A stretch of 64,000 nt of DNA from Rhizodiscina lignyota (lineage: Eukaryota), in assembly GCA_010015805.1 (NCBI GenBank), contig ML978130.1, positions 434,001 to 498,000 on the forward strand. Direction: 5' to 3'. Every line of letters begins with the position of its first letter. Position 1 is the stretch's first letter. Position numbers and translations under genes: made by a program. The notes beneath the pieces were generated by a model that did no database searches, was not told where the DNA came from, and saw nothing but the letters and a program-made list of their open reading frames with translations. This document shows, piece after piece, positions 1 to 64,000 of this stretch.

Positions 1-1
1 A

Positions 2-1162
2 GACGCATCTAAATGGCACACCACCACACCCGAATCTGAGCGCTGCGCCGGCTGCCAGCTCTGGGACAGCAGTGACCCGAACGACCAGATCGTTACCTGC
101 AAGGGCACCGGCTGCAGCACTACGACCGGCCACATGCCCACGCAGTACCACCAATCGTGCGTTGACCCACCAATCCATCCCCATGAGATCGAAAATTGGT
201 GGTGCGAGCGCTACGGGTGCATCGCGCCCGAAGACACCACCGTCGCCGCAAGCGACCAGAAAGCAAAGCGGAAACCACGCACCCGCGAACGCAGCGACGC
301 GCCGACGCGGCAATGGCCTGTGCGGCGGATGCCGCGCAACCTCGCGCTGAGGGACGACGAGCGCGGGAAGCCGGTGGTGCGCGCAGCAAATGGGTTTTGG
401 GAGGAGTGGGCTCGGCGCGGGAGCACGACGAGAGGTGCGGCGGGTGAGGAGGATAAGGCAGTGGACCATTGTGAGACGAAAGTTGTGATTCCGTACGAGA
501 GTTGGAGGGAGCATCGGCCGCAGCCAGTTGCGCATCCGTGGGATGTGTACTTTCAGAGTGCTGGGGCGGGTGATGGGTCAGCGGCCGCACCGCTCACCGC
601 AGCCGCTGGGCGACGCACTGGTGCAGAGGACAAGTCCAAGACTGGCGGTGAGACCAAAGCTAGCGACAAACCCACGTCCGACAATGAGGAAGCGACGATC
701 GATGGATCTAAGACTCGCGACAAGCCGAAGACCGACGGTAAAGCCAAGGCTGATGGAAAATCCAAGCTCGACGACAAATCCGAGACTGCCGATAGATCCA
801 AGACTGGCAAATCCAAGACTGCCCACGACGCCAAATATGGCGACAAGCCGAAGACTGACGGCAAATCCATGTCGAACAAGAGGGCCAAGGCCGACAATGA
901 GCAGAAGAGAACGGATAACAGCCGCAAAGCTGGGCCGGCAAAGAGTGCTGCTGAAGAAGATGAAGTGAGCGAAGGACCAGAGGAGACAGAAGAAGAAAGC
1001 CACAAGAAGAGAAGGGACAGCAAGAGAAAGAGAGGCGGCACTGGCAAGTCAGCATCTTCACACGCTGAAAATTTGAGCTCCTCTTCTGGCTCTGAGTCGA
1101 ACGACGATCAGCCGAAGCGGAAGAAGGGCAAGTCTGAGAAGAGACAGGAAAGCCGACGTTAA
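2..1162 (+). CDS. PHD-finger protein with a Lys/Asp-rich low-complexity tail (5'-truncated by the window edge)
   Basis: The frame of ORF 134..1162 is open from base 2 and reads CAGC...CKGTGC...YHQSC...WWCERYGC, a C4HC3 PHD-like pattern. Degenerate DKxK repeats follow. Confidence 0.7.
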   Translation, partial: DASKWHTTTPESERCAGCQLWDSSDPNDQIVTCKGTGCSTTTGHMPTQYHQSCVDPPIHPHEIENWWCERYGCIAPEDTTVAASDQKAKRKPRTRERSDAPTRQWPVRRMPRNLALRDDERGKPVVRAANGFWEEWARRGSTTRGAAGEEDKAVDHCETKVVIPYESWREHRPQPVAHPWDVYFQSAGAGDGSAAAPLTAAAGRRTGAEDKSKTGGETKASDKPTSDNEEATIDGSKTRDKPKTDGKAKADGKSKLDDKSETADRSKTGKSKTAHDAKYGDKPKTDGKSMSNKRAKADNEQKRTDNSRKAGPAKSAAEEDEVSEGPEETEEESHKKRRDSKRKRGGTGKSASSHAENLSSSSGSESNDDQPKRKKGKSEKRQESRR

Positions 1163-1607
1163 GGAAGGAAGGCGGCTCGAAGAAGCGGAGCTGATGAGCG
1201 TGAGTCCGATGATGAAGGGAAGGGAGCGAGGGAAGAGGATGAGATCGAGAGAGCGGTGGACTTCAGAAGGAGAGTTGAAATTGACAAATTGAGATACAGG
1301 TGACGATTCAGATTGGCATTTCGGTTATGTAATCGGCGTTTTTCATAGACAATCAATAGACTGGGATTTCATAACTCTACAATGCGCATATCCCCTTATC
1401 CTCAATCATAACACACTCGTAACCCATGAGTCAGTGGAAATGCCGCAACTGGTCACATTGTTCCCACTGATGGAATTCAGTAGCGCGCGATCAATCATCA
1501 AGGTCCAAGGCACTATTGAAGAACCTCATCGAGCTGTGCTTTCGAACAAATATTAAACAAATATCTTAATCTGATCTACGCTTGACAAATTCAACACAGC
1601 ATCATCA

Positions 1608-3415
1608 TCAGTTAGCTTTCTCAACTTTGAAGCCTTCCCAGGTTTCGAGCTTCTTCCGACACATAATCTCATATTGATCTATCCCGGCTGGGAACGTCAG
1701 CATCTGAGTCTTCTTTCCATAGATGTTGCCTCCATTCCACCACGAGTTCGTGTGCCTGACCAGCAACGGCTCGCACATTCTCTCAATCAGCGCCTTCCAC
1801 TCATCCTGTGCCCATTTCTCCGCTTCAACTGTCTTCGCGCCCTCAGCCTCAGCTCGCGAGATGACGTCGGCAACAAAGTCGACCTGGCATTCGAGAATGG
1901 TAGGTCCGTTGGAGAAGGCGGTTGGTGCTGTGGGGTTGATCAGTCAAAGCACTTCGGGATTTGCTTCATGGAGCTTCCGTGCATACCTTGCGGAGAGTAT
2001 ATCATGAAGCAATTCGGGAATCCATTGATGAGCATGCCGAGATAGCTTGCGATCTCCTCGCCCCAGATGTCTTTAATGTCAACGCCATCTTTGTTAATCA
2101 GTCCCATTTGCGTGAGTCTGCGATCAGTCAGGATTCGAATAAATGGAGGTTAGAAGCCTAAACGTACGATCCAGAGAAACTGTCAAATCCAGTAGCAAGG
2201 ATAACGATATCGAAATCACGGTGCGATCCGTCCTCCATAAGCATACCCGTCTTTGTGAACGTCTTCAGTGGCGTTTTTCCCATGTGGATAATCTCCACAT
2301 GATCTTGATCGAGCATCTCGTAATAATCCTGCTCTAGCGGAGATCGCTTCGTACCGAAATAGTAGGGTGGCTCGGGCGGTGCCATGAGATCTCGTTTCAC
2401 CGGGTCCTTCATCCGTTCGCGCACTTTGCTCGCCCAGAAATCGTACGCCTCGCGGTTTGCTTTGGCATCCATTCCGCATTCCCTCCAGTTTGTCATGCCA
2501 AAATTGAATGCTCCGCGATCCCACGCATCTTGCCAATATGCTTGTCTCTCTTCCGGTGGGACATCCCAGAACTTGGTCACTGGCCTCTTTAGTGGGAACC
2601 CGGAAGCCGACACGCGACCCTGATCGAACATCGCACGGAAGTAGCCTTTCAGGTGTGTCTGTTCTTCTTCACTGATAACCCTTTGTCTCATTGGGAAGCA
2701 ATAGCTCGGCCGTCGCATGAACACAGCGACTGAGTCGGCTTCTTTGCATACCTCCTGCGTGACTTGGACAGCTGTTGCCCCGGCGCCGACGATAGCGACT
2801 TTCTTTCCCTTGACACTGAGGTCTTCTGGCCAGAACCCAGAGTGGTGAACAACACCCTCGTAATCGGTCAAGCCGGGGAAGTCAGGGTAGTGCCTTCGAT
2901 GAAGCAAGCCCGTTGCAAGCACCAAATACTTGCACTTTGCAATGTGACCCGCCTCTGTTTTGACGGTCCACGTTGCTGTCGGCTCATCCCATGTCGCACT
3001 GTTGACTCGAGCATCGAATTGGACATGCTTGCGAATGCCCAGGACTTTGTCAATATGATCAAAATGTTGACGTAGTTCGCGATGATCTGGAAATCGGGAC
3101 TTCCAGGTCCACGTGTTGTAAACTTCTGGAATGCTCAGCGTGTAGAATGGCCACTCAGAGTCCACGCGGGCGCCTGGATAACGATTCCAATACCAGACGC
3201 CACCAAAATCAGATCCAGCTTCGAAGCATTTGACATTGAAGCCGAGCTTGCGAAACTTGTAGATTGCGTATACGCCGCCAAATCCTGTCCTGAAATATGA
3301 GCAAGTTGAGGATCACGAGAGCTCCTTCCCCTCAGACGAGTGGACACGCACCTGCGCCCACTACCAGGACATCACTGTGGACAATTGCACCAATATCACC
3401 GTTTACAGTAGACAT
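1608..3415 (-). CDS. Baeyer-Villiger-type FAD/NADPH flavin monooxygenase (cyclohexanone monooxygenase-like), 3 exons
   Basis: VLVVGAG/FGG Rossmann motif, GGVWYWNRYPGARVDS, YEGVVHHSGFWP (FxGxxxHxxxW fingerprint), VGAGATAVQ, LATGFD. ATG at 3415, TGA at 1608-1610. Confidence 0.92.
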
Positions 3416-4161
3416 AATGAAGAACGATAAGGGGAAATCGGAAAGAAACAATGTACTTACTACACAGCGCTGAAGTGAAGAGAGACGCACTGCCGGCAAA
3501 ACGCCAGCGCATGCCTTAAAGTAGCAGACGGTAGATACAGTCCGGCATTTCATCATCACGATACGTATAGGCAATCACCCCAATGGGAAGGACCTCGGTC
3601 GATACCAACAAATACAACCTGGGGTCCGGCTATCTCGCGCACTGCTCTTTAGGTGCCGAAGTGGAGAGCTTGCGGGGGGCTTACGAAGTTGCTCCAGAAC
3701 TCCAGATTGGTCCAAGTCGCGAGGCCGTAGCTATGGAGGCTGAATAATCGGAAACGTTATTCCACGATTGGAGAGACTGCAGCTGGAATAATATTTGAGG
3801 AGTCTGATGCTGCTGATTCCTGAAAATAAGCACGTCTCGTTAAGGTGTGGATCGTGCACATAGGGGTAGGGTTCTTACTCAACTTCTTACTGCTCTGCCA
3901 AGCACTCAATGTCAATTTGAAAGTAGACCGTAAAGCAGTGAGCAAACCAGTTGATTTGTAGTTCTATTTGTTTTGAAGTGAACTTTATTCTCTGCATGCA
4001 TCGGAAATTTGCCTAATGGGTATCTTTCAAAACGCCGCCATGTGGTTGGAGTAATCGACGAGCACTCTCGAGAATGAAACTCCGCCTCTTATCCAGATTC
4101 TTATCAACAATCAACCAGTTTCTCGAGAACGAGAGTCCGCTTCTTACTCAACTTCTTATGA

Positions 4162-7100
4162 TTAAACAACCAGTGCCCCGAGAATGAGACTTTGGATGAC
4201 GCCTTCATCGCTTACAACCTTGACCTTCTTATTCGCATTTGCCATTTCTAGTTCCAAGCTGCCATCGGTCTCCACTCCTCGTTTCCGTTTCCGCTCCCTT
4301 CCAGTCGCTGATGCACCTGCGGCACGTTCGAGTGAACGACCACCTCCGAGAGCGTGTTCCGCAGTACCAACATCACCATCCACGTACAGCCAGCTCCATT
4401 GATGATTGTTATCGTCCTCTAGCACGCTCCTGGCTTCGTCCATGTCTTTCACGCGGCGAACCCTCGTCGCGCCGATTGCGTATGTCATGAAGAGAAAGAG
4501 CTTGCGTCTCTCATCTAGGGCTTTAAACGTGTTGCCTTTGCTGGTGCTTGAATTTGCTTTCTTGCTGCTTTTAGTGCCTCCAACACGACTGGATTCCAGT
4601 AGAAGCACGCCGCTAGTTTGGCCATTTTCCAAAGTCGTATGAAAGAGTTTCTCCCTGGTCTGAACGGTGTCCGTAAGTTTTGCGTCGGCTGGCATATATG
4701 GCGTCAACACTCGGCTTCTTACCACGCCGCCGAGCCAAGCACTCTCGCCGGCTGGAAGAAGGTATTTCTCCCACGGTAATAATTTCTTTGCGGCTACGCA
4801 ATCTTGTATCCAGCGATAATGCAGGCAGGGCAAGCCAAGTGCGAGAGCTTGCAGGTACTTTGAGCGCCGCGAATGTACTTCTGTTATCAAAGCAACGAAA
4901 CCTAGACTTGTCGACGAAAGCTTCAGCTTGAGCGGATCTTCACTTAGCTCCCCAGTGTCGTGGTGACTCTTGTCGAGAGAAGGTAAGCTAAAAAGACTGT
5001 CGAACCCATACTCCAGTAGAGTAGCTCCATTTTCAACGATAGCGCGCATGGTACTCCTCCGCTCGGAACTCGTTTCTTCCTTAAAGGACACAGCAAAGGC
5101 CATGTTGGCAAAGAGGGTCGACTCTTGCCTGAAGCTTGAAGCCGAAGACTCTCGGGTGCGGATGTTGTTGAACGTTGAGATAGTAGGACGCCGTGAACGG
5201 GATGGTGGAGTATCTGGAGCTAATGGGAGGGGATGGTTCGTCGGTGTCGCAGCAGGAGCAATGGCCGTACTCGGATGTGTGTAGATCCTCTCGTCGAAGT
5301 GTGGCCACATTGTCGCAGTCAGGTAAATATTGAAGATTGGCACTTCGACTGTCGGTGCCGGTGCGATAGCGGCAGAAGCTGATAGACTGTCGCGCTGCTT
5401 GGCTGAAAGCACCAAGGTTGTGAAGCCCATTTCATCGGTGATAGGAAACGCGGTCGGTTCCATAGCACTCGCTACTGGATCAATGCGATCCTTGAATCCC
5501 CGGACAATGTGATCTTTCCTCATGCTTGGCAAGTCGATTTTGATCACATCGCCAACGCGGAGTTCTAGGCGGCGCACATATTGGGATTCAACAAAGTCGA
5601 CCGTGCCGTCGTCAAAGCGGACCTTGAAGCGGACACTGTCGCTTTTGGCCAAGCCGAGGCAAGTTGCAGGGTAGTAATTGTTCAGGCCTCGGAAGCGAGC
5701 AAAGACGCGGTTTGGAGTGAGTTTCTCTGCGCTACCATCTAGACCTACGATGTCAATGTCATCCATGTTGTCTTCAACAGGCTCTCGCGTATCCACATAA
5801 TCCAGTACTGTGGCGACGGCGCCTGCACTTGGAGGATTCTTCGCCTGTGGAGTCTCAGCGACTTCAGATGGAGGCTTTTGTCGTTCTCTTGGGTCGTACA
5901 TATCGTCGGTAGAACTCAATGGCTGCAATCGGGCTGGTGTTTTCCTTGATGGCCGAGTGAGTTTTCCTGGCCTCCTTAGTGTGGACTCGGGGTTCTGAAG
6001 CGTTGCTCCTAGTCTAGCTTGAGTCACAGTAGGTACAATCTGCTCTCTCCTCCTCGCTGGTGGAGATGTTGTCAGGGCCGCTTCTTGCTCCTGCTTTTGT
6101 TTGGGGGAAGAAGCGGGCCCCTCCTCTTCTTCTTCCTCGTTCTGTCTTCTTGCAGATGATGGCGTGGAAGGTGGGATTTTCAGCAGCTGAGCTGGCTTGA
6201 TTGCAGTGGTCTTCTTCGCGGTATACACCTTTCTTTTCTTGCGAGATGGAAGGACTGGTGACGAACCAGACATCATATTCGTGAATTCGACGTCATCAGC
6301 AGTCATGAGGTCGATATCGATGTCTATCTGGTCAAAGGACTGATTAGGCGTAGGATCGGCAGCAATCTCGGTGAGCTTCCGGGCCCTTGTCGATCGAGGC
6401 GCTTGTGTCTTGCTAGGCGAAACTTGGGATGGAGCTTGTCTGGGCGGCGAGGGTGTCCGCTGAGAGCGTGCGGTATGGAACAATGTCGTGTCATTGCTTG
6501 CTGATGTTCCTGTCGTACCTGTGGTAGATGTTGTTGCTGTCTCTTTGTTCGTTTTGAAACGTGAACGAAGAGGCCTAGACTGTTTCTGTTCACCAGAGGA
6601 ACCGCTCTCCGGGACAGTTGTTTGGCCATTCGTAGGCTCTCCACTGTTGAGTTGCTGATCCTTAAAGAACTTCTCATTTTGAACAATCTTTGGCGCCTCA
6701 GCCAAAGGAGTCTCGTCATTTTGGTTGTGCCCCTCATCATAGTCATCTCTCGCGTCAGATGTCAGCATCGGAGGACTACTTGGTACATCTGCCTGGACTG
6801 GGCGAATGTGCTCTTGAACCTGACTTGTATGAGGCGGTGGGTCAGTAATTGAGGAAGTCTCAGTCTCCCGAAGCCTTGCAATGAATTTATCTCGGGTATT
6901 GCTGGAGATAGAAAATTGAGACTGTGTTATCGTATTCGCCTCATCAAGATCTTGATGTTGTTGGCTTCCTGGCTGCTCGGCTATGTCAGGGTCATCGTTC
7001 TCTTTCTGAGATTCCGGCTTCTCCTTTTGAGAATCTGCAATTGCAATGGTCTGCGTGGCTTTAGGAGCGCTCTGAGTGATCTGTTCCGGTTGGCTCGCTG

Positions 7101-8706
7101 TAGCCGGAACACCATGCACAGGCTGTATGCTTCCTTTGATGGGACTTGATGTTGTCGTCATTTCTGGGCGTCTTTCAAAGCCATTCTTCGATGAAGTCAT
7201 TGGAATCTCGATTGCATTGACATTCCTTAGACTCCTGCTACTCTTCGCTTTGTCGACGGATTGTTCTTCCTCAGATTCGTCAATGGAATCGTCGTCCGCG
7301 ATCTCGATGACTGGCTTCTGCTTCTCGGGAGAGCGCTGAAGGCCTTGTGCTGTCGCTGGTCGAGAGTTTGGCCGGGAACTAGAATGTTTCACACGCGAGC
7401 TTGACCTGAACTCCTGTAGAGGGATATCGACATCGAGGCTGTTCAGCGCGTCACTGCTAAGTTTAACATGAAGACGCTTCCGCTGCTCTCGTCTCTCTTG
7501 TCTTCTCATCTCTCTGTCAAACTCATCCTCAAATCCTTCCTCCGCGCGCATCCTCTCTTCCTCTTCCCTCATTCGTCTTGCCCTCGCCTCCTGAGACTCT
7601 TTCATTGTCCGATATGTTTCCAATGGCTCTGTGGCGGAACGCAATGGATCGCTTCGTATTTCTTTGACAGGGGATGATGTTCGAGGCAGCGGCGAACTGG
7701 GCTCTCCGTGGACGAAGTTTGGAGAAGGTCTTTCAAAAACAGGGTCGGATCGAACGCCTTCTGGGAGCGGGGAGGACGGCGCTTGTGTCTGATTAAACGC
7801 TTGAGTGAGCGAGATCAAGTCTTTTCCCGCGTTCTGCGCGAACATAGCGGCAAGCTCTGACCCAGGAGTCTTTGTCGCCGACGTCTTGGTCTGCGAAGTT
7901 TCTGCAATTGAGCTGAGAATTTGCCCTCGGTTGTCCCGCTTCCTTCCAGCCATCGCAGGAGTCTTTGGCACGATGAACGTAGCGGCCTTGACTCTGGATT
8001 GTGTCTCGGGACTCAAGCCAGACATGTGCTCATCATCAATGTCCGAGATGTTATCATCTCCTGCTTGTTGGTCCCATTCGCTTAACAAGTCAATTTGTCC
8101 ATTGTCTCCGTGCTGAACCGCTTCGCTCTCCTCTTCGCTTCTCACGGAGAAGCGTGAATTGTCCCCGGGTGCGTCGCGTGATCTATCGGTACTGCTCGTA
8201 ATCTTCTTGTATATCTGAGAGTCCATGGGCTGGGTGTCTCCAGCATCAACAAAGCCGGCGAAGCTATGCGCCATCCTCAATCGCGCCGGGGTGCCCTCCA
8301 TTGTGATTGGGGCTGCCGGTGACGACTTTGTAGGTATCAGGCGAGGGACATTGTCGCGCCGAACTGCAGAATGACGCGATCTATTTCGGTCGCGTACGTG
8401 GGGCGGAGAGTCGAAACTGTCTTCGACTGCTTGTTCGTGGTCTGCTTCTTCTGCCTGGGTAGAGTTGTCTCGAAGGGATCTTGGAGAAGTTTCGTCTTCA
8501 ATTTGGCTTTGAAACTGCTGCCTCATAGTGTCAGTGCGCATTGCGGCGTTTGGAGCCTCGAATTGATGGTGGCTGGAGCGCGGATCCTGTTCCGCCACAG
8601 AAGGATTGTGATTGTGTGACAGATCACTCACAGGTGCATAAATGAGCTGCCTCCTGATCTCAGCAAGCTGCTCGCTCCCTAAACTTTCGTCCATCGTTGA
8701 AGTCAT
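4162..8706 (-). CDS. RAD9: DNA-damage checkpoint mediator of the Rad9/Crb2/53BP1 family (tandem Tudor + BRCT)
   Basis: About 1500 aa, S/T-Q-rich disordered N-terminus. Tudor-like VFARFRGLNNYYPATCLG...VRFDDG, then BRCT SRRSKYLQALALGLPCLHYRWIQDC and C-terminal VIQSLILG. Start is 8706 or 8694. Confidence 0.85.
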   Translation of the reverse strand: MTSTMDESLGSEQLAEIRRQLIYAPVSDLSHNHNPSVAEQDPRSSHHQFEAPNAAMRTDTMRQQFQSQIEDETSPRSLRDNSTQAEEADHEQAVEDSFDSPPHVRDRNRSRHSAVRRDNVPRLIPTKSSPAAPITMEGTPARLRMAHSFAGFVDAGDTQPMDSQIYKKITSSTDRSRDAPGDNSRFSVRSEEESEAVQHGDNGQIDLLSEWDQQAGDDNISDIDDEHMSGLSPETQSRVKAATFIVPKTPAMAGRKRDNRGQILSSIAETSQTKTSATKTPGSELAAMFAQNAGKDLISLTQAFNQTQAPSSPLPEGVRSDPVFERPSPNFVHGEPSSPLPRTSSPVKEIRSDPLRSATEPLETYRTMKESQEARARRMREEEERMRAEEGFEDEFDREMRRQERREQRKRLHVKLSSDALNSLDVDIPLQEFRSSSRVKHSSSRPNSRPATAQGLQRSPEKQKPVIEIADDDSIDESEEEQSVDKAKSSRSLRNVNAIEIPMTSSKNGFERRPEMTTTSSPIKGSIQPVHGVPATASQPEQITQSAPKATQTIAIADSQKEKPESQKENDDPDIAEQPGSQQHQDLDEANTITQSQFSISSNTRDKFIARLRETETSSITDPPPHTSQVQEHIRPVQADVPSSPPMLTSDARDDYDEGHNQNDETPLAEAPKIVQNEKFFKDQQLNSGEPTNGQTTVPESGSSGEQKQSRPLRSRFKTNKETATTSTTGTTGTSASNDTTLFHTARSQRTPSPPRQAPSQVSPSKTQAPRSTRARKLTEIAADPTPNQSFDQIDIDIDLMTADDVEFTNMMSGSSPVLPSRKKRKVYTAKKTTAIKPAQLLKIPPSTPSSARRQNEEEEEEGPASSPKQKQEQEAALTTSPPARRREQIVPTVTQARLGATLQNPESTLRRPGKLTRPSRKTPARLQPLSSTDDMYDPRERQKPPSEVAETPQAKNPPSAGAVATVLDYVDTREPVEDNMDDIDIVGLDGSAEKLTPNRVFARFRGLNNYYPATCLGLAKSDSVRFKVRFDDGTVDFVESQYVRRLELRVGDVIKIDLPSMRKDHIVRGFKDRIDPVASAMEPTAFPITDEMGFTTLVLSAKQRDSLSASAAIAPAPTVEVPIFNIYLTATMWPHFDERIYTHPSTAIAPAATPTNHPLPLAPDTPPSRSRRPTISTFNNIRTRESSASSFRQESTLFANMAFAVSFKEETSSERRSTMRAIVENGATLLEYGFDSLFSLPSLDKSHHDTGELSEDPLKLKLSSTSLGFVALITEVHSRRSKYLQALALGLPCLHYRWIQDCVAAKKLLPWEKYLLPAGESAWLGGVVRSRVLTPYMPADAKLTDTVQTREKLFHTTLENGQTSGVLLLESSRVGGTKSSKKANSSTSKGNTFKALDERRKLFLFMTYAIGATRVRRVKDMDEARSVLEDDNNHQWSWLYVDGDVGTAEHALGGGRSLERAAGASATGRERKRKRGVETDGSLELEMANANKKVKVVSDEGVIQSLILGALVV

Positions 8707-8781
8707 TATGTCATCCACATCAACGCACAATGTGGATGTTTTGAGGCCTTTACATCGATTGAATTAAAAGCGGAGTTAAAA

Positions 8782-8816
8782 TCGCGACGACGTGTCGCGC
8801 TATCACGTGCACGCGT
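8782..8816. promoter_or_regulatory. MCB-like (ACGCGT / CGCG) cell-cycle elements upstream of RAD9
   Basis: ACGCGT at 8811-8816, plus TCGCGA and TCGCGC, about 80-110 bp upstream of the ATG. Confidence 0.5.
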
Positions 8817-9115
8817 GTGTGAATTTAGGCATTTCGGCGTTACTTTCACCACCTCCATTGGAGAGACACCGATATCACCAGCAATCCTCTCCGACAGCTC
8901 ACCGCGTCTCCCTAACTCTACCAGCCAAACCTCGGACCATGGCGCTTTTGATTAGGCTATCTATCCACGCCGGTGGATTTGCTTACGTCCATATTGGATT
9001 CCATCTGTGAAGGAGTGTGAGAAGTATAATTACGCCTTTGATCTTAAGCACTAAGCATTGAGTTCTTAGCACAAATTGAATCGTCCCAACCATTATTCCT
9101 TCTTAAACAATCATA

Positions 9116-9593
9116 ATGTCTTCTCAGTCTGTCATTCGTCTTTCTATGTACTTCAAACGAAATCCAAAGCTCTCTGAAGAGGAATTTCATAAGTACTGGA
9201 CAGAGGATCATGCGCCATTGGTCTCCGAATGGCTTGCTGGACACGGCGTGTTACGCTACGTGCAGGTAAGAAACCTCTTTCTTTGACAGCTAATCGAGCC
9301 AAGGCTGATATCACCAGAACCACTTCCCGCCCAGTACGAGAGCCATGGCTGAAGGAGTCAAGGAGCTACCCCTGGCAGACCTCCTTCTGCCCTTCGATGG
9401 CGTTGCAGACTTCTGGATGTATAAACTGGAGGACTTTCTCAATGCTACCAAAGATCCTTATTACAAGGAGAAGGTAGCGGCTGACGAAGACTATCTCTTC
9501 GATAGGACAGCGACCAGAATGACCATTGGCAAAGAAGTCGTCGTCATTGAGAACGGAAAAGTTCTACAGGACAAATTTGTTTGGGCTGGCTGA
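9116..9593 (+). CDS. EthD-domain (dimeric alpha/beta barrel) protein, 2 exons
   Basis: YFKRNPKLSEEEFHKYWTEDHAPLV...RYVQ | intron GTAAGA..CAG | ...FDGVADFW...DPYYKEKVAADEDYLFD. Confidence 0.85.
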
Positions 9594-10030
9594 GATGGAT
9601 ACCGCTTCTAGCTAGGGACACGAATGACCTGCAGGATGTTCGAGAGATTTTGCTGTATCTCGCACCCTCAATATTACCATTCTTTCTAGATGCAATCAGC
9701 CAATAAGCACCGAGATTGTACCATGCTCATTGGATTTGCCGGTTAATCCTCCGCCCCACCCAGCATTATCCCTCTTCACGAATCATGTCTTCAATTCTGG
9801 ACCTTTAATTTTTCCAGCCTTTCCCCACAATTTCTATTCGCTGTTCGCGTCCCTTTCTGTCAAGTACTCGATGGACAGCCGCGGAAGAGAGCACCAAGCC
9901 GCTTCCCCGCATCCTACGACACGATAGTATCCTAGGCTCCAAAGGAGTCTCCGCATGCTTTGGCTATTTAAAAATAACAGGGCTGGATCGATATTGACAA
10001 TGTTAAAGGTGAAATCAACAATCTTACAAA

Positions 10031-11239
10031 ATGTCTTTTGAGTACACCAATACCAGTGGCATTGACTGCTCCGTTCAACCAGATCTTGGAAGCTTGAAGG
10101 ACAAAAGCGTGATTGTCACAGGAGGTAAATATCAGGGGTATGTCAAAGAGACTCGAGCTTACCGTGTTCAATAGGCAGCAGTGGACTCGGAGAGGCATAT
10201 GTCGACGCTTTCGTCAAAGCTGGGTACTTCAGGCTCTCCCGCCTCTCGATGCCACTAAATTGGAAGCAGTGCATTTGTGACCAACGCCGACCTCAAACCA
10301 AACAAGGATCAAGAGGCCAAGTCAAAGTACGTACACTACGAACGGAAACGAACCATTTACGTGTCTGACGCATTTTCAGCTACCAATTTTGCCCTTGCGA
10401 TGTCACATCATGGGATCAGCAGCTTGCAGCATTCAAAGCCGCAGTATCGAAGTCGCCACACAACACCGTCGACATCGTGGTAGCAAATGCTGGAATCTCT
10501 GGCTCGGATCCAATCTTCCAGCTAGGTATCCTCTTCTTATTTCTCTCGTCGGACACGCATTAACGCTGGCGTAGAGGATACGGATGAGCCAACGGAACCC
10601 AACCTGAAAATTATCCAGGTTGACTTCATTGGCGTTGTGTACACCGCGAAGCTTGCAATGCATTATTTCAACAAACAAGATCCGTCTCGAGACAGGTGTC
10701 TGATCCTCAAATCAAGCTTAGCTGGCTTTTTAGATCTTCCGGGAGCTACTTCGTACCAATCGTCAAAGTTCGCCGTGCGAGGATTGATGTGCAATTTGCG
10801 CAGAGCAGGCCGATGTCGCGTGAATTTGGTCGCGCCATGGTAAGGAAAATGCTGCTGTCTTCTGTTCCTGATGAAGGCTTCTCACAACGGGCAGGTATGT
10901 CAATACACCCATCATGTCTGAGACGGTGGTAAAGAGGATCGACGATCTTCTAAAGAAGCACGGCGCGGACTGGGCAACTATCGAAGACTGCGCGAGAACG
11001 GTGCTGCGGATCGCTGCCGACAGCTCTGTCCAGGGTTCGTCCCCGGGTCTCTTTTTGTCCCAGCCTTGGAACTGACCATTCTAGGTCGCTCGCTTGCTGT
11101 TGTTCCGCATTCAGTGTCGGAGCATGGCTATATGGATATCAACTACGACGACTACGAAGGACGCGACGATATTAAGTGGCTGCAACACCTGTGCCTGTAT
11201 TTCAACCATCGTTCATCCGTTCCAGCTGACAAGCAGTAA
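10031..11239 (+). CDS. Short-chain dehydrogenase/reductase (multi-exon)
   Basis: VIVTG/GSSGLG cofactor motif split by an intron, VDIVVANAGI, catalytic SSLAG...YQSSK, VNLVAPW. Confidence 0.88.
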
Positions 11240-11862
11240 AATGGAGTGTCGCTTTCGGGGTATATCAGGCCAAGGCTATGTGAAGAAAATTCAAATTTAC
11301 AGAAGTTAGCTTTGAAATGCGAACTTACTCTCTTGGCCAGATGACGATGGTCAGATCTGTTAAAATATTCGACTCTTGAATTGCTTTCCTCGCGGCGCGC
11401 GTCTTTTGAGACCTGTACCTGGTGGCGACTTTATAATACCCCATTTCGGACAAGCTCACAGCTAGGATTGAAGGTTCGTTTACGGTGTATCAGCATTTGA
11501 AGCGTGTGTTGCGCTCTACGAAGCAGGGCAGTGCCAAATGCACGAAATCACAGGGATCATATGTTCGGTAAGGCTGCCCCATTCCTTGTATCTGCATCTC
11601 CGCCGGGCAGCACGCGACGTCATATCTTTTTCCGTAGCTATCCTGATAGCTCTTATCCTTGCTTCTCGCGTGCCCCGCAACACGCGTGAATGTCACGTCT
11701 GAGCCAATCCAGCTGCCTCGTGTTTCCGATTCGAAGGGTGTCTACCGAAAACTTGGAACATACGAAGAGCGTTTGTAGAAAAGTCCTCCGTCAATTATTG
11801 CTCGTCCTATATATATATTTGCGCCATTGCATACTGTTTGAATCAATAGCATACCATTCACG

Positions 11863-12841
11863 ATGTCGTCTTCGAAGAAGTCTACCTGGGACAAAACCAA
11901 AACAACGAGCAAGTCGTGGTTCGAGAAGGTTGGCGTACCTATCAACAAGCTTTCGAATAAACTCGGAGCAGAGGCTTTTTGGCCTACTTCGCTCGACCAA
12001 GAGGCCGACAAGGCGGCGCGGATCCTCCGAAGCTTCTGTATTGATGGATTCATGAGCGAGCAAGGCGGTGGGAAGCACGGAAATGATAAAAAGCATAAAT
12101 CCCTTGACCACATTCCACCAGAGGTAAGTGCTCTTCCACTATTCACATGTGATGAAGCTCTAAATTAGTCACCAGGTAATTCGCAATGCGAGAGGCCTCG
12201 CCGTTTTCACGGTAATGCGTATGGGACTGCACTGGTCTGGCGCAGGCGGAAGTGGCATTATAGTTGCAAAGCTGCCCAACGGCCAATGGTCTCCGCCTTC
12301 CGGCATCCTGATACATACCATGGGCTGGGGCTTCATGGCTGGCGCAGACATCTATGACTGCGTTTGCGTCATCAATAACGACCACGGCATGGAAGGCTTC
12401 ACACGTGTACGGTGTACCCTCGGCGGTGAAGTGAGCGCAGCAGTCGGCCCCCTTGGAGGCGGAAGCATGGTGGACTCCGAGGTCTTCAAGCGGCAGACGC
12501 CGGTATGGACATATACGAAGAGCAAAGGGCTGTACCTTGGTGTGCAGGTGGATGGTACAATTATCGTGGAGCGTACAAGTGAGAATGAGCGCTTTTATGG
12601 CGTCGAGAAAGTCAGGAATAAGCAGATATTGGCAGGAGAAGTGCGGCCACCGCCTGGGACGCTGGTGCAGTTGTGGGAAACATTGCAGGCAGCCGAAGGC
12701 TACTCGCACAACCCGGATATGTTGCCACCGGCGTACGAGAAAAGCCCAGGGGATCATGAGGTCGAAAAACCAAGAGACGCGAGTAATAAAGAGTATGATG
12801 AATTTGCGGACCCAGGAGAGCGTATGGATGCCAAATCGTAG
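11863..12841 (+). CDS. SYLF/Ysc84 (DUF500) domain protein lacking SH3, 2 exons
   Basis: EADKAARILRSF, IPPE|VIRNARGLAVF, SGAGGSGIIVAKL...WSPPS, YTKSKGLYLGVQVDGTIIVERTSENERFYG. Confidence 0.88.
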
Positions 12842-12862
12842 AGAGAGAGAGTGTGTGTGTGT
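12840..12862. repeat. Compound (AG)n(GT)n microsatellite
   Basis: agagagagagagtgtgtgtgtgt directly at the stop codon of the SYLF gene. Confidence 0.8.
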
Positions 12863-13351
12863 ATTTGTACAACATATTGTATAAAGGGTAGGGAGTAGAG
12901 TACAGCACGTCCTTCCAATTTAGCTAACGATCTTGGTGGATTGAAGCTGCAGCATAAATCAAATTATAAGAGAGGTACTGTCGCTTACTGCAAACCTTCG
13001 ATGTAGAGCTTCGAGTGAACAGTGAACGCACCAGACTGCATTCCAGGCAGGAACGAGTGGTCGCTATTCCGAGATGACGAAATACAAAGGGACTAGTTCC
13101 TCGTGAGCGAATGAGACCTCGGGCTGCAACAGCATCTTTTGGCCCTCACAACAAGAAGCAAATCCTCTAAAGGCAGGCCTAGCAAGCTACTTCCTGACAA
13201 TCTCGAAGGTAAACTTATTAATATGTAGAAGCTTCTTAGAAGTGCTGAAGGTGAATGTAATAGAGCGGCTCTGTAGAGTGTTCGCTCATGGGAAACAAGC
13301 TCTTTCGTAGTTATTAACGCTCTTATCATTTTTCTTCGTATATACGGAGTT

Positions 13352-14890
13352 TTATTCGGTCTTCTCTACCTGATTCTTTTCCATCTTAACATGCTTACTT
13401 TTCTTCTGTTGCACCATCTTCTCCACCCTCTTCCTTGCTCTTTCTTCCTTTTCTTCGTCCCATTGCACTGGCAACACAGCGAAGACCAGATAACTCGTAT
13501 GACCCTTCAACTCCCCCTCTGTCCGAGACACCAACCTCCCCTCCTTCCAAGCTTTCCTCTTCTCCCTCTCCTCTTGCATCTCCGCCATCCTCCTTTCTTT
13601 TGCCGTCCTTACTCCCTCCTTTCCACCCCCTTTCTGGCCCCGCTGGATCATCCCACTCGCCTCAGCGTCCTTCAGCCTCGTCCTTGTCGCTGTCTCTGCA
13701 GCTTTCGTATTCCTCAGTCGTTCCACCGCCTCCTCAACGGTCGCTGCGGTCGGATTTGCATGCCGCTCGCCTTCTTCCGCATACCCAACGCGCTCGCGAC
13801 GCACATCGATACGTCGATGAGCGAGCTCGACCATGTCAATGTCCGTCCAGCCGAGGTCGCGGAGTGTGGAGACAGTGCGTTGGACTTGCTCGATACAAGG
13901 AGAGAAGGTGCAGATGTGGACGGAGTGGACGGGTGATAACGGGGAAACGAAGGGTTTGGACGATGCTTGGGGGTCGGGTTGGGAATCTGCTTGGACTTGG
14001 GGTGTCGAGTTTGAGGGGGTGGATGATGATGGAGGTGGAGTACGGGTGAGATGTCGAAGTGCGAGCCATGGTGCTGGCAAATCAAGAAAGATTGCTGTTG
14101 CTTCTGGACTCTTGATGCTCGTCTGTGCATCATCGTCGGCTGACGTGATGTTGAAACCGTTCTCGTAGACATCACGATGCGTGACCTGGACGATATTTTC
14201 AAGCCCATGAACTCCGAGCTCTTCCCGTAATTGATTCGCCCGCGGCTCATGGTATTCGAAGCTGTGAACTTTGCCGAGCTTTCTTCTCTCCTTGGTCGGC
14301 CCACTGCCGTTGGTCTCATCACCATTGGCCCCTGGGTATCCATTGAACACAGCCCTGCACGCAGCATGTGTAAAACTGCCACTACCAGCCCCGGCCTCGA
14401 TAACAACACTGCCAGGTCGCGCTCTCAACCGCTGAAGTATGTAGCTGTAATCGGGCGTATAAACTACCTGTGTCCGATGCGGCAGCGACTGCGTCCACAG
14501 TTCTGGTGTCGGAGGGAGTATATGCGTGAAGCCAGACGCTGCCGCACCTAAAATGACAAGGCCATCATCGTCTTCTTCATCCTGTCCCTGTGTATCCCTG
14601 CCATTATCTTGATCTCCGTCCTCCGCATCATCGCGCTTGCGCTTCTTCGATTTCTTGTTCTTCTGTCGTTGCCTGTCCTGTAGCAGTTTCGACGCTAGCA
14701 CTTGCGATCCCCAGGGTAAGCCAAGGAGGGTAGAGTGAGGGTAGTTGCCGAAGCGGGTATTGCAGATGGCATCTTTGTCAGAGGAGAGTATGGTGGGGGT
14801 GATGAGGTCGCGCCGTAGATGGAGAAGAGCGAGGGAGCCGGAGGTCGTCAGGGTTGGCGGATGAAGAAACGGCGACTGTGGTATATCCAT
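13352..14890 (-). CDS. TRM61: tRNA (adenine-58-N1)-methyltransferase catalytic subunit
   Basis: PTPELWTQSLPHRTQVVYTPD, VIEAGAGSGSFTH, FLDLPAPW, ICTFSPCIEQVQRT, GHTSYLVFA. Confidence 0.95.
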   Translation of the reverse strand: MDIPQSPFLHPPTLTTSGSLALLHLRRDLITPTILSSDKDAICNTRFGNYPHSTLLGLPWGSQVLASKLLQDRQRQKNKKSKKRKRDDAEDGDQDNGRDTQGQDEEDDDGLVILGAAASGFTHILPPTPELWTQSLPHRTQVVYTPDYSYILQRLRARPGSVVIEAGAGSGSFTHAACRAVFNGYPGANGDETNGSGPTKERRKLGKVHSFEYHEPRANQLREELGVHGLENIVQVTHRDVYENGFNITSADDDAQTSIKSPEATAIFLDLPAPWLALRHLTRTPPPSSSTPSNSTPQVQADSQPDPQASSKPFVSPLSPVHSVHICTFSPCIEQVQRTVSTLRDLGWTDIDMVELAHRRIDVRRERVGYAEEGERHANPTAATVEEAVERLRNTKAAETATRTRLKDAEASGMIQRGQKGGGKEGVRTAKERRMAEMQEEREKRKAWKEGRLVSRTEGELKGHTSYLVFAVLPVQWDEEKEERARKRVEKMVQQKKSKHVKMEKNQVEKTE

Positions 14891-15823
14891 TTAGATGAGT
14901 AGTTTCAGAATGGTCCAACAGAGGATTGTATAGCTGCAGTCGCGGGAAGTGAGAGCTCGGTGTCATGAGTCTCATGCAAAAAAGTGATTCGCATGAGCCA
15001 GGCGGCGACTGTAGAGCTTCAATTTGAAGTAATAGCATATGTGTTATAGTATTTTTTACCTCAACAGATCACCATGTGTTGATTGAGGTAAGATAGAAAA
15101 CTGCTGTGAAGCTGCAGGTAGCTCCGAAAATTGAAGAGGACCCCCACAAAAGATTTAAGGTCTACGCTAAAAGCGCCACAACCGAGATCCACCAGACGGG
15201 ATCTCTGAAGTGTGCTCGATTCCACAAAATGACGTATTTTATAATTTTTATTTGGCAGATTTTTGAGTACCTCTTCCAAATACTCCTTAATATAAGGAAG
15301 TTTGTCTTCGATCATAGTGGGTTCCTTTAGTTGATTGTCAAATGGCGTACAGCGATATTACCGAGCTTTAACGCATTCTGCTTACGAAGTCGAGTTTCCT
15401 GACCGCGTACGTCCAGACTCGTTTGATAGATGCATGGAAAGTTACATTTCCACTTCTATTATCAAGTTACTATATTAATAGAACAGACAATCAGGTTCGT
15501 TGGCGGGACCTCGAATGCGGGGCATTAGCGCAGGATCAACGCATGGGTCCTTTCAGCCGCAATGCCAAGAGAACAACACCACGTTTTCGAAGACTCATGC
15601 GAGCTCACAGTCAACGGCCGCCTCCATGCGCACCCCCCTCCGTCACATCACCAGCTTTTGCCAGCCAATCACCGAGGTTTGACTCATCTCTTCTGCATTG
15701 TAGAGCACTATTTAACAACGTCAGGTTCCTGCATTGCTCTTCTCAAAGCATCAACCTCAAGCTCGCCCAAGATTGGCCCCAGCCTACCCAGCTCGTTTTC
15801 GCGCGTCGATACATGCGCGCAGA

Positions 15824-18358
15824 ATGGCTTCCCAGCGCCGCCAGCAGCCTCCTTGGGACCCGCCCACGAGCACATCCTCTGCCAATAATTCGTCTCCGCC
15901 GCTGCGCATCTACAATTCCTTGACGAGAGAGAAGAACGATTTCACACCCATTTACAACAATCATGTAACATGGTACGCTTGCGGTCCCACCGTCTACGAT
16001 GATTCACATCTCGGACATGCTCGCAATTATGTCACCACCGATATCATACGCCGAATGCTCCAAGATTATTTCAAATACGATGTGCGGTTCGTCATGAATA
16101 TCACGGATGTAGACGACAAGATCATTGTGCGGGCACGGCAAAATCATTTCCTGCGGCAGTTTAAGTCTGCGCATCCCAGCATAGATGAGAGCGTCGTACA
16201 GGAGACAAGAAAAGCTGTAGAGGAGTACATCTCGCAAAATCTGAAGAAGATTTCGCCTACGTCCAATAATATTCGGGGAGATATACAGAAAGTGTACGAA
16301 GTGAAGGTATCCGAACCGGCACAAAGGACCAAGAATACCAATAAGGCGTCCTCCACGTCAGAGCAACAAGAGTTGCCAATTCGTGGAGGCCCTAAAGACA
16401 ACGTGGAGCAAGAACTCGACGAACAGGTCAGGGAGGCTGCAGACGCCTCAAACCCGGTTCAGCCTCGTGCAGGTGTATCTCTGGAGGATCACGCGAAGCT
16501 TCTAATGCGAGTCAAGACGGTTGTGTCGGCTGCAGATGCTTTGGATTATGCTACCTCAGCGGAGCCCCTGACTCCAGACGAATTCTATGCCATGACAGAC
16601 GACGTTCTCTCTCCCTACCTCGCAGCGCACGGCGACACCTCTACCTTCGCACATGATCACAGCCCATTCAAAACGCTCACAACCCATTTTGAAGATCGCT
16701 TTTTCAGAGACCTTGATGACCTCAATGTTCGTAGACCCGATGTGATCACGCGCGTCACGGAGTATGTTCCTCAGATTGTCGACTTTGTAGAGAAGATTGA
16801 AGACAAAACGTACGCATATGCTACAAAACCTGACAAGGAAGGATCGAGGTCTGTCTACTTCGATATCTCTACGTTCGAAAAAGGTGGAAATGCGTATGCG
16901 CGACTCGAGCCTTGGAATCGCAACGACCAGGCTCTCGTAGCGGATGGAGAAGGATCTCTTAGCAAAAATACTGGAGAGAAGCGGAGCGACGCAGACTTTG
17001 CGCTTTGGAAATCTTCCAAGGAGGGAGAGCCGAAATGGCACAGCGACAGATGGGGCCCTGGCAGACCAGGTTGGCACATTGAGTGCTCAGTCATGGCGTC
17101 GGATGTTCTAGGCCCGAAGATTGATATCCATTCTGGTGGTATTGACCTTGCGTTTCCTCATCATGACAACGAAATTGCGCAAAGCGAAGCATACTTTCAT
17201 GATAAAGCAACCGGACATCAGCATCAATGGGTTAACTACTTCCTCCACATGGGACATCTTTCCATCCAAGGCGCAAAGATGAGCAAATCTCTCAAAAATT
17301 TTACAACGATCCGCACGTCGCTTGAACGAGGAGACTGGACACCACGTAGCTTGCGCACTGTCTTCCTTCTCGGCCCATGGCGGGACGGTATCGAAATTAC
17401 GGACGACCTCGTCAAGGAAGGCCAAGCATGGGAATCCAAAGTCACAAACTTCTTCATCAAAGCTGTCGATCGCGTCCGAAACCCATCAGGCACAAGCTCG
17501 CCACCTGACACATCCGCTCTCGACAAAGCAAAAAGTGATTTTGACGACGCTCTGCGGGACTCCTTTGACACGCCAAAGGCAATGCAAGTCATATCCAACC
17601 ACATCACTGATCTCAACTCACAAATGAAATCGCTCTCTGACTCGACGCTCATCGAATCCGCCAAATGGATCACCGAAATGGTGCAAATGTTTGGTCTGAC
17701 AAGCGGGACGGATTCTATCGGTTGGGAGGGCATGGACATTCCTGAGTTCTCCAAGCCGTGGGTATACGCGCTCTCCAGCATGCGCGATACAATCCGCAGA
17801 GAAGCACGAGCCAAGCCTTTCAACCCTACCAGCATTAGCGGGCAGCTAGAAGCCGCGCCGGACGCCGCACCAACTAAAGGTGCTGAGCCCTTCAAGAAAG
17901 CACTAGAAGACGCTCGCAGTGATGTAGAGCTCCTTATCAAAGACAGCAAACCCGCAAAGGACTTCCTCGATCTCGCAGACCGCATTCGCGACAAGGATCT
18001 TTGGGATCTGGACGTCTACCTCGAAGATCCTGACGACCCGTCCCGACCTGCTGTCGCACGGCCGCTCACAGCTGAGCTGCGTACACAGCGGGAGGAGAAG
18101 GAAGCACGTGCCGCAGCGAAGGCAGCAGAGAAGGAGAAGAAGGAGAAGCTGGCGAGAGAAAAGGAGGCGGCAGAGCGGGAAAAGGCCAAGGTTAAGCCGG
18201 AGGAGATGTATCGCACAAAAGAGTGGAGCGAATGGGATGCGGATGGCGTTCCGACAAAGGATAAGGAGGGGAATGAGGTTAGTAAGAGCAAGATCAAGAC
18301 GTTGAAGAAAGGATGGGAGGTGCAGAAGAAGCTGAGGGAGAGGTTGGGGGTTAACTAG
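15824..18358 (+). CDS. CRS1: Cysteinyl-tRNA synthetase (class I); possible longer isoform from 15626
   Basis: WYACGPTVYDDSHLGHAR (HIGH motif), DFALWK, GRPGWHIECS, DIHSGGIDLAFPHHDNE, KMSKS. Confidence 0.97.
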   Translation: MASQRRQQPPWDPPTSTSSANNSSPPLRIYNSLTREKNDFTPIYNNHVTWYACGPTVYDDSHLGHARNYVTTDIIRRMLQDYFKYDVRFVMNITDVDDKIIVRARQNHFLRQFKSAHPSIDESVVQETRKAVEEYISQNLKKISPTSNNIRGDIQKVYEVKVSEPAQRTKNTNKASSTSEQQELPIRGGPKDNVEQELDEQVREAADASNPVQPRAGVSLEDHAKLLMRVKTVVSAADALDYATSAEPLTPDEFYAMTDDVLSPYLAAHGDTSTFAHDHSPFKTLTTHFEDRFFRDLDDLNVRRPDVITRVTEYVPQIVDFVEKIEDKTYAYATKPDKEGSRSVYFDISTFEKGGNAYARLEPWNRNDQALVADGEGSLSKNTGEKRSDADFALWKSSKEGEPKWHSDRWGPGRPGWHIECSVMASDVLGPKIDIHSGGIDLAFPHHDNEIAQSEAYFHDKATGHQHQWVNYFLHMGHLSIQGAKMSKSLKNFTTIRTSLERGDWTPRSLRTVFLLGPWRDGIEITDDLVKEGQAWESKVTNFFIKAVDRVRNPSGTSSPPDTSALDKAKSDFDDALRDSFDTPKAMQVISNHITDLNSQMKSLSDSTLIESAKWITEMVQMFGLTSGTDSIGWEGMDIPEFSKPWVYALSSMRDTIRREARAKPFNPTSISGQLEAAPDAAPTKGAEPFKKALEDARSDVELLIKDSKPAKDFLDLADRIRDKDLWDLDVYLEDPDDPSRPAVARPLTAELRTQREEKEARAAAKAAEKEKKEKLAREKEAAEREKAKVKPEEMYRTKEWSEWDADGVPTKDKEGNEVSKSKIKTLKKGWEVQKKLRERLGVN

Positions 18359-18751
18359 ATGGATTTTCTGGTCGCGGGGTCCAAGATGCGCCAGGTCTTG
18401 GTGCGCGAATTTGCGAACCGCATGCACTGCATTTTTAGCCTTTACGGATCAGATGTGTACGTCTACAGGGCTGTGATTATGTATACATGAGTTCACTGGA
18501 CTATCCTCGTGGGGCTAAAAATGCAGTGCAGTTCGCTAATGCACCTGCCCAATCGCACGTGAGTTTAGAGCAAGCCCGAATCATCCATTATCACATTGTG
18601 GCTCTGTCGAGAACTCTCCAGTCACAAGCGACTCCTCTCTCTCAAGCATAGGCCAACAACATGAGGGCTACACAATGACTTGAGACTTGGGTATGCTCGT
18701 TCCATTCTGCCCTTGACTAGCTATAAACTCATTTCTTCTTGTATTCTACAT

Positions 18752-19464
18752 TTACATCAGCGCCAATGCAATCGCAGTGACAGCGCTCAGCCCCACAACC
18801 GTCCATCCCGTCTGCGCAACCGTCTTATTCTTGAATCCCAGCGCAAAGTCCCACATAAGATGCCTCACGCCATTCAAGCTGTGGAACGTAAATGGCCACG
18901 CAATCAGCCCCTTGACTCCAACCTTCGCGATCACCGGCAGCGCTCCAAATGCTGCTGCAATGCTTTGAGACTCGAGGTGCCAGCCCATGAGAGGCGCGAC
19001 GAGGTATGCCATCGAGAAGAGGTAGAGCGGACCGGAGAGCATGAGACCCGTGATGCGGTTGAACATGGACGGGATCCATGTTATTTGCGGTCTGTAAATG
19101 CCGAGATGGGGGGCGACGGGACGGTGGAGGCGCTGCTTTGCGAGGATATCGGTGTCCTGGGAGACGTTTTGGGTTGTTACTTGTCTGTGGTGGGGGAGAT
19201 GTTAGCGAGCTGTAATGAAGGAATGCAATGACGACAGCCGCCCCAGATGATACAAAGGGGTGATAGACGTGGATTGAGCGTACCTCCACTGCGGCATAGC
19301 ATGTCCTGTAGCAATTGCAGCTGGCGCTGCGAAGCGCGTGATTCCTATCCTGCCCGGCTGCTGGGCGGCCACTTGGATTCTTGTCAGCTTCTTGACTGTC
19401 ACGAGAAGCTGGGGATACACGTACACCGCCGCACCGACTGCTGCAAGGATCTCTGAGCCAACAT
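18752..19464 (-). CDS. SDH3: Succinate dehydrogenase cytochrome b560 subunit, 3 exons
   Basis: Presequence MLAQRSLQQSVRR; QRLHRPVAPHLGIYRPQITW...NRITG; FHSLNGVRHLMWD. Confidence 0.95.
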
Positions 19465-20303
19465 TGTGAGCAATTGAGTGGAGAGCGTAACGTTGTTGGT
19501 GTCTCTGCTGGCGTGATGTCGTTCGCACGATATCGACTCGCGCCCGCCGCAAGCCTCGGACAGATTCGGCCAATCAGCGAGAGGCCAATCAGCAGCAGCT
19601 TATGTAATCCTTCAATATCTTCACCTTGAAAATTTGAGAGAGGTTCGATTTCATGAATTTCTACAGGGACTGAAAGAACACATCTTTACCGCATCGGAAT
19701 GACAGATCTGTGCAAGTCTAGCTGGCATTTTGTCGGCTTCCAGTCTCGAGAGTGACAAACCCGTCGTTAATCGCGCATTGCAGTCGGTATCCGTGGCTGA
19801 GTGCGTTTCATATCAGGGTGACAGATGTAGCTTCGATATGTAGCATTATGTGTCGCCAATGAGGCCATCAGGAGCAATGGATATTCTCTTAGTGAAATAG
19901 GGTCTATTGTACTGATATAAAACTCGAAAGAAGCCTGCCATATCGAAGCTTCCAAGACTGTAGACCCGCTGTTGCAAATTCTGATGCTGAACTTCGACCT
20001 CATGTGTACCATGATATTTTCATCAGCCATACCTTGACTTCAATCGCCTTTGTACCACGCTCCCCAGAAATATCCTAACTTTGAACGCCGTCTGCAGTAG
20101 AACCCGCCACTGTGTGGAAGTATCCCTTCATTGACGAATCGCTGGTATCCTAAACGCGCCCTCAACGGTGGGCGGCAGTCTCAAAATCCGACGGACACAA
20201 CGGCCTCACACTTTCGAGCCCAAAATTGAGCTAATTGCGACCTTCTCGATCTCTTTTTTTCACTCTACAATGAATGCAACTATTTCATAATATTCATATT
20301 GCG

Positions 20304-21632
20304 ATGAGACATTTAAAGCTCAGCGCATCCTCTTCGCTCTCCCTCCCTCCAGACTCTTACATCTACAACATCCTCCCTCTTTCCGCACGAACATCACCAA
20401 TCGCGTATGCTCCGCCTACCCGTCTTGCAGCACTCTGTTCCGATGATTCCGTTCGAATTCTCGATGCCAAATCGCTCGAAGCCAATGGTGTGCTGAAGGA
20501 TGTGAACGAGAGTGTCACGTGCTTGGAGAGATTCGCAAGAGATGGAGAGGAGTGCAATGTATTAGCTACCACAGGCAGAGACGGGAGAGTGAGGTTTTGG
20601 GATGTACGGACGGGCAAAGGGGTGATGGAAGGCATTGCTAATGTAATATATCTATTAAGCGTGCTTCACAAGTTATGACTGACACCTTGTAGACCGAGCG
20701 GCAGCCAAAGATATCGCTATCAGCTCTCGAATGCAGCGCCGAGCGAAACTGCGTAGTAGCAGGCGCAGAACTGGAGGGCCAGGACGGTCCTGGCGATGCG
20801 CCAATTTTCGTATGGGATACAAGAAATCTCGCGAAACCACAACATGTATATACCGAAAGCCACACAGACACTGTCACGGAGCTTCTCTTCCACCCCAGCG
20901 TACCCTCACTTCTTCTCACAGCGAGTACTGACTCTCTCATCAACCTCATTGACGTTACCAATCCTGATGAAGACGAAGCCGTACATCAGGTCATTAATCA
21001 CAAGTCGGCACTGCATCATGCCGGCTTCCTCAATGACACGACAGTGTATGGGCTAGGCACAGACGAGACGCTAAGTTTCTATCGACTGCAGCAAGGGCCG
21101 GAAATCGAAGGAGATGACTCAGTGGATGATGCGGAGGAATGCGGAGATGTTCGGGAAGCTCTGGATGTTGAGTATATCGTGAAGATAGAATGGGTGAGTG
21201 TCTATTTCCATAATGACATTTACATCATCAAATCCGCTATTACTGGTCTCTTGCTGCCGCTATTTTCTCCATATCTGACTTTAGACAATCTAGGCTGGAA
21301 CGACGCCGTACATTGTCGGCGGTAAACACAGCGCCCAAACTCTCGACATCATTCCCCTGGGCCAACCAACTTCTCCCATGAGCATTCAGTGGAAGCCTCA
21401 AGTGGATGATGCCTTAAAGCTACGTTTGGATGGCGCGCATGGCGAGGAGATAGTAAGGGATGTGTATGTTCAAGGCGGCGATGCGGTCTACACGTGCGGA
21501 GAGGATGGCACAGTGAAGGTCTGGAGCTCACAGGAAGAAGAAGCCATGATGATGGATGAGGCAGAGGGAAAGAGGAAGAAAGACAAGGGAAAGGGGGGGA
21601 GAGGAAAAGAAGGCCGATACAAACCTTACTGA
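20304..21632 (+). CDS. WD40-repeat protein (WDR89-like), 3 exons
   Basis: LATTGRDGRVRFWD, ESHTDTVTELLFHP...LLTASTD, GAHGEEIVRD...YTCGEDGTVKVW. Confidence 0.8.
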
Positions 21633-21918
21633 GAGTTTGGGCCGATGGAAGCTAATCGAGCAGAGAACACGCAATTTGCCTGTGGCTTGGAGAGAGACAA
21701 ATACACTGTAACCTACTGCATGATCGTACCGAAAGTGCCCTCAATGCACGTAGGGGGTCGAGATTCTCCATTCTAAGTCAACCAGGTATTGAAAGCACCT
21801 ACAACGATGCGCTCATAATATATGGAAGAATTTTTATAAATCTTTTGACATAAATTTCATCGCTCATAAATGGGTATCACAATATATATACACAAACGCA
21901 CAAGCAAAACGCCTCGTA

Positions 21919-23424
21919 TTACGCCCAGAACTTGACCTTCCGCACCAGCGGCGTCCGTTCTCGATCATTCTCTTTGACCTCCTCCATCGGCTCGAAGCCC
22001 ACGGTCTGTAGCGTCTTTAGTCGCCTCGCCAGAATCCTCTCCTCCTTTTCTTTCCTGTTGATATGCCGCTGCTGCCGACAAAGCATGATGATGAACACGC
22101 TGAGCGTTGTGAGTGCGATACCAGCAATAGTACCGCCAATCAGTGCGCCGATAAGACCATTCTTCTTGAAATCCGATTTACTGGGCACTTTGTACATCTT
22201 CGGGGTGCTGTGCGGGCAGAACGTAGTCGGCATGACATATTTGTTGTAATCGATGTTGTTATCTTGAACGGCGGTGGCGAGATGGAAGACGGAGGCTTCG
22301 TAGTCCATCATGAGGTAGACTTGCGCGAGGAATGGGAGGGTGAGGTAGAATGGCGAGTTGTCGTCTTGTTTGCGGTCAGCGACGGGAGAGATGCCAGATA
22401 CGTTGTAGAGGACATCGTGCGGGAGGGTGACTTGAAATCCGTCGGAGAGAGTGAAGGTCATGCTGCCGTTGAAAGGTTTGCTGATCCGAAGCGAGCCATC
22501 GGTGTAGTCGGACGGCACAGCGGAGAGAGTCTTGATGAAATTTTGAGTTATCTGGTAGGGAAGAGAGAGCGGGAATTGATCAGTGGAAAGTCGTCCAGTG
22601 AAGCTGTGGTTTCCTTTCCCAAGGTTTGGGAATTTTGCAGAGTCGAGGAGTGAGACGTTTGTGGCACCGTCTGAGCTCGCGATGCGGATATCCGTGACAG
22701 TCAGGGGAAGGAAATCTGCATTTGAGAGATCCATGTTGTATTGGTGCGTCGGTTCGACAAAGCGCCCAGCATCATATCCGCCCCATGATATACTGCCATT
22801 TATGCTTCCACCCGCTCGCGGTGTGTTCGAGCCGCCGTAGTAGCTGAGTGTGCGACCTGCAATGATTTTCGAATCCGCGAGGCTCTGGAGAAGGGTAGAA
22901 TTTTGGCCCAAGCCAACGATGCCTGGATTATTGTTGCCAGAATCTGCAACTTCGAGAGTCGAATTCACATTCGTCTCCCATGCGGGATTTGATTCGAAAT
23001 AATGCGTGTAGAGGTGAAATACTTCGGTGCCAAATGTGCTGTTGCCTATCGGAGTCGTCTTGTCCAAGCTCTTGTAATTCTCTTCCTGCGACCAGGATGA
23101 TGATGCGCTCTCATCGAAGTTGCCATGGGTGCTAATGCTACAATTTGCAAGCTTGCTGTTCTTGCAGAAGTCTATTGACGCAACCGACGTCTGGTTCTGC
23201 CGCAGCGAAGGCGACAAGCTCTGATTTTGTGCTGGACTTCCTACGCCAATAAAGGCACCGATTTGGAACACTTCCGTACCATGGACCTCTCGCGCATGGA
23301 TGTCTATATATACTGGTTGTATTGAGCAGTCGAATGCGGATGCCGTTTGTATTGCGCTAAACGCAAGTATCGCGGTGCAGAGCTTCAACGAGGGCCGTAA
23401 TCGAGGGGTATTGGAGATTGACAT
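21919..23424 (-). CDS. Membrane-anchored aspartic-peptidase (A1)-fold protein, apparently non-catalytic
   Basis: Signal peptide; IGVGSPAQ, FDESASSSW, GLG...LL..L, GSISWGGYD, FLAQVYLMMDYE; C-terminal TM helix with a basic tail. No DTG/DSG motif. Confidence 0.75.
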   Translation of the reverse strand: MSISNTPRLRPSLKLCTAILAFSAIQTASAFDCSIQPVYIDIHAREVHGTEVFQIGAFIGVGSPAQNQSLSPSLRQNQTSVASIDFCKNSKLANCSISTHGNFDESASSSWSQEENYKSLDKTTPIGNSTFGTEVFHLYTHYFESNPAWETNVNSTLEVADSGNNNPGIVGLGQNSTLLQSLADSKIIAGRTLSYYGGSNTPRAGGSINGSISWGGYDAGRFVEPTHQYNMDLSNADFLPLTVTDIRIASSDGATNVSLLDSAKFPNLGKGNHSFTGRLSTDQFPLSLPYQITQNFIKTLSAVPSDYTDGSLRISKPFNGSMTFTLSDGFQVTLPHDVLYNVSGISPVADRKQDDNSPFYLTLPFLAQVYLMMDYEASVFHLATAVQDNNIDYNKYVMPTTFCPHSTPKMYKVPSKSDFKKNGLIGALIGGTIAGIALTTLSVFIIMLCRQQRHINRKEKEERILARRLKTLQTVGFEPMEEVKENDRERTPLVRKVKFWA

Positions 23425-24806
23425 AGTGCCCGCTGTTGGGTCCGGCGAGGGCCAACTTGGATGGTCGTGATCTTCACCAGAGATGGACGATAGTTTTGGC
23501 CTCCCGTTGGTCAGAGTGCATCGACTGGTATGGGCGTATCGTACTCGTGAGTAAGCGTGCCTCAGGAACGCTCAGGCACGCAAACAAAAATGAATCGCCG
23601 GCGATGTTCTCACGACAGAAAATCTAAAAGACGACGGAAGGGAAGTAAAGAGGTCAAAGAATAGATGCAGTACATATGAAACGGCGGGTGGCAAGGACGC
23701 GCAAACAAGCGGGCTCTGCTATTGATAATATAGAATGCGCCCAAACCGCAGTACGGCGAAAGATGTCATATCACGGTGGCTGCCTCGTGGGATGCGACGC
23801 ACATGCTGGACTCGCGAGATCGGTGCCGGCACCTCGGTGGCACCACTGTTCTTTAAAAAGGACCCCAAATTCCGAAAATCCAGGGCTCTCGGTCTGGATG
23901 GAGCCTCTCCGCCTACACAATTGCTGCGATCATCCCAGAAGCGGAAGGGACCGCGAGTCACTTGCCGGAGCCGTCGGTTTGGACGATGTCAGAGGATCAT
24001 GCCAATGCCTGGGCACTTGGCGTGGCTCCAGATGGGGTACCTGTTGGCATGACTTGTCAAACTTTCGGCCCAATTAGCGTGCGTCGGCTGAATGATGTGA
24101 AGCACTTTGTCAAACATTGTAGCATGCTCTGCAACCTCGAGCTTTGACATAGTTCCTTACGGAGAGACATTGTGAAGCCTTGCTTGCATGGACACCATCA
24201 AAGTGGTGTTGGCGGTATGGGCAACCACTCTCGATGTCAGTCACCATTCGAGATTCAGCAAGCGCATACGCGATCTGTTGACCATGGCGTCAGGATCGTC
24301 GGCAGGATGCGGGACGTGGCGTTCTTCGAGACACTTCGCTCTTAGGGCTGTAGAAAAGGAGAGAAGGTGGTTGGAGGGTTCGAGTGCATTGCATATGAGT
24401 AAGACCGGGTCACAAGTTGTTTGGCTCATAAAAATAGGGCGATCGGCGCGGCCAGTGCGCTCGCCGAGCGAGCCCCGGTATACTTTGCCAAGCATTGTAT
24501 ATCAACTTCAATCACGGCAAAATGATGGATAAAGTATTGAGGTTTCAAGGACAGCCTCGACAGACATTGATTGAATCCTCTATACATGTTGGCCTTTCAT
24601 TGTGGAAAATGCTAAAGTTGCGCCAAAATAGGAACTGGACTCCGTAGCACCCCGCTATGAAAAAGCAACAAAGCTCTTCTGAGAATAATGACCGCTCTCG
24701 AGGAGCATGTGGGTGAGGAAGATGCGACGCTCTAGCAAGGTATAATGCAAATGTTCATTTGGCCTGAGAAGCTAGGCTGAACACATAATCAGATGCGACA
24801 CTGCAA

Positions 24807-26898
24807 TTAGGATGCATTATTCAACATCACCCATTTCTTTTCCTTTTCCTTCGGCCCTACACGTGCTGCGATTGTGGACAAAGTGTTGTTGATAGCATCT
24901 TTCGGAAGATTTGGGAATCTGCATGTCATGTTAGCCGCACAATGCTCAAGGATCGCATTGACTGCTGGAATATCTAGGCACTAAAGCTCTAGTGGGGCAA
25001 AAGCCAGGCATCGAGCAGGGATCGCTTACTTTTTCTTCAGAGCCTCGACAAGGGCGATCTTTGTCAGATCACTGCCTTCGACTTCCTTCTTGAATTCTTC
25101 GAGATGCTCTGCTGGTATCATTCTCTTGGCAGGCTTTGGCGCGGCAGCACTTGGTTTGGCAGTCTTGAATGAGCCTGTAAATTCCTCCATGACCTTTGAG
25201 TTTCCCCCATTCGGCTTAGCCTGCAATGGCACACGCAATGGTGGCTGCATGAGACCAGTCATGTCCGACTGAGCAGCTGCGGGATTCGGTGATTCCTGCC
25301 AATAAGCAGTGGAGAAGGGATCGATTGTTGTCAGAGCTGGGTCTGCAGTGCCCGTTAGTAATGGAATCTCATGGCCAAAGAAGGTGAACATACCCAGCAA
25401 AAATCCAAGTCGGTAGTCATGGAATGTATTTGGAGCATCAAATCCATCCGCGGACTTCATTACTCCCGTATCATCGGCCCAGCAAAGTCCACTACAATCA
25501 GGCTCCAGATCAGTCGTGATAAGCGCTCTCTTTGCACGAAGGGCATCATCTGCATCATCTAAGAAGCCTTCCATATCATCATCGCCTTCAAGTGAGTCTC
25601 CGTCTTCTTCGCCATCTGAGTCGATATCCTCACCTTCTTCCGGTTCTTCCCATTCTGCCTCGGAGTCGTAGTCATAGTCAGCATCCGGGCGGGCACGCAA
25701 AAGTGGATTTCGCGCAATCCTCCGTGTCTCAGTTTCTGATATAGGTTTGGTGTAAGTCCCAGAATATGGAGGGCGGACATCCTCATGGAAGTGTATGTAC
25801 TTCATAGGAATTTGCTTCAACATCTGCGTTGGCGTCTCGTTGATGAATGCTGATTCCTCTTCCGTGAGGTCTATTGGGTTTCCAGACGAGCCATGCAGAC
25901 GGCTGATGATATCTTTAACGGGAATATCAACGTATTGTTTCGTCTCTGACCAACTAGCCGCAACGCGCTTCTTTAGATCCTCGAGAGCCATTGCCACGGT
26001 TAGTTCAGAGCCTTCTTCGAGTGGCAGTGAGTCTAGACGCTTCTGAATCTCTTGAAGTTCTTCGTCGCTCTTTGCATAGGCCGGAGGTCGAGCCATGGCC
26101 GCATTTGATGGTAGAGAAAATGGAAGAAAGAATTGGTGATACTCGGACTTCGGGGGCTTGGAGGGCGATACGGAGGGCTGAAGAGTGCCGTCGCCGTCGT
26201 CTCCATTAATCGTCAGACCCTCGTCGGTGGTGGATTTTGGAGGGCTTTTCGGAGCTGGTGAGGTTTTCGGCATGAAAAAGGCGTTGAGTCTCAGCTGCGA
26301 CTGTAATCTAGTTGTCAGAATAGAGTACCTTTCTAAGGTTTATACGTTTCGTTCTGTTTTTACTCACCCTCTCTTTCTTCTGTTTCTCTTCTTCCTCCTT
26401 CTGTTTCGCACGCTCTTTTTCCTGCTGCTTTTGCTGAGTCTCAAACTCCTTTTGTTTCTTTTTCTCTTCCCTTTCAGCACGCTTCCTCTGCTTCTCTTCC
26501 TCTTCTACCCTCTTCTCTTCGTCACGCTTTGCTTTTGCTTCAGCGCGCTCTTTTGCCTTGGCTTCCTTCTCTTGGCGTTGTGCCTCCTTCTCAGCAGAGG
26601 TCAGCTTTCGTCGCTTCTGAGGTACGGCACCTGGGACGGCGTTGGTAGTTTGCAGGGCTGCATTCTGGCTACCTGAGACTGAAGTGAGGGAGGAGAGGGA
26701 AGGCGAGACAGCTCGTGTCTGTGGATCTGTAGTCTTGGAAGGACTACCAGTGAGAGAGAGAACCGTAAGAGGCGTCGATAGGGATGACGTTGAATTTAGA
26801 GAGGCCTTGTCTGCAGTCTCTGGTAGACCTTGGGTTTCTCCATCCTCCAGAGGGCGTTTGCGTGATGGCGACGACATTGGTGCTGGAACTTCAGCCAT
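24807..26898 (-). CDS. RLF2: Chromatin assembly factor 1 large subunit (Cac1/Rlf2/p150), 4 exons
   Basis: KER coiled region, PIP-like SQLRLNAFF, MKYIHFHEDVRPPYSGT, DYDYDSEAEWEEPEEGED acidic domain, C-terminal winged-helix-like LVEALKKK/FP...KKW. Confidence 0.93.
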
Positions 26899-27012
26899 CA
26901 CGACTGGATGATAGAGTGCGACAGGTACTTAAGACATTCAGTGGACTTGGGAAGTAATTGAGTGAGTGGTGACAGGATTGACCAGCTGGTAGTGTAATTG
27001 GTCGTGAGTGTG

Positions 27013-27060
27013 ACGCGTGAAGTTCGCGCTTGGTCGTGCGTTCGCGTTCGCAGAACGCGT
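27013..27060. promoter_or_regulatory. MCB elements in the divergent CAF-1/SPO11 promoter
   Basis: ACGCGT at 27013-27018 and 27055-27060, with two TTCGCG between them. Confidence 0.6.
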
Positions 27061-27176
27061 CGGGTTTGCCGACGATCTGCCGATTCTCCGACGGCAGACG
27101 GCAGACGGCGTCACATCTCAGTGCTGGCAATGGATGTGCTCATCGGATCATCTAATGCGTGCCGTGGGAGGCTGCA

Positions 27177-29008
27177 ATGGAGCTTGACGATGACATTGAT
27201 GAGCAGATGCTCTTTGAAGACACGCTCTTTGAAGACTCTTCACAACGATCGCTAACCACAGAGCTAACCGCATGGGAACAGCTTCCTGAGCAACTTCAAG
27301 GTTATCCTGAAGTTTCTCTTTCTAATTACGACCATGAATGTCTTTTCTTTGAATATGATCGACCTACCTCTAATCTTGATGATTTGACCCAGCTTTATCC
27401 AGTGGGTTCACAGAGTCACGACGCGAATGCCGACAGAACCACTGGCAAAGTGCAAGAAGCGGATTTGGAGATTTCTCGTATATCTTTGACCGCTGTCGAC
27501 AGACCTGTGTATGCAAGTTCGGGTCTGGCTGCGGCGTGCCAGCTGTTGGAGACTAACATGAGGTAGTAGGTCAACTATTGCTCGCATTGAAAATATCTTT
27601 GAATATCTCGCAAACTGTTTGACAAGTGGAAAGTCTCTTGGGATCAAATTGAAGAGAAGGGAACGAATATGCCAGTCGGAAGCAAACCAAACTGGTGATG
27701 CCAGGTTACCTTCACAGTCCTGGCAGATCGTACGGTTTCCTGGTCGTACGTTAGTCGAAGCGTGGAAGTTCTGTAAGCCTTCGCACGAAGTCATGAGTCC
27801 TCACTTCTTGCTAAGCTTCCACACAGCTGTCATTGTGCGAATCCTTGAGCTGATTCACGAATCATTGACTAAAGATGCTATCATAACAAAGCGGTGGGCT
27901 CAACATCTTGAGCTATCACAGCTAGCGGTACTGACGCTGATCATCTCAGTGACCTATACTATCGCCACCCTGCTTTGTTCGGCACTCAAGCTGTCGTTGA
28001 TCGATATGTTGATGACATTGCATGTACATTTGGCGTTCCGAGAGCGGCTCTCCATGTGGTACGCACTATTCATGTAGCATTCACGGAAAGGATAACTGAT
28101 GATGTCTTCCGCACAAGACCGCCGCGGCGAAGGGACTTGTTGCCGGCGCTTTTAATCTGTGCAATACGGACGGAACATTGATTGAGAGCGGCCTTAACCA
28201 CGAAGTATGACATAATGCAACGACCTTGCCGCACTCTGAGCTAATGGTTGGCAAGGGTATGCTTATCCGTAACTTCAAGAATGGAGAAACCGTCGACATG
28301 ATATCAGTCGAATGGATACTCGTGATAGAGAAAGAGGTAATGGCGCTTATCGCACTTTAGCTCCAACGCAATGCTAACGAGCCAGGCCACATTCCGAACT
28401 CTAGCCAGCTCTGATTTTTGGGATACCATTCGACGGAGGGCCATCGTATTAACTGTAAACTTATTGAGTCATAGCCTTAGCATTCACTAATGGTGTTTTA
28501 GGCAAAGGGATATCCAGATATTGCATCTCGCTCATTCTTGCGCCTCATCAGCTCTCCGTCCTTTCGCAACAGGTACTGCAGCCCACCAGTGTATGCCCTG
28601 GTTGACTTTGACCCTGACGGAATATCGATTTATTCGACGTACAAGTATGGATCGCTGGCGCTTGCCCACGAGAATCACAATCTGAATACCCCAGCGATGC
28701 AATGGATTGGGGTGAAGTCATCGGACTTGTTTTCCATTGCAGCCGAGGCGGATCTCCATGAGGCGGAAGGGCTGCTGCGACTCTCACTTCGGGACCGTTC
28801 AAAAGCTCAAAAGTTGATTGAGAGGCACATTGACTCAGAGAGTGATACTGATTCCGAGTTTATCTGCGAGCTGCAGACGATGCTCATGCTAAATGTGAAA
28901 GCGGAGATCCAAATATTGGAGGCGAAGGTCGGAGGGCTTGGCCAGTGGCTAGGGCGTCAGTCATTTGTTAAAGGTGTCATGCCTTCCTCACCGCTGCAGG
29001 ACGACTAG
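27177..29008 (+). CDS. SPO11: Meiotic recombination protein Spo11, 8 exons
   Basis: The spliced model stays in frame: TKRDLYYRHP (catalytic Tyr), AAAKGLVAG, VIEKEATF, KGYPD, VDFDPDG (Toprim), KAEIQIL. Confidence 0.95.
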
Positions 29009-29588
29009 ACTAATTTTTAATTTATACGATTTGCAAATTGTTCCTCACTGGACGTGGTATTGAGTGGGGTTTCCTCGGTTATTCAATGCGTAGCTCCGGC
29101 ACAGTGTGAATGGAAGATGAGGCTTTCAAGGCTTGGTGGAACAGCCACACAGTGCACAAGTTTTCATGTTCGAGTCTATCGCTACTTGGTGCAAACGCTG
29201 TATACATCAACAAAACTCAAGCTCAGCGCCAAGATCTCTTGCATGAGCAACATACACACGATAATTGTAGAAGACAGCGCGGGATACGGATTTTTCGGAC
29301 ATTCCAAAATCGGAGTTCATGCAATACAGGCGACACAGAGACCAACTTCCCATCACCAATACCTCAATGGACAATCCAACTCGATTACGCACGTTGCTTT
29401 CAGGTAGTGTATGTCCTTATTCAAAGCTATTCTATGTTAAGGTCGGCCTCGAGGAGGCTTCTGCCGTTATTTGACTGACTGTTATGTCACAGTTCGAACG
29501 AAGGAGAATCCCTTTCAACTTAATGAGAGTAGTCAATAGCCTCCCTGAACATCCTTCCAAAAAATCCCGACTTACCGCTGCAGACAAT

Positions 29589-30758
29589 TCATATCTTCAA
29601 GTTGGCTACCTTGATAGCCAGCACATCCGCCCGCTCCACTAGTGAGAGCTCTGCCAAGCCCTCCATCAGGCCCTCGAAGGTAGTAATGGTCGGAACCACC
29701 TGTCTCGACTTCGCTGACGCAGTGGGCCTGGCGGAAGTCTTTGCGGCCGAAGATTTACCTGCCGGACGACGTTTCGGCACCGGTTCTGCGTCCCCCATTT
29801 CCTCATCACTCTCCTCCGCAACGTATTTAGACCGAACCATGTGGTTTCCCTTCGAGGAAGCTTTGGGCTTAATGACGACCTTTGCCGAAGATGGATCCGC
29901 CTGTTGACGCTTTGGCATGGATCTAGCATCTTCCATCTCCACATCACGTGTTCCGGTAGTTTCCCACATGATGTTCTGGTTCCACAACCCGTGTTTCGAG
30001 TGATCGTACCCAATGGTATCGGCGAGCTTCGCCATTCCGTTCTTCGCTTTTCTTCCGCCCTTAGATTTCGGTGTCTTGCGAGGGGCAGACTTCTTTGGTG
30101 CTTGTTTGTGCGATCCTAGCAAATTGTCCAGGTTGTGTTTCTGAGACTTCAGCTTGGCTACCTCAAGGGTGCCACCGTTCTTGATAATGTCCTCAATCTG
30201 CTTCTGCAAGTTCTCCATCATCTTGCGAAAATGTTCGATCTGTTTCGGGGTGATTGTGAGGAGATCTTCCGGTGAGTTTTTCCAAGCTTTGATGTACCGG
30301 AAGCGTGCATCGAATCGTTTGTATCCTTCCGCGTCCTCTGCAACGGCTTCGACATATAGGGCCTGGAGGGCGCTGATATTCTTGTCGTGAAACTTTTGGA
30401 AGTTGATTACGGCCAGATTGTATCGTGTCTGGATATAGCCAAGAAAAAAGCTATGCTGTTTATCAAAGCGATTGAGAAAGATGAACTGAGTCTTGAAAGA
30501 GCTCTGCTTTGATGACTTCTTTGCAGTGTCGAAATCACCATCGAAGATTTCTTCGTCCAACTGCTTGCTCGCTCTAACAAAGGCGAAAGAGTGAGTATCG
30601 GGGACTTGGAAGGAACAGTCGACCCCGGCGACTGTTTCGGCATACTCGGGATCCTCTTCTTCTTCTCGTGGCTTCCGTGGCTTTGGTGTCTTTGGAGCAG
30701 TGTTAGGTGATGCGGGAGGCACACGACGGATCTTGGTCGTGACACGAAATCTAGGCAT
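29589..30758 (-). CDS. Hypothetical basic protein with an internal repeat
   Basis: Intronless 389-aa ORF with ATG in aaaATG context; no family recognised. Confidence 0.7.
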   Translation of the reverse strand: MPRFRVTTKIRRVPPASPNTAPKTPKPRKPREEEEDPEYAETVAGVDCSFQVPDTHSFAFVRASKQLDEEIFDGDFDTAKKSSKQSSFKTQFIFLNRFDKQHSFFLGYIQTRYNLAVINFQKFHDKNISALQALYVEAVAEDAEGYKRFDARFRYIKAWKNSPEDLLTITPKQIEHFRKMMENLQKQIEDIIKNGGTLEVAKLKSQKHNLDNLLGSHKQAPKKSAPRKTPKSKGGRKAKNGMAKLADTIGYDHSKHGLWNQNIMWETTGTRDVEMEDARSMPKRQQADPSSAKVVIKPKASSKGNHMVRSKYVAEESDEEMGDAEPVPKRRPAGKSSAAKTSARPTASAKSRQVVPTITTFEGLMEGLAELSLVERADVLAIKVANLKI

Positions 30759-31270
30759 TTTGCGGATTGTTGGCTGGATGCTGTCGAACGTGTCTGGTTA
30801 TCGTGATGAATTATCTGGGTTGGTGTGGTAGTTGTAGAAGAATAGAAAGTTAAGGGAATATATACTACTATGTGCCTACCGTTGCGACACTCGCCAATGC
30901 GTTAGATCATGTTGAGAAACCGTGAAAGTTGAAGACCTTGATAACACATCTTGGAGCTGACACTGTTGAGTGGATCACTAGATCTAAATACGTTCGAAAG
31001 TAAGTAGCTCCTGTGTACAGTCGACTGGATCCTCCTCACACAAGGGGCTTATGTGTTTGATGTAGGGATATACACTCATGACTCGGCGAGTAGCGCGAGT
31101 CCGCTCGAGTAAGGTTGACCGTCTCAATGAATGCACATGCTAAAGTGAAGGCAACATATATAATTGCACTCCGCTTACGATCCAAGTAACTCCATGAACA
31201 GGTGAGGTCACCCCTGACCTCGAGATTTGGACTTTGGGCTAGGCAGCGTGCGGCCATAACAGCACATATC

Positions 31271-31557
31271 ATGTCTCCCAGCGAGTGTTCGGCCGCTGTA
31301 CAGTACGTGGAATGCGGTGGAGTCGTTCACTATCTCACAAAAAAGAGTGAGTACCCATTGTTTGTGTCTGTGGTCATTTCCCCTCTTTTCATTTTTATCT
31401 TTACTATACAATAGATCGCGCTCGATTCGAGAGTGACAAGAGCAGCCGCGGGGGGGCCGTCGAGGCTGCGTTCGCTGACATCGAAATGCGATGGCGCCTG
31501 GAGTTTAGGATGACATATGGAACTTTTCATATGCGCAAAGATGGAACAAGAAACTAG
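31271..31557 (+). CDS. Possible 72-aa spliced small ORF
   Basis: A GTGAGT donor at 31347 and a pyrimidine-rich TAG acceptor at 31414 join an open frame. TATATAA lies about 110 bp upstream. No clear branch point. Confidence 0.25.
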
Positions 31558-33539
31558 ATGTGACAAAGGGGTTGTCAGTGCATGAAACAAAGGACCTTTG
31601 AGAGAAAGTTAATCGAGTCCATCGATTAATCGCGCGGTCGATACGTAGACAAAGAAACGAATATTTTCTGTATAACCAGGCATTAAGCACAATAGTACCC
31701 CATGGCCAGCTCTTGCACTTGAGAGATGCGCAGTCAAGAGAAAACACATTTGCGAGTGAGCTGGATTATTGTGTGGTAGGAAAATGAGAGAGTTTCGATG
31801 AAGCGGGTTTTCCACAAGCAGAGGAGCAGACCCACTCCAGCTCGAGGCAAGGCCGGGGTGATTCGGTGCGTTCGTCTTGGCATTCGGTCCGATGATGATC
31901 CCCGCCGCTGCAGTAAACTGCGAACCTCTCACTCCGCAAACCCGCGCGTCAACCTTTCACTCTCGCGCTCATGCGCGCGCGGCCGCACCACCGCGTTCCG
32001 CCGCTGCGGCCGTCGATTACAAGTACACACAGTGGAATATGAGACAGCAGAACATATACGAGCATAGTCAGCTGCAGATGTAGAGTGCTTGCGGCCAAAT
32101 ACATGGATTTTCAGGACTTCACGCAAGCCACGCGAGCGGACTCAAATCCCAATTGAACTCAGTCTCCGCACGCAGGGATATCCACGACTCCGACTTGGAG
32201 ACTCCAATGGAATATGTCTCTCCGTGGATACTACGGGCGCAACGAAGCAAGGGAAGCAACCACAATCGAGAACATTTCCAATTCGCGTAAATCCAACCGG
32301 CAGACCCCCCTTTTCATCACATTTAACCTCTGCGTCCAAGTGAAGCTTAGCCTCTGGCTTAGCGGTTTTAACGAGGTGTATCCCTCTTCGCTAATGCAAG
32401 CTCGATCACAGAAAGTGAAGCTATTAGAAAATGTCAATCAATGTAGAGGGGCTAGCACTGATGATTTTTACTTGTTGGCGTAAGAGGTGGGAGAGGAATG
32501 CCTGTGATTGTACCCAACCTGCACATGCAAGTCCGGCCTAGCTTATAACTGACAGATTCCAATGGCACATCTACCTATCTGGCGAGGCCACTCGAGAGCG
32601 AAGTGCGTTGAAAAAGCATGTCTCAAGATAAGGTTCAAGATTTATTGCCTGCGGATATCGCAGTACGATAGCACAGCTGAAATACAAGGCTTTCATAGGT
32701 CTTTACAAGCGTGATGAGCGATCGGCTTTGTTCGATTGAACTCTCTAATTGTCACCGGTGAAGTTAAACGTCATGTCAATCGACAGTTTCGCCGGAGCGA
32801 TTTGGCTGTTATATCGTATATGCGTAACTGCGTGGTATGGACGTCTGAACACGAGACATCTTGTCCTGACTCACGACTCTTGACACATTTCTAATTTGTG
32901 CTTCGCATTACTTACATTGTTAGATCTCATTACGATAACTATGAATAGTCCACATATCTGAGAGTTTTGTTTCAAGTCCTAACGGCTGCCGCTTGAGGAA
33001 TTCGCTAAGTCGGTCCGGAAATAATCCAAATGGGGGCCGTTTATCCCAATGTTTTAGCGACTCTCCCAATGCCTTGAGGATTCTTTGCAGGTCTTTTGCA
33101 TCACGAACTGGACACCGCGCCTCCGTCCGCATTCGGATTAAGTTGTGAGCACGAAGAGCTACACACATTGCAAGCCATTCACTGACGCATTCAGGCACGG
33201 TACTTCCACTAATGCACGTTGATGACGCCTCAAATTAGCAATCCACTGTTTCCACCCCGATGCACAAAGCTCTTGTCCATTTTGCGAACTGGACCAACCC
33301 GTTACTGTGGGTGCTCAAAAGCCCCCATATCCAATATTTCCTTATCCTTGGCTGCTTGCTCGCCAAAATCCATGGCTGCTGACATGTGCATGACCACATT
33401 CAACTCTAAGACAGCTGTAGTCGCACAGGGTCTGAAGAAACTCACAGGAGATAAGGCAAAATATATGTTCCTTCTCTCGGCGTTCTTCGTCCTTTTCTAT
33501 TAGTCCTCCAAGTGCCGCCATTCTTCTCAATATCAAGCA

Positions 33540-34455
33540 ATGTATTCCTTGCGGATCCTCTTAGCAATACTATCATTGCAGATCGTTTCCATCTCGGCAC
33601 TCTGTTACTACCCAGATGGGACTCTTAGCAATGATCTGGCGTGCAATCCTAATGCTACCGCGAGTACTTGCTGTGGAAGGGGACAAGTTTGCCTGAGCAA
33701 CGGAATTTGCACCTTCAGAAACGTATCGGGGTCGGCAATATACAACCGTGGTAGCTGCACAGATAAGAATTGGAACTCTTCAGAGTGCCCTCAATTCTGT
33801 ATAAGCAGTATGGATTCCGTTGCTGTCCATGCAATGCTCTTACTGACTTCTCACAGACAGCCCTGGGGGTGGAGCGGGCATGTATGCGTGTAACAGTGGA
33901 CATAATTTCTGCTGTGATACAAATGGCGTGTACCAAGGATGCTGTGCAGACTCCAATAACTTTCTCGAACTCTCACCAGCCACTTCCAGCGTCGCAGTGG
34001 GAGTGATCATGACAGCGACCTCTTCATCCACATCTTCCAGCGCGACCGCAACCCATAATACGACCTTTACCACTTTTTCACCAACAGGAGCCTCATCGAC
34101 GTCAAAGTCATCAGACAACAATCACACCACTGCCATTGCTGCAGGAGTTGCTGTTCCTGTTGGCGTCCTACTCATCGCTGCTGCAGGCTTCTTCATCTGG
34201 TGGCGCAGACGAGCTAGTAAGCGAAATGGGCGGCCCCAGCTACCTGAAACTTACGCAGGAAACCCACCGGGATATGATCCATCACAACCACAGCCCGACA
34301 ACTACATGACTATGTCACCTGGAGGCAGCACTTGGACGCCTCAGACGGACGATCACTATTATGCAAAAGTTGCACCGGAGCCACAGCAGCCGCCTCAGGA
34401 ACTTCCAGCGCACACAGAATTACAAGAGTTGGATAATACTCCGAAGCGACAATGA
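33540..34455 (+). CDS. Cell-surface single-pass protein: signal peptide, Cys-rich domain, Ser/Thr stalk, TM (Mid2-like architecture)
   Basis: CYYPDG...CC...CLSNGIC...RGSCTD..W.S.ECPQFC; one intron at about 33808-33856; AIAAGVAVPVGVLLIAAAGFFIWWRRR; PQEL tail motifs. Confidence 0.85.
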
Positions 34456-34849
34456 TATTGGGTGCGAACCAACTTTAATTCGCTTTAATTTACTTTCAAG
34501 AAGCTAAAATTCTCACTACTACCTGTCACTCTATCATTATTGAGTATACAGACCGATTCCATTGGCTGATCTATGCGTTCCAGCGTTTCCTTGGCACGTC
34601 CAGAGCTTAAATACTATAGTGTTTCCAACTGCAAGAGTGTCTCTCTCCTCCTTGGTTCGAAGACCATGCCAGCGACTGTGATTGGTGAAGACAAACTAGC
34701 GGGAATCGGATCTTGATACGGTTAGCTCTCCTGCGGAGCGGCATCTACAAATCTCTCCGTCCCGCAAACGGGGTCGATGACTGTTCTTTTGTTTTAGAAT
34801 CTTTCACTTGGATTTATTCACATCCATTAAAGCGTTAATCACCTCCAAC

Positions 34850-35585
34850 ATGGCGCCAGAACCACAATGTATGTGCTCACCCAATGCCTTGCTGCGCTTC
34901 GATGCTGACCTTAATAGTGCCCTTAAATTTTGGCATGCTCTTATTTCCTGGGTTCCAAGCTCTTGATGTCTTTGGCCCGCTGGACTGTTTGAATATCTTG
35001 TCACAGTCGCACAAGATGAATCTCTCAATCATCTCCCAAACACGTGGGTCAGTCTCAACTGAACCACCAGAGTCGACGGGCCTGAATGTCCTTCAATCGT
35101 TCAACCAACATGTACTGGCGACTCACAGCACAGACGATGATGCGCCCGTAGATGTACTGCTTATCCCCGGAGGTTTGGGTCTCAGGGCTCCCGAGGCTGA
35201 ACTGGCACCGTATGTTGAGTACATCAAGAAAGTCGGGCCCCGATGTCAGTATATCATAACCATCTGCACTGGAGCCCCTCTTCTTGCAAAATCGGGAGTC
35301 TTGGATGGGAAGCGCGCGACTACGAACAAGGCTGCATGGAGATTTACGGCCTGGGGCCCAAAGACCGATTGGATTGCTAGAGCAAGATGGGTCCAAGATG
35401 GCAACATTTGGACTGCTGCGGGTGTGAGCGCAGGTATCGATGTCACACTAGCGTGGATTGGTACTGTATATGGCGAGGAGACCGCGACAGCTGTTTCAAA
35501 CCGAATGGAGTATAGAAGAGCTACGGACTCCACAGATGATCCATTCTCGGCGCTGCATGACTGTCAGGATGTTCCGGCGCAATGA
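34850..35585 (+). CDS. DJ-1/PfpI family protein (isocyanide hydratase-like), 2 exons
   Basis: FPGFQALDVFGP, DVLLIPGGLG, nucleophile ICTG, LDGKRATTNK, WVQDGNIWTAAGVSAGID. Confidence 0.92.
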
Positions 35586-36942
35586 CAATATGTAACCTGG
35601 TCCTGCTCTCCTCTGACAACAGTGAGATTGCAAGGCATTGCTACATAATGGAGCATGTTGACACAAAAATACGACGCGGAACTCTCACTTACTCAATGTC
35701 CTCATTTTCTAACGTTTCCTTTAGGTCGGACTTGCAACATTGCTCACAGGGATCGATGTTCAAATGCTCAATGCCCAATGCTACAATACTGGATTAAGAC
35801 GAGCTCCTCCGTGACGATGCTGCAGGGCCCATTGACTGAGACGGTCGAAATTCTTACACGTATGGATGCATCTGAAATCCGGAATACCACTTCTCGCTGC
35901 GCCACTTTCGAAAGACGGAACAGGAGAGATGGCTGCTGCGCATTGGACGCTTTGTTGAAGATGATCGGTGCAATGGTCTAAGTTTGCTATCATTAATCAG
36001 TTATTTATCTTCTCTAGCTCATATCCCCATGCACTGAAGTATTGCTTACAACATGAAGTCGGTGGTGTTATGGCGTGTCAGGATCATGATAATGGTCTGA
36101 TAACGTGGCTTTGCGAACCATATTCTGAGGGCCTCGGGCGCTCAGTAAAGAATCTCCAAGATAGCGAATGGGATCAGACAGTGTTGCAGGAGATGCATCA
36201 AACGTACAATACAGTGAAACTGGAGTCTGGGGGTATGCGTCTAATGATATCAAGTATAATCTGGTCCTTGGGCTGTAAGTATAGGTGTGCTTCGCATCTT
36301 CATTTGACAGAATGACTCCAGAGCATCGAATGAGAACATTGTCGAATAATAGCACTACTCGGCCAGTCAACATGAAACTCTGACGTTCAACAGACAATTT
36401 GTATCAGAGACGCTTCTTTTTCGGTATCAAGCTCGATACGCCCCTGACTATGGGCGCTCACAAGGCAGTACCTCAGGCATCCATCACATATTTTTGAACT
36501 CATCCCTCCTGATGACTCGACAAAACGCAACTATTCCACGTATTAATCACAACAAGTTGACACCGTCCGCCAAAATTGCGGTCTTTTTACTTATGTTCCA
36601 TACATTATCAGGTACAGGGAGATCGAATATCGTGGAATTGTGGTGATGTGTTGTTTGTTGACGTCAAAAACAACATAAGAGTGCCTTTCTTCGCGCCTCT
36701 CGGACCTTCCCCCTAACAACGCAATCAACATCACTGCTGCTCTTTCCTCTACTACCCGGGATTGTGACTACTGTACCACAAGGCGTACTAAACTCTTTAC
36801 CAAGCTTTGTAAAATCCTCAGTTCCCAACAGTTTACTATCAGTTGATCTAATGCTCATTTAGTGTTGCCCTGAACCTCTCACCACGACGCACCCTCAAAT
36901 TCGACCTTATCCTTCTAACTTCAACATTGTCATCCTATCATT

Positions 36943-37989
36943 ATGTCCACCTCAATAACCCAAGAGTCTCTGTCAGCGTGTCTCGTGGACGAGTACACAA
37001 TCAAAAACAACGCGAGATCAGACTTCCATATTCAGCTATCCAGAGCCTCTGAAGGACCTGAATGTTCATGGTACCATCTGCAGACCGTCGAAACTGCCCA
37101 GCTGCGGAATGGCACTTTCAAAAGATACAACGTAGTTTCAGTCTATCACCCTGTCTCTCATCGGGCAGGCCAGAAAGATGCTCCGGAGATGCAACCTTCC
37201 TACGCGGTTATCTTGGAGATCAAAGAGCGGCCAAAGTCCATTGGGGCGGACACAAGCAAAGAACACATCTTTTTGGTGTCGTGGATGTATCCATGGCCAG
37301 CGACCTCATTGTCGCGCCCTGCTTCGATACCTGGCACCCGAGAACCTTGGTGGGTGGAAAGTACCTCCCTGGATATCATTCGCTGCGATGTGGTATCACC
37401 CCATTGGAATGGTCCATGGAGCAAGGAACGTATCTTCGACAGAAGCCGCATGGAAATAGTGAGGTATGATGACAGGAACATGGAGTGGTATTACCAGCTG
37501 CAAGTACATGGAACCCGGTGTTGGCACACTGGCCTGACTACTCCATTACAGCAGCCGCGAATACCATGGCCAAAGCGACGGCCGATCGCAAAAACGTCGG
37601 CACAGCTTGAATATTCTCCTGTGGAAACACTCACTGCGCAGTCGACCTCACCACCAACCTTGCTGCATTCCTCCCAACTCATCGAACGCCAATCTTCGTT
37701 CCCTCCAGCTACTTCCAATGTCAATCCAGGATTGCTCGTACCCGCGCTAGAGTCCAGATTGACGAATGATGGGAGGGAACGGCGAGCAGGAAACAATGGA
37801 CAAACCGAGCCCCGGATATGGACAGAAAGCGATGAATGTGAGCTCTTGGAGTTGAGAAGGACCAATCCCGGAAGTTGGCGAAAGCTCGCGCGAGAATGGA
37901 AGAGAACTCACGTGGAGAGGAGCCCCAAAGCTCTCAGACAACGCTTCCAACGCATCAAAAATCGACAAGCGGGATGCCAGCCTAAATGA
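36943..37989 (+). CDS. BAH-like domain + C-terminal Myb/SANT-like domain protein (paralog A)
   Basis: YAVILEI...FLVSWMY...STSLDII; C-terminal WTESDECELLELR...SWRKLAREW...RSPKALRQRFQRI. Confidence 0.7.
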   Translation: MSTSITQESLSACLVDEYTIKNNARSDFHIQLSRASEGPECSWYHLQTVETAQLRNGTFKRYNVVSVYHPVSHRAGQKDAPEMQPSYAVILEIKERPKSIGADTSKEHIFLVSWMYPWPATSLSRPASIPGTREPWWVESTSLDIIRCDVVSPHWNGPWSKERIFDRSRMEIVRYDDRNMEWYYQLQVHGTRCWHTGLTTPLQQPRIPWPKRRPIAKTSAQLEYSPVETLTAQSTSPPTLLHSSQLIERQSSFPPATSNVNPGLLVPALESRLTNDGRERRAGNNGQTEPRIWTESDECELLELRRTNPGSWRKLAREWKRTHVERSPKALRQRFQRIKNRQAGCQPK

Positions 37990-38222
37990 AGCCAAACAAA
38001 TGTCCTTAAGTGTCCGGTAAGCAAGTTATGGCCCGCTCTTGGCACATATTCTAATATGTTACGGTAACGGGGCTTTTACGGGGCTCCAGCTCTTAATCAA
38101 ACAGCTCTTCACTAACACACGACAGTTTGCCTATAGATATTTCTCTCTACAACATCCTTCTTCCTCTTTCTCTTCATAGTGTTCTTCCGGGAACTCCGAG
38201 GAAATCTGCGTTCATTCCCGCA

Positions 38223-39086
38223 ATGGCACCCGGCAAGACAGAAAACACATTGTCGAACTGTGTTGCGGACGATTTCATGATCAACCACAATTTCAGATCA
38301 AACTTTCAAGTCAAACGCGTCTCTTTCACCAACCTGCAGGACGTCGACCAGGACGCTTGGTACAAATTGCAAACCGCAAAGACTGCAAAAGTCAATAACG
38401 TGGAATACCGCATTGGCGATGTTCATGCTGTACACAGAAGAGGTGTTCATCGGGATAAAGCCGACGGTCCTCCATCGCAACACTCTTACGCTGTCATTCT
38501 TGATATTCGACTATTTCAATCGCAAAACTTCCACACACACACCGAACCATTCTTCCTAATCGCGTGGATGTACTCTAAACACCTCACTCTTCGACACACT
38601 TGGGACTTCTGGGATTCCCAGATTGGCTATGGCGTTTGGATTCTCAGTAACTCGCTCGATATTGTCTCCGCATCGGCTTTCACGAACTGGAATTTGGGGG
38701 AATGGACAAAGGAATGGATCATCGATTGGAACGCGAAGCAAATTGGCAGGATGAACGATCCAGACATGAAGTGGTTGTGCGACCTTGCTACTCCACGGAC
38801 AGGCAATGGTGATATTCGTTCGGCAGGCGCGAGGTGGGCTGCAACGGTGAGCGAGGAGCGGAAGCCAGGTTTGGGTTCGTACACGCCAGCAGAAGATAGC
38901 ACGATCATCGATCTCAGGGAGAATCAAAAACTTTCGTGGAAAGATATTGTCGTTGAGTTTGCGAAACTTCACGCACCGCGAGAGAGGAAGAGCATCGCGC
39001 AGAGATATCAGCGATTCCTCTCTCGTCAGAGGCACACTGAAATGGGAGAAGTGAATGAAGACGGCGACAAAGACGACGAATCCTGA
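38223..39086 (+). CDS. BAH-like domain + C-terminal Myb/SANT-like domain protein (paralog B)
   Basis: YRIGDV, YAVILDIR...FLIAWMY...ILSNSLDIV; C-terminal YTPAEDSTIIDLRE...LSWKDIVVEF...RERKSIAQRYQRF. Confidence 0.72.
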   Translation: MAPGKTENTLSNCVADDFMINHNFRSNFQVKRVSFTNLQDVDQDAWYKLQTAKTAKVNNVEYRIGDVHAVHRRGVHRDKADGPPSQHSYAVILDIRLFQSQNFHTHTEPFFLIAWMYSKHLTLRHTWDFWDSQIGYGVWILSNSLDIVSASAFTNWNLGEWTKEWIIDWNAKQIGRMNDPDMKWLCDLATPRTGNGDIRSAGARWAATVSEERKPGLGSYTPAEDSTIIDLRENQKLSWKDIVVEFAKLHAPRERKSIAQRYQRFLSRQRHTEMGEVNEDGDKDDES

Positions 39087-40289
39087 GCATACTTGTCCTT
39101 CATCGTCAGGTTTAGCCCAAAACTGAGCGGGAACCGGCTGTAAATAGAGAGGACTTTCGACCGAGCATGATATCACAGTGATTAGCACTGAACCCCTAAC
39201 CTTATTCGTCCACTTTTATGTTCCGCTCCGAGAAATTGCCTGTTTCAGATTTACGGAGCGTCCTCCGTCAAGAGTCTGAGCCGCGAGTGGAGTCCCGAGC
39301 CACGAGAGAAGACTTGAGCTCGAATTTGGAGCATCCCGAGCAGACCTGAGCAGCACACCATCGTACATACACTTGAACAAATCCAGGATTCCTCTTGAGC
39401 TGCTTTTTGTGATCTAGTTCTGGCCCAAGAGCAGCACAGTGGGCCTGTTTCGGAAAGACGCCCGCCCAAAGGACCAGGTTCCCCTTGAGAGCGATCCCTA
39501 ATTTCAACTACCCCACAGTGGCTTTTAGCAGGAAACAACGCACACCAGAGGGTAACCCCGACAATGTCGACCACTCAAGTCCTACGACGGCCTGTGGAGT
39601 GTTGCACGCGCTTGCCACAGCGGGTTGTTTCTTATATTAAGGATGTGAGGCAAGGGTGCCACAGATCTCGGTTGCAATGGAAAATCCATCTGGCAAACGC
39701 CACAGCTCCTTAGCGTACTTCATGTCTTTGCCAAAAGCTACGGTAGCAGAAACGCCTCCAGGAAACAAATCCTCCAGGAAACATGCTACCGCCGATCCGG
39801 TACAGTATGCTGTGAAACTCCCTTTGTCGTTCTCCTTCTCGGTCGTACCTTGTGGCGTGTAATTCGACCCGCTGTGGACCAAGTACTTGTCCTTCACAAT
39901 TGTTTCAATTAAATCCCCCAATCAAAGTCCTTTGAAACAGCCACTTCTGTTTATAACTAGTTTTATGTCCACTAGCCTGCTGAAAGTTTGGCGCTTGAGA
40001 TATAGAGTAGAGTACTCCTAAACAGGGTAGGGGGGACGGCATTTGCGCAAGCCGCTGTACGATCGCAAAAATCGATGTCCAGCATCTGAAGCCATCGAAA
40101 TAGGATGGGCGCGGCTACACCCATGGATGCCGCTGCATGGAATTGGAAGCGGCCGAGCCGGCGCTCCTATTGAGGTGGGCCCGTGAGTGGTTTGGATGAA
40201 TACAAAGATGGGACATGCGCAGCTTTCCTATTCCCAGCATTCACGAGGGAAAAGCACTCAACCGCCTGGACGCGAAGAAGCCTCTCAAG

Positions 40290-41615
40290 ATGCTTTGCAT
40301 TCTGTTCATTGTAGCCAGCCTCGCCTGGCGCGGGGCGGCTCAATCGGTTTTTGCTCATGTTATTGTACGTCACCTCCGCTCCCAGATATTCATGGGGCTA
40401 ACTGCTTGACAGGTTGGGAATACCTACAGCTATACCCAGGATTCATGGGCAGCTGATATTAAGAAAGCTGCGGCCGCTAGCATCGATGGCTTTGCTCTAA
40501 ACATTGGTTACACGGACACCACCAATTCGAACGGAATGGTTCAGAATCAATTGAACAATGCCTACAATGCTGCCGACGCCGCCGGGTTCAAGATGTTCAT
40601 CTCCTTTGACTATGCTGCCGAAGGAGCATGGGATGAAAACACCGTCATCTCGACCATCCAGGCGTACAGCGGTCGTTCCAGCCAGTTCCTCTACGGAAAC
40701 AACCAGCCTCTTGTCTCGACCTTCGAGGGCCCTAACAACGCCCCCGACTGGTCCACCATCAAGAGCCAAACGAACTGCTTCTTCATGCCCGATTACTCCA
40801 GCCAGGGAGCGACCGGTGCAGCCAACGAGCCCAACATCGATGGGCTGTTGAGCTGGGACGCTTGGCCGAACGGTGCGAACGACATGACTGACAGTGACGA
40901 CAAAGCCTACGTGGCGGCGTTGAATGGCAAGCCATACATGATGCCGGTCAGCCCTTGGTTCTACACAAACCTGCCTGCATACAACAAGAACTGGCTCTGG
41001 CGCGGCGATGATCTTTGGCATGACCGCTGGCAGCAGGTTCTTGATGTTAATCCCAGCCTCGTTGAGATCCTCACCTGGAACGACTACGGCGAAAGCCACT
41101 ACATATCTTCTCCGCAAAGCGAGGCTGAGCTTCCCACTGGCTCCAACGTCTACGTCGATGGCATGCCGCACGATGCGTGGCAGAAAGACCTGCCGTACTA
41201 TATCGCCGCTTACAAGAAGCAGCCTGCACCTAGCGAGCCTCATGTGACGGTGTGGTACCGCCTGAATCCTGGAACAGCCTGCTCCGCCGATGGAACAACA
41301 TGTAACACGATCACGCAGGGCCAGACCGAAGTGCCACCTCAGAACTGTGACATCGATGCTGTCTTCTTCACCGCATTCGTGCCTTCAACTGTCACTGCCA
41401 CGGTCTCGGTTACTATTGGTGGGGGTAGCTCTCAGAGCGTCACTGCTTCATCACCGGGTATCTTTCACTCGAGCGTTCCATTCAGCGGTCAGACGGGTAA
41501 TGTGACGATCTCGGTGTCAGGGAGCGATGGATCAACCATTGGGCCAGTAGAGGGTGCTGCGATCACATCTCAGTGCCAGAACGTCAATTGGAACGCATGG
41601 GTTGGCGGCTCATAG
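40290..41615 (+). CDS. Secreted alpha-1,3-glucanase/mutanase (GH71), 2 exons
   Basis: Signal peptide, VFAHVIVGNT, IDGFALNIG, FISFDY, PLVSTFEG, YMMPVSPWFYTNL, ILTWNDYGESHYI, MPHDAW. Confidence 0.95.
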
Positions 41616-41999
41616 TTTATTTGCCGATTAAATTCACACATTGTATAGATATAATTTAAGCACCACCCCTGGGGTGACGATTTCATTTCATCGCATCGTT
41701 CTATCCGTCGTTTTCACGTTTCGAGTTTGCCTCCATACCTTACACTTGATGGCTGCTCGGCGTTCATACGCACGGAAAATTATCATGTAACTTTGCATGG
41801 AGATGATTAGTAGTGTGCGGAAGCGCTGCGGTGTCTTATGCTGAAAACAACTGTTGCCCTGCGTTTATTTTTGCAGAGATATTGAGTTGATTTCATAAAT
41901 TTCATTCCGCTCTTGCATATGAGCAGTATTTCATTGACATGGTTGGTAGTCAGCTCTTCTGCCTCTCAAAATCCCACGGAAAGGAATTGAATAAAAAGT

Positions 42000-43055
42000 T
42001 TATTCATCATCGAGCAAGATCTCGACCTTGCTGGCACTGACACCTTGTTTCTGTCTATCAAGACCTTTTTGTATATCATCCAACCCCTTCCCCGCAATAA
42101 GCGCTTTGGGACTTGGAACGAACTTCTTATTTTTCAACGCCCACGGAACATAGCGGCCCCAAATCATCTTGGCCACCTCTGGCTCTTGGCTAACGATGCC
42201 CGTCGATCCTATGCGAGCAACAGTCACATCACCATATAGATCTTCCGGAGAGCTGACGACGCTCGCAATCTTCCCCCCACCAAGGGCGTGCAGAACAGAC
42301 GCACACTGCCGCACTGTTGTGTCGGATCCAATTGAATCGTACGCTCCCGCGACGTTCGTTCCTTTGAGGACGCTGATCAAGATGGGGATAATGTCCGGGT
42401 TGTGATAGTCAAGTATGTAAGTTGCACCAAGGGTCTTGCAATATTCGTAGTTGGCCGGAGAAGCGGTCGCGATGACAGCATAACCAGCTGCTGCCGCGAA
42501 CTGAATGACAGAACTGCCAACTGATGATGAACCACCCCACAGTAACAATGTTGAGGTGTCCTTGGTATTCGTGAACGGTCTTCCAAGATTGGAATCAGCT
42601 TTGGGAAAATTCAATCCGAGGTTAGCGTTCATGAAGAGTCCAGCGGCAGCGGTCGAGATAGACAAAGGCAGAACTGCAGCCTCCTTGAAAGGTACGTCGT
42701 CGGGGATTAAAGAAGTCGTTGCCGCAGACAAAATAGGGTAGAACTGAAATCCGCCATAAGCAGGTCCATTACCCAGACCCAATGCGTGTGAAATGACCCG
42801 ATCGCCAACAGCGAATTTCTTCTTGAGCTTCTTGCCGACGGAAAGCACCTCGCCGGCCACATCCGACCCCAGAATCGCCGGGTATGTCAGATTGAAGCCG
42901 CCAGATGCTTGAATCTTCCAATCTACTGGGTTGATCGCAACGACGTGATTCTTGATGACCAGTTCGTCATCACCGCAACGTGGAAAAGGAGCCAGGCCGA
43001 CCTCGAGCTGTGCATTCTCAACCGGTATCCAGGCGGCATAGTTTTTCAGCTGCAT
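42000..43055 (-). CDS. GroES-like medium-chain dehydrogenase / enoyl-reductase-like oxidoreductase
   Basis: VAINPVDWK, YPAILGSDVAGEV, LLWGGSSSVGS, IATASPAN, GVSASKV. Confidence 0.92.
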   Translation of the reverse strand: MQLKNYAAWIPVENAQLEVGLAPFPRCGDDELVIKNHVVAINPVDWKIQASGGFNLTYPAILGSDVAGEVLSVGKKLKKKFAVGDRVISHALGLGNGPAYGGFQFYPILSAATTSLIPDDVPFKEAAVLPLSISTAAAGLFMNANLGLNFPKADSNLGRPFTNTKDTSTLLLWGGSSSVGSSVIQFAAAAGYAVIATASPANYEYCKTLGATYILDYHNPDIIPILISVLKGTNVAGAYDSIGSDTTVRQCASVLHALGGGKIASVVSSPEDLYGDVTVARIGSTGIVSQEPEVAKMIWGRYVPWALKNKKFVPSPKALIAGKGLDDIQKGLDRQKQGVSASKVEILLDDE

Positions 43056-43791
43056 TTTGTCAAATGGATTTGTTCTCACAGCTGCGAATACGTTTTCGCA
43101 TATTTGCCTGGAAGTTGAGATGCACTTCTAGAAGACGTGACGAAATCATTAGAAGCAGATGGTGTGATGAGCCGAGATTGGACCGTTAACGGCCAGGAAC
43201 CGCATTTGTCAGCCATGGAAATAAGTATAACTCTACGGAACAGTTACATTGATTGTCTCTAATTGGAATCAATTGAATTAATGGCGATTCTCATTCTCAG
43301 ATATTGCATTAATAGATAACCGAGAGCCCTCTAGCTCCATGTCCACCACGGTCGTGAATGAGTACTGCCACCCGATCGTTCGTAGCCTCTAATGACAACT
43401 GATCATACTCCTTCACCGAGTTATCAAGTGTTCAATACATTGGGTCTTCACTGAGCTTGACGATTGGAATGACCCACTGTGCCTGTACCATTGTCGCCAT
43501 CCGAGTCTTGCTATGGAACATATCTTCCCAGCAAGGCCAGTGCCAATGTTCAAAAATATTCTTAAGGACAGAATGTTAGGCATCTGAGAGATACCAAAGG
43601 CGCATATAATGTAGATTAGAAGTATGAGAACAGGTAACGAATGTACAGAATAGAATGCAACTTTCTCCTAATAACGTTTTCTTTCCCCTAAAAGACTCTT
43701 CAAGCAAATCTTAACAAAGCTGGCTTTCTCTATCCTCCAACTACATTTCGAGGAATGTTAATGTCTTAGCTGGGAGCTAGAAGACAGCATT

Positions 43792-44242
43792 CTACGCGCT
43801 GCAGTTGCTTCCTAAAGATTGAATGGACAGATCTACCACGGCTCCGTCGGATGTCGTGATCTTGAACTGGCCGCCCCCGCAAGTAGCCACATTTTGACAG
43901 CACCCGCCAAGGATTTCAGAAATAGCATTGCTGGACTCCGAACTAGTCACTTCAACGGTAATGCTAGGTGAGCGATTGGCCATACAGATCTGGCCAGTTG
44001 TGAAGCCGGTTTCAGAAACGCTCTGTGGGCGGATGGTAGCATCGCTAATGTCACCACTGAAAGTAGACGAACATGGTTAGTGGAAGGGTGCCTAGAAGGG
44101 AGGAGGTAGCAATCTAGGAGAGCACTCACGGAACGTCCCCAACTGTAAAAGTACCCGAGCCGCCGCAGCTGAGCTGCCCGTTAACCGTAGAGGACAGAAG
44201 AGTGGCAGTCAGAACTGTGATTTTGAGAGCCTTAACGAACAT
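43792..44242 (-). CDS. Small secreted cysteine-rich protein (125 aa, 6 Cys), 2 exons
   Basis: Signal MFVKALKITVLTATLLSSTVNG. Intron 44129..44057 (GTGAGT..CTAAC..CAG) joins in frame to ORF 43792..43983. A TATA-like run lies about 40 bp upstream. Confidence 0.8.
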
Positions 44243-44799
44243 TTTGGAAGACAGAGAAGGGTTTTCTTTCTAAAAGAAGAATATATATGAGGGCTGGAAT
44301 CCAGGATACAATTTTTAGTAGTACTGCTCGTGATGCGGACGCAAATTCGAGAGGAGACTTAGGGTAGTTAAATACTCTCTTGAAGTTCTATGAGATTTAA
44401 ATCCACGCATACTTAGCTTATTACTCTTTCCCTGTCCTTAACTAGTCATTAAGCTTAGTCTAAGTTATGAGGCCGCGAAACCTTTTTTACTATAGCTAGG
44501 AAAATGTGAACCTAGGGCTTAGACTGTGTTACTCAATCGTTTAGATAGTTGTGAAGGATATAGTTCTAAAGAGGCGGAGACTAAGTAGTATTGGCATCAC
44601 ATAGCATGTAGAGCTGAAGAGGCATCAGTATTAGGATGAGTCATATGACAGCTGATTTAGAAAGGGTGGAGATAACTGACAATCAATAGTAGCAACGGTG
44701 AGACGGGCTACACCGTGGCGTCTACATTAGGTTTGCATGCCGACTTACAGTAGATCACGAAGAGGTGATGATAACTAAGAATTTTTAGTAGCGACGGTG

Positions 44800-45624
44800 A
44801 GATGAGATACGCTATACCACGGCGTTTATGTTCACCTTCGATATTCTACGGAGTTTCCTTGCGCTTTCCGTCGACTACGTCGTCTTCGCTTTTATGACTC
44901 CCGTAGGCGTCATTGGAACTGATGGCAGAATCACAATTATGTATAAACCATTTTTATTAGAGTGTGCCTCATCAAAGTATTTGTTAAAGTCAATGCGACA
45001 GCATAGAGAATTTGCAGCTCCAGGATCTAATAACGCCTTTCTAGTCTCGCCTGTCCGACCGGCTGGGTCTCGATCTTAGTCCAGCGTTAAAGGCCTGCTA
45101 ACCACTTACGCCCTGAAACGATAGACCTTAAAGTTACGATCATGCTTTCGCCATTATATCAAGGTTGACGTTATAGTATTGCGGTGGTTTACATAGTTCT
45201 GAGAACTGGCGAAGCTTGAAGCTTGGAGCATTGCCATTCGGTGTTGTTACTATATTAAATTTCCCGTTCATCCAACTCTTTATGTTACTTTATTAATTTA
45301 GGTAGGCTAGAATAATAGATAATCTTTCGTAAAGCATTACATTCCAATGTCTTTAGGTTTCTTGAAGGGCAACTCACCAGGCGCAAGTTGATCTTCCAAG
45401 GATACCCCTGAATGTGTCGCGGGTAGCAGAGCGACCTCCACGGCGGATCTAGTGTCATATGTCTTTGAATGAGCGGCACCACTCTCAAAATCTCTCTTGA
45501 AGAAGTCTGGATTAGCATGCATGAAGTCGGCCGTTGACCGGGAAAGAGATGGGGTTGCCGGTGCGCCTGCCGCGCAATGAATGACCGCGAGAGCAGCGAA
45601 TAGGTATGTAAATGCGAGATACAT
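44800..45624 (-). pseudogene. Decayed secreted-protein gene
   Basis: Signal peptide and KR site (MYLAFTYLFAALAVIHCAAGAP...FFKRD), then coding-like text broken by many TAA/TAG stops in AT-rich DNA. The 3' limit is approximate. Confidence 0.5.
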
Positions 45625-46205
45625 GGTCTCTGTGAATGAATCAAATAGTATCCCTAAATCAAAGGGTACCGAAATGATGGGCTTCTTTGAACCTTCAGAT
45701 GCCTGAAATATAAGTGAGCGAGCCGTTCATGATTCAAAGACGTTGGTATTCCTATAGTCACACCGAACAGTGAATGTGACCTGAACGACAAAGCCAAACT
45801 AAACAATACCAGAACAAAAATGGTTTGTGCGGCACGAACAGGTATTAAAATAAGAAAGAGCTCGTATGGAGTATTTCCAACAAAGAAATACTAATTAGAG
45901 AGTGAATGAAGCACATCACTCTGGTGGGCTGTCAAGTCAACGCACCAAACACATCTTCTCTCTCAGTGAATGACTATTCTGGTGAATGGAAGGCACCGTG
46001 CGGCGGGGGAAGCATAAAATATCAGGATACAAAGTACGATGAGATCATTCTCTCAACCTCTTTCAGGCAAAATATATTTGTACTCCACGAGGTACATAAT
46101 ACCTGAGAAGTTCTTCTCAAAAGCGCAGAAACTGCACAGGTATGTCAGTCTTTCTGCGCTCGCCGAGATGCGTAGCTAACCTTCTTGCTGACTTAATCAG
46201 ACACA

Positions 46206-46875
46206 ATGACAGATACAGCATCAGGTCTACTCGGCTTCAAATCGAACGGCATACGTAAAGCCATCCTGATCCGTAGTAGTTGGCCTGAGGAAACTGGCCA
46301 AGACATCGTCAACCTTCTTATGTCACTCACCGACGTTGAGAAGAAGCCAATGGCTGAGCGAGTTTCAAATGTACGTTTTCCCTATTGCGACACCCTCGTA
46401 GCGGAATTTATTGAGCTGACACCTAAAGGTTCAATGGGTTCACTGGCTAGACGAAGCGCTTCGAAAGAACCATTGCGAAATCTTTCCCGAGCATCTCATG
46501 GAGGTCGGTGTTGAAGTCCGAGATTACAATATCAGAAGCATTCGTCATGTCTTGGATGGGAGCTACAAGTACCTTGAAGATGGAACAGAGCATATTTTAT
46601 CTGGACGTATGGTGAATGAGATCGACGGTGTTGTTAAATGCTCCTGGGCCTATTACATCGATATGGAAAACGAGATCCTTGAGACCTGGGTTGGCCCACC
46701 TTTTGCAAAGGGCTGCGCTCTTCGTCTCCTGGAGTCGATATCGTTCAAGGAGTTAAGCAGTACATACATGCCTGCCATTCAGGAAAAGTGGCACAGATGG
46801 GAATGGGACCACGACTTCAATGATAACGTAGAAGCATTGGGTGAGCTTCCAGAGTTTACGGTGGAATATCACTAG
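46206..46875 (+). CDS. Hypothetical protein, 2 exons; paralog of 54081..54785
   Basis: GLLGFKSNGIRKA...WAYYIDMENEILETW; intron GTACGT..GCTGAC..AAG at about 46371-46428. Confidence 0.7.
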
Positions 46876-47359
46876 GTTGTTGTCCTGCAGTCCATTGGTC
46901 CTCAATGAGCTGTCATCGAGAGAAGCTTTGCTAGCATGTCTAGCGGGATCGGAGAGGGTCAACTGGATGGGATCTTTCAGACACAATCAGTTTAGCGTGA
47001 TTATGAAGAAACGGAAAAGGTTCGATCACGAAACCAAAAAGGAGTTTGCATGGGAGCGGAGTTGAGCTGTCATCCTCGGTTGAGGACCAGGATACTCTCC
47101 ACTTTACCAATACCTACGGAATATACACAACAAAGTTCATTATCACGTCGACTTCCCGTGTACAGTTGCATATAATGATGAATCGGGAATATGTCGAAAC
47201 GGACCGTAAGAAATGTCGGCATTTTATTAGACTAGCACCCTTCGGAAACGCCGAGCGCATTGGTGGAGGATGAACATCCGCGCGGGGTTAGGGGTTAAAG
47301 AAAATGGGCTTCGTTATCGCAAATTCCCATGGCGGACTTCTGGCCTTCTCTCTTCCGCA

Positions 47360-48575
47360 ATGCGGGCACGACTCTTTTTCCGTCCTGTCAGCGTCGTCAT
47401 TCCAATTGCGAAAAGCGTCGCTCGCTCCTACAAGATCAAAACATTTCAACAGCAACACTTCGTGTCTCACAGAGTGCTTTCAACGATGGCTCCCTTCCCG
47501 CAGCGCATGATTGGCGACGACAAGGTTTCCGCCTTGGGCCTTGGTTGTATGGGCATGTCGCAGGCGTATTCAAGCTATGGAGGCTATGATGACGAGGAGT
47601 CTTTGGCTACTTTGACAGCGTCTGCTGATATGGGCATGACTTTCGTAAGTGCATTGACATTAGCAATTTAAAGCTGCTCTGTGCTGACATCACCGCAAGT
47701 GGGACACGAGTGATATTTACGGACCGCACACCAACGAGCTGTTGCTCGGAAAATGGTTCAAGGAGACTGGACGGAGAAAGGAAATCTTTCTCGCCACGAA
47801 ATTTGGCAATTGCCGGGATGCAAGCGGCCAGCCGACTGTTAGAGGCGAACCGGCCTACGTTAAGGAAGCTTGCGCAGGCAGCTTGAAGCGCCTTGGTGTT
47901 GATGTAATCGATCTGTACTACCAACATCGTGTCGACGATAAGGTTCCGATCGAGGAGACCGTCGGCGCGATGGCTGAACTGAAGAAAGAAGGCAAAATCC
48001 GGTATCTTGGCCTATCCGAGTGCTCAGAGCGAACTCTGCGACGCGCACATGCTGTTCATCCAATCGCCGCGATCCAGATGGAGTATTCTCCGTTCGCGTT
48101 GGAGATTGAGTCTGATCAGGTTGGTCTGCTGAAGGCAGCACGAGAGCTCGGTGTCAAGATCGTGGCCTATTCACCCCTTGGACGCGGCTTCTTGACCGGA
48201 ACCATCAAGAGCCCGGACGACTTTGACGCGAAGGACAATCGCAAAAACCACCCGAGGTTTTCAGCAGAGAATTTCCCGGAAAACAACAAGCTCGTCAAGA
48301 CACTCGCCGGCATTGCGGAGAAGAAGGGCGTCACGCCCAGCCAGCTGGTCCTCGCATGGGTTTTGGCTCAAGGTGACGATTTCATCCCGATTCCCGGCAC
48401 CAAGCGCAGAAAGTACTTGGTAGAGAATGCACACGCAGTTGAAGTAAAGCTTTCCGATGCTGAAGTACAGGAGATTAGGAAGGAGATTGAGAAGGCTGGA
48501 GGCGGGAAGGGCGCTCGTTACCCGCCCGCCATGATGGCGAAGTGCTTTGGAGACAGCCCGGAGTTGAAGAAGTAG
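47360..48575 (+). CDS. Aldo-keto reductase (YakC-like), 2 exons; second ATG at 47486
   Basis: VSALGLGCMGMS, F/WDTSDIYG, FLATKFG, IDLYYQHRVD, YLGLSE, VAYSPLGRG, PIPGTKR. Confidence 0.95.
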
Positions 48576-48961
48576 TGAGCCCCAAGGCTTTGTATTCCAT
48601 TTAGGATAGGTAAACAAGAAAGAGACTCCGCAACGCGAGTCTCCTGCCCTGCGTATCTCCTGCCCTGAGCACACAGTTATGAAGTTGCGAGCAGAAACCA
48701 TTCGTAGCCAAGTCCGACTTTCGTATCCAGTTGCAACCTCTACCCGCACTTAATCAAGCCCGATATTGCCCCCACCTTATCCCATTCCTTGTCGTGTGCA
48801 GCATTCAGTTCGCACCGTGAGAAAGACAGCTGCTGCCCATCTGGCACACTCCAGATAAAGCACGTGCCTATGGAAACAGCAAACATGAGTAGGGGAACCC
48901 ATTGAAGAAGTCGAGGGGACTAGTTGTGGCACGCTATTGATATTCAACATCTTTCGTGGGC

Positions 48962-49357
48962 TCAACCGACAATCACATCGGGGAAGGTCCTAATGAGCCA
49001 AAAGCTCTCCCAATGCGCCCAAAGCACAAAGTGGTGAAACGATGGCATATACAAAGTCCAGGGCACGCCTCCAAACACACGCACGGAGCGATATTCAAGG
49101 ATAAGCGTGTAAAATCGGGCCGGCAACTTGTGTTTCAGGTCCTGCCTAATCGTGCGACAGGTGGCGAGGAGAGCGCGAAGGGTCGAGGTTGACTTCATGT
49201 TCACACCCGAGCACGTGGAGTTTGCGCTATCGAGATGTATGTTGGTGGGCTTTTGAAACTCGATCGCGTGTTCCAGTATCTCTTGTCGGAGTTCATAGGG
49301 CAACTCTAAGAGTCGAAAATGCGGTGAGGTAGGTGTCTCGATGGTCAAATCAGTCAT
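48962..49357 (-). CDS. Short or truncated F-box-like protein
   Basis: FRLLELPYELRQEILEHAI...ALLATCRTIRQD; 3' structure uncertain. Confidence 0.55.
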   Translation of the reverse strand: MTDLTIETPTSPHFRLLELPYELRQEILEHAIEFQKPTNIHLDSANSTCSGVNMKSTSTLRALLATCRTIRQDLKHKLPARFYTLILEYRSVRVFGGVPWTLYMPSFHHFVLWAHWESFWLIRTFPDVIVG

Positions 49358-50979
49358 GATGAAGTCTAAGGTAAGAAGTAAGACAGTTCGGTGCAGTTTT
49401 GTGACTGTCGCTATGGCTGAGCGAAGCGAATGTCAGTATCTGGAGCAAGCAGCGTCGACATACTTTGGTTTGTTGTTTGTGTTAATGTTCGGTGAGGTTT
49501 CTACTTTCTTTCGTGGAAGAAAGGAAAAGAACAAGTGTAGTGTTCTGGGGAGAGTTTAATTTAAAAGAAATATGACTTGGCACAAGAGTATTTAAATGTT
49601 AACGACATGGAAACCCAAACACACTACCTGCCCCGCCTGCGCGCCTCTGGCCAATGGAAAACGAATTGCTGCCTCCAACTCTACGGAGGAGCCAGTTTAC
49701 GGTGAGTGAATAATGTACATAGCCACCATTGTGCAGTTCCCTTCTGCAATTCCCAGAAGCTTCCGCATATAAGTGAGTTCAAATTTGATACTGTGAGGAG
49801 GTAGCTTACGAAACCTGCCTCAGAAGATTTACTTCCTGTTATCGTAAAAAAAGAGTTGATTAAAAATTTCATACGCTCACGAGAAATTAGCTCCTTTGTG
49901 ACACACATCGTAACAAGAGTCATCCAATCTACAAGGCTCTTAGCATCTCTTGTGCTCTCAACATGGTTTAGAACATAACCTGTCCTGCATCGTTACCTCT
50001 CGCACTCCGTTTCCTTCAAATGCCGTTGTAAAAGTCACTGTCTGGTCAATCTGTCGTCCGAAGATATACTGCTGATCGCGGTCCAGGATAAGTTTTGAGC
50101 TTTACCAGAACGAGAGTTTGGACGACAAACAGTCCAGCACGAATAAGCGTGAGAAGAATGCTCACAAAGAGGATGGATTTGGACATGGGTGCTTGAGCTG
50201 GATGTCGTTTTGGGCTCTGACGTTTGAAATTATCGAGCTTTGGGACAGAAGCCGACGTCGGCAAGACTTGAGACTTGGGAACGCTTTCCAACTCAGCGGC
50301 CTGCACTGAAGCTCATGGTCACAATCTTATTATGCACATTTCCCGTTGGACGAAGGTGAGTCAAATGAAGGAATCAACGAAAGAAGACGCCAAAGTGAAC
50401 CCTTCGAACATCTACAATTGCTTGTTGGCAGCTATCCGAAGACATCTGGAATTGGTTGGGCATCGGGCCCTTTACGAGATGTGGCGCACTGGAATACGAG
50501 GCCACCTCGTGCAGTGTCAAGATGCTTGATTGGAGAGTGGCACAGCAGCGTCGGCAGCAAAAGAGCATGGAGACAAAGGGCAGGATTCAGCTGCTCGGTA
50601 TGTAGGATGTCCAAAGTGCCGCGTTGACGTTGATATCGATGACGGGTACGAGGGTAGCGGAAAGCCTATTTTCAGGGGCAGCACATTGTCCAGTGTGCGG
50701 TCTCATGTAAGCAAGGAAGGCCTGGTGGAGCGGATCACGTGCGCCGACAGGGCCTTTTCTCGGTTTTTCGCATTTTAACCGAAGGCAACGTCTGTGGATG
50801 GATGCCCATGCATCGAGAGACTGGGAAGGACGGTAGCAGCGACACCCAATTGTCGCGGTGTCGCCTTGCTGCTTTGCAGATGCCCTCCAATCTCCACTCC
50901 ATTCCCTCACGCATTGCGATGGCTTCACCTTGCATGCGGAATACACGGCACTCTCCCGCGGGCGTTTCATGACACGAAA

Positions 50980-53900
50980 ATGTCCGCGTCGCCGCGCTTA
51001 TCGGCAGACGCCGAGACACCCATGAAGAGGCTCAAGAACGCCGGCACGCCAGAGCGCTTCGTGTGCGACCAATGTCAGCGCTCGTTCGGACGCGTCGAAC
51101 ATCTCAAGAGACATCTTGGCAGCCATACGGAGGAGCGCCCGTTCAGATGCTCAATATGCAACAAAAGCTTTCTTCGGAACGACACCCTCCAGCGTCACGA
51201 GCAGATCCACAACGACGACAATGTAAAGCTAAAGCCGAAAGGAGCTCGAGCTTGCCTAGAATGCGCCGCTGCGAAGGTCAAGTGCTCCAACACTGTCCCG
51301 TGTGCGCGGTGTAGCCACAAGTCTCTTGTCTGCAATTATCCGACATCGGGACCACCTCCTTCAGTCGCGGAGCCGAGAGGACCGCCTTGCGGCTACAAAG
51401 TCGATTTCAGTCCTGGTGGAGTTGACCAAGATTCCACCAGCAACACCACCAGTGAGCCTCTGCCATTCGGTACTGCGACGGGAATCGCACAGCTTGCCGA
51501 CAGATCACCCGTCGAGCGTGTCTCAGCGAGTACATCAAAGCCCGCAGTGACCAATTCGCAAGATTATCACAGTAATGCTGGATATACTGTGACAAGCCGC
51601 CCCTTTAAACGATCGTCCACTGCTGGAAGCATTTCAAATCCAGCCGATGTTCAACTTTCGCAAGTTTCACCCGACGCTTGGGAACAGAAGAATTTGCGAG
51701 GGAAGAATTGGATGTCAAACTCGCACACGTCCGATCCTGGCACTGGACCTATCCTGACTCCCGTATCAAAAGACAGCCCATCGCAGCCCAAGAGCCACGT
51801 TCCAGTTAGGGTAGGAGGAGGAAGCAGTTCATCTAGAACGGGCGACGACAGCTCTACGAGTGCCAGCAAGAAGTGGCTTGAAACCGTTACCGGAGATCCG
51901 CCAGTTGCAAAACTTGCAAGTTCTTCATCACGATCTTCACAGCCGCATTCCGGCACAAGTGAATATTATGTCGAGGGGGATGGTTCGCGCCTCGCCAAGA
52001 TGAGCTACAGGCGAAGGCCTAATAATGTCCGGCAAGGCTCGCAACCCAATCTGGACACCAAAAGCTCAGCCGTAACTTCAGATGGAGGCTATGGATTTCC
52101 ATCCACGCCGATCCCCTGGCGCGAGATACCTACCCTGCAAGTTTCCCCAAGACAGCTTCTTGATGACAAGACGTACCAAATCCTTCGAAAGCACTTTGAG
52201 ATTCTTTGCCTTAAGGAATACATCTCTCATCCAGCGTTTGTTTCCGATCATTTTCCAACCCGTGACAACTTCAACATGCTCATCTTGCTTTATCTGGAGT
52301 CTTTTCAGCCAATCTTGCCAATTTTCCACGTTCCATCACTCAATCTATCTCAATCCCACTGGATTATATCCCTTGCCATGGCTTCAATCGGATGTCAGTT
52401 TACTGAGATGGAAAATTATGATCCCTTCTCATCATCAATATACGAGTTCCTCTATCGCGCCATTATGTACGAGGTATGATGAATCTTCAGACCGCTGAAT
52501 GTTGCTGTTTACTAAACTACCCTGAAGGACGAGAATGAGCTCGCACCTTCGAGCGCGCGGCCTCTGGAGATAGCTCAGGCGAGGCTTGTCCTGTCCCTCT
52601 CCCTCACTTACTCTCATATGGGGAGCGAGTTGATCTATAAAAGAGCTAGATCGATTCATAAAGACTTGGCACACTTCTGTTACCGTGAATGGTACAACGG
52701 AACTGCTGACACAGAAGTCCAGCTGCCTGACGATTCAAATCGTGAAGCTGTGACGATAGCCTGGTACAAATGGAAGGACGCGGAGCTCACACGGCGGATG
52801 GGATACTCTGTTTGGGTGAGTTCCACGTCGTTTGTTTCTTTTCCCTGTTCTCAATGGCACTGTTAACGGTTCTACAGTTACTGGACTGCATACTAGCGTA
52901 TCACATCAACCACAGACCGCGGCTTGAAATAAGAGATGCAACAGTTCCTCTGCCATGTGCGGAGTTATTGTGGGAGGCTAAGACCGCAATGCAATGGCAA
53001 CAAGCTCTGCCTTATTCGGCGCGTGAGTAAACTTCCTCGACAAATCTTCACTCTCTAACAAACAGCACAGCTTCTCCTTCACTTGCTTCTGCTCTCGAGA
53101 GCATTTACATCGAGAAGAAGTTGCAGCCCACAATGGGCGAATTTAGCCGCATCATCATGATACACGGGCTGTACCAGCGCCTCTATGAAGTCAGAAAACA
53201 CTTGACACAGCCACTCACATATTGGACGCCGACCGCGGCACGAGCAAAGCCGGAAGAAGTTATCCCGAAAGACTTGTGGCTTCCTGGGATACCGATGTAC
53301 TGTAACTGGCGCAACAGCACCTGTGACAGTCTAGATATTTTGCACTGGAGCGCTAGCAGTGTTATTGGCGCTGCTTCTGGCATGGAGCATCCCACCGTTG
53401 CGCATCTCCACTTGTCGCGGGTTATTCTCCTCATACCAATTGAGGACATTCAAAGATTCGCTTGCGGAATTTCCGGCGTCAGGGTCGCACCACGCGAACA
53501 GATTTCCGCTCTTCGTAAGGTTGTCCGTCGTTGGGCGCTTGAGGACTATCACAAAGCTCGGCTTGCCATCGTCCACGCTGGCTGCATATTCTGGCACATC
53601 CGGCGATATTCTGCAAGCGCTTTTTACGAGCCTCATGCAGTACTTCTTGCGGGACTTTCTTTGTGGGCATACGGTATGTTCACGGATCGCGAGCATTCGG
53701 AACCAGAAGCCACAGAGCCTTCGTTTGCCGAAGATGAGACATCGCTGCCTGCCTCGATCAACCTTGACAGGCCATGTGATGATGAGCTGATACAGACGTT
53801 CATCAGAAGAGGTGGGAAAATGCTGGCCATGATGAGTGGAGTGGGAGATGTGTGCAGCCTTGAGGGCCCGAAGCGGATACTAGAGGAGGCGATCAAGCTA

Positions 53901-53996
53901 TTGAGGACATTGACGAATTGGGGTTGCAGCGGGAATGCCATAAGGATTTTGAAGAGCCTGTCGCAGGTTTCGAGACAGACCGTGTTGGCCGAGTAA
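50980..53996 (+). CDS. Transcription factor with two C2H2 fingers, a Zn2Cys6 cluster and a fungal-specific TF domain, 4 exons
   Basis: [100 protein letters not shown]. Confidence 0.95.
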
Positions 53997-54080
53997 TACC
54001 CTAATACCAATTTCTAATTTTCATCCGTTTCCCGAGACAAATTGCATCGCTGCAAGCTGAACTTCAGATACCCGCCGCAC

Positions 54081-54785
54081 CTAATAGTCCAGAGAGAATG
54101 GCTCCATTGCATCAATCATCACCTTCCACTCATCCTTCGAAACATTCAGCACCTTGTCTTGAAGGGCTCGCATATAATCCATGCTCAAGTCTTTGAACGC
54201 CACAGATTCCAGGAATCGCAGACCCTGGCCCAGCCAATAGCCGCCAATCCACGTCTCCAACACCTCGTTCTCCAGGTCGATAAAATATCCCCACTCAATA
54301 TCTACGCGGTAGCACGCGTAGGTTGTGTCGTCGACGAGCTGCTTCAACGTGCCATCCCTAATGTGTTGGAGTATCTTCGTGCCTGGGATCCGGAAGATGA
54401 GGTCTTCCCAGGTAAGAACATCCCCAATAAACAAGGAGGGCCAGAGGTTCTCATAGTACTTCTGCACCTCTCCGCTGAGCTCCGCCGGTCTGACCCATGC
54501 GATCTGAACGACATTAGTGATCATTTGCATACTATGTTTCCGGATTTTGAGATACAGCATACCTTGTCAATGTGCTCGATCATGGCGCGTTTCTCTACCT
54601 CAAAGAGCGTGAGCAGGAACTCGACGATATTCTATTGCAGTTAGCTTGAACGCTTTCAGTCTTGATGCTTATTAGTGCAGAAGGAGGTTTACCTAGCCTT
54701 GATCTGCAGGACGTGAACCGTACCGAGTGAAATAGGCTTTGCGTTTGCCGTGAGATTTGAAGCCGATGACCTCTTTGCCGCCCAT
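54081..54785 (-). pseudogene. Paralog of 46206..46875 with an in-frame TAG
   Basis: IGFKSHGKRKA...ADQG*|NIVEFLL...EWGYFIDLENEVLETW. The TAG at 54693-54695 aligns with Q in the paralog; two introns. Confidence 0.7.
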
Positions 54786-55446
54786 TTTGAGATGTTTGAT
54801 GTTCTTCCAAGTAGTCGGATTGTTCAGGATAGATTCCCGATTTGAGTCGAAAGGGAAGAGAGTGTTGGAGTTGAAATATTGTATAACAGCCCCAAAGCGC
54901 ACGGCTTCCTAAGTGAAGGTAGTCCGTGGGGTTTGGCAAACACGCTCCGCATCTAGCGAATGCAGAGTCACTCAAATTAGATGTACTGCAAATGAAACGC
55001 CTATTGTGAACAATAACGCGGGAAGAGCCCAAATTCGCCCAACCATCGCACTTCCCTCCGACCAATTTCCCATTGTCGATGGAGCAATGCCATACTATAG
55101 CTCTCTCAAATTCGCCAACCTAATACTTCTGCTAAGATGTTTCACACTTCTTTATCACGTACGCAAGTTTCAAGCAAAACTCATCTGAGCGACTTCCATG
55201 TTTCACTGAGCTAGGTCGGTATCGCAACTAAGCTCTTCCGCAGAGCGACTATATATAGATCGAAAATGGTTAAAGCAGCAGATCGTTAGCTCAGTGCATT
55301 AGCGAAAGCATATCAAATCAAATGCTGTCCAGTTCAACGCCATCCACACAGAATCTCATTTCATGACTTTTCATCAGATCCCGTCCCATCCAAATCTCGA
55401 TTTCGACCTGCGGCGAAGTGACGAATCCTCCTCACTCCACAATCGT

Positions 55447-56552
55447 TTACGCCTCCCCTAATCGAATCGCTTGTCCAGTTTCGTCGAAGACTGTAATCTC
55501 TTCGAGCATTTTGAAATCCGAAACTGTGACGGAGGGTACCATGACTTGTTCAAAGGCAATCTCTTTCTTCGCGTAAAACATTTCGGGAAGTTTGTTAGTC
55601 CAGCAAGCCCAGTACCGACCACTCACACTCTCAATCTCGCCAAAGATGTCCACTTTCCTACTCTCTGCGTCCGACCGCAGAAGAGAATTGCCGAATTCAT
55701 CATCAAAACACGTAATAATCGTGTAGGTTCTTGTGTAGGTGTGAACTTGGATTCCGCGTGTACCAAGTTTTCGGCCTCCGCGGAGCAATTTCGATCGTAT
55801 AAAAACCAGAAAGGATCCAAGTGTTACGAGCCGATCTCTGTCACATCCATATTCATCAATATCAGCGCTACATATCTTCAGGCGCAAAGATTTCAAATCT
55901 TTCACGTTCCAGAAGGATCTCATCCACTGCAGGTCCTGTTCGAAGTCGATCTTATCGCTCCGACTGGGGCGGCGGTGACTGGGGATATGAGTCCAAGGGA
56001 ACTGACCCGTGTTTGGCAAATTTCCCCAGTAAAAATGGAGGCCGAGATGCTTCAATTGCAGCTGCTCAGCTAGGGTGCGTCCTAACGCGGGGTAGAGCTG
56101 GGCTCCATGTTCTAGCCGAAGGCCAACGTCAAATTCGATAGAGGTGATGGAGCGAAGGCATGTCGCACGCCGGCTGAGTAAGAAGTCGTGGCACAGTCTC
56201 CCTCCATCAAGACCACTTTCGAGCAGTTCAGCAGCACTGCTGAACTGAAAGATATTCGAGGAGTAGAATACCGGCATGGCTTCGTCATGGATATGACGGG
56301 AAACAAGGAGTAGGTTGAGAGATGGGACGCAATCTGGGACTTGCAATGATCCTCCCCAGGTGCGGTATGAGGGACCTTTGAATGAAGGTCAGTTTCTTGA
56401 TGGATCACAGTGAGAGCAATGTCATTAGACTTGCATCGGTTATCGCGCAAACGCCGAGACCGAAAGCAAATGTGCTCACGCGTTAACGCGTACGTGTATA
56501 CAATATCGCGCACTTCTCGAGGCAGATCAAAGAAGTGAAGATTTCGAGCCAT
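55447..56552 (-). CDS. F-box-like tandem family member 1 (GC-AG intron 56434..56376)
   Basis: FFDLPREVRDIVYTYAL; LLLVSRHIHDEAMPVFYSSNIFQF; DDEFGNSLL. Confidence 0.8.
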
Positions 56553-56906
56553 TGTTGCATGACGGTGCCGAAAACGTTGTTGGATGAAGAAAGCTGCGGG
56601 GAAGCGGTACGTACTGTAGATTTGCGTTCGACGCCAAGCGCGCCCCACGAAAGGCGCGGTCAGTCACACACTACGATAGAGGTTCAGGATTCCGGAGAGT
56701 GTCGCGCAAGCACAGATCTAAAGCCACATCGGGTGGAACAGGATCTTGTAGGTCTTGAAAGCTTGAACTTCGCATAGATACAATTAGTGGTAGACGGCAA
56801 AACACTGCCACATTGGTATGGTATATTTGTCAAAGCAAATGAAATGTAGTTCCGGTTCAATCCCTTCTGCTGATGGCTTCGCTGTCTATTGAGGTGTCAA
56901 CTTCCA

Positions 56907-58072
56907 TTATTCTTCATCTGTTTCATCTGTTTCATCTGCTCCATCTGCTCCATCTGCTCCATCTGCTCCATCTGCTTCATCTGCTTCTCCGAAGACCATT
57001 GTGCCAGTATCGTCATAGACGCGGACGTTGTTCAACGCTCCTGGTTTGAAGTCGGAGGCTTTCACCACAGGTACCATGACATCCTGCAAGAGATGTTCCG
57101 CGCCAAAAATGTCGCTTGCATCAGAGGTATCAGACGCATCGTCGAGTTGATCCTGAAAGGCATCTCTCACACTTCCACTCTCGCCGAATATGTCAAATTT
57201 TCTGCTGTCTGAATCGCAACTCAGAAGGCAATTGCCAAACTGATCGTCGTAGGTCGTCATCAGTTTGAGATAATGGGTGTAATTGTGCATCTGAATTCCA
57301 TGTGTCCCGATCGCGTTACCTCCTCGTAGCATTCTGGTCCGGAGAAGCATCAGAAATGCAGCGTATGATAGGAGGACATCATCATGGTCGCGATCAACTC
57401 GATCGTATATGTTAATCCTCAAGCGAAGCGATTGTAAGTTCTTCACGCTCCAGAAGCATTCCATCTCTGGGCAGTCCTCTTTCCTGTTCACGATCACACC
57501 TCTCTCGCTAGGATTCTCTAGCCAAGGGAACTTTCGGACGTCTGGTATATTTTCGTAGTAAAAGCTTAGCCCGAGATGCTTTAATGTTAGCTGTCGAGCT
57601 AGAGCACGACCTAAAGACGAGCATGGCGCCATGCCGAGGCGTTTGATGTCTAACTCAATTGATGTAATAAAGCGAAGGCATTCTGCACGGCGATCAAGAA
57701 GGAAATTCAGAGGGGTTTCGAATTGCAGATACAAGCCACTGTCGTCCTCGCTGAACTGAAAAATATTTGAATAGAACACAGGCGAAGCTTCGTTATGTAT
57801 CTGACGGCAAACGAGGAGTAGGTTCACGCTGGGAAGGTCCTCTGGAGTCCGTAACGACTTTTCCCAAGTGCGATACGAAGAATAACCTGAAACTAGAGGT
57901 CAATCGGCTATCACCCATGTAAGAGAGAAACATGGGGCTTACCCAGCTCGTCAGAAAGTCTACCGTTATTTAGACGAGACCGAAAGCAAATGGCTCGCCG
58001 CTCTAATGCGAATTTGTACACCATGTCTCGTAGCTCCTGAGGCAGGTCGAAGAACTGAAGATGTCGCGCCAT
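56907..58072 (-). CDS. F-box-like tandem family member 2 (GT-AG intron 57942..57887)
   Basis: FFDLPQELRDMVYKFAL; LLLVCRQIHNEASPVFYSNIFQF; DDQFGNCLL. Confidence 0.82.
56913..56987. repeat. Coding 9-bp tandem repeat (about 8 units of CATCTGYTY)
   Basis: Encodes the (A/T)D(E/G) acidic tail of member 2. Confidence 0.85.
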
Positions 58073-58109
58073 TGTTGCGTGGCGGCGGTTGTTGGATGAA
58101 GAAAGAAAG

Positions 58110-58410
58110 CTGCTGGAAGTCGTTGGATTGGATTTCTTAAGCTTCGCCGTTGGGCGGGAAACGCGCTTTCCCCATTCGGATTTACGGTTCACTAGCGCGT
58201 CCCTTAACGCACGTGGGCACGTAAACACTGAATTAAATAAGGCACCTAGCTCATTTTGTTCTCTCTCCGCTGCCATGTAGATACTAGGTTCAGAATCACA
58301 ATTCTCACAAAGCAAGCCTATCTACTACCAGCACTTTCTCTTCGGGGACTCTTATTAAACGTGCCTTCGCAATCAGGTTAAATACAACGTCCGCGTCTCG
58401 TAGGTAGCCT
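58110..58410. repeat. Direct repeat, copy A (pairs with 62013..62285)
   Basis: Identical blocks: aatacaacgtccgcgtctcgtaggtag at 58381-58407 and 62255-62281; ctcattttgttctctctccgct at 58250-58271 and 62141-62162. Confidence 0.92.
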
Positions 58411-58480
58411 TCGAGCCCATCTCATAACGAAACGCTAAGTCGCTCTGGATGCCCATTCGACGATATCACCAATTTCCAGA
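58373..58480 (-). pseudogene. 3' remnant of a fourth F-box-like family copy
   Basis: MGIQSDLAFRYEMGSKATYETRTLYLT* versus GVQESDF...KTTYETRTLYWCW* in member 3. Confidence 0.7.
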
Positions 58481-58900
58481 AAGAGTGGGTTCGAACTAGC
58501 TATGAAAGAGAAAAAAGTCTCAAATTGAAGCGACTTGCGCACACTACTTGGAGTTGGCGTTGCGGCCCGAGTCCTGGAAATGCGCTGAACAACGATCTTG
58601 AGGCATATTTAAGCAACTTTCGACAGAACAGACTTCGAAGCGTAAGACAGATTCGCTAAGGAGGTGAAGAACTTACACGTAGAAAGTTCGGATTGAGTCA
58701 TGTCTCCGCATTGTTTAACGTAGTCTCTTGCACTACAATCTTCCACTTCTACCAGCTCATCGAAATATTCCACCCATCGAATTGGTCTATCTGTGCACAC
58801 TATCCTCGAAGCAAACACCAATCACGCAGATTGCTACTGCGACTTCTCTCTCTTTCTCAAAGCTCTGTACCACATAACTTGCCATATCGATATCGACAGC

Positions 58901-59347
58901 ATGTCCAAGTCCGGCATGACGATGTCTATGTCCACATCTCCAACAAACACCATGTCGGGGATGTCCATGGCCAGTTCAACGGGCAGCTCCATGCCCATGT
59001 CCTCGTCATCTAGTATGATGATGATGGGGATAGACTCAATGACTATGACGTTCTTCACTTCGACAAGTACGCCTCTCCATTCCTCGTCCTGAACTCCCAA
59101 CTCAACAGAGCAGTATGCTGGAACTTGTAAATTTCTGATGGCTTTAGCGACCATCTTCTGGGCTTTGTTGGCAGTCCGGATCCACATCTTCGAAGTCCTG
59201 GCCGTGGTCAAACACTGGCGCACTGAAGGTGTCGTACATCCATATGCGGCTGATGCCAAACCAAAGATCCGTCCATGGAGAATCAATGAAGCTGTAGTGC
59301 TGGCGTCTTTGGATGTCGGTCTTCCAGGTGTCGGATATATACTGTGA
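58901..59347 (+). pseudogene. Ctr-type copper transporter pseudogene
   Basis: Met-rich N-terminus, MTFFTSTSTPLHSSS*TPNSTEQYAGTCKFL (TGA at 59090-59092 where W is expected), RPWR...GVGYIL. It ends before the MxxxM motif. Confidence 0.8.
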
Positions 59348-59467
59348 GGACAAAACGCCAGATCAGAACTCAGAGGGCAGACTATATCTCGGGAATGAAG
59401 AGGATATTGTCCTTGCCCGTGTGGGCAAACAGGTTACAGGACCCTAGCCATTTTATGGCGCAATGAG

Positions 59468-59725
59468 ATGTTTCGCAAAGCTCCACCAGACCTACTCATT
59501 TTTGATAACATCCACAGAGAATACAATAGACGCGCTACTGAGCCTTGCACGTACGACATCAAGCACTATCTCCTTAGTGCAGGTCACGGCTCCATCGTGA
59601 CCACTACTCGACTAGCACAACTCGAGCAGCTCGGAGATTCACATGAGCTCTGGAAGGTCGATAGAGCTCGAAACTCAAGCCATCCTGGAGAGCTAGTACG
59701 GTGGTGCGTGGAAAGTGTGGTATAG
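59468..59725 (+). pseudogene. NB-ARC (fungal NLR-like) gene fragment
   Basis: Walker-B-like LLIFDNI...YDIKHYL...HGSIVTTTRLAQLEQLG; no P-loop or repeats nearby. Confidence 0.7.
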
Positions 59726-59797
59726 TACTGCCAAATCATGCAGCATTCAAATTGCATCTGGTCCTTATTACATGACAAGTCACTTTAGACTCGAATC

Positions 59798-60741
59798 TTA
59801 TTTCTGCATAAAAACCATAAGTACCGCAGCATACGCTGCTGTCGCCGCAAGAACCTCGAATGATTTCGCCCTACTTATAGCCCTCAGCCCTATGGCAAAT
59901 ATAAACACAAAGCAGGTTATGATAGCCAATCTTTTCACATCATCGTCAACCAATCTCAGCCACCACATAGGACCATAAAGCATCATCAGACCTAAACAGA
60001 TGACGATACTATCAGCAAACCATTGCATCATCTCGTCACTGCCGACACGAACTCCTCTTCCAAAGTCTGGTAATCTCTTTGCCCTTCTCCAAAGGAGCCA
60101 TCGTACAAAACGCAACCGTTCGCAGAAATTTTGTATCGAGGATTTACGCTCTCGCCAGTGTCATCAAGTCATTTACGCGCTTAATATAATTCTGCTCCTC
60201 TTCATCCACCGCATTGATGTGGTCTGCGAACCACCGCTGGACATTACGACGTTGGATAGAGGTAGCCGTGTCCTGCTCTTTGATTCGCATGAAAGAAGCT
60301 ACTTGTTTATCGTTTCCACTGCGTTAGATTTATGAATCGTCACTAGACTTACAAAGTGTACTCACTATACTTATGGAGCAAAGGTTGGAGCTCACGTACT
60401 AATTCCCCTCGTCGCCGCCTCTCATTATGCTCGCTGTTGTCCCACGCTAGGCTGTCCATGCGGCTTGCGGCACTTTCGAGATCAGTATCGTCCCTGCATC
60501 CCTGGTCCAAATCACAGAGTTGTACTTCCAGTTGCGTGATCTGAAACTGAAGATCCAAAAGCACGCGAATATTCAGCGCGCCAAACCGCCGCAGCAGTAA
60601 GAAGTCATCGTCAATCGCTGAGAATTCGCAAAATCCTGGATAGCCGATATGCTTCCAAGCTCGTTCATCAATCTCCTGTGTCTGCTTTTCGGGATCTGTC
60701 GTCGTGGGCGTAGTCGAATTTGTGGAATTTGAAGCAGACAT
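59798..60741 (-). pseudogene. DUF6594-like membrane protein gene, disrupted
   Basis: GYPGFCEF...RRFGALNIRVLLDLQ..I..LE..L; C-terminal TMs ending ATAAYAAVLMVF. Frameshift/stop near 60145 and no in-frame AG acceptor near 60310. Confidence 0.75.
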
Positions 60742-61382
60742 GGTTTGGCTTATCTCAAGGCTCGTGCAACTTGATCGATTGAGTAGATTTGAGATGGAAC
60801 ACTTGTCTTGTTTCTATGTGCGTTGTCAAGGCAGAGAGGCAACGATATGTCTGCCTTGCAGACTCACCCAGACCGGTCAAACATGCACCGACGTGCATGT
60901 TAGCTGCACCACAACAGGGATTCGCTTTTCTATATTGTATGCCTATTCGCCCAGCAAATATTGATGCAAGCAGGCCGCCATTCTGTCACAATACGAGAAA
61001 CCACGAGATCTTATGATGCGCAGTTATAAGCCGGTCTGGGATGGATCGTATGATTATAACTGTTAACTATATCCCCAGGCTAGGCCTTGCGTACAGTATA
61101 CTAAGTATTTGAGTCCTTCGATAATACACGGTAGCGGCCTCCTATGACCTACACTAGTCACATCAAACAATCGCTTATGATTTTATAGAGCCTCTATCGG
61201 CATCTCAGCCGAAAGTTGCGGATGCCAAGTACAACCACATCGTTCTCAGGCTTCAGCACTACTCTATCCTAGCCTTAGCCTTTCATCTTCAACCACTCTC
61301 GGCACTACTCACTTATATCACGACTTATAAGTTATAACCCTGCCTCTGCCATTAGCTTAATAGATTTTCGAACTCTACTTCC

Positions 61383-61659
61383 ATGGCGAACAACGAAGGA
61401 ACGATCTTAGCGACATATTCACAACGCCTCTGCTTAACTGGGGCCAGCAAGAATGCCCCTGACTTCAGCCAGAAGCCGAAAACGCCGAATCCTGCCACGC
61501 CTCCCTCTCCCACGTGCAGCCAGTGTGGGATGGAATTAAAGAAATGGCCAGGGTTAGTTCAAAGCTTATGATTTAGTGAATTCGCACGCTGACTACGAAC
61601 GTTTTAGCAGAGGGTGGTTATGTCCTAGCAGGTGTCGCAAGCCGAAGTTGGAAGCTTAG
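61383..61659 (+). CDS. Putative 73-aa microprotein with a C4 zinc-ribbon-like motif, 2 exons
   Basis: Intron 61553..61607 (GTTAGT..GCTGAC..TAG) yields CSQCGMELKKWPGRGWLCPSRC. Confidence 0.5.
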
Positions 61660-62012
61660 AATATAGCTGTGTAGTATTTTGGCTTAGTGCGGCTTCCGTC
61701 TCTCCTTTTTGTTCACTACTGCCAAAGTTCGTGATTTAAGGTATCGCCTTCTTAGCACGTAATAGAGTACAGCACCGAGATTATTTTAGTCTAAGCGCGT
61801 GTCTGGCATGGCATCGCGTTGTGCCTTCAGATATTTGACATGGTCTCTGTTTTACGTTTTAACATGTCTTTTGCTTAATAGACATGATATCGCCGTTTAT
61901 ACTTGAAAATCACTATTTCCATTTTTTCTTAAAATAAAAATGCTATTTTTGGACCAAAGAATCACAGTAGCCCCATCATATGCCCGGCAATTTGCTCGAA
62001 GATTGGCCAAAA

Positions 62013-62285
62013 CTGCTGAGAAGTCGTTGGATTTCTTAAGCTTCGCGGGAAACATGCGTTTCTTATTCGGATTTACCGTTTATTAGTGCGTCCCTTAACA
62101 GACTTAACCATATGAACAATGAATCAAATAAGGTGCCTATCTCATTTTGTTCTCTCTCCGCTAGGTTCGAAATCGTAATTCTCGCAAACAGCGCTTTCTC
62201 TTCGGGGACTCTTAAACATGCCTTCGAAATCAGCCCGCCCTGGTCACCAGCACCAATACAACGTCCGCGTCTCGTAGGTAGTCTT
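62013..62285. repeat. Direct repeat, copy B (pairs with 58110..58410)
   Basis: Collinear with copy A apart from small indels. Confidence 0.92.
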
Positions 62286-63401
62286 CTCAGAAAATGCCTC
62301 ACTATATGGCAGCATCTTATGCCTGGGTACGAAATCTGATTCCTGGACGCCCTGTACCATGGCATCTCTCAGGTTCACTGGCTTGTGCGTGAATCTTGCG
62401 AAATATGCCTCTCCAACGAGATCCAAATGCCGATTCTCCAAATCACTTGATACAAGCGAGTTCCCAAATTCATCATCGTGTGCTGTTACAAGCATTTGCG
62501 GCTGGCACCCACCCTTCCCGTTGTTAGTAGAGTAATCCAGGACCTTGACATTTTTGGTACCGAGTTTGTTTCCTCGGCGAAGCATTGTCGATCGTAATAA
62601 GCATATGAATGCAGCAGCGTCATGCTTACCGCTGCAGAATTCATCATCACATGGCCCATCATCGTTGCCGCTGGAGCATCTGTAGTGTCTATAATGCCTG
62701 CTATGGAGGTGGACACGCACACGCAGGCTTTGGAGATTACGAACTTTCAAAAGCTCCTGCCCAACTTTGTACATGGCGTCCTCTGGCTGCCAGTCTTGGA
62801 TTGTGGGCATCCAATCTACGGAAAGCATGAGACCCAGATGGCTTAGCGATAACATTCGACCCAGCATTCGGGCGAGCCTTATTAGTTCTCGAGGCTCATA
62901 AGTTTCTCCTTTGGTGAAGTCCACCTCCACCGACTTGAGCATAGCAAGCTTGGAAGCGTGAGTGTTGATAAGAAATTTTTTAGACAAAACCCAGGCGCAA
63001 GCTCCGACATGTCTCGGTACACCCAGTCGGCGCGTGTGAAGGGCACAGAGCTGAACTGAAAGGTATTTTTAGACCAGAGGATCGCGGTAGCCTCGACATA
63101 TATTTGTCGATTTGCTCGAAGAATGGCCAAAGAAGATGACAGCGGGCTTTCATCAGTTGCGAGAGTTGAACCGAACATATGACACGGCGACTCTATATGG
63201 TTATTAACTGAGGGTTCGAAGTGGATATCATAGTCAAAAGGCGACATGCATACCTTGTTCCCAAGCCTCTTCCTCATCATCCGGCCCTACATCGTCTGGG
63301 TTGCCATATCCTCGCAAGCAAATACTGTGACGGACCAAAGCATACCCGTAGATTTTGTCGCGCAGCTCTTTCGGCAGATCCAGGAATGATTTGATCGCCA
63401 T
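62244..63401 (-). pseudogene. F-box-like tandem family member 3, frameshifted at an A6 run (or a sequence error)
   Basis: FLDLPKELRDKIYGYAL; ILRANRQIYVEATAILWSKNTFQF; RRGNKLGT...DDEFGNSLV. The frame changes at 62976-62981. Confidence 0.72.
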
Positions 63402-64000
63402 TTCGATTGCATTGATCGGGCACGATTGAATGTTGATGGAAGTGCCTGAAGTTTGAGAAGTACGGGATTGCTGCTGTGAATAATCCGGAATATGGTCTTG
63501 CGAAACTTGGATTAGTGTCTGGCAACGCGTATACGGACGACAGAAACTCGGTCTCTGAAGACGGAAGAAAAAAAGAATCAAGGCTCTACGTATGGCGGGG
63601 TACGGAGTATACAGAATTGACCAGGCAAGGACTCATGAGATTAAACGGTTGGTAATGGGACAGTCATTCGATGTCTCTAAGCGTTGAAATACTTCAACCA
63701 CTCATCATCCATCTATTATGTTCGCATTGTTAACCAGAACTTCGTAGATTTGGGACAAACAGGTTCAGTCAAAACTCCAATTACTAGGTGAGTAGTTACG
63801 GCAAGCAGAGTAGACACGCTGTTAACTTCGCAGGGACATCTTGGGGCGTCGAGTCTCAGTTTGATGCATCGCCGACGTTCTGTAGAGAAGTGCTGGAGAG
63901 GTACAAATGATCGCGTGCCGTTTCCCGAGCGCAGTGGCCAATTGCTAGACGAATCGCAAGAAAATTGTCCAGTAAAGCTGCGTTCGGATGCATGGAAGCA

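What the first reader, a model, noticed from the sequence alone, without database searches (positions are those of the whole stretch)
36943..39086. Tandem intronless gene pair with an unusual BAH-like + Myb/SANT-like architecture: candidate new chromatin reader module
Seen: two adjacent same-strand ORFs about 230 bp apart align along their length (LS.C..D...I..N.RS.F; WY.LQT..TA; SYAVIL(E/D)I; FL..WMY; SLDI; G.W.KE.I.D; D..M.W). Each ends in a three-helix Myb-like pattern. They are very diverged yet both frames are open, which implies selection. Known: fungal and plant BAH-PHD proteins (EPR-1, BP1, EBS/SHL) read H3K27 methylation through an aromatic cage that includes the W-x-Y seen here. Inference: these proteins carry a Myb/SANT-like domain where that family has a PHD, so they could couple histone-mark reading to DNA binding, perhaps as a heterodimer. 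The first cage aromatic appears shifted by one residue, so ligand specificity may differ.
Basis: partly seen in the sequence, partly recalled or inferred. Interest (0 to 1): 0.75.

Follow-up and report, generated by a model that had tools for sequence, protein, structure and literature searches.

The report
Tandem orphan BAH-like/Myb-like gene pair
Two neighbouring genes of the fungus Rhizodiscina lignyota are old, diverged copies of one gene found nowhere else so far, each ending in a Myb-type DNA-binding domain and starting with a beta-rich domain that may be a very divergent BAH chromatin-binding fold, which I could not confirm.

Summary
ORF1 (36943-37989, 348 aa) and ORF2 (38223-39086, 287 aa) are open, 233 nt apart on the same strand, and homologous from Met1 to the C-terminal domain (BLASTP E=7e-27 and 4e-7). 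Synonymous sites are saturated while replacement sites are not, so the duplication is old and both copies stayed under selection.

The C-terminal domain is Myb-like: Pfam PF13921 scores above its cut-off in ORF2 and below it in ORF1.

The BAH reading of the N-terminal domain is not confirmed.
- For it: only protein-language-model look-alikes and a Y...WxY...SxD pattern with BAH-like spacing.
- Against it: Pfam and PDB sequence searches gave no BAH match, and both AlphaFold models were unusable (14, 42).
- By that spacing mapping (no alignment), the histidine that defines H3K27me3-reading BAH domains is a serine in both copies.

A BAH-plus-SANT/Myb combination is not new; fungal Snt2/SntB and animal MTA1 have it. 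The family itself looks orphan: the only database relative is the public record KAF2095949.1, a 647-aa model that fuses both ORFs through a doubtful 37-nt intron.

Verdict: a real, lineage-restricted gene pair, probably two genes. Its role as a chromatin reader is speculative. Moderate-to-low interest.

The parts
36943..37989 (+). Gene 1 (ORF1, 348 aa, P0001): N-terminal beta-rich BAH-like domain, a roughly 100-aa S/T/P/Q-rich basic linker, and a C-terminal Myb-like domain
   Evidence: Open frame; paralogue of ORF2; forms exon 1 of public model KAF2095949.1
36943..37512 (+). ORF1 N-terminal conserved domain (residues 1-190), candidate divergent BAH fold
   Evidence: 32% identity to ORF2 1-188, E=7e-27; ESM Atlas top hit 0.91, 187/256 features, 26 of 30 hits in BAH-bearing sets; no Pfam BAH hit
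37201..37374 (+). ORF1 candidate cage and specificity residues: Y87 (37201-03), W114 (37282-84), Y116 (37288-90), S142 (37366-68), D144 (37372-74)
   Evidence: Positions checked. Mapped by spacing onto AIPP3 Y149/W170/Y172/H198/D200 and PtSHL Y41/W63/Y65/H88/D90 (passages of PMC7718874 and PMC6013494). This is inference, not an alignment.
37513..37812 (+). ORF1 linker (residues 191-290), pI 10.2, contains PKRRP at residue 210 (NLS-like, my reading)
   Evidence: no counterpart in ORF2 (gap in alignment A3)
37819..37968 (+). ORF1 Myb-like core (residues 293-342; aromatic triad W293/W312/F335), pI 11.2
   Evidence: PF13921 E=5.5e-4, 20.5 bits (below the cut-off of 22.9), plus weaker PF13837 and PF00249 hits; 30% identity to the ORF2 Myb core, E=4e-7; pI
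37838..37874 (+). 37-nt 'intron' of the public fused model. It lies inside the ORF1 Myb domain and shifts the frame. Probably an artefact.
   Evidence: Mapping of P0003 onto the window and the sequence GTGAGC...GGAAG: I see no CTRAY-type branch site, and AAG stands at the 3' end
37990..38222 (.). 233-nt spacer between the two ORFs. The public model places a 163-nt intron at 38017-38179 (GTAAGC...CACTAAC...CATAG).
   Evidence: Such signal combinations are not rarer than in shuffled sequence, so its reality is open.
38223..39086 (+). Gene 2 (ORF2, 287 aa, P0002): the same domain order with a short linker and an acidic tail
   Evidence: Open frame. Homology to ORF1 begins at Met1 (M1, T6, L10, S11, C13 invariant).
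38223..38792 (+). ORF2 N-terminal conserved domain (residues 1-190), candidate divergent BAH fold
   Evidence: ESM Atlas 0.91, 179/256 features, 24 of 30 hits in the BAH-bearing set; the low-confidence AF2 model places strands between residues 54 and 187
38487..38660 (+). ORF2 candidate cage and specificity residues: Y89 (38487-89), W115 (38565-67), Y117 (38571-73), S144 (38652-54), D146 (38658-60)
   Evidence: the same spacing argument as for ORF1 (inference)
38880..39029 (+). ORF2 Myb-like core (residues 220-269; aromatic triad Y220/W239/Y262), pI 9.7, followed by an acidic tail
   Evidence: PF13921 E=7.4e-6, 26.5 bits, above the gathering cut-off of 22.9; pI

Best explanation
These are two separate, intronless, anciently duplicated genes of Rhizodiscina lignyota. 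They encode small proteins, probably nuclear, with the same two-domain plan. The N-terminal domain of about 190 residues is tryptophan-rich and predicted to be beta-rich; it is most likely a very divergent BAH-type fold. A disordered basic linker follows, and then a basic single-repeat Myb-like three-helix domain. The most likely mode of action (inferred, not shown) is a chromatin adaptor: the Myb-like domain contacts DNA, and the BAH-like domain contacts a nucleosome or histone tail, possibly a methyl-lysine through a Tyr/Trp/Tyr pocket. An EPR-1/EBS-type H3K27me3 specificity is unlikely, because the histidine that reads H3P30 appears to be a serine. The public 647-aa protein that joins both ORFs is most likely a gene-prediction artefact.
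For: Shown:
- Both frames are open, and 0 of 1000 shuffles give an ORF of 287 codons or more.
- The two are paralogous over both domains (E=7e-27 and 4e-7).
- pS is 0.84 (saturated) against pN 0.395, with the third codon position least conserved. Both copies were therefore kept as coding sequence for a long time.
- Homology starts at Met1 of both ORFs and ends just after the Myb core, which fits two complete genes.
- The fused model needs a 37-nt intron that cuts into the ORF1 Myb-like domain and shifts the frame. That ORF1 domain is homologous to the ORF2 Myb-like domain and has its own Pfam hit.
- PF13921 scores above its cut-off in ORF2.
- The Myb cores are basic, pI 11.2 and 9.7.

Supporting the BAH reading:
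- ESM-Atlas feature hits score 0.91 with 179 and 187 of 256 shared features. 24 of 30 and 26 of 30 hits fall in sets of fungal clusters where part of the members carry PF01426.
- The strand-rich stretch 54-187 of the low-confidence model is about as long as a BAH domain, which PMC13068663 (passage) gives as 120-140 residues.
- The conserved Y-x26/27-W-x-Y-x25/26-S-x-D pattern compares with Y-x20/21-W-x-Y-x22/25-H-x-D in PtSHL and AIPP3.

Context: ordinary core genes lie around the pair (DJ-1/PfpI, GH71, Spo11, CAF-1 subunit A, Crb2-like), and no flanking repeats were found.
Against: - No BAH match came from Pfam at E<=10, for 2 full proteins and 6 sub-segments.
- The PDB sequence searches gave 0 hits for the pair profile and 0 for ORF2. 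ORF1 gave only non-significant SETDB1 Tudor hits, E=0.56.
- Both AlphaFold models are unusable (mean pLDDT 38.7 and 32.1), and Foldseek on them gave nothing at E<=0.001.
- The ESM-Atlas calibration was not measured for parts of proteins. Shuffled proteins reach 0.9 in 4-10% of cases, and the two queries are paralogues, so they are not independent.
- The ORF1 Myb hit is below Pfam's cut-off.
- No relatives exist to test conservation: 1 hit among 1.84 billion representatives, and that hit is the same locus.
- The public annotation reads one gene, and the pipeline behind it may have used transcript data that I could not see.
- DNA binding, histone binding and nuclear location are all inferred.
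Confidence: 0.55

Rival explanations
1. The N-terminal domain is not a BAH fold. It is either a new lineage-specific beta-rich domain or another SH3-like barrel such as a Tudor. On this reading the proteins are simply members of the large fungal pool of small Myb-like proteins with a private N-terminal extension.
For: Every profile or sequence test for BAH failed. The only HMM-type hints in the N-domain are to the SETDB1 Tudor: Pfam Tudor_4 at E=0.12 on ORF1 residues 152-184 and PDB chains at E=0.56. Earlier notes of this scan describe clusters of small diverged Myb-like genes in this genome and in another Dothideomycete (unchecked leads).
Against: The Tudor hints are not significant and are absent in ORF2. 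Language-model features of both copies point to BAH-bearing clusters and share more than 170 features. The tool says that count is reached by 9 in 10 true family members against 1-2 in 10 chance hits. The motif spacing also fits BAH.
Confidence: 0.3
2. The public model is right. One gene gives a 647-aa protein with two BAH-like domains and a single Myb-like domain, made by splicing out 37838-37874 and 38017-38179.
For: NCBI record KAF2095949.1 (P0003) has exactly this structure. The second intron has a good GTAAGC 5' site, a CACTAAC branch-like site, a pyrimidine tract and a TAG.
Against: The first intron is only 37 nt. I see no branch-site consensus in it, and it ends in AAG. From recall, fungal introns are rarely under about 40-45 nt. 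That intron deletes helix 1 and frame-shifts the rest of a domain that is homologous to the ORF2 Myb domain (E=4e-7) and hits Myb models itself. Homology between the copies starts at each Met1, and the 14 extra residues the model places before the ORF2 Met have no counterpart in ORF1. Intron-like signal combinations are no rarer in shuffled sequence.
Confidence: 0.12
3. The pair are EPR-1/BP1/EBS-type readers of H3K27 methylation in which a Myb/SANT domain replaces the PHD finger.
For: A conserved Tyr...Trp-x-Tyr triad and an Asp lie at BAH-like spacing in both copies (compared). The language-model features are BAH-like.
Against: PMC7718874 (passage) names the aromatic cage together with a conserved His and Asp as the key features of H3K27me3-reading BAH domains. 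By spacing, the His position is Ser142 or Ser144 here. There is no sequence similarity to any solved BAH chain, including 7CCE, 5ZNR and 6VIL. There is no PHD finger. Whether this fungus has PRC2 could not be checked, because no genome is held.
Confidence: 0.08
4. The ORFs are non-functional: decaying duplicates or chance frames.
For: No relatives are known outside this locus.
Against: 0 of 1000 shuffles give frames this long. Replacement changes are far fewer than the saturated silent changes, and both frames are intact after a very old duplication. A Myb-like domain is recognisable in both.
Confidence: 0.03

Closest known systems
Fungal Snt2/SntB (S. cerevisiae and S. pombe Snt2; Aspergillus and Penicillium SntB)
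   Same: A BAH domain and a SANT/Myb-type three-helix domain sit in one fungal chromatin protein (PMC7160234, passages), with BAH N-terminal to SANT.
   Different: SntB also carries three PHD fingers and is a large protein (size recalled). The proteins here are 287-348 aa, have no PHD hit at E<=10, have no detectable sequence similarity to any annotated protein, and their BAH assignment is unconfirmed.
MTA1/2/3 of the NuRD complex (BAH-ELM2-SANT-GATA)
   Same: The order is the same, with BAH at the N-terminus and a SANT-type domain downstream (PMC4244562, abstract and section list).
   Different: No ELM2 or GATA finger. MTA is an animal family. The MTA SANT domain works with ELM2 to recruit HDAC1, and nothing comparable is detectable here.
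H3K27me3-reading BAH proteins: Neurospora EPR-1, Fusarium BP1, plant EBS/SHL/AIPP3, mammalian BAHD1/BAHCC1
   Same: A possible Tyr/Trp/Tyr cage and a conserved Asp at similar spacing.
   Different: The His of the His-x-Asp pair is Ser in both copies by spacing. The loop between the first Tyr and the Trp is 5-6 residues longer. There is no PHD finger and no HMM-level similarity.
Divergent stand-alone fungal BAH-like 'hypothetical proteins' (ESM-Atlas clusters of 113-262 aa, Ascomycota and Basidiomycota)
   Same: These are the nearest neighbours of both N-domains by language-model features (0.89-0.91). Like the proteins here, most members escape the Pfam BAH model, which is found on only 19-32% of members.
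   Different: The Atlas listing shows no Myb/SANT family for those clusters. Their sequences could not be fetched, so no alignment was made.
Small fungal single-repeat Myb-like proteins (Pfam PF13921 Myb_DNA-bind_6)
   Same: The C-terminal 50 residues match PF13921 and carry a 19/23-spaced aromatic triad.
   Different: Here the Myb-like repeat follows a conserved domain of about 190 residues. No member of that pool was found by sequence search.

Membership tests
BAH domain (Pfam PF01426) | Match to the family HMM at or above the gathering score | tested here: not met
   No PF01426 row at E<=10 for P0001, P0002 or for 6 N-terminal segments.
BAH domain (Pfam PF01426) | Beta-rich distorted-barrel fold of about 120-140 residues that superposes on solved BAH domains | tested here: inconclusive
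   AF2 models have pLDDT 38.7 and 32.1. The second shows strands only between residues 54 and 187. Foldseek against PDB gave no match at E<=0.001. In one search, PBRM1 BAH1 (6oxb, E=3.6) and ZMET2 (4ft2, E=6.1) appear among noise and are not counted.
BAH domain (Pfam PF01426) | Sequence similarity to any solved BAH chain | tested here: not met
   hmmsearch with pair profile A1: 0 of 177,635 distinct PDB sequences at E<=10. phmmer with P0002: 0 hits. phmmer with P0001: only SETDB1 Tudor, E 0.56-0.78.
BAH domain (Pfam PF01426) | Language-model neighbourhood of BAH-bearing clusters (supporting evidence, not a defining feature) | tested here: met
   P0002 1-195: 0.91, 179/256 features, 24 of 30 hits. 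P0001 1-195: 0.91, 187/256 features, 26 of 30 hits. The three top clusters are the same for both.
H3K27me3-reading BAH subfamily (EBS/SHL/AIPP3/BAHCC1/BAHD1/EPR-1/BP1) | Aromatic cage: one Tyr plus Trp-x-Tyr | tested here: inconclusive
   Y87/W114/Y116 and Y89/W115/Y117 are conserved. The Tyr-to-Trp distance is 26-27 against 21-22 in AIPP3 and PtSHL. The mapping is by spacing only.
H3K27me3-reading BAH subfamily (EBS/SHL/AIPP3/BAHCC1/BAHD1/EPR-1/BP1) | Conserved His-x-Asp that reads H3S28/H3P30 | tested here: not met
   At the matching spacing both copies have Ser-Leu-Asp (S142/D144 and S144/D146), against H198/D200 and H88/D90. Caveat: this rests on the same spacing-based mapping.
H3K27me3-reading BAH subfamily (BAH-PHD form: EPR-1, BP1, EBS, SHL) | PHD finger after the BAH domain | tested here: not met
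   No PHD family at E<=10. The C-terminal domain is Myb-like.
Myb/SANT-like domain (Pfam PF13921 Myb_DNA-bind_6) | HMM match at or above the gathering score | tested here: met
   P0002: 26.5 bits against a cut-off of 22.9, E=7.4e-6. P0001: 20.5 bits, below the cut-off, E=5.5e-4, but homologous to the P0002 domain (E=4e-7).
Myb/SANT-like domain (Pfam PF13921 Myb_DNA-bind_6) | Three regularly spaced aromatic residues in a three-helix bundle | tested here: inconclusive
   The triad is present: W293/W312/F335 and Y220/W239/Y262, spacing 19 and 23. The single-sequence AF2 model gives helices 239-250 and 252-275 at pLDDT 56-78, but helix 1 is not modelled.
Snt2/SntB and MTA families | Additional PHD fingers (Snt2/SntB) or ELM2 and a GATA finger (MTA) | tested here: not met
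   Neither protein matches any of these families at E<=10.

The most novel reading that the evidence does not exclude
The pair is a lineage-restricted, minimal 'reader plus DNA binder'. The BAH-derived domain keeps a Tyr/Trp/Tyr methyl-lysine pocket but has Ser in place of the H3P30-reading His, so it reads a different mark or a non-histone ligand. It is tethered to a basic Myb domain. The two ancient paralogues act as a pair with different linkers and tails.
Probability: 0.12. Interest if true: 0.6.

Novelty: new variant of a known kind. Interest (0 to 1): 0.3.

Why it matters
If the N-terminal domain is a BAH fold with a working pocket, these would be among the smallest proteins that join a histone-reader-type module directly to a DNA-binding-type module. 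They would also show how far BAH sequences can drift beyond the reach of HMMs. That bears on how many fungal 'orphan' genes are really fast-evolving chromatin factors. In practice the locus also points to a probable error in the public annotation, where two genes are merged through an implausible 37-nt intron. As it stands, function is untested and the domain combination has precedents, so the importance is modest.

Tried and rejected
- Homologue searches all came back empty except for the locus itself.
  - Word-index searches: P0002 gave 210 candidates and 0 hits. Pair profile A1 gave 123 candidates and 0 hits at E<=1. P0003 gave 3776 candidates and only itself.
  - Exhaustive phmmer of P0001 against 1,835,955,588 representatives found only P0003. 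P0002 was not searched exhaustively, because the cap is one job.
  - Two metagenome scans matched 422 and 213 pattern stretches, and tblastn confirmed none.
  - Earlier notes of this scan hold no look-alikes by sequence or by place.
- No whole genome is held. Genome-wide paralogues, synteny and the presence of PRC2 therefore could not be checked.
- Structure: the single-sequence AF2 model had pLDDT 38.7 and the two-sequence alignment gave 32.1. Foldseek against PDB on both gave nothing at E<=0.001, and those matches are meaningless at this confidence. VIA-align was not run, because it sets aside stretches under pLDDT 60.
- Expression: no RNA holder was listed. X1 is a DNA contig identical over the stretch laid (34500-41500) and is probably the source. 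X2 is a 249-nt DNA piece with 1 difference.
- I tried to judge the intergenic 'intron' from splice-signal statistics. The signal combination is as common in shuffles (mean 72) as in the window (46), so the test says nothing.
- dN/dS proper cannot be computed, because pS exceeds 0.75.
- A profile-profile test against a BAH alignment could not be run, since no BAH sequences were obtainable with the tools left.
- Heterodimer prediction was not run. I make no binding claim, and the monomers do not fold confidently.
- In print: three literature searches listed no paper whose title or abstract start describes a small fungal BAH-Myb family. I read only the listings for this point.
Full report
**1. 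What is there**

The window holds two same-strand open frames: ORF1 at 36943..37989 (348 aa, P0001) and ORF2 at 38223..39086 (287 aa, P0002), separated by 233 nt. BLASTP aligns residues 1-186 of ORF1 with 1-188 of ORF2 at 32% identity (64/198, E=7e-27). It aligns the last ~50 residues before each C-terminus at 30% identity (15/50, E=4e-7). A tblastn of both proteins against the whole 64-kb window finds no third copy; everything else scores E>=0.13.

Frames this long do not arise by chance. None of 1000 shuffles of 36501-39500 gave an ATG-ORF of 287 codons or more (median 94, maximum 257).

**2. Age and selection**

On 178 aligned N-terminal codons, Nei-Gojobori counts give pS=0.84. That is above the 0.75 saturation limit, so dS cannot be computed. 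pN is 0.395. For 52 Myb codons pS is 0.84 and pN is 0.55. Nucleotide identity by codon position in the N-domain is 0.53/0.65/0.36.

The duplication is therefore very old. Both copies still have intact frames, and replacement changes lag far behind silent ones. That is the signature of purifying selection on both copies. A numerical dN/dS cannot be given.

**3. One gene or two**

The only relative found in any database is P0003. This 647-aa protein is NCBI KAF2095949.1, 'hypothetical protein NA57DRAFT_59014' of Rhizodiscina lignyota, and it is a singleton cluster. Mapping it back to the window (sequence) shows that it is this very locus read as one gene:

- exon 36943-37837
- a 37-nt intron at 37838-37874
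- exon 37875-38016, in another frame
- a 163-nt intron at 38017-38179
- exon 38180-39086

Several points argue against this model:

- The 37-nt intron begins GTGAGC but ends GGAAG, and I can see no branch-site consensus in it.
- It removes the first helix of the ORF1 Myb-like domain and frame-shifts the rest.
- That domain is homologous to the ORF2 Myb-like domain and hits three Myb models on its own.
- The homology between the copies begins at residue 1 of each (M1, T6, L10, S11, C13). The residues that the fused model places before the ORF2 Met have no counterpart in ORF1.

I therefore read the locus as two complete genes and the public model as a probable merge.

The second intron has good-looking signals (GTAAGC, CACTAAC, a pyrimidine tract, TAG), so it could be a UTR intron. 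However, a count of such signal combinations found them no rarer in shuffled sequence (46 in the window against a shuffle mean of 72), so this remains open.

RNA evidence was not obtainable. No RNA run was listed, and the two runs laid are DNA contigs. One is identical over the stretch laid (34500-41500) and is probably the source; the other is a 249-nt piece.

**4. The C-terminal domain**

Pfam PF13921 (Myb_DNA-bind_6) matches ORF2 residues 221-270 at 26.5 bits, above the cut-off of 22.9 (E=7.4e-6). It matches ORF1 residues 293-339 at 20.5 bits (E=5.5e-4, below the cut-off). ORF1 also gives weaker PF13837 and PF00249 hits.

Both copies carry an aromatic triad with spacing 19 and 23: W293/W312/F335 and Y220/W239/Y262. 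The 50-residue cores are basic, with pI 11.2 and 9.7. ORF2 adds an acidic tail. ORF1 has a 100-residue S/T/P/Q-rich basic linker that contains PKRRP.

From recall, a basic surface fits a DNA-binding Myb-like repeat better than an acidic histone-tail-binding SANT domain. This is inference.

**5. The N-terminal domain**

This is the crux of the finding, and it stays unresolved.

Against BAH:

- Pfam gives no PF01426 row at E<=10, for the two proteins or for six N-terminal segments.
- A profile of the pair finds 0 of 177,635 distinct PDB sequences at E<=10.
- phmmer of ORF2 against PDB finds nothing.
- phmmer of ORF1 finds only SETDB1 Tudor chains at E=0.56-0.78, over residues 150-185. This is echoed by Pfam Tudor_4 at E=0.12. 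Neither is significant, and neither is seen in ORF2.
- AlphaFold2 failed twice, with mean pLDDT 38.7 from a single sequence and 32.1 from the two-sequence alignment. Foldseek on those models returned nothing at E<=0.001.

For BAH:

- The ESM-Atlas feature search places residues 1-195 of both proteins next to the same three fungal clusters of 'hypothetical proteins' (113, 164 and 262 aa), in which 19-32% of members carry PF01426.
- Top scores are 0.91, with 179 and 187 of 256 shared features. 24 of 30 and 26 of 30 listed hits belong to BAH-bearing sets.
- By the tool's own calibration, 170 or more shared features is reached by 9 in 10 true family members and by 1-2 in 10 chance hits. The same calibration notes that shuffled proteins reach 0.9 in 4-10% of cases and that nothing was measured for parts of proteins. 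The two queries are paralogues and count as one piece of evidence.
- Two weaker points agree. The low-confidence model puts strands only between residues 54 and 187, about the 120-140 residues given for BAH domains (PMC13068663, passage).
- The conserved pattern P-S-Y-A-V-I-L...F-L-x-x-W-M-Y...S-x-S-L-D-I has a BAH-like layout.

I put the BAH fold at roughly 60-65%.

**6. Is it an H3K27me3 reader?**

Passages of PMC7718874 and PMC6013494 give the key residues:

- AIPP3: Y149, W170, Y172, H198, D200
- PtSHL: Y41, W63, Y65, H88, D90

PMC7718874 names the aromatic cage together with the His and Asp as the key features of H3K27me3-recognising BAH domains. Mapping by spacing alone gives:

- ORF1: Y87, W114, Y116, S142, D144
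- ORF2: Y89, W115, Y117, S144, D146

The triad and the Asp can be placed. The His is Ser in both copies. There is also no PHD finger. EPR-1/EBS-type specificity is therefore unlikely. A methyl-lysine pocket of other specificity remains possible. This mapping is inference without an alignment.

**7. Known architectures**

BAH combined with SANT is not unusual.

- MTA1 has four characterised domains, and the review's section list names BAH, ELM2, SANT and a GATA-type finger (PMC4244562, abstract and section list).

What differs here is the small size, the absence of PHD, ELM2 and GATA, and the extreme divergence.

Earlier notes of this scan are unchecked leads. They mention arrays of divergent stand-alone BAH-fold genes in another Dothideomycete, and clusters of small Myb-like genes in this genome and in Phyllosticta.

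Three literature searches listed no paper whose title or abstract start describes a small BAH-Myb family. I read only the listings for this point.

**8. Context**

Neighbours are ordinary core genes:

- DJ-1/PfpI (34839-35582, +), just upstream
- a GH71 glucanase (40410-41612, +), just downstream
- an alcohol dehydrogenase and an aldo-keto reductase
- further upstream, a Spo11 fragment, CAF-1 subunit A, cysteinyl-tRNA synthetase, GCD14, Ysc84 and a Crb2/Rad9-like checkpoint protein

No terminal repeats flank the pair, so a mobile-element origin is not indicated.

**9. Verdict**

- Myb-like domain: yes.
- BAH-like domain: plausible but unproven.
- 'New architecture' and H3K27me reading: not supported.
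- Heterodimer: untested.

The most likely picture is two old tandem paralogues that encode small chromatin- or DNA-associated proteins restricted, as far as public data show, to this poorly sampled fungal lineage, with a mis-merged public gene model. I rate interest at 0.3. It is a new variant of a known kind.

Noticed in passing
window 37838-37874 and 38017-38179: The public protein KAF2095949.1 (647 aa) merges ORF1 and ORF2 through a 37-nt intron inside the ORF1 Myb-like domain and a 163-nt intron in the spacer. The first looks like an annotation artefact. The second has good splice signals and might be a UTR intron.
   Followed up: partly
window 37390-37500 (ORF1 residues 150-185): Weak, non-significant resemblance of the end of the ORF1 N-domain to the SETDB1 Tudor domain (PDB phmmer E=0.56; Pfam Tudor_4 E=0.12). 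It is not seen in ORF2.
   Followed up: partly
window 4165-8763 (-): A long open frame with Crb2-type Tudor, Rad9 Rad53-binding and BRCT domains: a Crb2/Rad9/53BP1-like checkpoint protein. It looks ordinary.
   Followed up: no
window 25029-26339 (-) and 28502-29005 (+): CAF-1 subunit A (dimerisation and Cac1_C domains) and a Spo11/Top6A Toprim fragment lie 8-12 kb upstream of the pair. Nothing links them to it.
   Followed up: no
window 50779-52476 (+): An open frame that combines C2H2 zinc fingers with a fungal Zn2Cys6 cluster domain.
   Followed up: no
window 37288-37536: A 249-nt contig from a second, unrelated DNA run (X2) matches ORF1 with one T>C difference at 37465. The same or a very close fungus therefore occurs in another sample.
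   Followed up: no
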